Source: Candidatus Campbellbacteria bacterium (GTDB taxonomy: Bacteria; Patescibacteriota; Minisyncoccia; Phycocordibacterales; UBA1006). From it: DNA of 40,917 bases. The position numbers and the translations under genes are program-made. Positions within the stretch are counted from its first letter, which is position 1; the number at the start of each line of letters is the position of its first letter. The notes below the pieces were generated by a model. It did not search any database and was not told where the DNA came from. It worked only from the letters and a program-made list of their open reading frames with translations. Where the stretch lies: contig NZWR01000006.1 in NCBI GenBank assembly GCA_002698305.1, positions 1 to 40,917 on the forward strand, given 5' to 3'. Below, in pieces: positions 1 to 40,917 of the stretch.

Positions 1-34
1 GTGTTTCTGAGATTGTATTTGAGTATCCAGCCAT
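1..34 (-). CDS. 5' end of a hypothetical ORF running off the left edge (MAGYSNTISET...)
   Basis: ATG at 32-34 (minus) lies 6 nt downstream of a TATAAT (41-46, minus). This is the same leaderless geometry seen at about 20 other genes. The frame stays open to the window edge. Confidence 0.25.
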   Translation of the reverse strand, partial: MAGYSNTISET

Positions 35-50
35 AGTTAAATTATACCAG

Positions 51-140
51 ACTAGAACATTTCTCGAACTAAAAATCACCTTACAGAATAAGGTGATTTT
101 CTTGTAGCTGGCAGACTGGGATGACGTTCGAACTTTTTTA
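51..140 (-). repeat. Junction-module copy A (type-2 hairpin)
   Basis: Aligns by eye with modules at 34361-34467 and 32988-33048. It has a CTCGAACT core (63-70), an A5-TCACCTTA/TAAGGTGA-T4 hairpin (71-100), a GCTGGCAGACTGGGATGACGTTCGAAC arm (107-133) and a TTTTTTAAAAGAAAA tail. Confidence 0.7.
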
Positions 141-172
141 AAAGAAAAAGCTACAAATATTTAATTTGTAGC
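140..172 (-). terminator. Intrinsic terminator of the 189..590 ORF
   Basis: GCTACAAA/TTTGTAGC stem (150-157/165-172), followed on the minus strand by a T-rich run. Confidence 0.6.
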
Positions 173-188
173 CAGTTTCTATTAAATT

Positions 189-590
189 TTAAGCAATTGC
201 TTTTAGCGTTGATCCAAAAGTCATTTTATTAATGTTATTTTGACGATAGAAACTACCTTTGAACTCTTCGTTGGTATATAAGCGATAGATTTCTTTTAAC
301 ATTTCTATTGCTTCATCACACAAGGGAACTTTTTCAATTCCTGCGCTTCCATGAATAAATGTATTAAGTGCAATGTTACCAATACCAACCCAACCAGCAT
401 GTCGTGCCTTTGGGTGAACTATTACTATTTCACCAGGTTTCATAGCCATTGGAACATCCCCACTAAAATGTAGTGCCAGACATTCTCCTATGTGTGAATA
501 TGAAACGGTGTGAATGTTACCAAGCAAGGAAATTTTTTTTGATTCAAATGCTTCTTTAATCTTTTTGATATTTTCTATTACGTTGCTCAT
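189..590 (-). CDS. Hypothetical protein (133 aa), cassette cargo downstream of tRNA-Gln
   Basis: Intact ORF bracketed by a consensus promoter (631-659) and a terminator (140-172). No family recognised. Confidence 0.6.
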   Translation of the reverse strand: MSNVIENIKKIKEAFESKKISLLGNIHTVSYSHIGECLALHFSGDVPMAMKPGEIVIVHPKARHAGWVGIGNIALNTFIHGSAGIEKVPLCDEAIEMLKEIYRLYTNEEFKGSFYRQNNINKMTFGSTLKAIA

Positions 591-630
591 TTTAAATGAT
601 TTAAGTTTATATTAAGTTTTTATGAGAATA

Positions 631-659
631 ATTATATCATCTATATAAATAGTTGTCAA
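631..659 (-). promoter_or_regulatory. Sigma70-type promoter TTGACA-17-TATAAT (minus strand)
   Basis: tgtcaa at 654-659 and attata at 631-636 on the plus strand, 17-bp spacer. The -35 box is part of the repeated junction module. Confidence 0.6.
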
Positions 660-731
660 CATATGACTTGTTTAGGATTAGAATCAAAAACACTATATGA
701 AATATAGTGTTTTTAGATAAATGCTGTGTTG
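654..731 (-). repeat. Junction-module copy G, fused to the 3' end of tRNA-Gln
   Basis: High by-eye similarity to 32423-32500 and 35992-36075. Shared parts are TTGAC, GATTAGAAT/GATTCGAAC, the AAAAACACTATATGAAATATAGTGTTTTT hairpin (686-714) and GTGTTGCTG, which runs straight into the tRNA discriminator base. Confidence 0.75.
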
Positions 732-802
732 CTGCTCGACTAGGATTCGAACCTAGATAGTCGGTACCAGAAACCGAAGTCCTACCATTAGACGATCGAG
801 CA
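732..802 (-). tRNA. tRNA-Gln: tRNA-Gln (anticodon CTG)
   Basis: Minus-strand cloverleaf folded by hand. Acceptor TGCTCGA/TCGAGCA with U1-A72, anticodon stem TCGGT/ACCGA, loop TTCTGGT, T-arm CTAGG-TTCGAAT-CCTAG, discriminator G. CCA is not encoded. Confidence 0.85.
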
Positions 803-835
803 ATATAGGACTATCATAATAAATTTTAGGTAAAA

Positions 836-862
836 TAAAAGACCTTCTTGGAAGGTCTTTTT
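836..862 (-). terminator. Hairpin terminator downstream of ftsX
   Basis: AAAAGACCTTC-TTG-GAAGGTCTTTT immediately 3' of the ftsX stop codon. Confidence 0.6.
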
Positions 863-1784
863 AAGTACGTAAATATCTTCGGATTGCCAAGTAACTTGAA
901 ATAACTCCTAAAATTACCCCTACAGCTGCAACAATAATGAAAATATAGAAAATATTTTGGGTAAAGTATGTTTTAAAATCCATACCACCAAAGAATGTTC
1001 GAGTAAAATCAGCTACCCACCCTGTTGCAAAATATAATGTCACCATGGTAAATATTGCTGCCAAGAATCCATAGAATGCTCCCATCACAACAAAGGGTCC
1101 ACGGGTATATCGATGCTCTGCTCCAACTAGTCGTTTTATGCGTATTTCTTTTTTTGATGCAAAGATAGCAATGCGCATGGTACTCAAGATTACCAGAAGA
1201 GCAATAATAACAAAGAAAATGGTTGCACCAACCGTTACTGCTCGAACCACATTATTAAATTCATTTAATCGATCAATGGCGGTTTTGTTGTCATAGTAGT
1301 TAATACGTTCAACAAAATCAGAATTCGAAACAGCTGGTTCTGACTCGATAGCATTTACCACTGATTCATACTGGGATGATCTGAATGCCCGAACGTTGAG
1401 TGATGCACCGAGTGGATTATCACCAAGCTCCTCAAGCGAACGATTGATGAGTTCATCATTTTGATGGCGCTCTTGAAATTGAACAAAAGCTTCTTCTCGT
1501 GATATATATTGAACGTCACGGACTTCAGGAATTGTACCAATACGATCTTGTAATGTTAAAATTTCTGATTCAGGAACATCTGGAAAGAAATAAATATTTA
1601 CATCTACCCTATCCTCCAATTGACTCATGGCTACTGAAAGCCCGGCATTAAGAAACATCAAGCTGCTGAGCATCAAAAGTGCAATCGTCATGACTAATGT
1701 TGTTGAAAATGAAATCAGTTTGTTACGCCAAAATTTAATCAACCCTTCTTTTATAATTCGTTGTATATCTAATCGTAGTGACAT
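861..1784 (-). CDS. ftsX: Cell-division permease-like protein FtsX
   Basis: Four-TM FtsX topology with a large extracytoplasmic loop, immediately downstream of ftsE. The track ORF extends to 1841, but the MSLRLDIQRII start at 1784 avoids overlap with ftsE. Confidence 0.8.
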   Translation of the reverse strand: MSLRLDIQRIIKEGLIKFWRNKLISFSTTLVMTIALLMLSSLMFLNAGLSVAMSQLEDRVDVNIYFFPDVPESEILTLQDRIGTIPEVRDVQYISREEAFVQFQERHQNDELINRSLEELGDNPLGASLNVRAFRSSQYESVVNAIESEPAVSNSDFVERINYYDNKTAIDRLNEFNNVVRAVTVGATIFFVIIALLVILSTMRIAIFASKKEIRIKRLVGAEHRYTRGPFVVMGAFYGFLAAIFTMVTLYFATGWVADFTRTFFGGMDFKTYFTQNIFYIFIIVAAVGVILGVISSYLAIRRYLRT

Positions 1785-1788
1785 AATA

Positions 1789-2469
1789 CTATTCGTGGTA
1801 TTTACCTTTCTTTGAATCTCTAATAATACGACCCTCTTCAATTCTGACTACACGACGGTGAAGCTCATCAACAACGTCCCTGTCATGGGTTGCTAAAATA
1901 ATTGTAGTACCCAACTCATTAATCTTTTCCAAAATCCGCAGAACCCCTCGTGAACCTTCTGGATCAAGGGAACCTGTTGGCTCGTCAGCAATAAGAACAT
2001 CAGGTTGATTAATAATTGCTCGAGCTATTGCAAGACGCTGCTGTTCACCTCCTGAGAGCTGATGAGGGAAACTAAATCCTTTGTGGTCAAGCCCAACCAA
2101 ATCAAGAGCATAAGGAACATCAGCCTTGATATCAGCATCAGATTTTCCAATCATCTCCATTGCAAAGGCAACATTTTCATATACGGTTTTGTCCTCTAGT
2201 AATTTATAGTCTTGGAAAACAACTCCGATACGTTGTCGGTATTTAGGAATATCTTTTCTTCTTAAATTATGAACATTAACACCATCAAAAGTTACCGTTC
2301 CGCTGGTAGGCTTTTCCTCTGCAAGAAGAAGTCGTATTAACGTCGTCTTACCTGCACCAGACGGACCGATAAAAGTAACAAATTCTCCTTTATTAATAGA
2401 CAACTCAATGTCATGGACTGAGATGTCTTTATTTTTGTAGCTTTTACTTACTGAATTAAAAATTATCAT
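1789..2469 (-). CDS. ftsE: Cell-division ATP-binding protein FtsE
   Basis: Walker A GPSGAGKTT, ABC signature LSGGEQQR, Walker B LIADEP. About 226 aa and adjacent to ftsX. Confidence 0.9.
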   Translation of the reverse strand: MIIFNSVSKSYKNKDISVHDIELSINKGEFVTFIGPSGAGKTTLIRLLLAEEKPTSGTVTFDGVNVHNLRRKDIPKYRQRIGVVFQDYKLLEDKTVYENVAFAMEMIGKSDADIKADVPYALDLVGLDHKGFSFPHQLSGGEQQRLAIARAIINQPDVLIADEPTGSLDPEGSRGVLRILEKINELGTTIILATHDRDVVDELHRRVVRIEEGRIIRDSKKGKYHE

Positions 2470-2514
2470 TATGGCTCCATTTTACCATAAACAAAAAAGC
2501 TACAAAGAATAGCT

Positions 2515-3156
2515 TTATTCATTATACGCTGACCAAGAATACCAGTCGTTTTGTATTGGCTCCCAGGTTACAATATCTTTACACTCTTCTGTAAACCCAG
2601 GTCGGTTCCCTTCAGGTGAGTAAGCAACCCCCTTGCAATCTGGGGCGTAACCATGGTCATATCTAAAAAAGACTACATCTTCTTTTATTTCTAAAAATTT
2701 AAAGGGCTCCGTCGTACTAAAAAATACTTCAACCTTCTCTGCACGTACATCTCTTAGCAACAAATCTTCTACTATCGGGGTGATATCTTGTAATCTCAAA
2801 TTTTCATATTTCACAACTCTTTCATCATGAATAGAAAGTGATATAAACGGTGATCCAAGAGCAAGACAAAACAAGATCAGTCCGACTAATATTGAGATAA
2901 TATTAATGCGTACAAAGATCAGATATAAAACAAGACCAGTACATGCAAATAAAACATTGAGTAGCCCAGCCATAGCAAAACCAATTAAATCATAGTCAGT
3001 CACAGGCTCACGCATATAACCATAGATAATGATAAGGAGTGTTGGCCCAAGCATAACCATTAAACTCACAAGAAGTTCAATAATAGTATAGTTTCTTTTT
3101 GTTAGATTATTTTTCATATTTAATAAATAGATCAATGTTTCCTGATAAGACATCAT
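2515..3156 (-). CDS. Hypothetical membrane protein (213 aa)
   Basis: Several TM segments and a Trp/Tyr-rich soluble C-terminus. The N-terminal [15 protein letters not shown] resembles a degenerate prepilin leader. Overlaps the prfB 3' end by 50 nt (11 nt from the MKNN start). Confidence 0.5.
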
Positions 3157-3973
3157 CTATCTTTGCCGTGTCTATTTCTTTATCATGATCCTTTACCATC
3201 TGATATGGATCCATGATATACGAACGCATTTGACTTCCCCACTCAATAGCAAGTTTTTTGGTGGCTGAGAGACCTTGGGCTTTTTTTTCTTCATCATCAA
3301 GATGCTTCTTGTAGAGTTTTGCTCTCATTATTTCTAATGCACGTACTCTATTAGCTTCTTGCGTCCTTTTCTCAGAAATAAAAACTGAAATGCCTGTTTC
3401 TGGATGCACCATACGTACGGCTGTTTCTCTCTTATTAACATTTTGTCCTCCTGCACCCCCTGAGCGTGCAAATGAAACATCGAGATCAGACTCATTCAGT
3501 TCAAAATCCTGAGCGCTAATTTCAGGTAATACCTCAACCAAAGCGAAACTTGTTTGTCGTTTGCCTTGCTTGTTAAATGGAGACTTCCTTACTAGTCTGT
3601 GTACACCAGCTTCTCCTTTAAGCATGCCATACGCGTGTTTACCTAATATTTCACATGAAATACTGCGATACCCGTTCATAGTATTTGGTGAGCTCTCTAA
3701 AATAGAGAAGGTTAAGCCTTTACTACTTGCAAACGATTGATACATTTCAAAAAGTATTCGTACAAAATCCTCTGCATCATCTCCACCAGCCCCGGCAAAA
3801 ATACCTAAGGTTGCGTTACCAGTATTATATTTATCTTTACCAAGCAAATCATTCTTTAAATTTTCAATTTTTTTAATCACCTGCTGAGCTGCATCTTTAT
3901 CATTCCAAAAATCTGGTGCATACATTTTTTGCTCGAGCTCCTCTATTTGCTGCTGAATTTCTTGCTTATTCAT
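3107..3973 (-). CDS. prfB: Peptide chain release factor 2, short form (288 aa)
   Basis: SPF tripeptide (RKSPFN) and GGQ motif (GAGGQNVN). The N-terminal domain is much shorter than in E. coli RF2. Confidence 0.85.
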
Positions 3974-4062
3974 AAATCTAGTTTAGTACAAAATAAAAAA
4001 ACCGCTAACAAAAACTAGTTTTTTAGTTTGTTATTAATGAGAGAGATATATAGCAAATAAAC

Positions 4063-4596
4063 CTAGCACACGAGAGGTTTATTAATTTGAAGTAGTAAAT
4101 AATATGATGAAATACAAATCCCTGCTATACCAGCCCACGATATTAAGAGTGCATACTGTGAAATAAAACCAATCTGTGCACCCAAACCTATTCCGGTAAG
4201 TATTGGTGCTATAACAAGCGCACCACAAGATACACACCCAACACCAAATACACCCAGCATGACTCCAATACTGCTTCCAAGGAAACTTTTACCTGCAAAT
4301 ATTTTTTGCTGTTTTTTAATATATTGATAAAAGAGCACAGTATTTATCCCTAAAGCTAAACTTAAAATAATTGTAGTTGCTTGTTCCACGATAGGAATAT
4401 CTATGAAGTATATAAAAATATATTCGCTAAAAATAGAAAATTTTCGGCTTAAACTGATATCAGGTATTTTAAAAGAGTTAGTAAGAATTTCCCAAATAGG
4501 AATAATCCTAGCTAATAAAAAAACTAATACCGTAGCTAAAACAAAAATCAGCAGGTTATCCTTTTTTCTAAATATACGAATAAACAACGATTGCAT
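4063..4596 (-). CDS. Polytopic membrane protein with an intramembrane CxxC (GVGCVSCG)
   Basis: About 5 TM segments with a CVSC motif inside a Gly-rich TM helix. Divergent from the DsbA-like gene. TATACT lies 6 nt upstream of the ATG. Confidence 0.55.
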   Translation of the reverse strand: MQSLFIRIFRKKDNLLIFVLATVLVFLLARIIPIWEILTNSFKIPDISLSRKFSIFSEYIFIYFIDIPIVEQATTIILSLALGINTVLFYQYIKKQQKIFAGKSFLGSSIGVMLGVFGVGCVSCGALVIAPILTGIGLGAQIGFISQYALLISWAGIAGICISSYYLLLQINKPLVC

Positions 4597-4695
4597 AAGG
4601 TGAGTATACGTCAGTTTGATTTAATACGCACGAAGCTAATGCGGGCTCATAATATTCTGATATACTGGGTGCATTATTCTTTTTTAACCATACCT

Positions 4696-5400
4696 ATGAA
4701 TACAGATATTAAAGCAAACATTGCTATCCTTATTTCGATAGCAGCGCTTGTTGTTTCAATTTTGAACCGACCCGCGCCACAGTACGAATTTATTAAACAA
4801 GCAGCCGTTGATGCTGGACTCAGCAGCAAGACCTATGATCAATGTATCGCAGATCCTGCAGCTCGAGCTGAAGTTAATCAAGATATTGCTGAATCAATGA
4901 TTATTGCAGAGGCACTAGGTCAACCATCACTTGGGACACCATTTAATTTGGTAGTAACTGATACGCAGCTTATCCCTGTTGCTGGAGCATACCCTGAAGA
5001 ATTCTTCCAGTTAATGGTACTACAGCACCGTGAATCAGGAGAGATTCCTCAGGCAACACTTGATCAATTTGAAATCACCCCTCTTGATGAGTCACTACGT
5101 GAACAAATTAGATTATTTAACCCAGAAATAGATGCCTATAAAGGCTCAGCTAACCCTAGCTTTACTGTTATTGAATACTCTGACTTCCAATGTCCATTCT
5201 GTGCACGGGTTCACCCTACCCTTCAATCACTGGTTGATACTAATGATGATGTAGCTTGGGTATACCGACACCTTCCGTTAGACTTCCACCCTGAAGCAAT
5301 GCCAGCCGCTATTGCTGCAGAATGTGCCTATGCTGAAGAAGGTAATGATGCGTTCTGGATGTTCACTGATACCATCTTTGAAAATCAGGATCAATTATAA
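4696..5400 (+). CDS. Membrane-anchored DsbA-like thioredoxin-fold protein, apparently circularly permuted
   Basis: CPFC active site in YSDFQCPFCARVHP. The GTP cis-Pro-loop-like segment (LGQPSLGTPFNLVV) lies N-terminal to it. TM anchor IAILISIAALVVSIL. The track ORF starts at 4591; MNTDIK at 4696 is the more likely start. Confidence 0.65.
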   Translation: MNTDIKANIAILISIAALVVSILNRPAPQYEFIKQAAVDAGLSSKTYDQCIADPAARAEVNQDIAESMIIAEALGQPSLGTPFNLVVTDTQLIPVAGAYPEEFFQLMVLQHRESGEIPQATLDQFEITPLDESLREQIRLFNPEIDAYKGSANPSFTVIEYSDFQCPFCARVHPTLQSLVDTNDDVAWVYRHLPLDFHPEAMPAAIAAECAYAEEGNDAFWMFTDTIFENQDQL

Positions 5401-5404
5401 AAAT

Positions 5405-5425
5405 AAAAACCGCTCTGCGGTTTTT
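5405..5425. terminator. Bidirectional hairpin between convergent genes
   Basis: AAAAACCGC-TCT-GCGGTTTTT flanked by A and T runs. Confidence 0.6.
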
Positions 5426-5434
5426 ATTTTTTAC

Positions 5435-7225
5435 TTATTTTGATTGACGTTTATTCCGTGCTCGTTCAGATTCTTTCAAATATTGTTTGCGCAATCGGAT
5501 TGCATCAGGAGTGACTTCCAAATACTCGTCTTCTCGCATTAACCCCATCGCCATTTCAAGCGTTAATTCGATAGGGGGCGTGAGTTTAATTGATTCATCA
5601 GATCCAGATGCTCGAACATTAGTGAGTTGCTTTCCTTTCGTCGGATTTACCTCCATATCAGCTCCTTTGACCGTATTTCCAACAACCATTCCTTCGTATA
5701 CTTCGGTTCCAGGTGAAATATATAGTGACCCTCGCTCCTGAAGATTCGCTAATGAAAATCCAAGTGCTTTCCCTGTTGCCATTGAAATCATTGATCCAAC
5801 TTCAGTTTTCATGATTGGACCAGCAAATGGTTTAAAGTCTTCAAAAGTCGTCGTCAAAATTCCTTCCCCTTTCGTATCTACAATAAATTCATTTCGGTAG
5901 CCAAGTAATCCTCGCGTAGGTACCGAGAAAATCATTTTTGTCTGACCGTTTTCGGTTTGCATATCATTCATTATTCCCTTTCGTTTTCCAAGCTTGTCAA
6001 TAACTGAGCCTGAAAACTCTTCAGGAACTAAAATAGTTACCTCTTCAAATGGTTCATGCTGCATACTATCAATATCTTTGATGATTACCTCTGGTTGTGA
6101 GACGGCAAGTTCAAACCCTTCTCGCCTCATGTTTTCGATAAGTACTGCGATGTGTAATTCTCCACGACCAAAAACTTTAAATTTTGACCCATTACCCGTA
6201 TCTATTTTAAGCCCTACATTCACTTCAAGTTCTTTTTCAAGACGCTCTAGAATTTGACGTGATGTTAGATATTTTCCAACTTTTCCTGAAAACGGTGAAT
6301 CGTTAACGAACAGGTTCATAGAAATAGTTGGTTCATCAACAGAAATTGCCGGGAGTAATTCTCCAGCATCTTTGGCTAGAATAGTTTGCCCGATAAAAAT
6401 ATCAGGAAGTCCAGCAATCATAACAATATCACCTGCTGAAGCTTCTTCTACCTCGACTTTTTCAAGGCCTTTAAATGAAAAGAGTTTTGAAATCTTCCCT
6501 GAAATGGTTGCTTCTTCAGTCTTGAGAAAAATAGTTTGCCCATTTTTTACAGTCCCATTATAGATACGTGCAATACCCATACGTCCAAGGAAGTTATCAT
6601 ACGCAAGGTTAAATACTTGCCCTTGCAATTCCTCTGAAAGCCTTTCTTCTGTAGCTACATTAGGTACCTCCTCTAAAACTAAATCAAGAAGTGGTGTTAA
6701 ATCCTTCATTTCATCATCCATTGATAGTCCAGCAACACCATCACGCCCGACAGCATAGACTGTTTTAAAATCCAATTGTTCGTCGTCAGCACCTAAATCA
6801 AGAAATAGCTCATACACATCTTCTTGTGCTTTTTCTACATCAGCTGCGGGTTTATCAATCTTGTTTAAAACAAGAATTGGTTTCAACCCTAATTCAAGTG
6901 ATTTTTTCAAAACGAATTTGGTTTGCGGCATTGGTCCTTCAGCAGCATCAACAATCAACAAAACAGAGTCAATTGAACGTAGTACTCGCTCAACCTCTGA
7001 TCCGAAATCCGCGTGACCTGGTGTATCTAAGATATTGATTTTTGTGTCTTTATAAATGATCGAGGTATTTTTTGCATAAATAGTAATACCACGCTCTTTT
7101 TCAAGATCGTTTGAATCCATTGATACGCCACGCTCTACCATTCCCGTTTGCTCAAGAATCGCATCGGTCAATGTTGTTTTCCCGTGGTCAACGTGGGCAA
7201 TAATAGCTATATTTCTAATTTCCAT
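5435..7225 (-). CDS. typA: Translational GTPase TypA/BipA
   Basis: AHVDHGKTT G1 motif and DTPGHADF G3 motif. About 600 aa with an EF-G-like layout and the characteristic TypA C-terminus. Confidence 0.9.
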   Translation of the reverse strand: MEIRNIAIIAHVDHGKTTLTDAILEQTGMVERGVSMDSNDLEKERGITIYAKNTSIIYKDTKINILDTPGHADFGSEVERVLRSIDSVLLIVDAAEGPMPQTKFVLKKSLELGLKPILVLNKIDKPAADVEKAQEDVYELFLDLGADDEQLDFKTVYAVGRDGVAGLSMDDEMKDLTPLLDLVLEEVPNVATEERLSEELQGQVFNLAYDNFLGRMGIARIYNGTVKNGQTIFLKTEEATISGKISKLFSFKGLEKVEVEEASAGDIVMIAGLPDIFIGQTILAKDAGELLPAISVDEPTISMNLFVNDSPFSGKVGKYLTSRQILERLEKELEVNVGLKIDTGNGSKFKVFGRGELHIAVLIENMRREGFELAVSQPEVIIKDIDSMQHEPFEEVTILVPEEFSGSVIDKLGKRKGIMNDMQTENGQTKMIFSVPTRGLLGYRNEFIVDTKGEGILTTTFEDFKPFAGPIMKTEVGSMISMATGKALGFSLANLQERGSLYISPGTEVYEGMVVGNTVKGADMEVNPTKGKQLTNVRASGSDESIKLTPPIELTLEMAMGLMREDEYLEVTPDAIRLRKQYLKESERARNKRQSK

Positions 7226-7337
7226 AATGCTGTTAATACTAGCACAGAAGAAATTAAGGTAAATAATAACTGAAAAGAATAATTTACTTTATACAGAGTT
7301 TAGGTAAATAAAAAACGACACATGTATCGTTTGTAGA

Positions 7338-8792
7338 TTATTTACTCTTTGCTAAATCAAAGGTCTCGTCTATTCTAATATCGTGCATAAACTCCTCATC
7401 ATGAGAAATCACCACCATACCCCCTTCGTAATCATGTAATGCCTGCGCGATGACTGGCAAATGTCTAAAATTAATATGGTTTGTCGGCTCGTCCAAAATC
7501 AAAAGCCCAGGTTCAAGTAGTACTAGCTGCGCAAATGCAACCAGCCCTTTTTGACCTTCTGACAAAGTACCTATCTTACTTTTAATCACATCATTCGTAA
7601 TCAGGAATCCTGCTGCTACACTTCTTAATTTTTGCTCATCAACAACTGGCATAACCTTTGCTAATTCATCATAAACAGTACTATCAAAATCAAGTCCGCG
7701 AAAATCCTGACGATAATATCCGATGCGTACATCAGGATGGGCATACACCCCACTGTCCTCTGTCGCAATTTTTTCAAGCAGTGTTGTTTTTCCAATTCCA
7801 TTTGGGCCTACAATACGCAAATGATGATTTTTTCTTATATCAATGTTTGCCTCTCGAGACTGCTCTTTACCATCTTTCATCCGGGTGTATGAACGGATCT
7901 CCATTACATTACCTGTTACATCTTTTTGATGCGGAATGATAAAATTACGAATCGTTTTATCTTCCTGTCGTACGTCAACCTTATTATCTTCAAATTCATC
8001 AACGTCTTCGCGCATTTGCTTTGCCAATGCTCGCAGGCGCCCCCCTTTGTTTGCAAAATAATTCGCCTTGTCTTTTTTATCCTGAATTGATTTTTCTAGC
8101 TGAGCATTTTTACGTTTTTCCTTTGCAACACGTAATCCAATCTGCTCGATCACATCATGATAATTACCTGTATACTGTTCAACTGTTTTTGTACGTACAT
8201 CTAAATACAGCACTCCTGTAGAAAATTCGTTTAAAAATTCAGCATCGTGGGAAATAACCAGAACTGTTTTATTATAGTTTTTCAGAAACTCAGTCAGATG
8301 CGCTATTCCTGATGAATCTAAATTGTTTGTTGGCTCGTCAAGAAGTAAAATATCAGGATTTTGAATCAGTGCAGAAGCAAGTAATATACGCGCCTGCTGA
8401 CCTCCTGAAAAATCAGTAAGTTTTTGTTCTTTGTTAGCCTCAAGACCAACGACCTCTAGTACAGTATCAATACGAGGATCAATATCATAGATTGTTTCTT
8501 CAAACTGTGATTGGAAATACTCACGTAAGGTCATATCTAATTCATCATGAGCTATTACTTGGCGTGCCATAGCGATACTTGCCTTGTGAGCGATATGAAT
8601 ATCACCATCGGTTAATTCAAGCTCACCCATAATCATTTTAAAAAGCGAGGATTTCCCTGCACCATTCTGACCCATGAGGGTTATTTTTGCACCACGGCGA
8701 ATAGAAAAATTCACTTCATCTAGAATTGTGTGTACTGCTGAGTATTTAAATGTTACGTCTTCAAAACGCAGTATAGATCCGTTGTTTGACAT
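7338..8792 (-). CDS. ABC-F family ATPase (two ABC domains, no TM domain)
   Basis: Two Walker A motifs (GQNGAGKSS, GPNGIGKTT) and two signatures (FSGGQQAR, LSEGQKG), joined by a charged inter-domain linker. Confidence 0.85.
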   Translation of the reverse strand: MSNNGSILRFEDVTFKYSAVHTILDEVNFSIRRGAKITLMGQNGAGKSSLFKMIMGELELTDGDIHIAHKASIAMARQVIAHDELDMTLREYFQSQFEETIYDIDPRIDTVLEVVGLEANKEQKLTDFSGGQQARILLASALIQNPDILLLDEPTNNLDSSGIAHLTEFLKNYNKTVLVISHDAEFLNEFSTGVLYLDVRTKTVEQYTGNYHDVIEQIGLRVAKEKRKNAQLEKSIQDKKDKANYFANKGGRLRALAKQMREDVDEFEDNKVDVRQEDKTIRNFIIPHQKDVTGNVMEIRSYTRMKDGKEQSREANIDIRKNHHLRIVGPNGIGKTTLLEKIATEDSGVYAHPDVRIGYYRQDFRGLDFDSTVYDELAKVMPVVDEQKLRSVAAGFLITNDVIKSKIGTLSEGQKGLVAFAQLVLLEPGLLILDEPTNHINFRHLPVIAQALHDYEGGMVVISHDEEFMHDIRIDETFDLAKSK

Positions 8793-8842
8793 GATGGGTA
8801 TTGTACATATTTAAGCCAAAGAAAAAAGCTCTGCCAACGATA

Positions 8843-9355
8843 CTAATGTTCCCCAAATAAAAATTTGAAATAATGTCGAGAAGCATACAGCATATACAAA
8901 ACAACAACCAAAGAGCTAAGAAAGACTATATTTGCAATAACATCATCATAATTTAAAAGATTATATTTTGATAATAACTGCCACCAATCATGAGTGTTTG
9001 CATCTCCTGTTATTAACGGTAGCGCCCGTTCTTGTGCATCACGAATATAGATAGACACACTGAGTAAAGCAGAACTCAGCCAATATAAAATAATTATTTG
9101 CGACAGTAATTCACCCCGTGCCTTAAAATAGAGAAAAAGTAGCAAAGGAATACCAACTTCAAAAAGAGCTCCACCTAAAAGCATTATCGTCTCTCCGAAT
9201 ATCATCATAAACGTATGACCTGCTTCATGAAAAACAAGATTAACAGAATCCATCACCCAAAAAATATCACTGGTTACAAGCATCCACACACTAAACGTTA
9301 TCATTAACATACTTAGGCAAGCATGCAGATATACTTTTGTTAGTGAGGCATTCAT
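8843..9355 (-). CDS. Small polytopic membrane protein with an HExxH motif (HEAGH)
   Basis: Five predicted TM helices. HEAGH lies at the end of TM2, suggesting an intramembrane metalloprotease-like site. Confidence 0.5.
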   Translation of the reverse strand: MNASLTKVYLHACLSMLMITFSVWMLVTSDIFWVMDSVNLVFHEAGHTFMMIFGETIMLLGGALFEVGIPLLLFLYFKARGELLSQIIILYWLSSALLSVSIYIRDAQERALPLITGDANTHDWWQLLSKYNLLNYDDVIANIVFLSSLVVVLYMLYASRHYFKFLFGEH

Positions 9356-9381
9356 TACATACAGTATACCTAAAATAAAAA

Positions 9382-9882
9382 CTATAACGCGAGGTTACAG
9401 TCTATTTCTTCAAGGTAAAATTCATCAGTTTCAAAAGCTAATTCCTTAAGGTCGGCATACATAAACACTCCTTCGTCCTCTACCCGCGGCACTTCTACTC
9501 GCTGATACCCTACATACAATCTATCATCAATAACTTGATATACTCGTTGCTCTCTCCAAGAGTAGTCACCTCGATTGGCAGAGGCAATTACATTAAAATA
9601 TCCATCTGCCGTTGCACCAGCGATGGTAGCATACTCGGATTCACCATTTGCAGGAGTAATACTATGAGTTCCGTATACCTCTTGGCCTTTAACCGTCACA
9701 TCAATCCGTTCTACATTTTCCCCAGCTTCTGTTTCCGACCTGTATTCGTAACATCGCTGCTCAGCCTCAGCAATACCAGCAAGCCCAGGTGAAGTAACCT
9801 GTTCTAAGTTATTTTTGTTGGAAAGAAGAATGGCAATAACAATAAGAATAATAATAGTAATAGGAAGTAAAAGTTTTTTCAT
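9382..9882 (-). CDS. Secreted or anchored hypothetical protein (166 aa)
   Basis: N-terminal signal/anchor MKKLLLPITIIILIVIAILL. TGCTACAAT lies 6 nt upstream of the ATG. Confidence 0.55.
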   Translation of the reverse strand: MKKLLLPITIIILIVIAILLSNKNNLEQVTSPGLAGIAEAEQRCYEYRSETEAGENVERIDVTVKGQEVYGTHSITPANGESEYATIAGATADGYFNVIASANRGDYSWREQRVYQVIDDRLYVGYQRVEVPRVEDEGVFMYADLKELAFETDEFYLEEIDCNLAL

Positions 9883-9945
9883 ACAAAGATTGTAGCAAAT
9901 AGCATTTTTTTTAAAAGAACTATATAATCATAAAAAATAGGACAT

Positions 9946-10503
9946 ATGTTTAACAATAGAATTAAAGAAAAGCTAGTTACTCGTCGATTTATTAAAAATT
10001 CCTATACGAGTGATTTACGATGTTCGATAATCCCAGAATTATTTATATTTATCAATGATTATTTTTTCCAAGAATATCGCTATATCTACCGAATGCCTGA
10101 TGGCAATGATCATGTGGTTATGCGCACGTATTCCTATACAGAAATAGATGAATTTTTAGATTTTATTTTTAATGAGAATTTAATTTATAAAGGTGAATAT
10201 TTAAGGTTTAAAGAGAAGCTATTCTCTTCAGTTCTTATTCCTGATTTTACAGATGCCTTAATCTATTTAAAGAAGAGAAAAAAATACCGAGCCTTAGGCA
10301 CCTGCCCTGATATAAGAATAAATAAAACACGTAAAAGTAATGGGACCCTTTTAGTTATGCTTTACTCGTGTTCAGAAAACGATACATTATTACTCTCTAC
10401 ATACTCCATACAGGACATGCAAATTTTTCTTAATATATGTAATGATAAAAAATTAATCACAACAAAAGAATTTGGGTATTTATTTGATACTCTGTATTCT
10501 TAA
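9946..10503 (+). CDS. Hypothetical protein (185 aa)
   Basis: Intact ORF followed by a strong terminator. No family recognised. Confidence 0.45.
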   Translation: MFNNRIKEKLVTRRFIKNSYTSDLRCSIIPELFIFINDYFFQEYRYIYRMPDGNDHVVMRTYSYTEIDEFLDFIFNENLIYKGEYLRFKEKLFSSVLIPDFTDALIYLKKRKKYRALGTCPDIRINKTRKSNGTLLVMLYSCSENDTLLLSTYSIQDMQIFLNICNDKKLITTKEFGYLFDTLYS

Positions 10504-10525
10504 AATGCCCTTTCGGGCATTTTTA
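10502..10525. terminator. Bidirectional hairpin terminator
   Basis: AAAATGCCC-TTTC-GGGCATTTT between convergent genes. Confidence 0.65.
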
Positions 10526-11155
10526 ATATCTCAAATCTACAAAATCATCAAGCTCCTTTCGAACTTTTGCCAACTTTGCATAGTCATCATCATCTCTGCG
10601 GTATCCGACGGCAGCAATCACTGCTGCATGGTACCCCTCTGAATCTAAATCTAAAATCTGATTATATTTTTCATTCTCAAATCCTTCCATCGGGCACGCA
10701 TCAATTTTCATATCAGTACACAATGCAAGCAGTACACCAAGACCAAGATACGCTTGTTTTTCTGCCCATTGTAATTTCTCTGAATCACTCATCACATCAA
10801 GCGTATTTTGAATTGATTGTTTAAAATCCTTCAGTTCGCTGTGGGGCACTTCTCGCACTTGTGCTATACGGTTTATATATTCATCTACCTCTCTTTCACT
10901 AATATCTTTTTTGGCGGCAAATATAAAAATATGTGACCCATCAACAATCTGAGCTTGATGATAAGAAACTTCTCGTAATTTTTTCTTTATCTCATTACTG
11001 TGAACAACAAGAACTTTATACGGCTGTAGTCCATATGACGATGGGGCTAGATTCACCCCTTTTAAAAGCTCGGTAATATTTTCTTCTGGAACTTTTTTAT
11101 CCCTATTAAATTTTTTAGTGGCATATCGCCAGTGCAGTTTGTTAACTAGGGGCAT
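10523..11155 (-). CDS. Nitroreductase-family NAD(P)H oxidoreductase
   Basis: N-terminal RYATKKF...LAPSSYGLQPYKVLVV pattern typical of the nitroreductase fold, at about 210 aa. Confidence 0.7.
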   Translation of the reverse strand: MPLVNKLHWRYATKKFNRDKKVPEENITELLKGVNLAPSSYGLQPYKVLVVHSNEIKKKLREVSYHQAQIVDGSHIFIFAAKKDISEREVDEYINRIAQVREVPHSELKDFKQSIQNTLDVMSDSEKLQWAEKQAYLGLGVLLALCTDMKIDACPMEGFENEKYNQILDLDSEGYHAAVIAAVGYRRDDDDYAKLAKVRKELDDFVDLRY

Positions 11156-11157
11156 GA

Positions 11158-12087
11158 TTATATAATTGAGTTATCTGATAAATAATAATGAACAACTTCT
11201 CTTAGATCTGTGTGTTTTGGAAGAAAAGTAATGTCTTTATGATGTTCAGATTGAACATGTTGGTTAACTAGCATTTCTTGTGCAAAATCTCCATATACAA
11301 TTCTTAGCATCCACTGCTTTACCGTCACATAGAACCATGCTTTTTTAACTGCCCCTATTGCGCTTGAAAACTGTTTTTGAGTGGTGCTGGTCGTACTAAC
11401 TCCATTAATGATGGGTGGTGTATCTTGAGTAAGTGCTCTGACATATAAATGAACAAGATCTCTTATATCAATCCATGGGAAATAATCATCACCATTACCA
11501 AGAATACCTCCTACCTTAAGTTTAAAGGTATTAGCTACTTCTTTTAAAATTCCACCCCTTCCAATAATATGCCCATTTCTAATACAGGTCGTTTGAATAC
11601 CAGACGCTTGGGCACGCAAGACCTCATCCTCCCACGCTTCTACAACCTCTGAAAGAAAATAATAATTTTTTCGCTCTGATGATTCTACAAGAACTTCGCC
11701 TGGCTGATCACCATACCAACCAACCGCAGAAGCAGCTACCAAGCGTTCAGGTTTATATCTCTCTTGAGATATAAACTCAACCAAATGACGTGACCCATTC
11801 ACACGTGAATCCCAAATTCCTTGTTTGTGTTCTTTGGTAAATCTTCCAAAAATATTTTTTCCTGCAAGATGAATATAGGCGTGGGGATCTTCTAATAATG
11901 AGTAATCTGCATCATCTTTATTAAAAGGTTCACTGAGGTTTTTTTCAAAAAATGAAATTTGCTCATCGTTAATACGAGATGGATGCAGGTCCATTACCAC
12001 AATTTCATATCCACCCAGATCCAATAATTTTTTTATAATTTGCGTTCCCAGGAAACCAGAACCACCTGTAATAATTACTTTCTTCAT
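11158..12087 (-). CDS. SDR-type epimerase-family protein (YfcH/TIGR01777-like)
   Basis: Rossmann motif ITGGSGFLG, about 300 aa, with a DUF1731-like C-terminus. Confidence 0.65.
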   Translation of the reverse strand: MKKVIITGGSGFLGTQIIKKLLDLGGYEIVVMDLHPSRINDEQISFFEKNLSEPFNKDDADYSLLEDPHAYIHLAGKNIFGRFTKEHKQGIWDSRVNGSRHLVEFISQERYKPERLVAASAVGWYGDQPGEVLVESSERKNYYFLSEVVEAWEDEVLRAQASGIQTTCIRNGHIIGRGGILKEVANTFKLKVGGILGNGDDYFPWIDIRDLVHLYVRALTQDTPPIINGVSTTSTTQKQFSSAIGAVKKAWFYVTVKQWMLRIVYGDFAQEMLVNQHVQSEHHKDITFLPKHTDLREVVHYYLSDNSII

Positions 12088-12093
12088 AGCTCT

Positions 12094-12111
12094 ATTCTAG
12101 CATGGTATGAT
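12094..12111. promoter_or_regulatory. Back-to-back extended -10 elements for divergent leaderless genes
   Basis: Minus strand: TGCTAGAAT (12094-12102), 6 nt before the ATG at 12087. Plus strand: TGGTATGAT (12103-12111), 7 nt before the ATG at 12119. Confidence 0.5.
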
Positions 12112-12118
12112 TCATAGA

Positions 12119-13639
12119 ATGAATACAGCCAAAAAAGTAGTAATTATTGGATCTGGGGTTGGCGGGCTTTCTGCTGGAGCTCTTCTTGCAAAAAGAGGAT
12201 ATAAGGTAACCATTCTAGAAAAGAATGAATCGCTTGGAGGTCGTGCAAATATTTTCCATGCCAAAGGATTTACTTTTGATATGGGGCCTTCATGGTATTT
12301 GATGCCTGATGTGTTTGAACATTTCTACGGCTTGCTTGGAGAAGATATTAATGACCATCTTGATATTGTAAGGCTTGATCCGTCGTATAAAGTATTTTTT
12401 CCAGGTGAAGATACCTTACAAGAAATTGATATTCACTCTGACCTAGAAAAAGATCTTGAAACCTTTGAGAAACTCGAGCCAGGAGTCACGCCGAAATTGC
12501 GTAAATATTTAAGTCGTTCAAAAAAACAATATAAAATTGCAATCAATCATTTCATGCACCGAAACTACAATTCATCATGGGATTTTCTTTCGTGGGAAAT
12601 TGCAAAAGAAGGACGTCACATGAATCCACTTCAGACAATGGAGCGATACCTCAATTCATGGTTCAGCAGTAGTCGTTTGAAAAAGATTCTTGAGTACACC
12701 TTGGTGTTTCTTGGCTCTGCACCGGCTAAAACACCTGCTCTATATAATGTTATGAATCACGTTGATTTTGGTATGGGCGTGTTTTATCCGCGTGGCGGAA
12801 TCTACACTATTATTGAATCATTCAAAAACATGATTGAAAAATTTAGTGGAGATATTCGAACATCATCACCTGTTAGGAACATCATTGTTAAAAACAATAC
12901 TGCTGTTGGTGTTGAGCTTGAATCCGGTGAAACAATCAATGCAGACTATGTTATTTCAAATGCTGATCTTTGGTATACCGAAACAAAAATGCTTGCACCA
13001 GAACATCAAAGTTTTCCCGAATCCTACTGGAAAAAGCGTACGATGGCACCGAGCGCCTTTATTCTCTACCTTGGTTTGAATACAGAAGTTCCAGGACTCC
13101 TTCACCACAACCTTCGATTTGCGCAAAATTGGAAAGAAAATTTTCGCGAGATTTTTGATGAACCTCGCCTTCCAGAAGACCCGTCATACTATGTCTGTAA
13201 ACCAACACATACTGACAAAAATATTGCACCTGCTGGCCAAGACATCTTATTTACGCTGGTACCACTTCCCTACGACATCAACATCAGTGACGAAGAGAAG
13301 AAACACTATCGCGACAAAGTTATCACGATGATGAAAAAGGATCTCAATCTCCCTAAGCTTGAAGAAATGATTAGTTATGAGCGAGAATATTGGTCAGAAG
13401 ATTTTGCCAAGGACTATAATGCCTATCGCGGAAATGCCCTTGGTGGTGAGGCGCATACCTTAAAACAAACACTTTTTAGACCACGAAACAAATCTAAGAA
13501 AGTACACAACCTCTTCTATGCAGGAGCTGGAACCAATCCAGGGATTGGCGTACCAACGAGTATTATTTCAGGGCAGCTCGCCTACAAACGTATCGAAGGA
13601 ATTAAACACCCCCACCCACTAACTGATTTAAATGGGTAA
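12119..13639 (+). CDS. crtI: Phytoene desaturase (CrtI family)
   Basis: FAD dinucleotide motif VVIIGSGVGGLSAG, about 500 aa, C-terminal YAGAGTNPGIGVP. The track start at 12107 lies inside the predicted -10 box. Confidence 0.85.
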   Translation: MNTAKKVVIIGSGVGGLSAGALLAKRGYKVTILEKNESLGGRANIFHAKGFTFDMGPSWYLMPDVFEHFYGLLGEDINDHLDIVRLDPSYKVFFPGEDTLQEIDIHSDLEKDLETFEKLEPGVTPKLRKYLSRSKKQYKIAINHFMHRNYNSSWDFLSWEIAKEGRHMNPLQTMERYLNSWFSSSRLKKILEYTLVFLGSAPAKTPALYNVMNHVDFGMGVFYPRGGIYTIIESFKNMIEKFSGDIRTSSPVRNIIVKNNTAVGVELESGETINADYVISNADLWYTETKMLAPEHQSFPESYWKKRTMAPSAFILYLGLNTEVPGLLHHNLRFAQNWKENFREIFDEPRLPEDPSYYVCKPTHTDKNIAPAGQDILFTLVPLPYDINISDEEKKHYRDKVITMMKKDLNLPKLEEMISYEREYWSEDFAKDYNAYRGNALGGEAHTLKQTLFRPRNKSKKVHNLFYAGAGTNPGIGVPTSIISGQLAYKRIEGIKHPHPLTDLNG

Positions 13640-14369
13640 TATGAAAAAAATTCTTGTTATTTTATCACTACTGTTTTTCCTTATTGGAATTGGAATGGCG
13701 TATATTCCTGATGATCTCTTTATCGAAACGGGATCAATAGTTGCTGTTTTAATTCTGGCAGTTCCTGCCTTTTACGGCATGTGGAAAATATACGGACCAA
13801 AAGGAATTCTTGCAGTAATCACTCTGGGTCTTTTTGCTCTGACTATTGAAACAATCGGCATCTACACCGGGTTCCCTTATTCTCATTTTGATTATTTGAT
13901 GCCATTTGGGTATAAGCTCTTTGGAACGACACCATGGACGGTGTTTGTTGCATGGAGTCCACTCGTCATTGGTGCCTTTCTATTATCACAGGCTTGGTTT
14001 AAGAAATGCTGGTCACAAATTCTGGTGTATCTCGGTCTTTTGATTGGTACAGATTTAGTTCTTGACCCTGGGGCCGTCGCTCGCGGCCTGTGGCAATATG
14101 AATCAATTGGTTTATGGTACAACGTTCCAGTTCAAAATTTTTTAGGATGGATATTCTCAGGAACTATTGTTTACCTGATTCTCAAATTTGGCCTACCTAA
14201 TAAAAAAATCAATCAAGGTAATCTTATAATTGGAAGTCTTTCCACGTTGTTATCATTGAGCCTGTGGTCCGGTGTCGCCAAGATTTACGAACTGTGGTTG
14301 CCTTTTATAATTGGATTACTATTAGTTGTTGTAATCATGTATGGATTACTCAAAAAACCATCACATTAG
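13632..14369 (+). CDS. Carotenoid biosynthesis membrane protein (PF04240/CruF-like hydratase family)
   Basis: Polytopic protein. GFPYSHFDY...LDPGAVARGLWQY resembles the CruF/DUF422 signature. Overlaps the crtI stop. Confidence 0.6.
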   Translation: MGNMKKILVILSLLFFLIGIGMAYIPDDLFIETGSIVAVLILAVPAFYGMWKIYGPKGILAVITLGLFALTIETIGIYTGFPYSHFDYLMPFGYKLFGTTPWTVFVAWSPLVIGAFLLSQAWFKKCWSQILVYLGLLIGTDLVLDPGAVARGLWQYESIGLWYNVPVQNFLGWIFSGTIVYLILKFGLPNKKINQGNLIIGSLSTLLSLSLWSGVAKIYELWLPFIIGLLLVVVIMYGLLKKPSH

Positions 14370-15106
14370 TGATGTTTTTTTACTAATTTATAAATTAATT
14401 GTTTGTTCAAATTATGATTTTTTAAAATATTTAGGTACTCCTTGTAATTGAAGATTTCTATTCCTGCAATATCATAATCCCGGTTCTCTTTAAATCTTTG
14501 TAATATTTCAGTAGAAGAAAGATTTAAATCTACCTCAAAGTAAAAACCAACATTAGTATAACCACCCTGAAATATAGCCCTTAGACTCATAGATTTTATC
14601 TCTTCTTTGGTTACTCCAATTTCTTCTTCAATCTCCAAATAAAGCACATCGAAAATATATGTATTACTCATTTGAATATTATCTTCCATAATTCCACCAA
14701 GAACCTCAATAGAATTCATATTCATAGATTTTCCAGAAAGACGAACCATAACAAATTTTTTATCTAAAGTTTTAACGGTAGCGCTTACAAAACAACCTTT
14801 CCTATGTAATTCCTTTGAAATGCCATACCTTCTGTGAATTTCACGTAAACCAAACCTGTCTTTGAATTTCATTACTTGAAATTCAAATACTATATTGCTT
14901 TCTTGTTGTTTCACTGATTTTAAACGATAGGTATTTCCGTTATATAAATTTAGTTTGTTATTTTTTGCTTCGTATATCTTTTTATTCCATATATCATCAA
15001 TCTCATTTCTAATATTTTTAGGTAAATTAAATTTTTCCTGAGTAACTGAGGCAATAATATCTTTTGGTGAAAAATTACCTTCAATAATAATTTGAGGCTT
15101 AATCAT
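14366..15106 (-). CDS. Hypothetical protein with a degenerate Nudix-like box
   Basis: LEIEEEIGV fits the REUxEExGU half of the Nudix box, but the upstream Gx5E spacing does not fit. Its start overlaps the stop codon of the upstream prenyltransferase gene by 4 nt. Confidence 0.35.
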   Translation of the reverse strand: MIKPQIIIEGNFSPKDIIASVTQEKFNLPKNIRNEIDDIWNKKIYEAKNNKLNLYNGNTYRLKSVKQQESNIVFEFQVMKFKDRFGLREIHRRYGISKELHRKGCFVSATVKTLDKKFVMVRLSGKSMNMNSIEVLGGIMEDNIQMSNTYIFDVLYLEIEEEIGVTKEEIKSMSLRAIFQGGYTNVGFYFEVDLNLSSTEILQRFKENRDYDIAGIEIFNYKEYLNILKNHNLNKQLIYKLVKKHH

Positions 15107-15951
15107 ATAGCCAAAAATTTATTAACTAATAAGAAAAACAAAGTCATTCCGAAAACCGTGTTAACCAAGGGGAATTTTTTGTACATCCAAAATGATTTAT
15201 TTGGATGTAGAATCGTATATACAACCATAGCTAAATAAATCAATCCGAGCAGAAGCGGAATAACACCAAGATGCAGGTATCCAATATATGTTGCAACTCC
15301 GTATGCAATCAAACAGAACCGTAAGGCCCCTTGGTGCCCTAATACTGTTGCGAGGGTTCTTACACCTCCTTTTGTATCAGCCTCAATATCTGGAACAGCT
15401 GAATAGGTCTGCATTGCTGATGCCCAGAGCAAACCACCAAGAACCCCTAACCACGAAATATTGGTGTTACCAGTAGCAAAGAAGCCAACAACCGCAGGTG
15501 AGATATAAATAACTGATGAAAAAATAATATCGAGTGGAGGTTTTGTTTTTGCTCTTATAGGTGTCGCTGAATAGTAAATACTGAATAAAATGAAAATAGT
15601 GAACGCGATAGCAGATTGCCATGGTAAGAAAAAATTTATTAGCGCAGTCAACACTGTCCATATAAGCATATGCCGAGATAAAAATTTATGATGCTTGGGC
15701 TCTATTAATTCTTCGTATTCAATTTTTTTTGGATTATGCTTGTCGGTTTCATAATCATAGATGTCGTTAACTCCATAAATCAATATATTTGCAGGATAGG
15801 TAAAAAACAAACATAGAACCCCAAGAATAATCAACGTTTCAATATCAAGTAACCGAGGGTCACCCGCCGCCACAACCCCAACCAGAAAAGTACCGAGAAC
15901 ATAGATCCAAAATCGTGGACGGGAGATATTAATAAGTCGCTTTACATTCAT
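15103..15951 (-). CDS. UbiA-family prenyltransferase (lycopene-elongase-like by context)
   Basis: NDIYDYETD (NDxxDxxxD) and DIEADTKGG motifs, with 8-9 TM segments. Sits between crtB and the CruF-like gene. Confidence 0.7.
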   Translation of the reverse strand: MNVKRLINISRPRFWIYVLGTFLVGVVAAGDPRLLDIETLIILGVLCLFFTYPANILIYGVNDIYDYETDKHNPKKIEYEELIEPKHHKFLSRHMLIWTVLTALINFFLPWQSAIAFTIFILFSIYYSATPIRAKTKPPLDIIFSSVIYISPAVVGFFATGNTNISWLGVLGGLLWASAMQTYSAVPDIEADTKGGVRTLATVLGHQGALRFCLIAYGVATYIGYLHLGVIPLLLGLIYLAMVVYTILHPNKSFWMYKKFPLVNTVFGMTLFFLLVNKFLAI

Positions 15952-15965
15952 AAAACTAGTATACC

Positions 15966-16928
15966 TTATTCTTGTTTGGACTCTTCATTTTCTTGATATT
16001 TTTGGTTTTTAGAAAAATAGGAACTCAGTAAATAGACAGGTGCAGCAAAAGTAATTAAGAAACTGAACCAAACCTTTTTCCATGTAGGTATCCTAATCCG
16101 ATCAAGAAATGGATTGAAATTTCTCTTCTTTAAAATTCTTATATTTTCACGATAAGTGTAACTTGCTAAAAGTAATGGATAAATATTTTTCCAATGCAAA
16201 AATCTTAAACCATATATTCCACGATCAAATAGCTTTTCATTTTTTTCATAGAAATACCTAAGAGCATTTTTAAGCTCCTTTGTGTGCTGTCTTTGAGCAA
16301 TCATGTTCTCAGTGACACCAAAAACAGCAAGGTCATTCATAGGTAAGTAAATACGATTTCGATCTTGATAATCTTCATCAATATCCCTGAGAAAATTTGC
16401 TAACTGCATTGCCTCACCTAAGGATTGAGCATGAGAGAAAGCCCTTACATTGTTGTATCCAATAATGTGACACATTATATGGCCTACGACAGAAGCTGAG
16501 CCCCACATATACTTTACAAGCTCGGCATATGTTCGTATGCGCATGTCGGAAGAAACATCTTCAATCATTGCTTGAATAAAGTCACCTGCATACTCAAATG
16601 GAATGTTTTTATTAGTAAATAGGAAATAATTTGCTCGTAGTATTGGATGTGTAGCATTAGATGGGCCATTCTTTATGACATGCCCCCACTCATTTTTATA
16701 CTCATAAATATTCGCATGAGTCTGGCCTGGCATTTTTAGATTTGGATTATCAACTAACTCATCAGGATATCTAACAAAAGCATAAAAAATTACTGTCGCT
16801 TTTCTAATATCTTTGGTAAATAGGCGCGTCGCAAAAGCATAGTTAGAGCCAAACGAAAAAAGAAACTGTTTACAGTATTCGTAGTCAGCATCGTATTGTG
16901 TATTAACATACGTGATATACTTAGTCAT
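15966..16928 (-). CDS. crtB: Phytoene synthase (CrtB, squalene/phytoene synthase family)
   Basis: Asp-rich motifs YPDELVD and RDIDEDY, plus an extra C-terminal TM segment. Confidence 0.8.
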   Translation of the reverse strand: MTKYITYVNTQYDADYEYCKQFLFSFGSNYAFATRLFTKDIRKATVIFYAFVRYPDELVDNPNLKMPGQTHANIYEYKNEWGHVIKNGPSNATHPILRANYFLFTNKNIPFEYAGDFIQAMIEDVSSDMRIRTYAELVKYMWGSASVVGHIMCHIIGYNNVRAFSHAQSLGEAMQLANFLRDIDEDYQDRNRIYLPMNDLAVFGVTENMIAQRQHTKELKNALRYFYEKNEKLFDRGIYGLRFLHWKNIYPLLLASYTYRENIRILKKRNFNPFLDRIRIPTWKKVWFSFLITFAAPVYLLSSYFSKNQKYQENEESKQE

Positions 16929-16951
16929 ATAATTAACTACTACTGTATCAC

Positions 16952-17950
16952 ATGACTATTAAAGAACGAATGGAAAAATTTAAAGAGGGTTTTAATATTC
17001 ATTTTGAAAATGAGGTACGCTCTGTCTTAAGGGAGCAGCGTGATTTTCATGAAATTACAACAGAACTAGATGAACCTCTGAAAGATTATATTCTTTCTTA
17101 CACAAAAGGAGGTAAAAGAATCCGTCCATTCTTAATACATTTTTTTGGTGACAATGATAATAAAGATCTCATAACTCTTGCCCTAGCGGTAGAGTTATTT
17201 CACTTGGCTGCTCTTATTCACGATGATATGATGGATGGGTCTTATATGCGTCGAGGTGAAAAAACTATTCATATTGCCGTACAGGCATATTCAAAAGAAA
17301 ACACTCATCTTGGTACCGACATAGGATTGCTTCTTGGTGATGTTTTTTTAACTGCTTCTCTTGCAAAAGCTGCACAACTCCCAAATCATTTATTTGAAGA
17401 ATTTAGATCTATGATTCAGCGTACAATCCGTGGGCAATATCTTGATTCTTTTGGGATGAATCAAATACTCGGAGACCAAAGTTACGAAGAAGTCATAGCT
17501 CGACATAAACTCAAAACTGCATGGTACACCTTTTGTTCACCTGCTCGACTTGGTTATATGAGTAATAAACAATACGACCTGAAAACCCTTGAACAAATTA
17601 CAGTGATCATGTGCGAACTCGGACTCTTATATCAAATCCGTGATGACATTATTGATTGTATTGATGAAAACAGCGGCAAAGCTCTTTTTGGTGATATTAC
17701 AGAAAATCAAACAACCTGGGTTACCTTATATATTAAAGAAAAATACCCAGTTAAATTTAAAGAAATTCTCCAAGCTAAAGAATCTAATAACACAGCTTTA
17801 CTAAAAGCAATCTTTAAGGACATTGACCTAAAAACTCCTTATAAACAAGAATATCAACAACGACATGAAATGATTGAAAGCATGGGAGAAGAATTTATAG
17901 AATTAAAAGAAAATATGCATAAGGTACTTGAACTCCTCATGTTAAAATAA
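16952..17950 (+). CDS. crtE: Polyprenyl (geranylgeranyl) diphosphate synthase
   Basis: FARM motif LIHDDMMD and SARM motif IRDDIID. Divergent from crtB, with only 23 nt between the start codons. Confidence 0.8.
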   Translation: MTIKERMEKFKEGFNIHFENEVRSVLREQRDFHEITTELDEPLKDYILSYTKGGKRIRPFLIHFFGDNDNKDLITLALAVELFHLAALIHDDMMDGSYMRRGEKTIHIAVQAYSKENTHLGTDIGLLLGDVFLTASLAKAAQLPNHLFEEFRSMIQRTIRGQYLDSFGMNQILGDQSYEEVIARHKLKTAWYTFCSPARLGYMSNKQYDLKTLEQITVIMCELGLLYQIRDDIIDCIDENSGKALFGDITENQTTWVTLYIKEKYPVKFKEILQAKESNNTALLKAIFKDIDLKTPYKQEYQQRHEMIESMGEEFIELKENMHKVLELLMLK

Positions 17951-17973
17951 GACCTATGAAACCCATAGGTCTT
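17949..17973 (+). terminator. Terminator-like hairpin that contains the start codon of the next gene
   Basis: AAGACCTATG-AAACC-CATAGGTCTT (10-bp stem) followed by ATTTTT. The ATG at 17956-17958 lies in the 5' arm. Confidence 0.55.
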
Positions 17974-19416
17974 ATTTTTCCTCATCAATTATTTCACCAT
18001 CACCCAATTCTGGAGCATACCGATGAGGTATATCTCATTGAAGATAGTCTCTTTTTTGGTGACAAACATACTAATATTCATTTTCATAAACAAAAATTAG
18101 CCTTTCACCGAGCCAGCATGCAGGCCTATCAAGATCACTTGGTGGAAAAAGGCATCACGGTTCACTACATGGAATACCAACCAAACAAAACTATAAAAAA
18201 TATTACCAACATAGATAGGAGAAGAAACTATATCGTTGTTAATCCTACCGACTACCTCCTTGAAAAACGTCTGCGTGAATCATTTCCCAACATCACCTTC
18301 CTGAACTCTCCCCTCTTCATCAACTTGAAAGAAGACAACAAGAAGTACCTAGAGGACGGCAAACTATTCATGCACGACTTTTATAAATGGCAACGTAAAC
18401 GCCTGGACATACTTATGGACGATGATGAACCACATGGTGGTCGCTGGTCCTTTGATGATGAGAACCGCAAGAAAATTCCTAAAGATCACTACCCCGAAAT
18501 TCCAAATGATCCGCAGCAGCGAACAAACGATTACGTATCAGAGGCTATAGAATATGTAGAGAAAAATTTCCTTGATAATTATGGGTCAACTAAGGGATTT
18601 TCATATGCGGTTACCCGGACCCAAGCACTTACCGTTCTGCGAGATTTCTGCAGTGAACGACTTCACCTCTTTGGTGATTATGAAGACGCCATCGTAAAAG
18701 ACCGATCCCAGCTCTATCATAGTATGCTCTCGCCATATATAAATGTTGGATTATTGAGCCCTAGGGAGGTCGTAGATTATATTCTCGATTACTCGAAAGA
18801 AAACGACATTGATATAAACAATACCGAAGGAATTATTAGACAAATTATTGGCTGGCGTGAATTTATTCGTATGGTTTACGAAGAACACGGTACCCAGCTC
18901 CGCACCGAGAACCAGTGGAATTTCAGACGGCAACTCTCCGAGAAATGGTATACCGGAACTACCACTATTAACCCTGTAGACAGAACCATCGACAAAGTCA
19001 TTAATAATGCGTACGCACACCATATTGAACGATTAATGGTAATGGGTAATTTTATGTTTCTCTGCAAAATACATCCAACACAGGTATATCAATGGTTCAT
19101 GGAACTCTTTATTGATGCATATGATTGGGTAATGGTTCCTAATGTTTATGGAATGGTTATGCAAACCAACAAAGGGCTTATGACAACCAAACCTTATATT
19201 TCAGGTTCAAACTATGTTAAAAAAATGAGTGATTATGGTAATGGGGATTGGGCAGACATCTGGGACGCTTTATACTGGTCAATGGTTATTGAAAATCTCG
19301 ATGAACTCAAATCCAATAGGCGAATGCACTTTGTTGTCAGTCATGCAGAAAAGTTTAACCAAGAAGAAAAAAATGCCTATCTCACAAAGCGGGAAGAATT
19401 TTATCGCTCACTCTAA
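17956..19416 (+). CDS. Cryptochrome/photolyase-family protein, FeS-BCP / (6-4) photolyase-related (COG3046-like)
   Basis: N-terminal LIFPHQLF...FHKQKLAF, plus HHIERLMVMGNF, IDAYDWVMVPNVYGM and KPYISGSNYVKKMSDY. The whole protein has only 2 Cys. Confidence 0.75.
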   Translation: MKPIGLIFPHQLFHHHPILEHTDEVYLIEDSLFFGDKHTNIHFHKQKLAFHRASMQAYQDHLVEKGITVHYMEYQPNKTIKNITNIDRRRNYIVVNPTDYLLEKRLRESFPNITFLNSPLFINLKEDNKKYLEDGKLFMHDFYKWQRKRLDILMDDDEPHGGRWSFDDENRKKIPKDHYPEIPNDPQQRTNDYVSEAIEYVEKNFLDNYGSTKGFSYAVTRTQALTVLRDFCSERLHLFGDYEDAIVKDRSQLYHSMLSPYINVGLLSPREVVDYILDYSKENDIDINNTEGIIRQIIGWREFIRMVYEEHGTQLRTENQWNFRRQLSEKWYTGTTTINPVDRTIDKVINNAYAHHIERLMVMGNFMFLCKIHPTQVYQWFMELFIDAYDWVMVPNVYGMVMQTNKGLMTTKPYISGSNYVKKMSDYGNGDWADIWDALYWSMVIENLDELKSNRRMHFVVSHAEKFNQEEKNAYLTKREEFYRSL

Positions 19417-19546
19417 AGAATCAAAAATATGTCTAAGCTGTAATCGATTATTCTACAATCGCAAATGCTGGAAATCTCGAGATACTTGGACTAACGTTAA
19501 ATATTGTAGCGAACGTTGCAGGCAAAATAAAAAACCTAATTCATAG
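19373..19546 (+). CDS. DUF2256-like zinc-ribbon protein (57 aa)
   Basis: CLSCNRLFYNRKCW...VKYCSERCR matches the DUF2256 pattern. Overlaps the upstream gene by 44 nt in another frame. The longer track ORF from 19229 is unlikely. Confidence 0.55.
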   Translation: MPISQSGKNFIAHSKESKICLSCNRLFYNRKCWKSRDTWTNVKYCSERCRQNKKPNS

Positions 19547-19551
19547 GTTTT
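19529..19551. terminator. Bidirectional hairpin between convergent genes
   Basis: AAAAACCTA-ATTCA-TAGGTTTTT. Confidence 0.6.
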
Positions 19552-20877
19552 TTATTTTTCAAAATTATCAATGGCTGTTTTATATGTCTCAATCGCCCTT
19601 TCTCGTGCCTCTTTGTGATCAACCATCTCAGATACGTAACCAACACCAAAATATTCTGGTACCCATGTTCGTACATACTCACCTTGTGGATCAAATTTTT
19701 CAAATTGCGTGTGTGGGTTAAAAACGCGGAAATACGGTTGCGCATCAACACCAGAGCCAGCCGCCCATTGCCAGTTCCCAACGTTTGAAGCCATCTCATA
19801 ATCAAACAGCTTTTCAGCGAAATACTTTTCGCCCCACCGCCAATCTATCAAGAGGTGTTTTGTTAGAAAACTAGCGACAATCATGCGAACACGATTGTGC
19901 ATGTACCCTGTTTCGTTGAGTTCTCGCATACCTGCATCAACAATAGGAAACCCGGTCTTCCCTTCCTTCCATTTTTCAAATTCATCCTCATTATTGCGCC
20001 ACGGTACTGCGTCATATTTTTCCCTGAAAGCCTGGGTAGCAGTATGAGGATAGTGCCATAGAATTTGCATAAAAAATTCACGCCAAATAAGTTCATTCAT
20101 AAACGTGTAACCTGGACCTTCATAGGCTTGTTTCATAATTTTTCTAATGCTCACCAAGCCAAAACGCAGATAGGTACTTAATTTCGACGTAGCATCACGA
20201 TCTGGAAAATCTCTATTTTCTGCATATTCGTCAATAAGGTGATCAGTTAAGGTGTAGTCAGGAGCTTTGAGACTTGATCGCTCAAACCCCATATCTCTCA
20301 GCGTAAGCTGAGGAAGCCTCGTATTCTGATAAAAATTATGACCATAACGACCAACATCGTAGGTCTGTAAATCACGATCGGGGTCAAAAATTTGCCTCCA
20401 TTTGTTTTTATATGGTGTGTAGACAACATATGGATCACCATCGTCTTTGACAACTTCGTTTTTTTCAAAAATAACTTGATCCTTGAAGGTGCTGAATGCA
20501 ATATCATGCATGCTAAGAAGTTGTGTAATAGATTCATCACGTTTTTTTGCATACGGCTCGTAATCACGGTTAGCGTAGACCGCTTCAACGTCGTAGTCCT
20601 CTATAAGCTCTTCCCAAACCTCCTTAGGCGAACCGTGGCGAAGATCTATTGAGCTGTCGTACTTTTCCTGAAGCTGGTTCCGCATCTCTTGGAGAGTGTC
20701 AAAAATAAATGTAACCCTGTGGTCATCTTTTGGTAATGTATCTAAAATCTTAGTGTCAAAAATAAAAACCGGTACGACTTTTCTTCCAGATTGTAAAGCC
20801 TTATATAAACCATAATTATCACCTAAACGTAAATCACGTCTCAACCAAAATAAAACAACTTTTTCATCTGAACTCAT
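19552..20877 (-). CDS. Deoxyribodipyrimidine photolyase / cryptochrome-DASH family protein
   Basis: LFWLRRDLRLGDN at the N-terminus and the FAD-binding region WQWAAGSGVDAQPYFRVFNP. Confidence 0.85.
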   Translation of the reverse strand: MSSDEKVVLFWLRRDLRLGDNYGLYKALQSGRKVVPVFIFDTKILDTLPKDDHRVTFIFDTLQEMRNQLQEKYDSSIDLRHGSPKEVWEELIEDYDVEAVYANRDYEPYAKKRDESITQLLSMHDIAFSTFKDQVIFEKNEVVKDDGDPYVVYTPYKNKWRQIFDPDRDLQTYDVGRYGHNFYQNTRLPQLTLRDMGFERSSLKAPDYTLTDHLIDEYAENRDFPDRDATSKLSTYLRFGLVSIRKIMKQAYEGPGYTFMNELIWREFFMQILWHYPHTATQAFREKYDAVPWRNNEDEFEKWKEGKTGFPIVDAGMRELNETGYMHNRVRMIVASFLTKHLLIDWRWGEKYFAEKLFDYEMASNVGNWQWAAGSGVDAQPYFRVFNPHTQFEKFDPQGEYVRTWVPEYFGVGYVSEMVDHKEARERAIETYKTAIDNFEK

Positions 20878-20914
20878 ACCCTAAGTATAACAAAAAGCCC
20901 AAAAAGGGCTTTTG

Positions 20915-21673
20915 CTAATAAATAGTAACTTCTGCTTCAGTAGATGATTCTACCGTTGTTGAATCATTATCCATTTCAGCTGATGTTTCTTGACTGGCCT
21001 CTGCTTCAGCAGAAGAGTCAGTGTCAGTTTCATTCATATCTGACTCTTCAGTACTTGTAGAGTCATCCCACATATCTTCAAATTCGACACTTGTAACTCC
21101 ATCAATATAAAGTGGATCATTCATGCTTGATTCATCTTCAGTTTCAGCTTCGTTAATCATTGCTTCAAACGAAGCTTCGATTGAAGTTTCAATATCATCA
21201 AAGGTTTCCTCGAATTCTTCTTCTAAAGTCTCAATATCAGCTTGAATTGATGCTGCAGCAGATGAACCTTCTGCTTCAACTCGAGATTTTACAGCGTTGA
21301 GTTTACGCCCCATTGATCTGAATTGGAAACGAGCATCAGCCATAACTTCTGCTGACTGGTTTTCAATAACGGTCTCAAGTTCATTTAAATCATTAATTGC
21401 GGCTGTTACACCTGCTTGAGTATTCAATGCGAGATTTGTCTTCACGCGCGTAAGTGTTGCCTCTATACGAGATTCAAGATTTTCAACTATTTCTTCCTGC
21501 TCATCCTGCTGCTCTTCTAGATTCTCCATTTGCTCTTCTTCTTGAATTTCTATTGCTGTCTCATTACTAATAGTGGCGTTGTATACGGCATATCCACCGA
21601 CACCAATCACTGCAATAATAAGAATTGCAGCAACTATTCCTAATCCTGATTGTTGTGTTTTATATGTGTTCAT
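20915..21673 (-). CDS. N-terminally anchored, highly acidic coiled-coil protein
   Basis: One TM segment (LGIVAAILIIAVIGVGGYAVY) followed by E/D/S/T-rich low-complexity sequence. Confidence 0.55.
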   Translation of the reverse strand: MNTYKTQQSGLGIVAAILIIAVIGVGGYAVYNATISNETAIEIQEEEQMENLEEQQDEQEEIVENLESRIEATLTRVKTNLALNTQAGVTAAINDLNELETVIENQSAEVMADARFQFRSMGRKLNAVKSRVEAEGSSAAASIQADIETLEEEFEETFDDIETSIEASFEAMINEAETEDESSMNDPLYIDGVTSVEFEDMWDDSTSTEESDMNETDTDSSAEAEASQETSAEMDNDSTTVESSTEAEVTIY

Positions 21674-21700
21674 AAGTTAGTATGTTAATGTATAATTTTC

Positions 21701-21922
21701 TTACTTATCGGGCTCTATCGCGTCGGCAAGGGTTTCTCGAGCTTTATCAATTGTATCTGAAACAGTATTCTTTGTCTCATTTATATTTTCTTTAATTGAG
21801 TCCTGTGTATTTTCAGCAGATTCCTCAATCTGGTCTTTCTTTTCCTCAGCAGCCATTTGTATGTGTTTTTTTGCTTGGTCGATATGTGATTGTGGATCGT
21901 TGTGATTGTCTGTATGATTCAT
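21701..21922 (-). CDS. Small hydrophilic LEA/YtxH-like protein (73 aa)
   Basis: Charged helical repeats with no TM segment. A promoter-like TATAAT lies upstream. Confidence 0.45.
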   Translation of the reverse strand: MNHTDNHNDPQSHIDQAKKHIQMAAEEKKDQIEESAENTQDSIKENINETKNTVSDTIDKARETLADAIEPDK

Positions 21923-22024
21923 AGTTTGGTTTATTTAAATCGAATAAATAACGCATTATAATAATGCAACTACCCCTATTATATAATAAAAGTACAATTA
22001 TTACAATTGTACTTTTATGACAAA

Positions 22025-22654
22025 TTATCTTTTTTCACGTCTTAATTTATCTTGGAGGAATTCAATATAATCTTCAAGTAAAGATATTTTCTTTTTATTG
22101 CTAAAATTTTTAGTAATCATTTCATAGGGATTCAATACCTCTCTGTCATTGGTGTAAATACCAAAGTGCAAGTGAGGACTTGTACCCTGTGCATTCCCTG
22201 TATCTCCTACAAAACCAATAATATCTCCTGCATCAAGTTCATCACCTACTTCGAGATCTTCAAAAACACCGTTCATATGAGCATAGTAGTAACTATGCCC
22301 TCCTGGATTAGCGGTCCATACTTGTATACCTCCAAGACCCTTATCTGCAATCTTTGTTACCACTGCCTCAGTCGGACTTGCAATAATGGCTCCTCTAGGT
22401 GCAAATATATCCACTCCTTCGTGAGTTCTTCCCCCTGATCGAGGGTCACCAAAGGTATCTTGTATGTCGTCGAGAGCTACTCCAAACATTATCGGATTGG
22501 CAATTTTTTCAACAGCATCGTCATCTAATTTTCTAATTTTCCTATACAGGCTCGAATCATTATGACGCGCTTCTGAATAATGAAAGCCTCCAAACATTAT
22601 TGTTGCTCCGGTAATAATAGCTAACACTATTGTCGTAAATTGTATTTTTTTCAT
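22025..22654 (-). CDS. M23-family metallopeptidase
   Basis: HEGVDI and GDTGNAQGTSPHLHF motifs with an N-terminal anchor. Confidence 0.85.
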   Translation of the reverse strand: MKKIQFTTIVLAIITGATIMFGGFHYSEARHNDSSLYRKIRKLDDDAVEKIANPIMFGVALDDIQDTFGDPRSGGRTHEGVDIFAPRGAIIASPTEAVVTKIADKGLGGIQVWTANPGGHSYYYAHMNGVFEDLEVGDELDAGDIIGFVGDTGNAQGTSPHLHFGIYTNDREVLNPYEMITKNFSNKKKISLLEDYIEFLQDKLRREKR

Positions 22655-22674
22655 GCTCGTTAGTATACCAAATA

Positions 22675-22992
22675 TTAAAATCTATACCTCTTAAACTCAA
22701 AATCATAGATATATCCTTTTTTATTAATTTCAATACCTTCTTTTTGATAGAGCAGAGCTCGTTCTATAGTAATTTTTTTATCTTTCCATACTTGCCCGTT
22801 ACTATATACAATGCGGTGAAATGGAATATTATTATTTCCACCATTATGGGCACGCAATAAAATTCCATTAACACTTCTTGCTGCTTGTCCACCTGAACCA
22901 CAAGCTCGTGCAAGGTCTCCATAGGTTGTGACCTTACCTGACGGTATTGATTGAGCTGCTTCTACTACGCGCTCACTGAACGTTAGTTTCAT
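22675..22992 (-). CDS. Alkyltransferase-like protein (MGMT DNA-binding domain, catalytic Cys replaced)
   Basis: GKVTTYGDLA...AARSVNG...IPFHRIV. The canonical PCHR motif reads PFHR here. Confidence 0.7.
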   Translation of the reverse strand: MKLTFSERVVEAAQSIPSGKVTTYGDLARACGSGGQAARSVNGILLRAHNGGNNNIPFHRIVYSNGQVWKDKKITIERALLYQKEGIEINKKGYIYDFEFKRYRF

Positions 22993-23018
22993 ATCCTCAT
23001 TATAGTGAAGTAAAAAAT

Positions 23019-23046
23019 AAAAACAGCTCGAAATTGAGCTGTTTTT
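23019..23046 (-). terminator. Hairpin terminator of the 23064..23342 ORF
   Basis: AAAAACAGCTC-GAAATT-GAGCTGTTTTT. Confidence 0.6.
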
Positions 23047-23063
23047 ATTTTTATATTATAAGT

Positions 23064-23342
23064 TTACTCAGCTGGGTTGCCGTCTACATCAACCTCTACT
23101 GACGCCTCGTATAATTCTTCTGCAGTTTGATCTCGAGCTTCTCGCGATGCTTCTTGAGCTTCATTTTCAAACTCTTCATATTCTTGACGCACCTCAATAG
23201 CAGCTTGACGTGCCTCTTCTTGAATAGCTTCTGTAAGATTTTGTCCTGTTCGATTAAATGCTACCCAGGCAAGAATAAGTGCAAGAATAGCAATAATTAA
23301 TGCAATAACTGCTGTTGTTGATTGATTTGATGTTTTATCCAT
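23064..23342 (-). CDS. Small anchored acidic protein (92 aa)
   Basis: One TM segment (AVIALIIAILALILAWVAF) followed by an E/Q/A-rich helix. Confidence 0.5.
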   Translation of the reverse strand: MDKTSNQSTTAVIALIIAILALILAWVAFNRTGQNLTEAIQEEARQAAIEVRQEYEEFENEAQEASREARDQTAEELYEASVEVDVDGNPAE

Positions 23343-23481
23343 AATTGTTTGTTATTAGTTAGTGGTAAATAAAGATAGTTATTAATAACTAGTTATTACT
23401 TTATCTTAAGTAATCTAATTCAATTATAGCATAATCTTATTTATTGTACAAGTATTCATTCTGTACAAATTTAATTATTTA

Positions 23482-25236
23482 TCAAGCCAAGTACTTATGA
23501 ATATCTTTTTTTGTTAGTCCAATTTTTTTACCTGGATTGAAAATATTCTTAGGATCCATTATTTTTTTAATTTCCTTAAATATATTCATCATATCTGCCC
23601 CAAACATTTGAGGTAAAAATGGTGTTCGTACAATTCCGTCATTATGCTCAGCGGTTATTGTTCCTTTATATTCAAGAGCTAAGGCGTATACTTTTTCTGA
23701 AATTTCAACAATATGGTCTTTATTTTGTTGTTTATTCATATCAGCCAATGGAATAATATGAAAATTACCATTTCCTAAATGACCTGCAATCGTATACATA
23801 AACTCATCTTTATACTCATCAAGAATTTCAACAAGTCGAGGAATATATTCTGGAAGATATTCTGGATTTACTGCAATATCATCAATAAAAGGAGCTGTTC
23901 GTGTTCCTGATCCAGCAGAACGAGACTTTATTGAATGTTCGGTAAGCAACTTGAAACTATCATGCCTAAAGTCCCAGTATTTCTGAGATTTTTTACCTTT
24001 TACCACAAAAGATTTAAGCTTTGGAATTTCTTTTTTCAAATCCTCAAACTCTGCAAGCACCTCTTGGTGAACTTTTTCAGCGTTATTATCTGCAGATTCA
24101 GCAAGAACGATAAACTTTGGGACGCCTCCGGTTATTGCCATCCAAAATTCTGGAAGAAAACGGATTGAATATTTAATTGCCTGGAAAAATCCTTTATCTT
24201 TTATAAAATCGCTAAAAAATTTTACCCCGATCTTAAAGGTATTGTCATCATACAGCTCAATAGTATCGAGATCATGTTTTTTTAGTACTTCAACTATTTT
24301 TGGCAATTGATGAATATCATTTACAAAAGAAACTATCATTTCTTCCTTGTCTTCATGCCTGGTAAGTTTATACGTTACTTCAGTAATAACACCCGTTGTC
24401 CCTTGGGCTCCGACAATGAGCTTGGTCATGTCAAAGACACCCTGCCCTTGCTCAAATGATTCGATCGAGTCAGCCTGGAGTACATCCCAGATAAGATATC
24501 CTGCTGAGTTTTTTGATGTTATGGGTTTTTTTGACTGTATTAAATCAAAATTTTTTTTAATCAACTCATATATCTCAGTTGCAATTTTTCCGAGGAAATT
24601 ATTTTCCGTCAGCAGTTGCTGTAATTCAAGATAATTCAAGGCCTGTAACTCATATTCATTTCCGTCGGCCAAAACAACTTTTACAGACTTAACGAAATCT
24701 TTGTTCTGTCCATATTTCAAAGATTTTTCACCTGCTCCATTGTTAGCAACCATGCCGCCGATAGCACATAATTTTCGGGATGCAGGAAATGTGGGCATCA
24801 ACATATTGTGTTTCATGGTTTTTTCCTCAAAAGGAATATACATTGATCCAGGTTGAACCGTACCATGGCCTGTAATCGGGTACGCAAAAGTACCACGCAC
24901 AGATTGTATACCAAAATCACCTGTTTCTATGTTAATGACATTGTTCATATACCTGGTAACATCGACAATAATTGAATGGTTTAATGAACCGCCCGACATC
25001 CCTGAACCTGCTGCTCGTGCAGTTATTGACAATGGTTGTTTTGACTGCTGGTTATATTCGTTTACAAACACAACAAGTCGTTTCAAGTCCTCAACATGCT
25101 TTGGGTACACAACCATATCTGGCATGATTTTGAAAAGACTCCAGTCAGTGCTATGGCTCGTTAGTTCAGCGCTGTCAGTGGTCACATCACCGTCGAGAAT
25201 AGGTGTTAGCTGTTCTTTAATATTGTTATAATTCAT
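23482..25236 (-). CDS. FAD-linked oxidase (GlcD / D-lactate dehydrogenase-like)
   Basis: FAD_binding_4-like ARAAGSGMSGGS and a C-terminal ITAEHNDG...NPGK pattern. Confidence 0.7.
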   Translation of the reverse strand: MNYNNIKEQLTPILDGDVTTDSAELTSHSTDWSLFKIMPDMVVYPKHVEDLKRLVVFVNEYNQQSKQPLSITARAAGSGMSGGSLNHSIIVDVTRYMNNVINIETGDFGIQSVRGTFAYPITGHGTVQPGSMYIPFEEKTMKHNMLMPTFPASRKLCAIGGMVANNGAGEKSLKYGQNKDFVKSVKVVLADGNEYELQALNYLELQQLLTENNFLGKIATEIYELIKKNFDLIQSKKPITSKNSAGYLIWDVLQADSIESFEQGQGVFDMTKLIVGAQGTTGVITEVTYKLTRHEDKEEMIVSFVNDIHQLPKIVEVLKKHDLDTIELYDDNTFKIGVKFFSDFIKDKGFFQAIKYSIRFLPEFWMAITGGVPKFIVLAESADNNAEKVHQEVLAEFEDLKKEIPKLKSFVVKGKKSQKYWDFRHDSFKLLTEHSIKSRSAGSGTRTAPFIDDIAVNPEYLPEYIPRLVEILDEYKDEFMYTIAGHLGNGNFHIIPLADMNKQQNKDHIVEISEKVYALALEYKGTITAEHNDGIVRTPFLPQMFGADMMNIFKEIKKIMDPKNIFNPGKKIGLTKKDIHKYLA

Positions 25237-25275
25237 GTCTACATTGTATCAACTTTTGAAGAAAAAATAATAAAC

Positions 25276-25306
25276 AAAAAAAAAGAAGCATATGCTTCTT
25301 TTTTTG
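25276..25306. terminator. Hairpin terminator
   Basis: A-run, GAAGCATATGCTTC palindrome, T-run. Confidence 0.6.
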
Positions 25307-25307
25307 T

Positions 25308-27254
25308 TTATGACCAATCATCAGAATCTGCTTGCCATGTTAGCATCTCAAGCAACCATGATAATTGCGTGGTAGCAACGCCAATCACCGTATCGGCTCC
25401 TCCATAATAAATAAATAATTTATCATCGCGAATAGATGCACCACACGGGAAAACAACCTTATTAATTTCACCAACAATTTCCCATTCTTCTTCTGGTTCT
25501 AAAATAAAATCAGTAGTTCTTCCAATAATGTTTCCAGGATTATCAAGCTCCATAAGCATCGCACCAACACGGTAAAATTTATCAGTAGATACAGCGTGAT
25601 ATAGAAGCAGCCACCCCTTCTCTGTTTTTATTGGGGGACCTGCGATACCTACCTTAAGACCATCCCACATTCCAGTTCGTGGGCCGATGAGTGGAATACA
25701 TTTATCAATGCGATGTTCACTAAAATCAAGCTCTTTAACCGTGTCAAAACAAATATGATGCGCAACCCGATGAAAAATTGCATATTCATCTTTAATTTTT
25801 TCAGCGAGCAGGCATGCATCTTTGTCATCAACAGTATCTGGTGTAACCAACTGAGGGACTGACCACGCAGCCCAGTTTCGTTTCTCAAAATCATCAAGTG
25901 AAATAGAAGAAAAGGCTACTTTTGGCACATCAATTCCGTTGTAAGCAGTGTAGAACATATATAAGGTGTTTCCGATCACTGTTGCCCGACCATCCTCACA
26001 ACCTGAATTTCCAGTAGGATGAGATTTTTTAAGTTCGAAATCCATTCGGGGAACGTATATTGGTTCGCTAAAACGTTCATCAATTGAATACCCATCAGTA
26101 GTTGTAGCCGCACCCATGTATGATGTGTTATCCTCCGACATTGCCCGATACACAATATAGGTGGTATTACCAATATCAACGGTCGTTGGGTTAAATACTA
26201 ATTTTGCTTCCCATTCATGGCCCGGAATTGGTTCGAGAATCGGATTGTTATTATATCGAACAACTAGTTCCTTGCGTTTTTGAACGTCCATACTATCTAA
26301 AAGATGCTCGAGGTTGACGGTTGCCATACAGCAGACGGAGTCTGCTCCACCATAATAAATATCTAGTCGATCATCATGAACAAGCGCACCTGATGGAAAA
26401 GTGATGTTTTTAATTTGACCTTCTTTTTCATAACTCTTTTCCGGAACAAGAATTGGACCAGTCGTCCGGCCGATAATATTTTTAGGATTATTGTGATCGA
26501 GTAATAATGCTTCGATGCCAAAAATTCGATGATCCTCATCAAAATAATTTTGAATATGTGAATACACTAAAAGCCATCCTTTGTCAGTCCATACTGGTGA
26601 GGCTCCAATCTCACAATGGTCGTCTTCTTTTTTACGTGGATCAAAAATATGATCGTCAATATTGGCATACCAATCATGCCAATACCCTTGATCCCACATC
26701 TGCTCTTCAGTATCAAATTGGATAAATGCAATCTTTGAGGGTGGATTATCAGGGTCAACGGTCAGCAGCGCAGTAAATTTTCCATTAATTTTTTCAGGAA
26801 ACAAAGTCATGGCCTTAGCGTTAAATGGTGTTACTAACTTTTTCTCTTCAATCGTTTTAAAATCTTTCGTTGTTGCAACCGCTACCTTAATACCGTCAGC
26901 AGAAAAAGGATAGGTCGACAGAGCTGTGTAGAAAATATAGTAGGTGTCACCTATTTTGGTCACCCGTGGATCCTCACAGCCATATCGTTCCCATTCGTGT
27001 TCAGGAAAAATAAATTGCTCATGGTGATTAAAATGTTCTTCATCTCGACTAAAGGTATATCCGATAGATGAGACACTAAAAGACGGTCCTTTTGCCATTA
27101 AATCAGGCTTTGTCATTGCCCGATATAAGGCATGAATAGTATGCGATTCTTCATCATGCCATGGTGACCAGTTGAAAGCAGCATAGGACATCCAATGCTT
27201 TTCTTCATTTGGTCTAATATATGGATTATGGTCTGATCGTTTTGTTATATACAT
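25308..27254 (-). CDS. Tandem GH130-family glycoside phosphorylase/hydrolase (two complete modules)
   Basis: Both halves carry the pattern NPIL..P..WE...FNP, CEDPR/CEDGR...YxFYTA, GWLLxY and IYYGGADxV. Confidence 0.75.
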   Translation of the reverse strand: MYITKRSDHNPYIRPNEEKHWMSYAAFNWSPWHDEESHTIHALYRAMTKPDLMAKGPSFSVSSIGYTFSRDEEHFNHHEQFIFPEHEWERYGCEDPRVTKIGDTYYIFYTALSTYPFSADGIKVAVATTKDFKTIEEKKLVTPFNAKAMTLFPEKINGKFTALLTVDPDNPPSKIAFIQFDTEEQMWDQGYWHDWYANIDDHIFDPRKKEDDHCEIGASPVWTDKGWLLVYSHIQNYFDEDHRIFGIEALLLDHNNPKNIIGRTTGPILVPEKSYEKEGQIKNITFPSGALVHDDRLDIYYGGADSVCCMATVNLEHLLDSMDVQKRKELVVRYNNNPILEPIPGHEWEAKLVFNPTTVDIGNTTYIVYRAMSEDNTSYMGAATTTDGYSIDERFSEPIYVPRMDFELKKSHPTGNSGCEDGRATVIGNTLYMFYTAYNGIDVPKVAFSSISLDDFEKRNWAAWSVPQLVTPDTVDDKDACLLAEKIKDEYAIFHRVAHHICFDTVKELDFSEHRIDKCIPLIGPRTGMWDGLKVGIAGPPIKTEKGWLLLYHAVSTDKFYRVGAMLMELDNPGNIIGRTTDFILEPEEEWEIVGEINKVVFPCGASIRDDKLFIYYGGADTVIGVATTQLSWLLEMLTWQADSDDWS

Positions 27255-29197
27255 AGGTCATCAATATTCTTAATTTTAGTAAGTTCTGGTTCGATGTAAG
27301 GATCTTTCTTTAGTTTATCAACGAATTCTCGAAGAGGTGCCTGTGCCAAGCAAACGTATTTATCAGATCCTCCATAGTACACACAGAGAACACCCTCACG
27401 AACAACAGCTCCGCAAGGATATGCCACCCCGAATTTATGCTCATTCTCATACCATTGACTTGGAGCCATGATTGGATAATTACTGCGGTACAAAACTTTT
27501 TCTGGATTTTCATAATCGAGAATCATTGCACCAACTTTGTATCGGCGATCATTTGACCCAGCACCCTGATATATAACAAGCCACCCTTCATCAATTCTAA
27601 TTGGTGCAGCTGCTATGGCTATTTTATGACTATCCCAGGAATCTCCCCGAGCTTTAATACATGCCATTTCCTTTAGGTATTTTTTTCCTGGACCGAAATC
27701 AAGAGTATCAACATAATCAATTCTAATGTGCGGCCATATCCTGTGAAATAACATATATTTTCCTCGTACTTTTTCTGGATGCAAGACAACATTTTTATTT
27801 CCTTGACCGTGATACGTGGCAATGTCTGTCATCGGCTGTGGAGTTTTCCAGTTCCATTTAGCATTCAAGAAATCATTTTTACTAATCGAAGTGATAGCTG
27901 GGCGGGCCTGCTGGTATCCATTATATGCTGCGTACACCATATACAACCTACCCTCGATTTCTGTTATTCTTGGATCTTCAACTCCATGCCATATATGGCT
28001 GTCTAAATAATTACTCGGGTAGTAATTATAACCAGATTTATAACGTCCTTTTTTGAAGGTTTGTATAATCCGAGAATCAATATTTACCCCTTCAAAATTC
28101 ATCGTTGGCACATAGATAGGGTGAGTTAATCGATCAAACACAATACCATTATGACTCTTTCCATAGCCAATAACAGAAAGTCCAGCTGAACCTTCGGCTC
28201 GATACAGTAAATGCGTAGTCGAATCTATTTGAATAGCTGTTGGGTTAAAGGTTGTATGATTTTCCCAGTCGTTATGAGGATGGGGTGCAAGAATTGGGTT
28301 ATTCACATACTTTTTAAGCATTGCTTTTTCAGGATGTGGATTTCGTCTCGAATATGGTTCATGCAAATCAAGTGTATAAATATCTTTAGCACGATCATCA
28401 TAAAAATATACCTTAATCATATCTTCATTAAGATACGCACCGATAGCTGATGCTGTTATCCCAACTGAAGATTGTGAAGCAAAATAATCCCAAAAAGGAA
28501 CTTCATCAAAAAAGGCTCGCCAGTGAATGTGTCCCAGATTATCATGATCGATAAGTGCAGCTCCAAATCGATGGGTTTTAAATCCTCGCATCTCATACGA
28601 AGCATCATAGAGAACAAAAATTCCATCAGGAATAACAAAGGTTCCCACGATACGCAAAGGGCTATGATCAAATGAATCATTTCTCGGACTCAAGCTTGTT
28701 GAATGATATTCAATATCACGATCTGATAAATCTAGCTTCCGGTAACAAATTTCGCCATGAAGCGAAGTAATCAATGCAACATCTCCATTTCTCTGTTCAA
28801 CAATTTTAGTGGCGTAGCCGTTAGGGCTCTCTACCATTGATTCAGCTTTAAATTGAATACCATGTTCAGAAAGGAGGTAAATGGTTTTATATTTATTTTT
28901 AACCGCCACGGTCATCACTAATGCAAATTGACCATTTTTTAATAACGTAGCATCAAGATCACGCATATTAGGAATATGTGAACGCAAAACCGTCGAGAAG
29001 AAAATCTCTCTTCGATAGACTCTATGAACAGTATCGCTTACTAAAAATAATCTCTTTCCTTCTCTGAGAAAAAAATATACCTTATTGTCAAACCGTGCTG
29101 ATCCTATAATTTCTTTAGCAGAAGAAGCTTCTTGTTTCACATTCTGAACAAAAAGTTTCTTCAACCAATAAATAATTTTTTTTAGTAATCCAATCAT
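27245..29197 (-). CDS. GH130-family protein with a divergent N-terminal GH130-like or propeller half
   Basis: The C-terminal half has NNPILAPHPHNDWENHTTFNP, VEDPRITEIEGRLYMVYAA, EGWLVIYQG and VYYGGSDKYV. The N-terminal half has GAALIDHDN only. Confidence 0.7.
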   Translation of the reverse strand: MIGLLKKIIYWLKKLFVQNVKQEASSAKEIIGSARFDNKVYFFLREGKRLFLVSDTVHRVYRREIFFSTVLRSHIPNMRDLDATLLKNGQFALVMTVAVKNKYKTIYLLSEHGIQFKAESMVESPNGYATKIVEQRNGDVALITSLHGEICYRKLDLSDRDIEYHSTSLSPRNDSFDHSPLRIVGTFVIPDGIFVLYDASYEMRGFKTHRFGAALIDHDNLGHIHWRAFFDEVPFWDYFASQSSVGITASAIGAYLNEDMIKVYFYDDRAKDIYTLDLHEPYSRRNPHPEKAMLKKYVNNPILAPHPHNDWENHTTFNPTAIQIDSTTHLLYRAEGSAGLSVIGYGKSHNGIVFDRLTHPIYVPTMNFEGVNIDSRIIQTFKKGRYKSGYNYYPSNYLDSHIWHGVEDPRITEIEGRLYMVYAAYNGYQQARPAITSISKNDFLNAKWNWKTPQPMTDIATYHGQGNKNVVLHPEKVRGKYMLFHRIWPHIRIDYVDTLDFGPGKKYLKEMACIKARGDSWDSHKIAIAAAPIRIDEGWLVIYQGAGSNDRRYKVGAMILDYENPEKVLYRSNYPIMAPSQWYENEHKFGVAYPCGAVVREGVLCVYYGGSDKYVCLAQAPLREFVDKLKKDPYIEPELTKIKNIDDLCI

Positions 29198-29206
29198 GAA
29201 TAATGA

Positions 29207-29557
29207 CTACCGATTATATTTATCTTCAAGACGAACAATATCCTCTTCATCAAAATGACCATATGCAATCTCAAGAATCACCACCTCATCAGTAGGTGCT
29301 GCGATTCTGTGTTGTTGACCTTGTTCTACAAAAATTTCCTGCTGAGGTTCTGCTGTAAAAATAGTATCCCCCAAAGTTATTTCCGGATGACCCTGAAGAA
29401 CAAACCAATATTCACCACGATGTTTATGAGTTTGAAGAGAAAGGATTTCGCCAACATTAACTCTTAAGGTTTTAACCGTAGTTGTTTCATTCAATGTAAA
29501 CTGTCGAAAACTTCCCCACGGTTTTTGAGTTACTTGTGATGGATTCATTGTATTCAT
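29207..29557 (-). CDS. Cupin, mannose-6-phosphate isomerase type II C-terminal-domain-like
   Basis: KPWGSF...LSLQTHKHRGEYWFVLQG cupin motifs at 116 aa. Confidence 0.65.
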   Translation of the reverse strand: MNTMNPSQVTQKPWGSFRQFTLNETTTVKTLRVNVGEILSLQTHKHRGEYWFVLQGHPEITLGDTIFTAEPQQEIFVEQGQQHRIAAPTDEVVILEIAYGHFDEEDIVRLEDKYNR

Positions 29558-29568
29558 AATACCATGTA

Positions 29569-30327
29569 TTAATTATAAGCCTCAAGGACATTGTTAATAA
29601 TATCCATGGTTTCCTCTGGTCCTGAAGTATCTTTGGTATCTATAGCAGTCTTCGTTGCGGCAAAATCATTTCCACCAGGTTTAATTTCATCGCCAATAAA
29701 CAATCCATTCTCAATTTTAAATGGAACATGGTCATAAAATTCATTAATACCGTAGGCCTTATCAATTCCCGCCAGCGTAATATCTATTGATGTAGTTCCT
29801 CCAAACTTAACACTAAATTCATCTTCTAAACCAGAAAGCAAACTAACAAGTTCTTTTCTCTTAGTATAATCAGGGTCCCATGCCTTTTTAATTTCAGGTA
29901 ATTGTTCTTGTCCCAAGGCTGAGAGTGTTATTTGCGAATGCCGATCTTCAATTTGTTCACCACAAAGAATACTTTGGTCGATATCAAATGAAGCTTGCTG
30001 GAGGGCGTTTTGAAGAGATGCAATAATTCTATCTTTTTGTTGTTGAGTTAATTCCAATTCATACACAATAGTCCAGTTCCCGCTATCATAACTTCTCATA
30101 GCAGAGCCGGTTGTTGGTAAAATATATATATTACCAAGATGAGCTTCGTCAGTAAGCTGATCAATAACTTGTTTTTTTATTTGTTGAAATTTGCCTCCCG
30201 TAATAACTACAATATTTACCATGGTACTCGCTCGAGATAGTAAGTCCGCCATCTGCTTACTAATTTCCTGCTTGGAGACAGCAAGGGTTCCATCTAAATC
30301 AAAAATTAAAGTATCGTATTTTTTCAT
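29569..30327 (-). CDS. HAD-IIB hydrolase / phosphomannomutase-like
   Basis: DLDGTL motif I, GGK, and GDEIKPGGND motif IV. The start at MKKYDTLIFDLDGT (30327) is preferred over the track start at 30411. Confidence 0.7.
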   Translation of the reverse strand: MKKYDTLIFDLDGTLAVSKQEISKQMADLLSRASTMVNIVVITGGKFQQIKKQVIDQLTDEAHLGNIYILPTTGSAMRSYDSGNWTIVYELELTQQQKDRIIASLQNALQQASFDIDQSILCGEQIEDRHSQITLSALGQEQLPEIKKAWDPDYTKRKELVSLLSGLEDEFSVKFGGTTSIDITLAGIDKAYGINEFYDHVPFKIENGLFIGDEIKPGGNDFAATKTAIDTKDTSGPEETMDIINNVLEAYN

Positions 30328-30366
30328 GTGCTCAGTATAGCAAGTCTTGCTATACTGAGCACATGA
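30324..30366. promoter_or_regulatory. 43-bp perfect palindrome spanning both divergent start codons, with mirrored TGCTATACT extended -10 boxes
   Basis: Base-by-base check: 21-bp arms around T30345. CAT at 30325-30327 and ATG at 30363-30365 are inside the arms. Confidence 0.7.
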
Positions 30367-30797
30367 GTAATAAAGAAATAGTGGTGGCAGTATCTGGAGG
30401 ATTTGATCCAATTCATATTGGGCACGTTAGATATCTAGAAGAGGCAAAGAAATTAGGTGATCGGCTTGTGGTGATTATTAACAATGATAATTGGCTTACA
30501 ACAAAAAAAGGTAAAAATTTTATGAACGAAAATGATCGTAAAGAAATAATAGAAGCATTTGCATGCGTTGATAAGGTAGTCATTACGCAGCACAAAATAG
30601 ATGACAAAGACCGCAGTGTATGCAAAGCATTGGAAGAAGTCATGCCTGATATTTTTGCAAACGGTGGGGATCGATTTGCTGATGATATCCCAGAATTTAT
30701 TTTCTGTAATGATCATAATATTGAAATGAAGTTTAATATCGGACATGGCGGTAAAGTTCGTAGCTCCTCTGATCTTCTGGAACGTTATAGTAAATAA
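30363..30797 (+). CDS. Cytidylyl/adenylyltransferase-family protein (RfaE-II/TagD-like)
   Basis: GGFDPIHIGH (HxGH nucleotidyltransferase motif) at 144 aa. Confidence 0.75.
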   Translation: MSNKEIVVAVSGGFDPIHIGHVRYLEEAKKLGDRLVVIINNDNWLTTKKGKNFMNENDRKEIIEAFACVDKVVITQHKIDDKDRSVCKALEEVMPDIFANGGDRFADDIPEFIFCNDHNIEMKFNIGHGGKVRSSSDLLERYSK

Positions 30798-30823
30798 AAA
30801 ACACTTATTCAAAAGTGTTTTTA
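30796..30823 (+). terminator. Hairpin terminator
   Basis: AAAAAACACTT-ATTCAA-AAGTGTTTTT. Confidence 0.6.
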
Positions 30824-30852
30824 TTATCATGAACATACGTAGTTACTGTCTG

Positions 30853-31164
30853 CTAATTGCGATGGGGGTTTGTATCATCATCTTTAGGTTTCCCCCACAT
30901 CCATTTAGGTTTTTCACCTTTTTCACGAAGAATCTTGAAAAAAGTTATTGTTAGCAAAATTGCAGGAATAATAAAGGTAAAAATGATTTCTCTTTTCGGT
31001 GATTCTGCATCAATTGTTAATGCAAAAATAATAACAAGACCAATATACACAAGAGTTACAAGCCACCCCTGCCACGTTGCAGGAATCCATCCCCAGCCAT
31101 ACAACTTTCGTCTAAACCAATATTTTTGAGGATTATCACTGAGATATTTTATATATTCTTTCAT
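30853..31164 (-). CDS. Small membrane protein (103 aa)
   Basis: Two or three TM segments. TGGTACAAT lies 6 nt upstream of the ATG. Confidence 0.5.
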   Translation of the reverse strand: MKEYIKYLSDNPQKYWFRRKLYGWGWIPATWQGWLVTLVYIGLVIIFALTIDAESPKREIIFTFIIPAILLTITFFKILREKGEKPKWMWGKPKDDDTNPHRN

Positions 31165-31239
31165 ATATAAATTGTACCAATAAGCTTCTTTCCATAAAAG
31201 AGTAACTATTTAATCTTACTTTTTTTGGAGAAAATATAG

Positions 31240-31248
31240 TGATATAAT
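31240..31248 (+). promoter_or_regulatory. Extended -10 (TGATATAAT) 8 nt upstream of the pilin ATG
   Basis: Read directly from the sequence. No Shine-Dalgarno sequence in the 8-nt gap. Confidence 0.5.
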
Positions 31249-31256
31249 TATTTGGT

Positions 31257-32003
31257 ATGAATTTAAAGAAAAAAGGATTTACATTAATAGAATTACTCGT
31301 CGTTATCGCGATTATTGGTATCTTATCAGCCGTTGTTTATACAAGTCTTGGAAGCTCAAGAGTTAAAGCCAAAGACGCGGCAATATTAACTGAAATGAAT
31401 CAAATCGCAACTGCAGTTGAATTAGAAACAAAAGCAACCGGTGATTACACTGATGTGTGTGATTTATTTGACGCAAACAACCCTCTTGAAAACTTAAAAC
31501 AAGGAGTTATTGATAATGGTGGAATCTGGGAAAGTTGTACAGATGATGCATCTTCATATGCAGTAGTGGTAACACTCAATGCACAACAAGCATTTAATAA
31601 TATCTTTAAAGCAGAAACAGTGCATGCACGAGCTTCGACAACAATGTGTCACTTAGTTGGAACACCAGAACAAGAAACTATCAATGTTATAGGAAGTACT
31701 TATGAACATACCCAACATGGTGATACGTATGGTCCATGTCCACCGCTTGCCCCATCTACCACATATGTTGGAGTTCATTCTCAAGATGAATCACTTCTTA
31801 GTGCTGAAGATATTAACAACCTGCGGCAAACAGAGGGAAGTAATTTTATTGAACCTAAGTACTACTGTACTGGGGCATCACCAACAAGTAGTATTGGTAC
31901 AGGGATTTTAAAAGGATATCTATATAAAATACCTGAAGGAGGTTGCGGATCCCCTGCTCCCTCATTCACAGCAGCCCAGTCTGCCTACGCTGAAAGAGAG
32001 TAA
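31257..32003 (+). CDS. Type IV pilin-like protein (prepilin N-terminal cleavage/methylation domain)
   Basis: KKGFTLIELLVVIAIIGILSAV leader and hydrophobic helix, with a Cys-rich variable C-terminus. Confidence 0.85.
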   Translation: MNLKKKGFTLIELLVVIAIIGILSAVVYTSLGSSRVKAKDAAILTEMNQIATAVELETKATGDYTDVCDLFDANNPLENLKQGVIDNGGIWESCTDDASSYAVVVTLNAQQAFNNIFKAETVHARASTTMCHLVGTPEQETINVIGSTYEHTQHGDTYGPCPPLAPSTTYVGVHSQDESLLSAEDINNLRQTEGSNFIEPKYYCTGASPTSSIGTGILKGYLYKIPEGGCGSPAPSFTAAQSAYAERE

Positions 32004-32011
32004 ATCTCTCT

Positions 32012-32040
32012 AAAAAAGAACCTCTTAATAGGTTCTTTTT
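32012..32040 (+). terminator. Hairpin terminator of the pilin gene
   Basis: AAAAAAGAACC-TCTTAATA-GGTTCTTTTT. Confidence 0.6.
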
Positions 32041-32063
32041 ATGTTGTGGAATTATATAACTTA

Positions 32064-32090
32064 TGATGTTCGAACTTTTGTAAAAGAAAA
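32064..32090 (-). repeat. Junction-module half-copy F (only the TGATGTTCGAAC-TTTTGTAAAAGAAAA part)
   Basis: Matches 34441-34467 and 121-147. Lacks the GCTGGCCGTTTGGG part and everything beyond it. Confidence 0.65.
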
Positions 32091-32123
32091 CTCACCAGGT
32101 AAATGATGAGTATGAGTTTAGAA

Positions 32124-32354
32124 TTAGGATAGAAGAATTTCTTCTGAGTGCAATCCACATATGAAAATTTCTCCTTTTGAATCAACTAAGTCGACAAATT
32201 TTTCCCAATAATCTTTAGGTAAGCCAGTTGCATAAAAATCTTTTACCTTTATTTCATGTATTTTGAAAGGGGTAATATATTTAGATGCATATTCTACTTG
32301 TTTTCCTGAATCTTTGAATACAACCTCGTCATCTTCATTAAAAGTATTTTGCAT
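32124..32354 (-). CDS. Hypothetical protein (76 aa), cassette 1
   Basis: Intact ORF between modules F and B. No family recognised. Confidence 0.45.
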   Translation of the reverse strand: MQNTFNEDDEVVFKDSGKQVEYASKYITPFKIHEIKVKDFYATGLPKDYWEKFVDLVDSKGEIFICGLHSEEILLS

Positions 32355-32422
32355 ATAGATTTACATTTAAATTGTTATTTATTTTTATTTGTTATTATAA
32401 TTTAATCATTATAAAATATATA

Positions 32423-32526
32423 AGTCAATATCTAACCTGTCTAGGATTCGAACTAAAAACACTATATGAAATATAGTGTTTTTAAGTAGAAAGTGTGTTG
32501 CTGGCCGTTTGGGATGATGTTCGAAC
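32423..32526 (-). repeat. Junction-module copy B (complete, type-1 hairpin)
   Basis: AGTCAA (-35 complement), CTAGGATTCGAACT, hairpin AAAAACACTATATGAAATATAGTGTTTTT (32455-32483) and GTGTGTTGCTGGCCGTTTGGGATGATGTTCGAAC. Ends at the stop codon of the next ORF. Confidence 0.8.
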
Positions 32527-32973
32527 TTATTTAAATTGAAATTCTCTTAGATAATCAATATATTCTTCTGGGAAATTATGAACTGATGCATGTTTTATGA
32601 TGTTTTCTAAATATTCTTGATTGGGAGATATTTCAATTTCAGGTATTGAAACATATAAATAACAATTGAGGAATTTGTTATTAGGAATTTGAACTTTTAT
32701 TGATTTACGAATGTAAGCACTAGGGTCTTCTATATAATCCAATGTATCTAAGTCCTCTTTTGAAATCTTATACACAATCCCATACACATTTCTCCCTTTA
32801 TTTGACTCTATACTTGCAACACCACCTTCGATATAGGTACCTTTTCTATTAAAACAAATATTATAATTAGAAATAAATCCTTTTGATAAAAATTCTGCTG
32901 TTGAGCATCGTTTTTTCATTCTCTGTTGATCTATATTAGAACCATAAGCAAAGTATAAAATACTATTTTTCAT
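32527..32973 (-). CDS. Gamma-glutamylcyclotransferase / AIG2-like family protein, cassette 2
   Basis: YFAYGSNIDQQRMKKRC N-terminal motif, VYGIVYKI...LDYIED core. TGCTATAAT lies 6 nt upstream of the ATG. Confidence 0.6.
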   Translation of the reverse strand: MKNSILYFAYGSNIDQQRMKKRCSTAEFLSKGFISNYNICFNRKGTYIEGGVASIESNKGRNVYGIVYKISKEDLDTLDYIEDPSAYIRKSIKVQIPNNKFLNCYLYVSIPEIEISPNQEYLENIIKHASVHNFPEEYIDYLREFQFK

Positions 32974-32987
32974 TTTATGATTATAGC

Positions 32988-33048
32988 AAAAATCACTAAC
33001 AAAATAAGGTGGTTTTTAGTTGCTGGCCGTTTGGGATGATGTTCGAAC
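32988..33048 (-). repeat. Junction-module copy C (partial, degenerate type-2 hairpin)
   Basis: AAAAATCAC...AAGGTGGTTTTT followed by AGTTGCTGGCCGTTTGGGATGATGTTCGAAC, which is identical to copies B and D over the arm. Confidence 0.7.
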
Positions 33049-33132
33049 TTATTTATCAAATCAAACCTTCGATTGAAGGTCTAGGTTACCACTATAATTA
33101 ACAAAATATAAATCTCAGGCATTTTATACTAA

Positions 33133-33162
33133 AAAAACCCGCACAAATTAATGCGAGTTTTT
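33133..33162 (-). terminator. Strand-specific terminator of the 33172..34263 ORF
   Basis: Minus-strand RNA CTCGCA/TGCGGG stem (one G-U pair) followed by a U-run. Confidence 0.5.
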
Positions 33163-33171
33163 AATGTAATT

Positions 33172-34263
33172 TTAGTTAGGACAAACCTGTAAACCTAATT
33201 GCTCTGGAATAGAAGGAAAACGTTTTTTGATTTCAGCAACAAGCTGTTTTTCAGCAGGAACATTTCCATATTGATCAATAATCGCAACAAGTGTTACTAC
33301 CTTTTTTTGCTGTATTTCAAACTTCTTCTTTCCTTTTTTAGTTTTAGTTTCTATCTCAACATCTTCAGTTACCACTTTATTAGCACACACAAGGGGGTCA
33401 TTATAAGCATCTAGTGCTGTTTTGAAACTCTTATAATTCACAGAAAAGCCGTTTTCATGAGCAATAATATATGTATTGATATTATTAATTGCGCATAAAC
33501 CAAGTTTTTGCTGAACTGATGCTGGTGCATCTGGTAAATCTAGCTTAACCTTTTCATCATTGTAATAAAAGTCTTCGAGTCCTTGATCAGTATTATTCGG
33601 CCATAAAACCTTTTTTCCGCTCTCTTGAAAATGTTTTCTTTCAAGGTCATAACAATACTTATAAGCATAACCTAGCAATGGATTAGTATAAGTCAAGATT
33701 TTAATTTTTTTCTTGATTGCTATATCTTCATCAGTGACCGCAAAGACACCGCAAAAAAAACTAACGATAGCAAGACTAAATAATACCCAACCTCCAAAAG
33801 TTATAAATCCTTCTGGCGATAAAAATTCAACAGCTAGTATAATCAATCCAACGGTATAAATAAGAAATGCGGGTAAACCATACATCCAATATTTATGAGT
33901 CAAATTAAGTTTATCAGCATTACTTAGATCTGCTTTCACCAAACCGTTATTGTCTATAGACTTAAAAGTGTAAAAAGGAAGCCCTTTTATCATCATTTTA
34001 AGAATATATTCTGGTAAAATTACCAACGGTTTGATACCTTTTTCTTCAAGTTCAGAACGATACTCCTCAATAGCGGTTTTTTCTACAGATAGTTTATTTT
34101 TGAGCATCTCTTTTCTTTCTGGGTTTACAAAATTTGAAAAAATTCCTGAAACTTTCTTTTTATCAAAGACAACAGAATTATCTTCAGCAAGCGTTTGAGC
34201 CATAGAATTTCTTGTATTTAAATACTCTGTTTCTAACTCTTCGGTCCATGTTTTTGTTTTCAT
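33172..34263 (-). CDS. Hypothetical protein with two central TM helices (363 aa), cassette 3
   Basis: Intact ORF with TTGACT-16-CATAAT upstream. Soluble N- and C-terminal domains flank the TM pair. No family recognised. Confidence 0.6.
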   Translation of the reverse strand: MKTKTWTEELETEYLNTRNSMAQTLAEDNSVVFDKKKVSGIFSNFVNPERKEMLKNKLSVEKTAIEEYRSELEEKGIKPLVILPEYILKMMIKGLPFYTFKSIDNNGLVKADLSNADKLNLTHKYWMYGLPAFLIYTVGLIILAVEFLSPEGFITFGGWVLFSLAIVSFFCGVFAVTDEDIAIKKKIKILTYTNPLLGYAYKYCYDLERKHFQESGKKVLWPNNTDQGLEDFYYNDEKVKLDLPDAPASVQQKLGLCAINNINTYIIAHENGFSVNYKSFKTALDAYNDPLVCANKVVTEDVEIETKTKKGKKKFEIQQKKVVTLVAIIDQYGNVPAEKQLVAEIKKRFPSIPEQLGLQVCPN

Positions 34264-34318
34264 AATCGTCGATTTTAGTTTTATTGATTTGATTTCATTA
34301 TGATGGCAAATAAAAAAA

Positions 34319-34467
34319 AGTCAATTAATTATTTAGCGATTTTTCGTTTGATATAGCAAACTAGGATAAAGTTCGAACCAAAAATCACCTTATCCTAGAA
34401 GGTGATTTTTAGATAAATATTTCTTGCTGGCCGTTTGGGATGATGTTCGAACTTTTGCAAAAGAAAA
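34319..34467 (-). repeat. Junction-module copy D (complete, type-2 hairpin)
   Basis: AGTCAA (34319-34324), CTAGGATAAAGTTCGAACC, hairpin AAAAATCACCTT-ATCCTAG-AAGGTGATTTTT (34380-34410), CTTGCTGGCCGTTTGGGATGATGTTCGAAC and TTTTGCAAAAGAAAA. Confidence 0.8.
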
Positions 34468-34493
34468 TCCATCAACTGAATCTTCTTGATGGA
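34468..34493 (-). terminator. Hairpin terminator of the 34501.. ORF
   Basis: TCCATCAA-CTGAATCTTC-TTGATGGA, then a T-rich tract on the minus strand. Confidence 0.6.
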
Positions 34494-34500
34494 TTATTAC

Positions 34501-35097
34501 TTAATTTAAATTATCAAATTTTTTTAATAAGCGATGATTATCTGTAAACGAGGGATTAGAGAAATAATCTTTGCTGTTCAAAAACTGTTGGTCGGTAATA
34601 CAGAACTTTATTCCTGAACTAAAACCTATTCCGAGTTTTTCCATATACCCATCTTCTTCACTGCACACCAACATAGAGTGGCATCTATCAGATGAATGAA
34701 ACCAGCCTAAAAAAATTGGAGGTTTGAAAGACGGGTTCCATAGAATTACGCTGTCCCAAAAATTGTTTTCTATTTGTTTTATAGTTGAAAATGGAATATT
34801 TTCTAATGAGTAGCTTTCAAGAGAATAATTTACTACACATCTATCTAATACACTTCGCACATTAACTTCGTATTCTTCCATGAAATTAGTTTCATATTCG
34901 TTCAAAGGGGATCCAACTAATAGTATTCTTTTCATAAAATTGTTTTTATTTACATAAAGCATAACCTCAAATAATTTTTTAGTAAAATTTTGTATCATAA
35001 AATTATTAAAAATAACTTGTATACAACATTCAAAAAATCGCTTAAAGATGAGGTGGTTTAATCTTTTGTAGGAAATTTTAAATAAAAAATGAGTCAT
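34501..35097 (-). CDS. Hypothetical soluble protein, cassette 4 second gene (start probably internal)
   Basis: The track start at 35097 lies inside the terminator hairpin of the upstream gene. In-frame ATGs at 34998 (TTTAAT 6 nt upstream) or 34935 (MKRILLVGSP) are more plausible. Confidence 0.5.
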   Translation of the reverse strand: MTHFLFKISYKRLNHLIFKRFFECCIQVIFNNFMIQNFTKKLFEVMLYVNKNNFMKRILLVGSPLNEYETNFMEEYEVNVRSVLDRCVVNYSLESYSLENIPFSTIKQIENNFWDSVILWNPSFKPPIFLGWFHSSDRCHSMLVCSEEDGYMEKLGIGFSSGIKFCITDQQFLNSKDYFSNPSFTDNHRLLKKFDNLN

Positions 35098-35110
35098 TTC
35101 TGACTCATTT
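35087..35110 (-). terminator. Hairpin terminator of the 35130..35939 ORF
   Basis: AAATGAGTCA-TTTC-TGACTCATTT, a 10-bp stem followed by a T-run on the minus strand. Confidence 0.65.
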
Positions 35111-35129
35111 AGATTTAAAATTAATAATA

Positions 35130-35939
35130 TTAATCTACAGCGATATCTTCTTTTTTAAACTGAAGGTAGTTAAGGTCTGGAATTTCAATTTCTAATTTTT
35201 TTCTTAATGAAGAAATCCATTGATTCATTGAGTTCTCAGATATCTCTAGGCTTTCAAGCTGATTTTTATTTATTACTAAAAGCACATCTTCAAGCTTTTC
35301 TTGGTCTTGAGCACATCTTTTTTCCCACATTTTTATTTGCTCAAAGTATCTTTTCCTACTCCTTGTAAAACGACCAATTGCTGAATCAATCCCTCTACTC
35401 AACGAAAATAGCAAATCTCTATCGACATTTTCTTTGGGAATAATTTCTGTGACCATTCGTGAATATTCTGCTAAATATTTTAGAAGTGCTTTGTAGTTAA
35501 TTGGCTCCTTACTATTATCAGATTTATCATCATCGCTAGAAACAGATGTTCGAGAATACTCAAGAGCACATGTTAGCGAACAAATAAACATTACAGGTAA
35601 AAAGAATATATCCTTATAGATTTCTTGGTTATTTAAAAATAAGATAACTTCTAGCTGAATAAAGAAAACTAATATTCCCAATATTAAAAAAGCTATATCC
35701 TTTGTCTTTTTTTTTCTTAAAGCTCTCACCGAAAGATCAAAAAAACTTAAAGATAGAAAACCTGCTAACGCAGAGATTATAACTATGCCAACATAAGCTA
35801 ACCATGGATGGGATAAATTCTCAGGATGCGCATATGTGCTTTCTAACAAGTCATATCTCGTGCCTAAGATTAAACTTAAGCCAATTATCGCTGAAATTAG
35901 AAATAGGATTCCTAAAATAAGAAAAATATATTTTTTCAT
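35130..35939 (-). CDS. Hypothetical membrane protein (4 TM, C-terminal coiled-coil-like domain), cassette 4 first gene
   Basis: Intact ORF downstream of module E. No family recognised. Confidence 0.6.
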   Translation of the reverse strand: MKKYIFLILGILFLISAIIGLSLILGTRYDLLESTYAHPENLSHPWLAYVGIVIISALAGFLSLSFFDLSVRALRKKKTKDIAFLILGILVFFIQLEVILFLNNQEIYKDIFFLPVMFICSLTCALEYSRTSVSSDDDKSDNSKEPINYKALLKYLAEYSRMVTEIIPKENVDRDLLFSLSRGIDSAIGRFTRSRKRYFEQIKMWEKRCAQDQEKLEDVLLVINKNQLESLEISENSMNQWISSLRKKLEIEIPDLNYLQFKKEDIAVD

Positions 35940-35991
35940 AATAAATTATTTAAGGTGTTATTTTATTCATTCAATCATTTAAACATTTATT

Positions 35992-36078
35992 AGTCAACAT
36001 ATAACCTGTTTAAGATTCGAACTAAAAACACTATCTGAAATATAGTGTTTTTTTAAGTAAATAGTGTGTTGCTGGCCG
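35992..36078 (-). repeat. Junction-module half-copy E (promoter, hairpin and GTTGCTGGCCG part only)
   Basis: AGTCAACATATAACCTGTTTAAGATTCGAACT, hairpin at 36024-36054, and GTGTGTTGCTGGCCG. Homology to the other copies stops after GGCCG at 36078. Confidence 0.75.
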
Positions 36079-36231
36079 AGTTGAGCTAGAACCGTGGTCG
36101 GTCAAGCCCTGTAAGGTATATTTATTAAGTTTTGAATATAATTTCAGACCCGTCCTGAGCACCTATATATTTCTCAAAAAGTGACAAAAGTGACACAGGA
36201 AAGCATTTTAAAGTTACATCCGTCTGTAATC

Positions 36232-37353
36232 TTATAAAAGCTCAAAAGGTTGATTAATAACCTCTGAATAATACTGTGATTGTTGTTCCAAATATTTTTT
36301 ACTGTCACTAAAGACCTTTGAATGAGCAGAACCAAATTGGTATGCATTAATCATTCTAGAAAATATCAATTGGTCTTCTTTGCTCCTTAGAAAATTTTCT
36401 CCATCCATTCTCAATTTAGGATGAAAAATAATTGCCTTACAAGGTGTAAGCGGTAAGGCAAGAGTTAAGTTTATATTTTTCATATCCCACCACACCGGGA
36501 AGTTCCACCAACCTCGAGAATTCTCAAAAAACAGAACTGGATTATCAGAGATTACAAATTTATTATCTGTTCCAGTAGTATCCAATATAAGAATATTTTT
36601 CTCATGAATATTTTGACTTATTTCACTCGCAATAATTTGTGAAAGTAATCTAGTGATAGATTCTACACTTTTGCCTGTCAGAGTAATTTTCTTACTATAA
36701 CTATTTAATTCCTCTTGTGTTACCTTAAATGAATTATTAATAATGATATTTTGAACAGTTTTTGGGTTAAATTCATGATCATTAACAAAAAGTTCTTTTT
36801 TGAAATCCAAGTTTTTTTCAGTGACTAAGAAAGAAATAAATTTATGTAGATTTTCATAAAAGTATGGAGTTCTTGTGATCTGGTGAGCAATAAAGGTTGC
36901 AATAATTGATGACTCAAGAAAGGTAAAATTTTGTGTTTTTTTAATATCTTGAATATATCGAACAACTCGCGACATTGATTCTTCTAGGTTTCCATAGACT
37001 TGTTTTTCAGCATAATCAGATTTATTTCCCTGTTTATCATCAAAAATATAGAAGTCTGTTTCTTGTGCTGCGTCTACTATTTTTTCGTCTGTAATACTTT
37101 TATTCTCAATAGAGAAGGCATATACAAAACCTAACTTACTTTGATCATCAGAAACACTAAATTTCTTCAGAATGAACTGAGGTATATAATGACCTCGAGC
37201 TTCACCATTATAAGTATTTTTGTAATAAGTTAATCGCCCAAGAATATTCATAATAAAAAAGATGATTCTTGCCTCAAATCTTGTTTTTCCTAATCTGTTT
37301 CTTAAACAAAAGCCAATAAAAGAACCGTGTTGTTTCGATAACCATTTTCTCAT
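36232..37353 (-). CDS. DUF4238-family protein
   Basis: N-terminal HYIPQFILKKFS matches the DUF4238 signature (HYVPQFYLxxF), about 370 aa. TGCTATTAT lies 6 nt upstream of the ATG. Confidence 0.55.
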   Translation of the reverse strand: MRKWLSKQHGSFIGFCLRNRLGKTRFEARIIFFIMNILGRLTYYKNTYNGEARGHYIPQFILKKFSVSDDQSKLGFVYAFSIENKSITDEKIVDAAQETDFYIFDDKQGNKSDYAEKQVYGNLEESMSRVVRYIQDIKKTQNFTFLESSIIATFIAHQITRTPYFYENLHKFISFLVTEKNLDFKKELFVNDHEFNPKTVQNIIINNSFKVTQEELNSYSKKITLTGKSVESITRLLSQIIASEISQNIHEKNILILDTTGTDNKFVISDNPVLFFENSRGWWNFPVWWDMKNINLTLALPLTPCKAIIFHPKLRMDGENFLRSKEDQLIFSRMINAYQFGSAHSKVFSDSKKYLEQQSQYYSEVINQPFELL

Positions 37354-37456
37354 TTATTTATAATAGCATTTTTATACTACTGTCTACCAAATAATGTTAC
37401 CAACAACCAACCCTATACTCGCTTAGCAAACATTCATATTGCGACATAATGTATAT

Positions 37457-38776
37457 ATGAATACAGTAACAAATGCACAAATAGGTTCAGCCCCAGTCAT
37501 TATTCAAAAAGATATCAACTATGTCCTCTATGCTCGTAAGTCTACTGAGAGTGACGAGAAACAAGCTCTCTCGATTGATTCACAAGTAAAAGAGATGAGA
37601 CAAATAGCAGAGCGAGATAATCTGAATATCATAGATATAAGACGTGAATCACATTCAGCAAAAGATTCAGGAAAACGACCAGTGTTTCTTGAAATATTAA
37701 ATGACTTACGATCTGGTAGATATACAGGAATACTCACATGGGCACCTGATAGGTTGAGTCGTAATGCTGGCGACCTTGGTTCATTAGTTGATTTAATGGA
37801 TGAAGGTAAACTCCAAGAAATCAGAACCTATGGTCAAAATTTCAAGAACTCACCAAATGAAAAATTTCTGTTAATGATTCTTTGCTCTCAAGCAAAGCTA
37901 GAGAATGATAACAAGAGCATTAATGTAAAACGAGGATTACGAACCAGAGTTGAAATGGGATTGTGGCCATCAGTAGCTCCTACAGGATATCTGAACCAAA
38001 AAATGATGGATAAGAAAGGAGAAGTAATTATTGATCCAGATCGAGGTCATATCATTAAACAAATATTTGAGAAAGTAGCCTATGAAAAGTGGTCAGGAAG
38101 AAAGATATACAACTGGCTCAAGTTTGATATGAATTTCAAGACAGCTCGTGGAAATAAAAGTCTTTCACTCAGTAACATCTATCTGATACTAGAAAACACC
38201 TTTTACTATGGTGTTTTCCAATACCCTAAAAAGAGTGGTAACTGGTATACAGGAATTCATAAACCCCTCGTTACCAAAGAACTCTATGATCTCGTACAAG
38301 ATCAAGTGAAAAGTAACATCCTAAGAGTTGAAAACAAAGAATTTGCTTTTACAAAACTTATGACCTGCGGATTGTGCGGTTCTGGTATTTCTGCCGACGA
38401 GAAGTTCAAGAAACTCAAAAATGGAGGCGTTAATCGACATGTATATTACGGATGTACAAGAAGTAAGGATAGGAATTGTATGGGTGGATATATTAATGAA
38501 ATTGATCTGATTAAACAATTTCAGAAACTTATTGAACAAGTGAAAATTTCTGAGAAAAGCATGAGGAACAAGATTAAGGAAGAAGTATCACAAATCAAAA
38601 AGTTTAATCAATTGCTACTTGGTATTGAGCAAGACATCAGCGTCAGCTCAATTGATATTCAAAACTATGCGAAGTTCATTTTGAAAGAGGGTTCGATAGA
38701 TGAGAAACGTGAGTTGCTTGGGTGTTTGAATGGAAAGATTGTTTTGAAGGATAAGAAGTTGGGGTTGGTAAAATAA
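37457..38776 (+). CDS. Large serine recombinase
   Basis: Resolvase catalytic domain (YARKSTESD...DRLSRN), a recombinase domain, the zinc ribbon CGLCGS...YYGCTRSKDRNC and a C-terminal coiled coil. ATG at 37457 lies 6 nt after CATAAT; the track start is a TTG at 37439. Confidence 0.85.
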   Translation: MNTVTNAQIGSAPVIIQKDINYVLYARKSTESDEKQALSIDSQVKEMRQIAERDNLNIIDIRRESHSAKDSGKRPVFLEILNDLRSGRYTGILTWAPDRLSRNAGDLGSLVDLMDEGKLQEIRTYGQNFKNSPNEKFLLMILCSQAKLENDNKSINVKRGLRTRVEMGLWPSVAPTGYLNQKMMDKKGEVIIDPDRGHIIKQIFEKVAYEKWSGRKIYNWLKFDMNFKTARGNKSLSLSNIYLILENTFYYGVFQYPKKSGNWYTGIHKPLVTKELYDLVQDQVKSNILRVENKEFAFTKLMTCGLCGSGISADEKFKKLKNGGVNRHVYYGCTRSKDRNCMGGYINEIDLIKQFQKLIEQVKISEKSMRNKIKEEVSQIKKFNQLLLGIEQDISVSSIDIQNYAKFILKEGSIDEKRELLGCLNGKIVLKDKKLGLVK

Positions 38777-38795
38777 AAACCCATAGTGGGTTTTT
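38775..38795. terminator. Bidirectional hairpin
   Basis: AAAAACCCA-TAG-TGGGTTTTT between convergent genes. Confidence 0.6.
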
Positions 38796-39243
38796 ATTTT
38801 AATCTTTGTAGAATTTCCTTCATCTGAGTAATCTCTTCTTTCTGAGCTGAAACAATATCATCACATAGCTGTATTATTTCAGGATCAGTAATCGAGGATT
38901 CCTGACACACGGTAATGGCTCCTGAGTGATGAGGTATCATTGATTTCAAAAACATTTCATTTCCTACAAATAACTGAGTTCGTATAGCAATAAATGCAAA
39001 CACAAATAATGCAGAACTTGCTATATACAAAATAGTATTAAGTTTTTTATTAGGATACATGCTTCTCATAACATAGAGCATGAGGATTATCATTGGAGGA
39101 ACCATCACCAATGCCATATAAAGAGGTCGGGTACTAAAGAAATACGCATCAGTAATACTATCAATCACTACATATGATAGACAGTACATGATGATAAAAT
39201 GTATTCCTACAGTTGTAAGTAATTTTTTATACATAGATTTCAT
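38794..39243 (-). CDS. DUF305-family membrane-anchored protein (copper-associated)
   Basis: MIPHHSGAI motif with three N-terminal TM helices. Adjacent to the multicopper oxidase. Confidence 0.65.
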   Translation of the reverse strand: MKSMYKKLLTTVGIHFIIMYCLSYVVIDSITDAYFFSTRPLYMALVMVPPMIILMLYVMRSMYPNKKLNTILYIASSALFVFAFIAIRTQLFVGNEMFLKSMIPHHSGAITVCQESSITDPEIIQLCDDIVSAQKEEITQMKEILQRLK

Positions 39244-39249
39244 ATAGTA

Positions 39250-40917
39250 TTATTTTACCTTAAATCCAAACATCATGCCTGCATGTAAGTGCTCTGCAAT
39301 ATGACAATGAGTCATCCAAGTTCCAGGATTCGACATTTCGACCAACACATCAATTGTTTGACCTGTCGGTATCAGCGTTGTGTCTTTCCATTGTAAATTT
39401 TTATTTGGCACACCGTCACGTTCGAGCACCACAAATCGCTGTCCATGGAAGTGAATAGGATGTTGCATTGGATGCATTGAATTTGGATCATTGTAGATAC
39501 GAATTTTGACCAAGTCTCCTTGATTAAATGACCAATCAATATTCATATTCTTTTCTCCTGTCGCTTGATCAATAATTTGCCATTCTATGTTTTGATCGTT
39601 AGACATTTGATTCATCATTGCCATATCATCTTCCCATTCAATCCCATCATTTTGATGATCTTGTGGTTTTTTATTATTAAGGTAAGGCTCACAGCCAGCC
39701 ATGTTCGGCATCATCTGGCAATGTTCAATAGCTTGATCTTTTGTCATTTCCATTCCCATTAAGGTAATTTTTTGAGAATCCATCATCATTGATCCGTGAT
39801 CCATGTTTTGCATATTGTCTCCCGTCATCATACCTTGCATCCCTCCTTTCATTTCAATGTTAAAACGGAGAGATTTGTCGGGTTTCTTTGATAAAAAGTT
39901 GTTGATGTTATCAAGAACAATTTTATAGTCATTACTATTATCTCGCAATTGATTGAAAGTGCTTATTGAAGAATCTTTTTCTGATTCAGTTACTATAACT
40001 TCACCGATTTTTTGACCTCGGTGATTAATAGCGAAGGTACCAGCTTGGGGGTACAACGTTTCTATAACATATCGTTCCGCAGGTGCAATAACAACATTGT
40101 CGATGAATTCTTCTTTTTGGATTCGCCCAACGTCCCCACCAACATGCTTAATTTTTGATCCCTTAAATTCAAGGTCAAAAACACGCGTGTTGGCTACATT
40201 GGTCAAAAAGAAACGATTAAGCTGTCCTTTTTCTACTGTCACCTTGAAATCTTTTTTGTCATTAATGAGCAAGGTATCTCCAAATCGACCCATCAAGGTA
40301 TGAGTGACTTTCTCACTATCAAATTCTTCTTGTTCAAGGAAGTCATCAAAAATAAGATACTCTTCTTGATTTGCTTCACTCCAATATCCTAACTCTCCAT
40401 CTACAATAATGTTTCCATAGAGGCCTAGTTCTTGAGTATAATCCTCGCGTATATGAGGATGGTACCAGTACACACCTTCATCTGGAAACGTCAGAGTGTA
40501 CGAAAATGTTTCTCCTGGTTTAATTGGCTCTTGGGTAATATCAGGAACTCCGTCAAATTTATTATCAAGGCGTAGCCCATGTGAATGAAGGGTGGTATCA
40601 ACGTCAATACTGTTTTTCAGATTCACGGTAACTGACGCACCTTTTTGCACCTTAATAACAGGTCCTGGTATCTGACCATTATAGGCAAGTCGCTTTATCA
40701 TACGACCTCCGACCTCTTGTTTTACGATGCTTGCCTCTAGGTCGAACGTATCTCCGTCTGATAGGTTAATAATAGAACTTGACTCTAGCGTCTTATAGGT
40801 ATCAATGTCATCAATATACGACAATGATTGATTTTGAACTTCTTTAACAGATGTATTATTGTTATTAAAAATAATCAAAACAATAACACCAAGTATTAAA
40901 ATTCCTATAAGGATTAT
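39250..40917 (-). CDS. Multicopper oxidase with a Met-rich insert (CopA/CueO-like), 5' end outside the window
   Basis: Copper-ligand motifs HSHG, WYHPH, HPIHFHG and HCHIAEHLHAGM. The Met/His-rich segment is MKGGMQGMMTGDNMQNMDHGSMMMD. The frame stays open upstream of the track TTG start and encodes a signal-like IILIGILILGVIV. Confidence 0.8.
   Translation of the reverse strand: MILIGILILGVIVLIIFNNNNTSVKEVQNQSLSYIDDIDTYKTLESSSIINLSDGDTFDLEASIVKQEVGGRMIKRLAYNGQIPGPVIKVQKGASVTVNLKNSIDVDTTLHSHGLRLDNKFDGVPDITQEPIKPGETFSYTLTFPDEGVYWYHPHIREDYTQELGLYGNIIVDGELGYWSEANQEEYLIFDDFLEQEEFDSEKVTHTLMGRFGDTLLINDKKDFKVTVEKGQLNRFFLTNVANTRVFDLEFKGSKIKHVGGDVGRIQKEEFIDNVVIAPAERYVIETLYPQAGTFAINHRGQKIGEVIVTESEKDSSISTFNQLRDNSNDYKIVLDNINNFLSKKPDKSLRFNIEMKGGMQGMMTGDNMQNMDHGSMMMDSQKITLMGMEMTKDQAIEHCQMMPNMAGCEPYLNNKKPQDHQNDGIEWEDDMAMMNQMSNDQNIEWQIIDQATGEKNMNIDWSFNQGDLVKIRIYNDPNSMHPMQHPIHFHGQRFVVLERDGVPNKNLQWKDTTLIPTGQTIDVLVEMSNPGTWMTHCHIAEHLHAGMMFGFKVK

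Follow-up and report, generated by a model that had tools for sequence, protein, structure and literature searches.

A tRNA-Gln-anchored array of small gene cassettes closed by a tRNA-like 33-nt repeat in marine Patescibacteria, and its probable link to a large serine recombinase

The first 802 nucleotides of the window (the whole 40,917-nt stretch of a Candidatus Campbellbacteria contig analysed here) open a row of small gene cassettes, each a self-contained unit, that lies beside a tRNA-Gln gene and varies between strains (array 1), with all features on the minus strand. The anchor, tRNA-Gln(CTG), was placed at 731-802 by ARAGORN and at 732-802 by Rfam (RF00005, 58.2 bits). Its terminal part, from the T-loop to the 3' end (GGTTCGAATCCTAGTCGAGCAGC, 731-753), is a proposed attB-type left half-site, delimited by alignment with the repeats described below and with the tRNA-Gln 3' ends of 12 other loci. 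Cassette 1 opens directly at the tRNA with a 5' leader (591-730) composed of a spacer, a hairpin (686-714) and a promoter, and including a degenerate T-arm-like stretch, GATTCTAATCCTAA (672-685). The promoter boxes (TTGACA at 654-659 and TATAAT at 631-636) form a perfect TTGACA-17-TATAAT with a TG extension (659 to 631) which, as previously proposed, drives a 133-aa ORF (gene133, 189-590 in the ORF list). Pfam and NCBIfam searches returned no match for the product of gene133; the gene is present on 24 contigs of the same population as the window, and homologues with 71-72% identity exist elsewhere (a 133-aa gene of locus L072 was rejected as a relative, being unrelated). The gene has its own intrinsic terminator (149-173, terminator scan), conserved in L104, and the cassette is closed by a 33-nt repeat, Arm A (AAAAAAGTTCGAACGTCATCCCAGTCTGCCAGC, 107-139; repeat families D2 and D6, and the arm logo), a proposed attP-type half-site.

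Cassette 2 follows with a leader (35-106) read directly from the sequence, which comprises a hairpin (72-100), a B-type partial tRNA-Gln 3' end, TAGTTCGAGAAATGTTCTAGTCTGG (47-71), and a TATAAT (41-46). Arm A, this hairpin and this TATAAT constitute the repeat copy already recognised at this place in a preliminary description of the window. The ATG of cassette 2 (32-34) lies seven bases 3' of TATAAT, and its gene, of which the first 11 codons are in the window (1-34), is leaderless by spacing. This edge ORF is real: in contigs that extend the window (L001, 5431-6009, and seven others) it is a 192-aa gene (gene192). The array does run off the left edge, as was suspected, since L001 adds three more arms (four in all) before a CsoR/Cu-ATPase operon is reached. 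The order tRNA-gene133-arm-gene192 is constant in 24 of the 24 contigs of the window population, and the leader type of cassette 2 also occurs behind arms in L014, L015, L026, L032 and L072.

A second array lies in the same window, again on the minus strand. It contains Arm B (32500-32532), Arm C (33022-33054), Arm E (34426-34458, module D of the preliminary description) and, as its last member, a truncated arm (32063-32080) of which only GTTCGAACATCAT is left and which abuts the terminator of a pilin gene; strain L059 diverges just past this remnant. The head of array 2 is a non-coding element of about 130 nt (the F element, 36071-36200), which ends in GGTTCTAGCTCAACTCGGCCAGC with the tRNA-like (B-type) spacing of 21 nt and is preceded there by GTCACTTTTGTCACTTTTTG. 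It is 83% conserved in L072/L073 though the adjoining gene differs, and related elements in L074-L080 are strain-variable junctions. The possibility that the F element is a decayed tRNA or a known RNA was rejected, as no Rfam match was obtained even at E <= 10 and the fold z-score is only -1.6.

The arm (A.AAAAGTTCGAACATCATCCCAnnCnGCCAGCA, 33 nt) closes each cassette and imitates the 3' end of tRNA-Gln (GGTTCGAATCCTAGTCTGGCAGC), with 5 bases added after the T-loop motif GTTCGAA and ahead of the acceptor-like part. Allowing up to 7 mismatches, 140 copies were found in Paceibacterota and Saccharibacteria MAGs and in metagenomes, and the logo from 104 distinct contexts is a sharply bounded 33-34-nt motif with unconserved flanks. 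At 13 of the 13 arm loci with a nearby tRNA (the window and 12 others) this tRNA is tRNA-Gln (CTG or TTG), located upstream and co-oriented; L098 and L104 are additional arm loci with tRNA-Gln, and the sole non-Gln tRNA met at arm loci is a tRNA-Glu 4.3 kb off. The earlier view of a tRNA-anchored tandem array with tRNA-related repeats holds. The orientation of the arm is fixed despite inverted cassette genes (L001, 6095-6550 and 6648-6929), and in most copies a terminator-like hairpin stands just 3' of it.

Several identities were considered for the arm and rejected. No genuine tRNA or tmRNA ends in the arm, as ARAGORN and Rfam find none and there is a surplus of 5 nt. A symmetric site of the Xer/dif or lox type (28-34 bp) is at odds with the logo, in which the halves of the arm are not inverted repeats. 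A hairpin of the attC type, closed by two GTTCGAA cores, was dismissed since, of 91 right flanks, only 10 have a second GTTCGA 3' of the arm, and its distance varies in a way that is inconsistent even if the hairpin were extruded. Likewise, an uptake-signal or polarity sequence was discarded (arms are clustered, not genome-wide), as was a free or viral form, since a search of IMG/VR gave neither arm matches nor relatives of the recombinase described below. A check of tRNA 3' ends against GTTCGAACATCATCCCAAACGGCCAG found no tRNA that ends so, the arm carrying its 5 extra bases, and the notion of a simple displaced partial-tRNA copy fails because the consensus of the arm is maintained from phylum to phylum, regardless of how the local tRNA reads. 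Judged by its sequence, the arm imitates the tRNA-Gln tail in a conserved form and is not a true partial tRNA.

The preliminary description had treated the sequence 3' of tRNA-Gln as a near-copy of two modules, at 32.4 kb and 36.0 kb, and this likeness was confirmed. The minus strand from 734 to 654 matches module B (32503 to 32423) at 68 of 82 positions (83%, alignment score 52) and the 36.0-kb module (E in that description) at 67 of 83 positions (81%, alignment score 49), while the maximum score in 500 shuffles was 9; the 29-nt hairpin AAAAACACTATATTTCATATAGTGTTTTT is the same letter for letter in the trailer and in module B. The homology does not stop at the discriminator base, as had been thought, but enters the tRNA by 3 nt (C71 A72 G73) in a shared block, GTGTTGCTG (726-734). 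Nor does the tRNA body simply replace the arm: the arm is itself homologous to the last 22 nt of the tRNA, with the 5-nt insertion.

Other genomes show to which gene this leader belongs. In L104, from another genome, a 72%-identical gene133 homologue has the same leader and stands behind an arm, not a tRNA, so that the gene133 cassette was kept as a unit there. What had been taken for a trailer is the leader with which the downstream cassette opens, and it accompanies gene133 behind an arm in L104. This leader type (type 1) is found behind the window tRNA, in modules B and F, and in L015 and L104. Other types are found behind both tRNAs and arms: type 3 behind the tRNA of L016 and the arms of L011 and L014, and type 4 behind the tRNA of L104 and the arms of L104, L048, L043 and L012. 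The sequence right after tRNA-Gln differs in relatives, which speaks against a native, conserved trailer, and no empty site was found. In summary, the tandem array and the tRNA-related repeats of the preliminary description stand, and its single module derived from (or targeted to) the tRNA trailer does not: the arm ends the upstream cassette, the leader opens the next one, and the target would be the tRNA-Gln 3' end itself.

Comparison of strains revealed that their breakpoints fall at arms. L001 is identical to L005 as far as ...GGCCAGCAA and unrelated to it thereafter, L001 and L041 share 99.5% identity over 3 kb with homology starting 6 nt ahead of Arm A, and L033 departs from L023/L048 directly past an arm. 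Some contigs joined through the repeated gene192 cassette may be chimeric assemblies; its left and right neighbours are seen in all four pairings.

A candidate enzyme is found at the tRNAs themselves. In five or more lineages the gene of a large serine recombinase (LSR) of 494-497 aa, with the C-terminus ...LCPELLPD, ends 12 nt inside tRNA-Gln. The LSR of L041 has the Pfam domains Resolvase, Recombinase and zinc-ribbon, and LSR homologues with 100%, 58%, 53% and 48% identity each have their end within tRNA-Gln, where the junction reads ...GTCTGGCAGC|A(G/A)TTCAG. Their elements (3.3, 6.8, 8.1 and 11 kb) each terminate at an arm, and three of the four have a Rep gene adjoining the LSR gene. Two features of LSR elements are present, namely a Resolvase, Recombinase and zinc-ribbon gene at the element end by the junction and a 5-bp motif offset (see below). 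A member of the clade, P0121, occurs in the marine population of the window. The best NCBIfam profiles were CcrB and CcrA (93 and 88 bits, with cut-offs of 900 and 700), and a third Ccr profile gave 62 against 900; these scores are far under the cut-offs and place the LSR outside Ccr. Every intact LSR gene adjoins a tRNA, and neither an excised circle nor an intact attP (an arm beside a full LSR gene) was found. In L015 the LSR gene end abuts an arm instead, and the gene is cut down to N- and C-terminal stubs, just what serial insertion and later decay are expected to leave. No recombination directionality factor was identified.

Owing to the 5 extra bases, the distance between GTTCGAA and the shared CAGC is 5 bp greater in arms than it is in the tRNA. 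In the LI/A118 model of serine integrase sites, a distal 7-9-bp motif is common to attP and attB and the zinc-ribbon-domain (ZD) motif lies 5 bp closer to the centre in attB (positions 11-19) than in attP (positions 16-24), with the integrase gene adjoining the att site (PMC3783163). If the crossover is at CA, the same positions are reproduced here, GTTCGAAnn occupying 11-19 in the tRNA and 16-24 in the arm, an exact match that is only partly independent evidence as the centre was picked within a 4-nt window; within the proposed attB-type half-site of the window, GTTCGAATC would lie 11-19 bp from the crossover (geometry compared with PMC3783163). Unlike in that model, only left half-sites are recognisable, the right side of both arms and tRNAs being unconserved with no clear inverted half-site, and serial use of hybrid sites is implied. 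The reconstructed attP has only a 4-bp inverted repeat (CTGC-CA-GCAG) across the centre. Both halves of a canonical LSR dimer site can be recognised, and neither attL nor attR is a partner of attP for canonical LSRs; serial insertion would therefore need relaxed rules such as those known for Ccr.

Taken together, these observations make it probable that positions 1-802 are the tRNA-proximal end of an integration hot spot at tRNA-Gln, of a kind shared by this marine CPR/Patescibacteria lineage and many relatives, at which cassettes have accreted through the activity of an LSR. The arm is most likely where a serine recombinase docks when mobile DNA is inserted at tRNA-Gln in these ultra-small bacteria. 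Under this model, mobile DNA would enter the tRNA-Gln 3' end by site-specific recombination, each inserted unit consisting of a 5' leader (spacer, terminator-like hairpin and own promoter), one or a few genes, often a terminator, and the 33-nt arm. The likeliest enzyme is the LSR clade whose gene ends inside the tRNA-Gln 3' end. The tRNA tail would act as an attB-type half-site and the arm as an attP-type half-site, in which the zinc-ribbon-domain motif is 5 bp farther from a crossover located inside the shared ...CAGC, probably at CA. Newcomers would insert beside the tRNA and displace older units outward, whereupon recombinase and Rep genes would decay (or may never have been there) and the arms would persist. 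In the window, gene133 would be the newest unit, its leader for that reason abutting the tRNA directly, with Arm A closing it and the gene192 cassette next. The model makes the junctions explicit: a gene133 circle would join the arm to its own leader (...GTCTGCCAGC|AACACAGCATTTATC), loss of gene133 would join tRNA-Gln(CTG) to the gene192 leader (...TCGAGCAGC|TACAAGAAAATCACC), and an intact attP would be an arm joined to AGTTCAGGACAC beside a full LSR gene.

An unlikely, yet the best surviving, alternative is that the arrays and the recombination at arms are real and the agent is another one: the LSR of the window, an unseen tyrosine (integron-like) recombinase, or RecA, to which the conserved arms would offer short stretches of anchoring homology following natural transformation. 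The window encodes an LSR of 445 aa (37439-38776, plus strand; Pfam Resolvase, Recombinase and Zn_ribbon_recom) of a different family, with 33-36% identity to the tRNA-Gln-abutting clade. This type is highly conserved (at least 8000 candidates, all with E <= 1e-10, and mostly 68-75% identity among the 120 matches listed) and adjoins array 2 both here and in L072. Its gene abuts neither a tRNA nor an arm, and the islands of its homologues (L066-L081) have no arms, which speaks against it as the arm recombinase. For a different agent in general, it can be said that the arm sequence hardly varies between phyla, whereas the tRNA-abutting LSRs share only 48-58% identity among themselves, and that the right-hand half-sites lack conservation; for RecA, that CPR bacteria have competence-type pili and that DprA genes occur in these loci. 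On the other hand, 33 bp is marginal for RecA-dependent exchange, there is no PF00589 integrase among the annotated genes of about 40 loci and no tyrosine recombinase in the window ORFs flanking either array (a single one could have escaped the Pfam scan of 118 ORFs of unannotated loci, for which the 25 most frequent families were listed), and both the 5-bp offset and the ending of LSR-bounded elements at arms would stay unexplained.

It is very improbable that the arms act primarily as RNA, as a tRNA-like 3'-UTR tag for processing, stability or decoy, to which the link with recombination would be secondary. The arm does resemble a tRNA 3' end, and its position just ahead of the terminator-like hairpin in most copies means that it would be transcribed at the 3' ends of many cassette mRNAs. 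However, it has no internal complementarity and no T-stem partner, its orientation stays constant where the adjacent gene is on the opposite strand, and arms coincide with strain breakpoints and mark the far end of LSR elements. That all this is ordinary intergenic DNA (a native tRNA-Gln trailer with local duplicates of a terminator-promoter block and no mobility) agrees with the gene order fixed in the window population, but is hardly credible given that relatives differ immediately 3' of tRNA-Gln, the gene133 leader moves with gene133 behind an arm in another genome, the array continues and varies among strains, and arms recur in other phyla.

The preferred model, LSR-driven accretion at tRNA-Gln, resembles several known systems, and a literature search by sequence and topic found no published description of this one. 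In the tycheposon islands of Prochlorococcus (10.1101/2020.12.28.424599), the host is also marine and streamlined, the 3' end of a specific tRNA is used, an inward-facing integrase adjoins the tRNA with a small replication module next to it, later arrivals displace earlier ones, and degraded elements and tRNA-like repeats pile up together with accessory cargo. As in such islands, array 1 and the 12 other loci start from a full-length tRNA and contain direct tRNA-derived repeats. However, a tyrosine recombinase serves 910 of 937 tycheposon-type elements (10.1101/2020.12.28.424599), and membership calls for a lineage-specific one together with shared hallmark genes, whereas here an LSR lies beside the tRNA and no PF00589 occurs among the annotated genes of the loci. 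Moreover, tycheposons carry true partial tRNAs instead of an imitation with a 5-nt insertion and its own cross-phylum consensus, tRNA-Gln is not among their seven tRNA sites, and the units described here are mostly single-gene (0.2-1.4 kb), have their own promoter and terminator, and reside in CPR/Patescibacteria.

SCC elements and composite islands at orfX/rlmH are moved by the Ccr large serine recombinases. There, too, an LSR inserts elements where a conserved gene has its 3' end, good conservation is limited to one side of the site, and tandem elements and recombinase-less pseudo-elements are parted by short direct repeats that copy the target end. The arrays differ from them in the tRNA target (not a protein-coding gene), the single LSR (not a CcrA/CcrB pair), the far smaller cassettes and a repeat that would be an attP-type variant (+5 bp) rather than a copy of the attB core.

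The arrays also share with integrons a fixed anchor followed by small cassettes of the same orientation, each closed by a recombination-site repeat, contents that vary between strains, and cargo mostly of unknown function. In contrast to integrons, no IntI or other tyrosine recombinase was found here, the anchor is a tRNA gene, the arm lacks the imperfect-palindrome fold of attC, and the cassettes have their own promoters and are in some cases inverted. A bolder proposal, which we advance only tentatively, is an integron-like gene capture in CPR/Patescibacteria performed by an LSR in place of a tyrosine integrase, with tRNA-Gln as the fixed entry and LSR-less single-gene cassettes, every one having a promoter and terminator of its own, mobilised individually in trans through the 33-nt attP-type imitation. 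If this reading is true, it would give tiny genomes a dedicated accessory pool (pilins, metal resistance and defence) exchangeable across phyla.

Little is understood of the ways in which CPR/Patescibacteria, with their very small genomes, acquire accessory genes and pass them on to one another. A conserved and sequence-defined entry at tRNA-Gln, together with a cassette-end signal, would let metagenomes show variable gene pools directly, including many type IV pilin variants that are relevant for host attachment, and would explain recurrent assembly breaks in CPR genomes, at one of which the window ends. The system may also be a natural case of a serine integrase that reads the T-loop of a tRNA as its zinc-ribbon-domain motif, its attP half-site being an imitation of attB extended by 5 bp. 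As such, it would offer a compact system to study the site choice of serine integrases and a candidate tool for integration into those few CPR bacteria that can be cultivated. Outside tRNA-Gln, a relative of the LSR with 43% identity ends inside a tRNA-Ser, and its arm ends in CCCGC, compared with TCCGC at the end of tRNA-Ser.

Read on the minus strand, in the tRNA direction, the row of cassettes at the left edge of the window (array 1) is anchored by tRNA-Gln(CTG) (732-802). The tRNA is directly followed by a spacer, a 29-nt A/T-flanked hairpin (686-714), a degenerate T-arm-like GATTCTAATCCTAA and, as the preliminary description had it, a perfect TTGACA-17-TATAAT (659->631; it also has a TG extension), which precedes a 133-aa ORF (590->189) with its terminator (173->149). 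The cassette is closed by a 33-nt repeat termed arm A, AAAAAAGTTCGAACGTCATCCCAGTCTGCCAGC (139->107). After it come a second hairpin (100->72), TAGTTCGAGAAATGTTCTAGTCTGG fused to TATAAT and, seven bases further, the ATG of an ORF that leaves the window. The 81 nt 3' of the tRNA match what follows two repeats of a second row, array 2 (at 32.4 kb and 36.0 kb), at 83% and 81% identity, which far exceeds shuffled controls and therefore confirms the module-like tRNA flank described earlier. This homology had been said to end exactly at the discriminator base, which is incorrect, since the shared block reaches 3 nt into the tRNA.

Identical types of leader (the 5' part of a cassette) were found behind tRNA-Gln or behind an arm. 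These are: type 1, behind the tRNA of the window and also behind modules B and F, L015 and L104 (L-numbers denote related public contigs or loci); type 3, behind the tRNA of L016 and the arms of L011 and L014; and type 4, behind the tRNA of L104 and the arms of L104, L048, L043 and L012. The 3' end of a recombinase gene likewise occurs behind tRNAs and, in L015, behind an arm. In GCA_013565595.1 (L104) a 72%-identical homologue of the 133-aa protein is accompanied by the same leader, the same terminator and an arm of its own, and this unit, 8.4 kb downstream of tRNA-Gln(CTG), follows the arm of a GrpB cassette. This case is decisive: the unit consists of leader, gene(s) and arm, and the tRNA tail and the arm can each, interchangeably, be the left-hand partner of a cassette. 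A native tRNA-Gln trailer was ruled out, as the leader travels with the homologue of the 133-aa gene behind an arm in L104. Of the proposed tie between the module and a tRNA 3' trailer, the tRNA-anchored repeats remain, but the "trailer" is the leader of the next cassette. Similarly, the tRNA body does precede the leader where it was thought to replace the arm, but the arm is itself tRNA-related. Many array cassettes of Paceibacterota (L011, L014, L016, L030, L044, L045 and L072) encode type IV pilin-like proteins (MK..KGFTLIELLVV) and have an extended -10 box (TGGTATACT) ~7 nt upstream of the ATG, which points to leaderless mRNAs and to a repertoire of pilins carried on cassettes.

A degenerate arm pattern matched 33 stretches in metagenomes and 13 in species-representative genomes, the latter belonging to Candidatus Paceibacterota, Saccharibacteria, unclassified "bacterium" MAGs and a single MAG that is probably mis-binned; 140 arm copies were obtained at ≤7 mismatches. 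The block conserved across 104 distinct contexts, A.AAAAGTTCGAACATCATCCCA[g/a/t][A/T]C[n]GCCAGCA, has sharp boundaries, with no conservation in the left flank and an A-rich right flank followed by a variable hairpin. In every arm locus with a nearby tRNA (12 loci and the window) this is tRNA-Gln, which lies upstream in the same orientation as the arms; the sole other tRNA, a tRNA-Glu, is 4.3 kb distant. Compared with the tRNA-Gln 3' ends of the same organisms (GGTTCGAAT-----CCTAGTCTGGCAGC), the arm (AGTTCGAACATCATCCCAGTCTGCCAGC) has the same sequence plus five extra bases past the T-loop motif. The arm consensus is constant whatever acceptor sequence the local tRNA has, which makes the arm a maintained site rather than a decaying partial tRNA. 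In L017 (1-1900), L031 and L054, arms or recombinase remnants are inverted and no tRNA-Gln follows FtsX, which suggests inversions or deletions between sites. Several Saccharibacteria-like loci (L028, L034, L036, L052, L053, L024 and L019) carry, after tRNA-Gln or arms, non-coding mini-elements of 170-290 nt, built of a hairpin, an inverted copy of the tRNA-Gln 3' end and, last, an exact direct copy (TTCGATTCCCTGTCTGGCAGC; e.g. L036 from 1230, minus strand); these may represent very small non-autonomous elements or else structured RNAs.

A clade of large serine recombinases (LSRs) of 494-497 aa, with Resolvase, Recombinase and zinc-ribbon domains, abuts tRNA-Gln. The gene is convergent with the tRNA, whose 3' end contains the last four LSR codons and the stop (...GTCTGGCAGC|AGTTCAGGACA). 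In a reverse test, the search was begun from the LSR protein and the junctions were then inspected; homologues of 100%, 58%, 53% and 48% identity all showed the tRNA-Gln junction, at either tRNA-Gln(TTG) adjoining dnaX or tRNA-Gln(CTG). The four elements measure 3.3, 6.8, 8.1 and 11 kb, with a single arm at the far end of each, and their cargo includes restriction-modification systems. A Rep gene (Viral_Rep plus helicase, or REP_ORF2-G2P) adjoins the LSR in three of the four, its place being taken by an IS3 copy and a methyltransferase in the 3.3-kb marine element. A relative of 43% identity (L103; positions listed 6522-6547 and 11458-11551) terminates inside tRNA-Ser(GGA); its element is bounded, 4.9 kb away, by an arm with the shared consensus, whose terminal CCCGC resembles TCCGC at the tRNA-Ser end. 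The LSR gene that follows an arm in L015 retains only its first ~20 and last ~25 codons, as would be expected from a newer insertion on the tRNA side and subsequent decay of the older element. No tyrosine recombinase was present in any of the annotated loci, neither a circle junction nor an empty site nor an intact attP (an arm beside a complete LSR gene) was seen, and the viral contig collections searched contained neither arms nor the tRNA-Gln-abutting LSR. Single-gene cassettes without a recombinase may be either individually mobile (integron-like) or remnants of larger elements. LOOT RNA (Rfam RF03000, 66-67 bits) was found close to the LSR in L019 (1694-1802) and L023 (4671-4792), in the latter inside a recombinase/Rep integrative element of a groundwater lineage. 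In L066, L067 and L069 a tandem pair of tRNA-Gln(TTG), 131 nt apart and adjoining dnaX, immediately precedes a defence island (T5orf172, methyltransferases, KAP NTPase and SNase).

The zinc-ribbon domain of the LI/A118 integrase reads a 9-bp motif at positions 16-24 of the attP half-site and at 11-19 of attB, i.e. 5 bp nearer the centre (PMC3783163). The distance from GTTCGAAnn to the shared CAGC is 5 bp greater in the arm than in the tRNA; with the CA of CAGC as the crossover, a centre chosen within a 4-nt window, the arm motif falls exactly at 16-24 and that of the tRNA at 11-19. The 5-bp offset in itself constitutes independent evidence for serine-integrase geometry; the exact positions depend on the chosen centre. 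The reconstructed attP (CTGC-CA-GCAG) is only weakly symmetrical, and right of the centre neither arms nor tRNAs have a conserved half-site, which would require an enzyme tolerant of a nearly non-specific right half-site. Such laxity would allow repeated insertion at hybrid sites, in the manner of Ccr recombinases, which insert repeatedly at hybrid sites at orfX.

We rate the system as a row of self-contained cassettes in CPR bacteria that is anchored at tRNA-Gln and associated with an LSR, and its repeat as a putative attP-type imitation of the tRNA tail. Tycheposon islands and SCC composite islands are the nearest functional analogues and the serine-integrase att-site model is the nearest mechanistic match; integrons resemble the system in layout only. 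A literature search by sequence and topic found no published description of this array system.

Array 2 (32.0-36.1 kb) is of low G+C and built like array 1, with arms E, C and B between cassettes encoding 269 + 198, 363, 148 (AIG2-like) and 76 aa, and a truncated arm at its end adjoining a pilin gene. Its head, in place of a tRNA, is a conserved non-coding element of ~130 nt (F element; 36071-36200, minus strand), which has tRNA-like spacing at its terminus (GGTTCTAGCTCAACTCGGCCAGC) and is 83% conserved in L072/L073 (L072 4845-5000) despite a different neighbour gene. It comprises a direct repeat GTCACTTTTGTCACTTTTTG, a TATAAT-like box and then GGTGCTCAGGA... A related element of L074-L080 (L074, L075, L078 and L080) is identical until ...CAGTGAGCA, then strain-specific, and a serine recombinase gene (506 aa) overlaps it with its 3' end. 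The F-type element may serve as another kind of anchor site or encode an unknown small RNA. Beside the F element and a DUF4238 gene, the window encodes its own LSR (445 aa; 37439-38776, plus strand). This LSR belongs to a different family from the tRNA-Gln-abutting clade, one very widespread in Patescibacteria, with at least 8000 candidate relatives and unusual conservation (most of the 120 matches listed are 68-75% identical). It often lies within methyltransferase/defence islands downstream of tRNA-Gln(TTG) or tRNA-Asn. No arms were found in the islands of this family outside the window (L066-L081). The slot between the LSR and the F element holds the DUF4238 gene here (36232-37353, minus strand) and the gene for an unrelated 319-aa protein in the close relative L072 (5002-5961), and is therefore also variable.

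The 133-aa protein was found on 24 public marine contigs (mostly TARA). One of these extensions, L001, reaches 6.3 kb past the window edge and bears out the earlier view that an array runs off to the left: the gene for a 192-aa protein (gene192) is followed by three further arms, separating genes for 151 and 93 aa, and then by a CsoR/Cu-ATPase operon. The 151-aa and 93-aa genes are on the opposite strand, with the arm orientation unchanged. L005 is 99.97% identical to L001 until ...GGCCAGCAA of the arm after gene192 and unrelated beyond, and the 99.5% identity of L041 and L082 to L001 begins 6 nt ahead of arm A, upstream of which they instead have tRNA-Gln(TTG), a large serine recombinase, an IS3 copy, a methyltransferase and a gene for 116 aa; thus, the arms delimit variable segments. 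The gene192 cassette (~700 bp) has two different left and two right neighbours. Because all four combinations were assembled (L001, L005, L041 and L082), it probably occurs as a duplicate at each tRNA-Gln locus, and some of the public contigs may be chimeras joined through it. The window edge falls inside this cassette (1-34), exactly at the branch point. In L001 (6990-7160) the last arm of array 1 is directly followed by GGTTGTGCTAGCACG(T/A)TAT.CGTGTTATAA and then by the copper operon. This arm-operator junction also occurs in the unrelated contig L040 (sites listed: L001, L040 and L041), and the CsoR/Cu-ATPase operon may itself be a cassette.

Follow-up and report, generated by a model that had tools for sequence, protein, structure and literature searches.

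How does a row of unrelated genes come to be punctuated by copies of one conserved module, and which enzyme recognises that module? The question is raised by a 40,917-nt stretch of DNA (the window) from an uncultivated ultrasmall bacterium, in which the original prediction described a head-to-tail array of minus-strand cassettes (76, 148, 363 and 269+198 aa) separated by five module copies (F, B, C, D and E). The array holds: unrelated cargo segments are set apart by a single conserved site that always faces the same way, the ORFs have the sizes and strands described, and the five copies lie within 1-2 nt of their predicted positions. A sixth copy at 60-133 and a tRNA-Gln trailer at 606-730, homologous to the module head, had been overlooked. 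We propose, with a probability of roughly three in four, that the array is a genomic island anchored at tRNA-Gln that formed as large serine recombinase (LSR) elements integrated site-specifically one after another; it would then be a variation on a known process, not a new kind of system. Directly observed are the anatomy of the site, its linkage to tRNA-Gln, the set of junctions, the GC|TG breakpoints and two LSR families. In the proposed layout each module reads X-GC|TG-P', where X is a left arm, or head, and P' is a 25-bp core, GCCGTTTGGGATGATGTTCGAACTT, which would be the attP-type half-site of the LSR(ii) family. The modules, their cargo and the tRNA locus are arranged as follows.

60-133, plus strand: sixth module copy, head family 2 (TCACC hairpin), outside the array first described
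189-590, minus strand: 133-aa cargo gene of a cassette flanked by the copy at 107-133 and by tRNA-Gln(ctg)
606-732, plus strand: tRNA-Gln(ctg) trailer, head family 1, with promoter-like stretch, degenerate T-arm fragment and hairpin AAAAACACTATATGAAATATAGTGTTTTT
731-802, minus strand: tRNA-Gln(CTG), intact attB-type site
32063-32090, plus strand: F, truncated P'(ii) half-site, the eroded distal end of the array
32124-32354, minus strand: cassette 1 cargo, 76 aa, with an intrinsic-terminator-like site at 32111-32090
32390-32528, plus strand: module B, head family 1 with TTGACT, T-arm fragment and hairpin (32455-32483)
32527-32973, minus strand: cassette 2 cargo, 148 aa, gamma-glutamyl cyclotransferase / AIG2-like
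32988-33050, plus strand: module C, short head and degenerate hairpin, P'(ii) at 33026-33050
33172-34263, minus strand: cassette 3 cargo, 363 aa, predicted membrane protein
34319-34454, plus strand: module D, head family 2 with TTGACT, AAGTTCGAAC (34371-34380) and hairpin (34381-34409)
34501-35939, minus strand: cassette 4 cargo, 269 aa (35130-35939, membrane protein) and 198 aa (34501-35097)
35956-36074, plus strand: head of E, head family 1 (family D1, 83%), GC|TG at 36071-36074

Exactly three copies of the 27-nt core GCTGGCCGTTTGGGATGATGTTCGAAC are present, against an expectation of 0, and the array has a half copy at each end; the exact 29-mer TTGCTGGCCGTTTGGGATGATGTTCGAAC is found at 32498, 33020 and 34424 (0 expected from 100 shuffles). 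GC|TG lies at 32500-32503 in B, 33022-33025 in C and 34426-34429 in D, and P'(ii) occupies 32504-32528 in B and 34430-34454 in D. F retains the outer part only (ATGATGTTCGAACTTTTGTAAAAGAAAA), its surviving outer P'(ii) consisting of ATGATGTTCGAAC and the T-tract of the cassette-1 terminator (family D4). What remains of E is the head and GTTGCTGGCCG (to 36078), followed by a different conserved sequence. Of the array's tRNA-trailer-type arms the head of E comes last, and it now abuts the end of the LSR(i) island instead of a tRNA or core. The sixth copy has GC|TG at 107-110 and a P'(ii) variant, GCAGACTGGGATGACGTTCGAAC, with four mismatches to the core; window positions 1-139 are 89.9% identical to L007 2875-3023. 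The module hairpin is strong in B, D and E (-13.3, -15.5 and -9.6 kcal/mol; z -6.7, -4.8 and -3.7) and degenerate in C (-2.2 kcal/mol, z -0.1), and the second GTTCGAA box likewise occurs in B, D and E and is missing from C, whose head contains neither the T-arm fragment nor TTGACT. Two conserved head families sit on unrelated cargo, a pattern that serial integration does not account for.

Among the cargo proteins, that of cassette 2 matches PF13772 (3.5e-14) and PF06094 (3.8e-13). The 76-aa and 363-aa proteins matched no family, and the 133-aa protein had no match in Pfam or PADLOC. A protein identical to that of cassette 3 is also encoded behind GFO_IDH/DAO genes in two related contigs (L027 and L028), and a terminator-like hairpin separates the two genes of cassette 4.

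On the 3' side of tRNA-Gln, arrays with the same core are present in the window (107-133 / 731-802) and in L002, L007, L036 and L035, always with the core in the orientation of the tRNA 3' end; in L006 such an array adjoins a truncated tRNA-Gln. The trailer of tRNA-Gln(ctg) is homologous to the heads of B and E (77-78% identity to the latter) and forms a hairpin of -12.9 kcal/mol (z -5.8), and the T-arm fragment of module B (32441-32453) is identical at 13/13 positions to tRNA-Gln positions 51-63. In tRNA-Gln(CTG), TTCGAAC lies 12-18 bp from the predicted crossover TG (733-734), versus 17-23 bp in the core. This offset, 5 bp further out in the core, fits the published geometry of LSR sites, in which the ZD motif occupies bp 16-24 in attP versus 11-19 in attB and the attP half-site is 25 bp (PMC3783163). 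From its sequence, the module appears to be a hybrid attachment site belonging to LSR elements whose integration target is the tRNA-Gln 3' end. Its right half, the core, is best read as an attP-type half-site mimicking that end (acceptor strand, T-stem and T-loop), and its left half as the tRNA-Gln trailer, with terminator hairpin, old T-arm fragment and promoter-like stretch upstream of the next gene. What had been taken for an insulator terminator, a second GTTCGAA and a promoter thus reads as a tRNA trailer. Sigma-70-like matches in this AT-rich stretch do not exceed chance (16 found, 24 +/- 5 expected), so TTGACT is best taken as a sequence feature and does not argue for a promoter.

Related contigs complete the junction set: a tRNA site without an insert, both the left and the right junction, and attP, each with its break at GC|TG. 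The unoccupied site in L022 reads ...CACAACCTGGCTG|CCAGACTAGGATTCGAACC (tRNA). The left junction in L007 has the same left arm followed by |GCCGTTTGGGATGATGTTCGAAC, and the right junction joins an LSR(ii) 3' end, ...CCTGAACTGCTG|CCAGACTAGG, to the tRNA. The predicted attP, an LSR 3' end plus core, is present in L001 (6040-6090) behind an LSR(ii) pseudogene. L007 1-1326 is 100% identical to L022, the identity ending right after GCTG; L036 and L007 are 99.96% identical over 4.6 kb, with divergence setting in 2 nt to the left of a core's GCTG. The neighbours of a 207-aa cassette differ among the window, L007 and L036/L009. Strain differences breaking within the module, proposed as a check on the array, are found in related contigs. 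Within the window's own population the array from F to E is 99.98-100% identical in at least seven marine contigs and thus gives no sign of present mobility, and two population variants break outside the module (window positions 34292, in L027/L028, and 33324, in L032).

The cognate recombinase of the cores is, judging from their sequence context, LSR(ii); catalysis by this enzyme and exchange at the TG dinucleotide are likely. No LSR(ii) gene or relic was found in the 41-kb window. Elsewhere LSR(ii) genes adjoin tRNA-Gln and read into the tRNA gene, and cores are joined to their 3' ends. Among the 17 closest LSR(ii) proteins retrieved, a set that contains the query's own cluster, 15 have ...LLPD* or ...LLLD* at the C terminus. 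The tRNA-Gln gene supplies these last LSR(ii) codons and the TAG stop; its acceptor variants CCAGAC and CTCGAC would give PD and LD, respectively. Canonical LSRs recombine attP with attB only and require two half-sites. The LSR(ii) attP has weak dyad symmetry (12/25), and the left arms of cassette junctions and the natural tRNA trailer have no half-site similarity (7-8/22), so integration of recombinase-less units would need tolerance of an arbitrary left arm. Such tolerance is indirectly supported by L007, where LSR(ii) has integrated beside a foreign P(i) arm, and recombinase-less units may have been mobilised in trans.

The DUF4238 gene and large serine recombinase predicted beside the array are both confirmed by Pfam, and belong to the following region.

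36075-36219, plus strand: LAE, distal end (P' arm) of the LSR(i) island, starting with half-site GCCGAGTTGAGCTAGAAC
36232-37353, minus strand: DUF4238 gene, in a variable slot between LAE and LSR(i)
37439-38776, plus strand: LSR(i), large serine recombinase with Resolvase, Recombinase and Zn-ribbon domains
38794-40917, minus strand: LSR(i) island cargo, DUF305 and multicopper oxidase

LSR(i) is 35% identical to LSR(ii), and its real start is probably an internal ATG, since relatives are 438-440 aa. After the half-site, LAE comprises ~145 nt of conserved non-coding DNA with a direct repeat, GTGACAAAAGTGACAC, and is conserved at 75-83% beside the same LSR in L010-L014, L018, L020 and L022. The island spans LAE to tRNA-Gln in L018, L020 and L022; in L015 this LSR is close to tRNA-Gln, but its surroundings yielded no sequence resembling LAE. 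A 96.8%-identical island in L022 is without the DUF4238 gene and goes on through DsbA, DUF3105, CopA and CsoR up to tRNA-Gln(ttg), the tRNA-Gln predicted beyond the right end of the window. The island ends are inverted repeats (16/24 and 16/25, versus 8-9/25 against the core), and the dyad-symmetric site begins exactly at the end of E. LSR(i) heads a copper-resistance island that would be a later insertion at the same tRNA-Gln, which lies beyond the window. The predicted tie of the array to large serine recombinases stands, but the adjacent enzyme does not match the cores; it owns a different site and a separate island on the shared tRNA-Gln.

If each module is the attachment-site scar of an LSR insertion at tRNA-Gln, the array would therefore be a tRNA-anchored, serially integrated island. 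A circle carrying X-TG-P' and cargo could recombine with any sequence followed by TG and the tRNA, restoring the tRNA and a usable target; new units would therefore enter beside the tRNA and push older ones outward in the same orientation. In the window, four units (76 aa; 148 aa; 363 aa; 269+198 aa) would have accumulated before the LSR(i) island inserted at the same TG, separating the array from its tRNA and creating junction E.

The same site assignment permits another history, possible though rather unlikely, in which the units are remains of full LSR(ii) elements after deletion of the recombinase and other genes; the four units would never have been independent cassettes, and the array would be an inactive relic of past integrations. 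In L001, one array unit contains an LSR(ii) pseudogene with an internal deletion, and L035 has a full 6.7-kb element with a Rep gene; both fit this account, as do the invariance of the window array across at least seven contigs with no LSR(ii) nearby, the decayed hairpin of C and the truncation of F. A decayed element would, however, leave an LSR 3' end, as seen in L001 at 6063, whereas a promoter-and-hairpin head lies to the left of each core and no window unit holds an LSR relic. Two conserved head families common to different genomes also argue against it, and the cassette beside intact tRNA-Gln(ctg), in the most recent position, is already without a recombinase.

The original prediction saw a new integron-like platform, with LSR(i) capturing and shuffling cassettes through the module. 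LSR(i) is indeed divergent from the array, like intI in an integron, adjoins core arrays in L010 and L013, and belongs to a family that is abundant and well conserved in Patescibacteria (>120 clusters, 68-95% identity). Its site arms nevertheless match the core at only 8-9/25, junction E is the end of its own island, in the syntenic relative L012 this LSR and its LAE are present with no cores beside them, and it is LSR(ii) 3' ends to which cores are joined. We consider this platform improbable and attribute the co-occurrence of LSR(i) with core arrays to their shared tRNA-Gln target. A dispersed REP/MITE-like repeat or duplicated terminator-promoter unit that had multiplied through transposition, gene conversion or tandem duplication, with no site-specific recombination involved, is very improbable, even given a copy 32 kb away in the window, heads homologous over 95-150 nt that could favour homologous exchange, and the two breakpoints outside the module. 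Within a locus every copy has the same orientation, which is linked to tRNA-Gln, breakpoints coincide exactly with GC|TG, and neither terminal inverted repeats nor target duplications are present; the unrelated cargo excludes tandem duplication. An exact 23-mer is confined to one 8-kb stretch of MAG Co_bin.90 (388-kb contig; the sole matching genome of the collection), and no module copy was found in viral contigs.

For the serially integrated tRNA-Gln island, the claim that no such architecture has been described does not hold: the core corresponds to an LSR attP-type half-site, and the closest analogues appear to be SCC composite islands and tycheposon-type tRNA islands. In SCC, as here, large serine recombinases insert elements at a single conserved chromosomal site, elements pile up in tandem because the target is regenerated, and cargo includes metal resistance. 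To our knowledge, every SCC junction bears the same short direct repeat. The array repeat, by contrast, does not copy the target but is an attP-type half-site offset by 5 bp; the target is the tRNA-Gln 3' end and not rlmH, units are far smaller (0.4-1.6 kb, 1-2 genes), and the host is a Patescibacteria-like lineage. SCC tandem elements include recombinase-less pseudo-SCC units, e.g. a cop/ars unit (bioRxiv 10.1101/336396). Tycheposons of Prochlorococcus and Islander-type islands likewise integrate at tRNA 3' ends, with only a partial tRNA copy between neighbours, newcomers pushing older elements inward and degraded remnants persisting; a minority use large serine recombinases (bioRxiv 10.1101/2020.12.28.424599; PMC4383910). 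Most, however, have tyrosine integrases and true tRNA-end copies, whereas the array has a tRNA mimic lengthened by 5 bp, two LSR families on one crossover, and mostly units without a recombinase or replication gene.

Large serine integrases of phages and ICEs (A118/LI, phiC31 and Bxb1 type) share the Resolvase, Recombinase and zinc-ribbon domains, the conversion of attB and attP into attL and attR around a short common core, and a 25-bp attP half-site whose outer motif is shifted outward by 5 bp relative to attB (PMC3783163). Here, by contrast, conservation is limited to one half of each site, the recombinase ORF reaches its stop within the tRNA gene that serves as target, and junctions expected to be inert (attL-like or attP-like) appear to be reused as targets. 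The earlier exclusion of CRISPR and of an integron holds. Integrons also line up small, unrelated, mostly single-gene cassettes in one orientation beside a recombinase, with insertion at the anchor-proximal end, but the array has no IntI tyrosine recombinase and no attC imperfect palindrome or evidence of single-strand folding; its cassettes carry their own upstream heads, and its anchor is a tRNA gene.

The repeats that the original prediction listed in 32062-36078 are present, and its description of the feature is accurate: modules F, B, C, D and E delimit four cassettes, the ORFs of 76, 148, 363, 198 and 269 aa all lie on the minus strand, and a DUF4238 gene and a large serine recombinase (LSR) gene adjoin the array. 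The feature is real and its mechanism, LSR integration with accretion at a tRNA gene, is of a known kind with several unusual traits. The 29-mer TTGCTGGCCGTTTGGGATGATGTTCGAAC is found exactly at 32498, 33020 and 34424, where chance predicts no occurrence. Module F (32063-32090) retains the outer part of the core alone; in module E, what remains is the stretch upstream, up to and including GTTGCTGGCCG. The A5-stem-T5 hairpins of modules B, D and E have folding energies of -13.3, -15.5 and -9.6 kcal/mol (z-scores of -6.7, -4.8 and -3.7, respectively); that of module C is degenerate. The proposal that each cassette brings its own promoter did not hold up, as a consensus scan of this AT-rich DNA gives promoter-like matches not above those in shuffled sequences. 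A sixth module, overlooked in the original prediction, lies at 60-133, beside the tRNA-Gln(CTG) gene at 731-802.

The 125 nt downstream of this tRNA gene (606-730) share homology with the module B and module E heads; their hairpin AAAAACACTATATGAAATATAGTGTTTTT is identical in module B and differs by one base in module E. After the junction, the 3' end of tRNA-Gln reads GCTG CTCGACTAGGA-----TTCGAAC, and the core reads GCTG GCCGTTTGGGATGATGTTCGAAC. The core thus stands where the tRNA 3' end would and resembles it, although 5 bp are inserted and the acceptor sequence differs; it is hence a mimic and not a displaced copy. True copies of the tRNA end occur as extras only (contigs L002 at 4511 and L006 at 3666 and 3779, and a 13-nt fragment at window 32441-32453), the one at L006 3779 being a variant without the 5-nt insertion. 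The "second GTTCGAA box" of module B matches tRNA-Gln positions 51-63 at 13/13 nucleotides. Taken together, the trailer homology, the alignment of core with tRNA and this T-arm copy show that the module is a tRNA-Gln trailer (the head) followed by GCTG and a longer version of the tRNA-Gln 3' end that mimics it.

The cassette heads, each with a promoter-like stretch, a T-arm fragment and a hairpin, form two conserved families that are joined to unrelated cargo in different genomes (L001, L006, L007 and L010 besides the window):
Head family 1: window 606-730, 32390-32501 and 35956-36072
Head family 2: window 37-106 and 34319-34427
The homology stops 20-35 nt before the start codons, and the integration model leaves the two-family pattern unexplained.

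Several other identities for these segments were rejected. A structured RNA is not indicated, since a search of 31000-37500 against Rfam (E <= 1) returned nothing relevant, its sole match being a chance Leu-leader on a terminator. ARAGORN found no tRNA besides tRNA-Gln at 731-802 and so none hidden at the flank of module E; the conserved segment there (36075-36219, termed LAE) folds weakly (consensus -12.3 kcal/mol, one compensatory pair) and was re-read as the distal (P') arm of an LSR island. A protein-coding core was dismissed because no ORF precedes most copies, though substitutions among them favour every third base (frame L-A-V-W-D-D-V-R-T), a pattern attributable to a recombinase ORF that reads through attP.

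In the genome collection the core was found in a single genome, the MAG "bacterium Co_bin.90" (L001), which carries at least 7 copies within 8 kb with cargo differing from that of the window; eight metagenome contigs also contain it. A search of viral contigs gave 0 matches, and a phage origin was rejected on this basis. Where contigs were long enough to judge linkage, arrays lie 3' of an opposite-strand tRNA-Gln gene with cores oriented like the tRNA 3' end (L002, L007, L036 and L035); the tRNA-Gln beside the array in L006 is truncated. An intact tRNA at one end, with repeats oriented like its 3' end, is seen in the first array of the window (731-802) and in L002, L007, L036, L018, L020 and L022. 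The tRNA of the array at 32062-36078 is located past the end of the window, and L022, which carries a 96.8%-identical copper-resistance island, is the only contig to show it. Cargo of the related arrays is mixed (pilin-like proteins, GGACT, a DUF2268 protease, a cold-shock protein, a HAD hydrolase and many unknowns), and the cargo genes of core arrays, relatives included, lie on either strand. In L002, from a GC-richer organism, a 130-bp segment that includes the tRNA-Gln 3' end in inverted orientation is duplicated (1462-1590 and 4533-4662), preceding the tRNA-Gln gene and a diverged core, with exact 21-nt direct repeats of the tRNA end nearby.

The recombinase family matched to the cores, LSR(ii), is absent from the window. 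Its gene in L007 (5328-6818) runs into tRNA-Gln(TTG), giving the C-terminus ...YTELCPELLPD*, and an internally deleted copy in L001 runs into a core and ends ...YTELCPELLAVWDDVRTYYNKK*. Ends in LLPD* or LLLD* are found in 15/17 of the closest LSR(ii) proteins retrieved, the query's own cluster counted. These ends are translations of the tRNA-Gln acceptor-stem variants CTGCCAGACTAG and CTGCTCGACTAG; therefore, the tRNA gene supplies the LSR(ii) stop codon. The attP configuration would add about 14 codons (...LLAVWDDVRTYYNKK*; compare L007 6780-6818, L001 6040-6106 and proteins P0121-P0136), which suggests that the C-terminus would depend on integration state: in the integrated form the tRNA gene terminates the frame, in the attP form the frame extends further, and the protein may thus differ between integrated and excised elements. 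LSR(ii) relatives have the same Resolvase, Recombinase and zinc-ribbon domains as the window LSR. In L007 the methyltransferase-like cargo gene that neighbours LSR(ii) is interrupted by an IS3-family insertion sequence (HTH_Tnp_1 and rve; 4076-5112), and the LSR(ii) element of L035 contains a Rep gene (REP_ORF2-G2P; 8211-9077).

All four junction types expected of site-specific integration (attB, attP, attL and attR) were found; all that they have in common is a short core at the point of exchange:
Left arm-GCTG-tRNA: L022; window 721-750
LSR-GCTG-core: L001 6040-6090
Left arm-GCTG-core: L007 1323; window modules B, C and D
LSR-GCTG-tRNA: L007 6800
Identity between L007 1-1326 (CopA, CsoR and a terminator) and L022 is 100% and ceases directly after GCTG:
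L022 junction: ...CACAACCTGGCTG|CCAGACTAGGATTCGAACC (tRNA)
L007 left junction: arm as in L022, then |GCCGTTTGGGATGATGTTCGAAC
L007 right junction: ...GTGTCCTGAACTGCTG|CCAGACTAGGATTCGAACC (tRNA)
This set is the textbook outcome of attP x attB recombination, and the reconstructed attP is present in L001. A crossover within GTTCGAAC, the palindrome that forms the right-hand border of the core, was rejected, since the same comparison puts the break directly after GCTG. The strain differences that the original prediction proposed to look for do occur in relatives: L036 and L007 share 99.96% identity over 4.6 kb, and all similarity is lost at a point 2 nt to the left of GCTG in one core, and a 207-aa cassette is found in three different neighbourhoods.

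The window's own recombinase, LSR(i) (37439-38776), matches PF00239, PF07508 and PF13408 and is 35% identical to LSR(ii). Its family is very large (over 120 clusters at 68-95% identity, with source names of Patescibacteria or Parcubacteria recombinases), and a C-terminal truncation of the window protein was discounted because relatives measure 438-440 aa. The names of these related proteins also suggest that the window comes from Patescibacteria. The LAE, a conserved 150 nt, accompanies LSR(i) in L010-L014, L018, L020 and L022, with a varying gene or none in between, and a tRNA-Gln gene lies 4.5-7.5 kb past the LSR(i) 3' end in L015, L018, L020 and L022. The tRNA-side arm of the island, ...GTGCTAGCACAACCTGGC|TG, and the LAE end, TG|GCCGAGTTGAGCTAGAAC, together form an inverted repeat. 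Around TG this LSR(i) attP dyad scores 16/24 and 16/25; the LSR(ii) dyad is weak (12/25), and at recombinase-less cassette junctions it is absent (7/22). Since the LSR(i) arms are inverted repeats of each other and match the core at 8-9/25 positions, LSR(i) has its own dyad-symmetric attP. We infer that TG is the exchanged dinucleotide, because it is the dyad centre of the LSR(i) site and GCTG is common to all junctions. TTCGAAC lies 17-23 bp from TG in the core and 12-18 bp in tRNA-Gln. The attP half-site of a Listeria phage integrase is 25 bp, with the zinc-ribbon-domain motif at bp 16-24 in attP and 11-19 in attB (PMC3783163). The spacing agrees with this geometry; therefore, the core is an attP-type and the tRNA end an attB-type half-site.

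The DNA from 36075 to past 40917 is an LSR(i) island with copper-resistance genes, its tRNA-Gln(TTG) end being seen in the 96.8%-identical L022. At junction E, the outer end of this island meets the head, of trailer type, that comes last in the older array. The order is reversed in L007, where the copper island came first and the LSR(ii) array was then inserted between it and the tRNA. The two families accordingly share one exchange point. The island has a second variable slot between the LAE and the LSR(i) promoter (window 36181-36231 and 36232-37353), beside the direct repeat GTGACAAAAGTGACAC, with counterparts in other contigs:
L010 5002-5961
L012 8445-9023
L013 1747-2256
L022 11851-11902
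The slot is occupied by DUF4238 in the window, by a PD-T7-1/5-like gene in L010 and by other genes in L012, L013 and L018, and is empty in L022. PADLOC gave 0 matches among the window cassette proteins and DUF4238; its matches are confined to the slot genes of L010 (PD-T7-1/5-like) and L013 (a type I REase C-terminal fragment), and a defence function of the window cargo was rejected accordingly. Other LSR(i) islands carry Thoeris-like genes (ThsA_Macro, ThsB_TIR) with restriction-modification genes (L018 3378-5278) or lie beside a tandemly duplicated tRNA-Gln(TTG) (L015 15853-16055).

According to the model that we propose, new units would enter at the tRNA and displace older ones outward, which would build an array of one orientation with one scar per event. 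The target would be regenerated at each entry, since the site seems to be defined by its tRNA side alone: the LSR(ii) element of L007 is joined next to a foreign LSR(i) arm, and natural tRNA trailers are without half-site similarity (7-8/22). Reuse of attL-like or attP-like junctions would not be expected of canonical LSRs (PMC3783163); here, such junctions appear to have served as targets. Unlike canonical serine integrases, one of the two LSR families seems to accept any sequence as its second half-site and to act again on the site that it has produced.

How units that lack a recombinase were acquired can be read in two ways. They may be mobilised in trans: a search of the window units for LSR relics found none, each of their cores is preceded by a head and never by an LSR 3' end, and the unit beside the intact tRNA-Gln(CTG) is itself recombinase-less. 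Alternatively, they may be decayed full LSR(ii) elements, for which the LSR(ii) pseudogene of L001 and a 6.7-kb Rep-bearing element in L035 speak. The population data also favour decay: at least 7 marine contigs carry the array at 32062-36078 with 99.98-100% identity, and cassette presence or absence was sought in the window's own population without success, the sole variants breaking outside modules. Identical Tara and marine contigs indicate a marine origin. In two marine assemblies the 363-aa gene, 100% identical, lies directly behind GFO_IDH/DAO genes, with a break at 34292 (L027 2183, L028 1563), 29 nt upstream of its ATG and outside any module; a mosaic variant of the gene in L032 breaks at window 33324 (L032 670). 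Mobilisation in trans would make the system a serine-recombinase counterpart of integrons in Patescibacteria, in which LSR(ii) captures, excises and reshuffles recombinase-less cassettes of 1-2 genes at tRNA-Gln, a tentative reading to which we give a probability of about 0.35. Each such cassette would then consist of a 25-bp attP-type half-site and a tRNA-trailer head, maybe providing terminator and promoter, and recombination would need one specific half-site per partner at a self-regenerating target.

Several known systems share parts of this organization. Composite SCC islands likewise combine an LSR, a regenerated target and tandem recombinase-less units (bioRxiv 10.1101/336396), but they target the rlmH 3' end with Ccr-family recombinases, whereas the target here is tRNA-Gln; the array works like SCC without being a member. 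Tycheposons are tRNA-anchored islands that also result from successive integrations (bioRxiv 10.1101/2020.12.28.424599); the repeats of tRNA-anchored islands are displaced tRNA-end copies, in contrast to the 5-bp-lengthened mimic found here, and the array is not a member of this type. The original prediction rightly excluded integrons and CRISPR. Among ten genes of the array and its surroundings, Pfam searches detected no tyrosine recombinase such as IntI, the only recombinase being an LSR, and there is no attC: attC sites are imperfect palindromes with R''/L''/L'/R' boxes, whereas the only internal dyad of the core is the 8-bp GTTCGAAC and its conservation is one of sequence, not structure. 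Features that define CRISPR are likewise lacking. A dispersed REP/MITE element does not fit either, as all exact copies of the 23-mer in the sole matching genome fall within a single 8-kb stretch and orientation is uniform in every locus. The literature searched contains no description of this arrangement in Patescibacteria.

These results offer a concrete and testable mechanism for the acquisition and stacking of accessory genes (pilins, metal resistance and defence genes) at one tRNA gene in streamlined, uncultivated Patescibacteria-like bacteria, and define two LSR families with natural attB, attP, attL and attR sequences. Tolerance of arbitrary half-sites and reuse of product sites are relevant to engineers of serine integrases. 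Even if the recombinase-less units are immobile, tRNA-adjacent "junction modules" are best annotated as attachment-site scars.

The LSR(i) gene is 87% identical at the nucleotide level between the window (37404-38779) and L012 (9140-10517), and the syntenic flanking GH130/mannose-metabolism genes are 71% identical (25289-30773 and L012 242-5803, respectively), which suggests a recent transfer of the recombinase or strong constraint on it. Between divergent HAD-hydrolase and cytidylyltransferase genes, positions 30324-30366 form a perfect palindrome of 21+21 nt with a 1-nt centre (TCATGTGCTCAGTATAGCAAG C CTTGCTATACTGAGCACATGA), possibly an operator.

Follow-up and report, generated by a model that had tools for sequence, protein, structure and literature searches.

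What is the short repeat that separates a row of small genes beside a recombinase gene in this DNA, and where within it were the genes joined? The window, meaning the whole stretch of 40,917 nucleotides analysed here, comes from a marine member of the Patescibacteria (CPR), a host with a tiny body and a tiny genome that has two tRNA-Gln genes. Patescibacteria possess few recognised mobile elements, and the gain and swapping of accessory genes in their tiny genomes are poorly understood. The first-pass annotation of the window had described a head-to-tail cassette array, bounded by a site-specific recombination site and adjoined by a recombinase, and this description was supported by our analysis. 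The exchange point had to be moved from 32508-32513 to 32502-32503, and both of the supposed half copies of the repeat (E and F) were read anew. We consider it probable that the repeats are the joints of gene-cassette arrays anchored at tRNA-Gln, with strand exchange at a CA dinucleotide, and that copy E is the attR of an island and copy F a truncated arm. All motifs are written on the minus strand, which is the strand of all array genes.

The repeat is far more frequent in the window than expected by chance. The sequence GCTGGCCG was found at 32500, 33022, 34426 and 36071 (expectation 0.2), and ATGATGTTCGAAC occurred exactly at 32063, 32514, 33036 and 34440. Copies B, C and D contain both parts in the form GCTGGCCG-TTTGGG-ATGATGTTCGAAC, and their coordinates in the first-pass annotation were all correct. 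The same applied to copy E, which retains ...GTTGCTGGCCG and diverges from 36079, and to copy F at the distal end, which starts at 32063. The 8-bp palindrome GTTCGAAC was detected six times in the window against 0.35 expected. Two TTCGAAC cores had been ascribed to every full module; the second core, at a distance of about 73 bp, was present in B (32447-32453) and D (34371-34378) but is absent from C. A sixth module, missing from the earlier description, was identified at 60-135, downstream of an intact tRNA-Gln(CUG) gene. The 3' flank of this tRNA gene was 80-84% identical to the E and B modules, and the 5' module at 35940-36070 displayed 80% identity to the stretch following the tRNA gene (600-734). 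On the minus strand the modules are arranged as AAAA-GTTCGAACATCATCCCAAACGGCCAGC-spacer-hairpin-(GTTCGAATCC...)-promoter-gene. Small-cassette arrays are headed by both tRNA-Gln genes of this genome, one array per gene. The features are collected in Table 1.

Table 1. Features of the window, with the predicted exchange dinucleotide of each joint as read on the plus strand (TG)
Feature	Positions	Strand	Predicted exchange TG (+)	Remarks
Second array	1..730	-		5' module 600-730; cassette gene 189-590; mimic arm A; start of the next cassette, running off the window
Mimic arm A	107..139	-	109-110	GTTCGAACGTCATCCCAGTCTGCCAGC; diverged full joint at 107-133
tRNA-Gln(CUG), head of the second array	731..802	-	733-734	Intact; 3' end GGTTCGAATCCTAGTCGAGCAGC, followed by a module of the same kind
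Type IV pilin-like gene	31257..32003	+		Inverted relative to the array; no arm of its own, own terminator; abuts copy F
Copy F, truncated mimic arm	32063..32090	-		28 bases TTTTCTTTTACAAAAGTTCGAACATCAT, 100% identical to arms elsewhere; then a break, CCCAnnCnGCCAGC missing
Cassette genes	32124..35939	-		35130-35939 (269 aa, membrane); 34501-35097 (probable start 34935); 33172-34263 (363 aa, membrane)
Further cassette genes	32124..35939	-		32527-32973 (AIG2/GGACT-like); 32124-32354 (76 aa)
Mimic arm B	32500..32532	-	32502-32503	33 bp including the A-tract; AAATAA-GTTCGAACATCATCCCAAACGGCCAGC; TTTGGG at 32508-32513
Mimic arm C	33022..33054	-	33024-33025	Closes the cassette with gene 33172-34263; next module without second TTCGAA core
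Mimic arm D	34426..34458	-	34428-34429	Closes the two-gene cassette 34501-35939
5' module of the first cassette past E	35940..36070	-		Spacer, terminator hairpin (~36024-36052), tRNA-like second core (36016-36022), promoter-like stretch
E arm and conserved neighbourhood	36071..36219	-	36073-36074	Arm GGTTCTAGCTCAACTCGGCCAGC at 36071-36093; kept in L039, L041, L042, L046, L048 and L050
Recombinase island, part within the window	36073..40917	-		DUF4238 (36232-37353), recombinase, DUF305 (38794-39243), multicopper oxidase (39250-40878)
Large serine recombinase	37439..38776	+		Resolvase, Recombinase and Zn_ribbon_recom domains; likely start ATG 37457 (439 aa); antisense to the array

A scan for such joints in one representative genome per species and in metagenome contigs yielded 38 loci. 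The organisms of the named loci all belonged to the CPR/Patescibacteria, and comprised Paceibacterota, Saccharibacteria, an unclassified 'bacterium' and two contigs binned as Crocinitomicaceae. A Bacteroidetes immunity-gene array with a tyrosine recombinase had been among the candidates for this locus and was dropped, since all related loci were from CPR and the recombinase is of the serine type. In the roughly 0.4 Mb of fetched sequence, 115 arm copies were detected at no more than 6 mismatches, and every copy on these Patescibacteria contigs was located downstream of a tRNA-Gln gene or in an array displaced from one. No match to the arm was found in a scan of viral contigs. All 18 tRNA genes in the fetched loci were tRNA-Gln; those accompanying the arrays were located upstream of the arms in the same orientation, and the tRNA-Gln was left intact at the heads of arrays and islands. 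The arms themselves were co-oriented in 38 of 39 sequences.

Comparison of 96 distinct contexts indicated a conserved span from -5 to +28 that stops abruptly, with the 33-bp consensus AnAAAA-GTTCGAACATCATCCCAnnCnGCCAGC-A, in which positions 18, 19 and 21 were the most variable. Aligned to the tRNA (GGTTCGAAT-----CCTAGTCTGGCAGC), the motif (AGTTCGAACATCATCCCAGTCTGCCAGC) corresponds to the T-loop and acceptor strand of tRNA-Gln with five extra bp, placed after GTTCGAA, and one G to C change; it is referred to below as the mimic arm. The repeat is not a true displaced tRNA fragment, but a conserved variant with the 5-bp insert and GCCAGC in place of GGCAGC, the same across phyla. The right side of the joints was not conserved: an A-rich spacer, which varies in length, leads into a cassette-specific terminator hairpin. 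Nothing common was found right of CAGC(A), and no conserved half-site was present there. A joint can accordingly be described as a left arm similar to the tRNA-Gln 3' end, an invariant GC-CA-GC and an unconstrained right side. Three types of left arm were distinguished, namely the tRNA itself (GGTTCGAATCCTAGTCTGGCAGC), the 33-bp mimic arm (A, B, C and D) and the E arm (GGTTCTAGCTCAnnTCnGCCAGC).

The crossover had been placed in TTTGGG (CCCAAA, positions 14-19 of the arm). This stretch includes two of the three most variable positions (18 and 19), which could not be tolerated in an overlap region, and TTTGGG is therefore not the overlap region. Pairwise comparisons also located the break in identity elsewhere. 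L013 and L019 were 100% identical over 6.8 kb, ending at GCCAGC(A). L027 and L042 displayed 99.93% identity over 4059 nt up to the CAGC of the arm, where an island follows in L042 only, and the flank after the island differs from that of L027. L022 and L035 were 90-97% identical upstream and diverged 2 nt past the tRNA end. Identity thus broke just past GCCAGC or CAGC in the elements compared, in agreement with the earlier expectation of defined rather than random breakpoints. The island ends were hybrid sites with a common short core. Each arm retains its own base immediately before CA, G on the tRNA side (GGCAGC) and C on the arm side (GCCAGC), and the exchange therefore occurs to the right of that base; the G on the tRNA side keeps the acceptor stem paired. 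Taken together, these comparisons place strand exchange within CAGC and not within TTTGGG.

An attP was rebuilt for three loci (L046, L048 and L050) by joining the E arm of the island, CA and P', the sequence after the tRNA. The best dyad centre of the rebuilt attP (CTAGCTCAA...TTG[A/T]GCTAG) was CA in all three loci, and the dyad scores of 12, 12 and 14 complementary positions out of 20 were reached by 11, 17 and 0 of 20000 shuffles. Based on this dyad symmetry and on the geometry of LI integrase, we infer that the exchanged dinucleotide would be CA and not the neighbouring AG or GC. The predicted catalyst, a large serine recombinase, would exchange strands at the CA of GC-CA-GC. Sites of large serine recombinases are normally two-armed and are used as attP x attB pairs. 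A symmetry search for a second arm, applied to the mimic-arm joints and to the attP-like site of elements with a 494-aa recombinase, gave a weak signal (10 of 24 positions, the best score being tied with another centre). Counted from CA as the centre, the mimic arm has GTTCGAAC at bp 16-23 and the tRNA has GTTCGAAT at bp 11-18. In LI integrase, the motif of the zinc-ribbon domain is shifted by 5 bp between the attP and attB half-sites, 16-24 versus 11-19 (Rutherford et al., PMC3783163). However, an attP/attB-type reading of the 5-bp insert is not the whole story, because islands with the 439-aa recombinase were found at both the tRNA and the mimic arms.

The recombinase held to adjoin the array is indeed nearby, but the gene next to E encodes a DUF4238 protein and the large serine recombinase is located beyond it (Table 1). 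It matched PF00239, PF07508 and PF13408 and contains the catalytic-serine motif YARKST in the frame read from 37457 onwards. More than 8000 relatives of about 440 aa were detected at E <= 1e-20, the best 120 being approximately 70-95% identical. The sequence to the left of the CAGC of E was conserved as TACAGGGCTTGACCGACCAC GGTTCTAGCTCAnnTCnGCCAGC in both close (L039, L041, L042) and distant (L046, L048) relatives, and the E arm was present in seven loci, the window included. Therefore, E is not half of a module, as had been proposed, but a distinct arm conserved in its own right, which appears to form the right end of the recombinase's own island. The flank of E had also been considered as a decayed tRNA-Gln; local alignment was no better than that of shuffled sequences (56-486 of 500 scored at least as well), and this candidate was replaced by the conserved E arm.

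Related islands revealed both ends of the element. L046 and L048 are arranged as tRNA-Gln(CUG), cargo, recombinase (antisense), cargo and E arm; one of the two carries restriction-modification and Thoeris-like genes as cargo, the other copper-resistance genes. The layout of tRNA-Gln, island and E arm was predicted for the window beforehand and was seen in L050, which is 96.8% identical to the window at 37396-40917 and reaches past its right edge. The island of L050 begins with tRNA-Gln(UUG)|CAGC|CAGGTTGTGCTAGC and ends with E arm|CAGC. Its gene order is metal repressor, copper ATPase, multicopper oxidase, DUF305, recombinase and E arm, and it extends about 5 kb further than the part within the window, up to tRNA-Gln(UUG). 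On these sequence comparisons, copy E is assigned as the putative attR, or right end, of a copper-resistance island, about 10 kb long, that belongs to the 439-aa large serine recombinase. Insertion of the island between tRNA-Gln(UUG) and the pre-existing array following it would account for the resemblance of the sequence right of the CAGC of E to the stretch after tRNA-Gln(CUG).

Mimic-arm joints, in L025, L041 and L042, also harboured islands of the 439-aa recombinase, and the two joints of the L041 island together rebuild the joint of L027. Given this occurrence, and the lack of conservation in the right half of every target, the mimic arm may represent a portable copy of the tRNA-Gln target.

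Copy F is a different case. Its identity to the other arms ends at ATCAT. Among the 115 arms, five left-only matches were detected, comprising a 1-nt deletion, a cut at a contig end, a chance match in coding sequence, a degenerate variant and F; F is thus the only truly truncated arm. Elsewhere, arrays end with full arms, as in L008 (the syntenic position), L013 and L027. The window array was identical in more than 15 marine contigs, and variants of copy F, sought in all contigs retrieved, were not found, so the truncation is fixed in the sampled population. One contig of run X7, from a related population, lacks the pilin gene and F; there the gene at 30853-31164 is separated by 57 nt from a D-like module, an observation at the level of the contig only. 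The joints from public runs came from short contigs ending at the repeat and were mostly split alignments of the repeat; of these only the X7 contig was used, and cautiously. The same 103-aa gene (30853-31164) is an arm-flanked cassette in L004 and L029. F most likely arose by a single truncation, in which the inner 14 bp of a mimic arm were removed by one isolated rearrangement or deletion beside the inverted pilin gene. The proposal that E and F are complementary recombination halves is contradicted by these observations, the uniqueness of F matching the simple deletion that had been named as its refutation.

A total of 66 distinct units between arms were detected (median length 610 nt), nearly all of them containing a single forward ORF whose end is no more than a few tens of bases from the following arm; about seven contained an inverted gene instead. 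The A-tract of the arm (TA[T/A]AAAA) often includes TAA, and the stop codon of the cassette is often located there. Type IV pilin-like proteins were encoded by about 20 units, and the other cargo included ASCH, GNAT acetyltransferase, CutA1, YafQ toxin, ADP-ribosyltransferase, NUDIX, glyoxalase and NERD proteins, as well as the AIG2/GGACT-like protein of the window. PADLOC returned no matches for the cassette proteins of the window. Copies B, C and D are read as mimic arms that close single-gene cassettes; such a unit probably begins with a terminator hairpin and a promoter, followed by one gene and the closing arm.

The gain of these single-gene cassettes of about 0.6 kb may be explained by integron-like capture or by accretion of larger elements followed by decay. 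The former is put forward tentatively. A large serine recombinase would capture genes in CPR in a manner analogous to an integron, with the tRNA-Gln end or the E arm as the attI-like insertion site, the 33-bp mimic arm with its five additional bp as the attC-like cassette site, and the recombinase island as a mobile platform. Cassettes would be added singly at the tRNA-like arms, by re-insertion of circles at the head, and the head site would be regenerated at each insertion, since only the left arm is specific. The uniformity of the 66 units, mostly with one ORF and often with the stop codon in the A-tract, is consistent with such capture, and the GNAT, glyoxalase, YafQ, NUDIX, ASCH, ADP-ribosyltransferase and pilin genes are typical integron cargo. 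The recombinase gene is divergent from the array, as is intI. Furthermore, L035 differed from L022 and L032 mostly beside the tRNA, the distal cassettes being common to them, and the differences were gains and losses of whole cassettes. Only two or three recombinase remnants were found in about 115 joints, for which the decay of large elements alone seems too clean. However, neither circles nor cassette-level empty sites were seen in the public runs, whose short contigs break at the repeat, and the window array was stable across the marine contigs. Moreover, the cassettes have no second arm, which large serine recombinases normally need, and islands insert at both arm types.

Pure accretion and decay is a comparably tentative explanation of the arrays. 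According to this explanation, the mimic arms are the right ends of once-complete recombinase elements that had inserted at a tRNA-like arm and were later reduced to one cargo gene. Such elements do exist. A second family of 3-7 kb, encoding a 494-501-aa recombinase and rolling-circle or CRESS-like Rep genes, was identified in L013, L025 and L030, where the elements are located between tRNA-Gln(UUG) and a mimic arm; the last codons of this recombinase (CPELLPD) are encoded across the tRNA joint. In L005, a mimic arm is followed by the left end of an element and 29 C-terminal recombinase codons, indicating a decayed element, and IS elements and other debris were present in the arrays of L022 and L025. 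However, decay explains neither the uniform units of terminator, promoter, gene and arm nor the 5' modules common to unrelated cassettes and different genomes, and remnants were very scarce.

It is very unlikely that the 33-bp motif is instead an RNA or DNA signal of the 3'-UTR, acting in tRNA-like processing, stability or termination, and not a recombination site. The position of the motif between stop codon and terminator hairpin, and its resemblance to a T-loop plus acceptor end, would suit such a signal, but the folding of the arm alone was no better than that of shuffled sequences (z = 0.15 and -2.1), it had no match in Rfam, and no conserved pairing partner was found upstream in the 96 contexts. 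It was rejected as a structured or known RNA on the first two of these grounds. In addition, the island ends and the identity breaks coincide with the CAGC of the motif, which occurred only in arrays tied to tRNA-Gln.

The original model, in which units bounded by CGGCC... and ...ATCAT are exchanged within the 6 bp TTTGGG/CCCAAA and E and F are the attI-like and terminal halves, is highly improbable: it suits the window alone, where E lacks everything left of CGGCC and F everything right of ATCAT, but CCCAnn includes two of the three most variable positions of the arm, the breaks and island ends are 5-10 bp away at CAGC, the flank of E is a conserved arm of its own, F is unique among the 115 arms and array ends elsewhere have full arms, and arm A reads CTGCCAGC against CGAGCAGC in the tRNA of its array, contrary to the prediction of that model.

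The arrays share properties with several known systems. To our knowledge, tRNA genes are unusual targets for serine integrases. In SCC and the Enterococcus cassette chromosome, Ccr large serine recombinases insert at the 3' end of one housekeeping gene (rlmH for SCC), and composite SCC islands consist of tandem elements split by short direct repeats, with recombinase-less pseudo-SCC units in the same arrays. The arrays described here likewise combine a serine recombinase and copper-resistance cargo with tandem units at the 3' end of a single housekeeping gene, and tandem units marked by the target repeat, some of them without recombinase, were present in the window arrays and in L004, L005, L024, L025, L035 and L039. 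The cargo of SCC includes both copper and arsenic resistance (bioRxiv 10.1101/336396; PMC6222049). The arrays differ from SCC in their target, tRNA-Gln instead of rlmH, and in their mostly single-gene units of about 0.6 kb. Their 33-bp repeat imitates the target but contains a 5-bp insert, and they occur in CPR hosts of several phyla.

The tycheposons of Prochlorococcus insert at tRNA genes, where newcomers push older elements deeper into the island; these islands contain scattered partial tRNAs and degenerate elements, and a minority carries a large serine recombinase (bioRxiv 10.1101/2020.12.28.424599). The arrays described here are likewise located at a tRNA 3' end, with the tRNA intact and with probable tandem accretion. 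Tycheposons differ in that they mostly use tyrosine recombinases and several tRNAs, their repeats are true partial tRNAs, and they do not form regular arrays of single-gene cassettes.

As in integrons, the recombinase is divergent from an array of small co-oriented cassettes, each cassette has a conserved 3' site with exchange at its far edge, and the cargo is similar. However, the system is not an integron, as there is no tyrosine recombinase and no attC fold. The only recombinase is of the serine type, with no tyrosine recombinase of the IntI type, and the gene beside E encodes DUF4238. The arm has no single-strand hairpin like that of attC, and it is the left sequence that is conserved rather than a structure. 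The cassettes apparently have their own promoter and terminator, and a tRNA gene heads the array. The same domain set, and a dyad in attP about a non-palindromic central dinucleotide, are known from the large serine integrases of phages (A118/LI, Bxb1, phiC31), and LI integrase resembles the present system in the 5-bp shift of the outer motif between its two site types (PMC3783163). Unlike in the phage systems, conservation of the target is confined here to its left half, and both spacings are targeted. The tRNA-Gln target, the altered and conserved imitation of it across CPR phyla, the half-site specificity and the single-gene units distinguish these arrays from SCC, tycheposons and integrons alike. 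Our searches of the open literature retrieved no account of either the motif or a CPR serine recombinase acting at tRNA-Gln.

A single short site, the end of tRNA-Gln together with its portable imitation, appears to organise much of the gene flux in several CPR phyla. The cargo comprises toxins, small enzymes, defence systems and copper resistance, together with pilins, which are probably proteins of the surface and of host contact. As the recombinase family is large and its target short and defined, the system can be tested in the laboratory, and may provide a useful serine integrase with a known natural site. If the integron-like reading is true, the recombinase island would be a mobile platform that spreads the capacity for gene capture between genomes.

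The region upstream of the 439-aa large serine recombinase gene is a second variable slot. Direct repeats, with the sequences AGTGACAAAAGTGACAC and AGTTACAAAAGTTACA, are present in it together with a GTTAC palindrome, and in the window the DUF4238 gene stands in place of approximately 50 nt of this region. Among the related loci, other genes occupied the slot in L039, L041 and L042, and it was empty in L050. The islands of this recombinase family (L046, L044, L048 and L050) carried Thoeris-like ThsA/ThsB, restriction-modification plus SNF2/Eco57I-type genes, or copper-resistance operons as cargo. At the head of the L044 island, two tRNA-Gln(UUG) genes were arranged in tandem about 60 nt apart (15853-16055). 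In L050 (2845-2866), 21 nt of the tRNA-Gln 5' end also occurred as an isolated copy, some 175 nt upstream from the genuine gene.

The commonest cassette cargo was type IV pilin-like genes, accounting for about 20 of the 66 units. These genes were often found in tandem and displayed conserved N-termini and diverged bodies. The unit between the arms E and D (in the stretch 34501-35130 of the window) contained two genes that no arm separates; all that lies between them is a hairpin (approximately 35088-35115) and a stretch of degenerate GGTGGTTT. The start of its 198-aa ORF is probably the ATG at 34935. In the related loci L011 and L012, the syntenic position lacked a homologue of the second array's first cassette gene (189-590). 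Two contigs binned as Crocinitomicaceae (Bacteroidota; L007 and L010, JBLIKX01) encoded a pilin and an FtsX protein homologous to the window's gene and also contained the CPR motif; they are probably mis-binned CPR contigs.

Coordinates of arrays, tRNA-like pieces, the recombinase upstream region and pilin-like genes
Feature	Window	Related loci	Remarks
Second cassette array	1-802		Headed by an intact tRNA-Gln(CUG); continues past the window's left edge
Second tRNA-Gln-like piece	32440-32453, 34364-34378, 36009-36022, 61-69
Recombinase upstream region	36180-37440	L050 11788-12045; L041 9030-9130
Type IV pilin-like genes	31257-32003	L004, L018, L028, L029, L039

Many modules, in many loci, contained a second tRNA-Gln-like piece, such as GGTTCGAGAATCCTAGTTTGGTATAAT, 3' of the terminator hairpin. 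At the position of the tRNA's ...TGGCAGC this piece displayed TGGTATAAT, which resembles an extended -10 promoter element. After some CAGC joints an insert of about 150 nt was identified (L035 5090-5245, and also L017, L022, L032, L014, L020 and L003). In this insert a hairpin precedes two copies of the tRNA-Gln 3' end, the first inverted and the second direct with a terminal CAGC, and some 60 nt lie between the two copies. No Rfam family matched the insert, which is possibly a miniature mobile element.

Elements whose recombinase is 494-501 aa long (L013 1-1526, L025 and L030) encoded replication genes of either the rolling-circle (PF23343) or the CRESS-like type (Viral_Rep plus helicase). 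The final codons and stop of their recombinase genes (..CPELLPD*) span the tRNA-Gln(UUG) joint, and therefore the C-terminus of the recombinase would change on excision.
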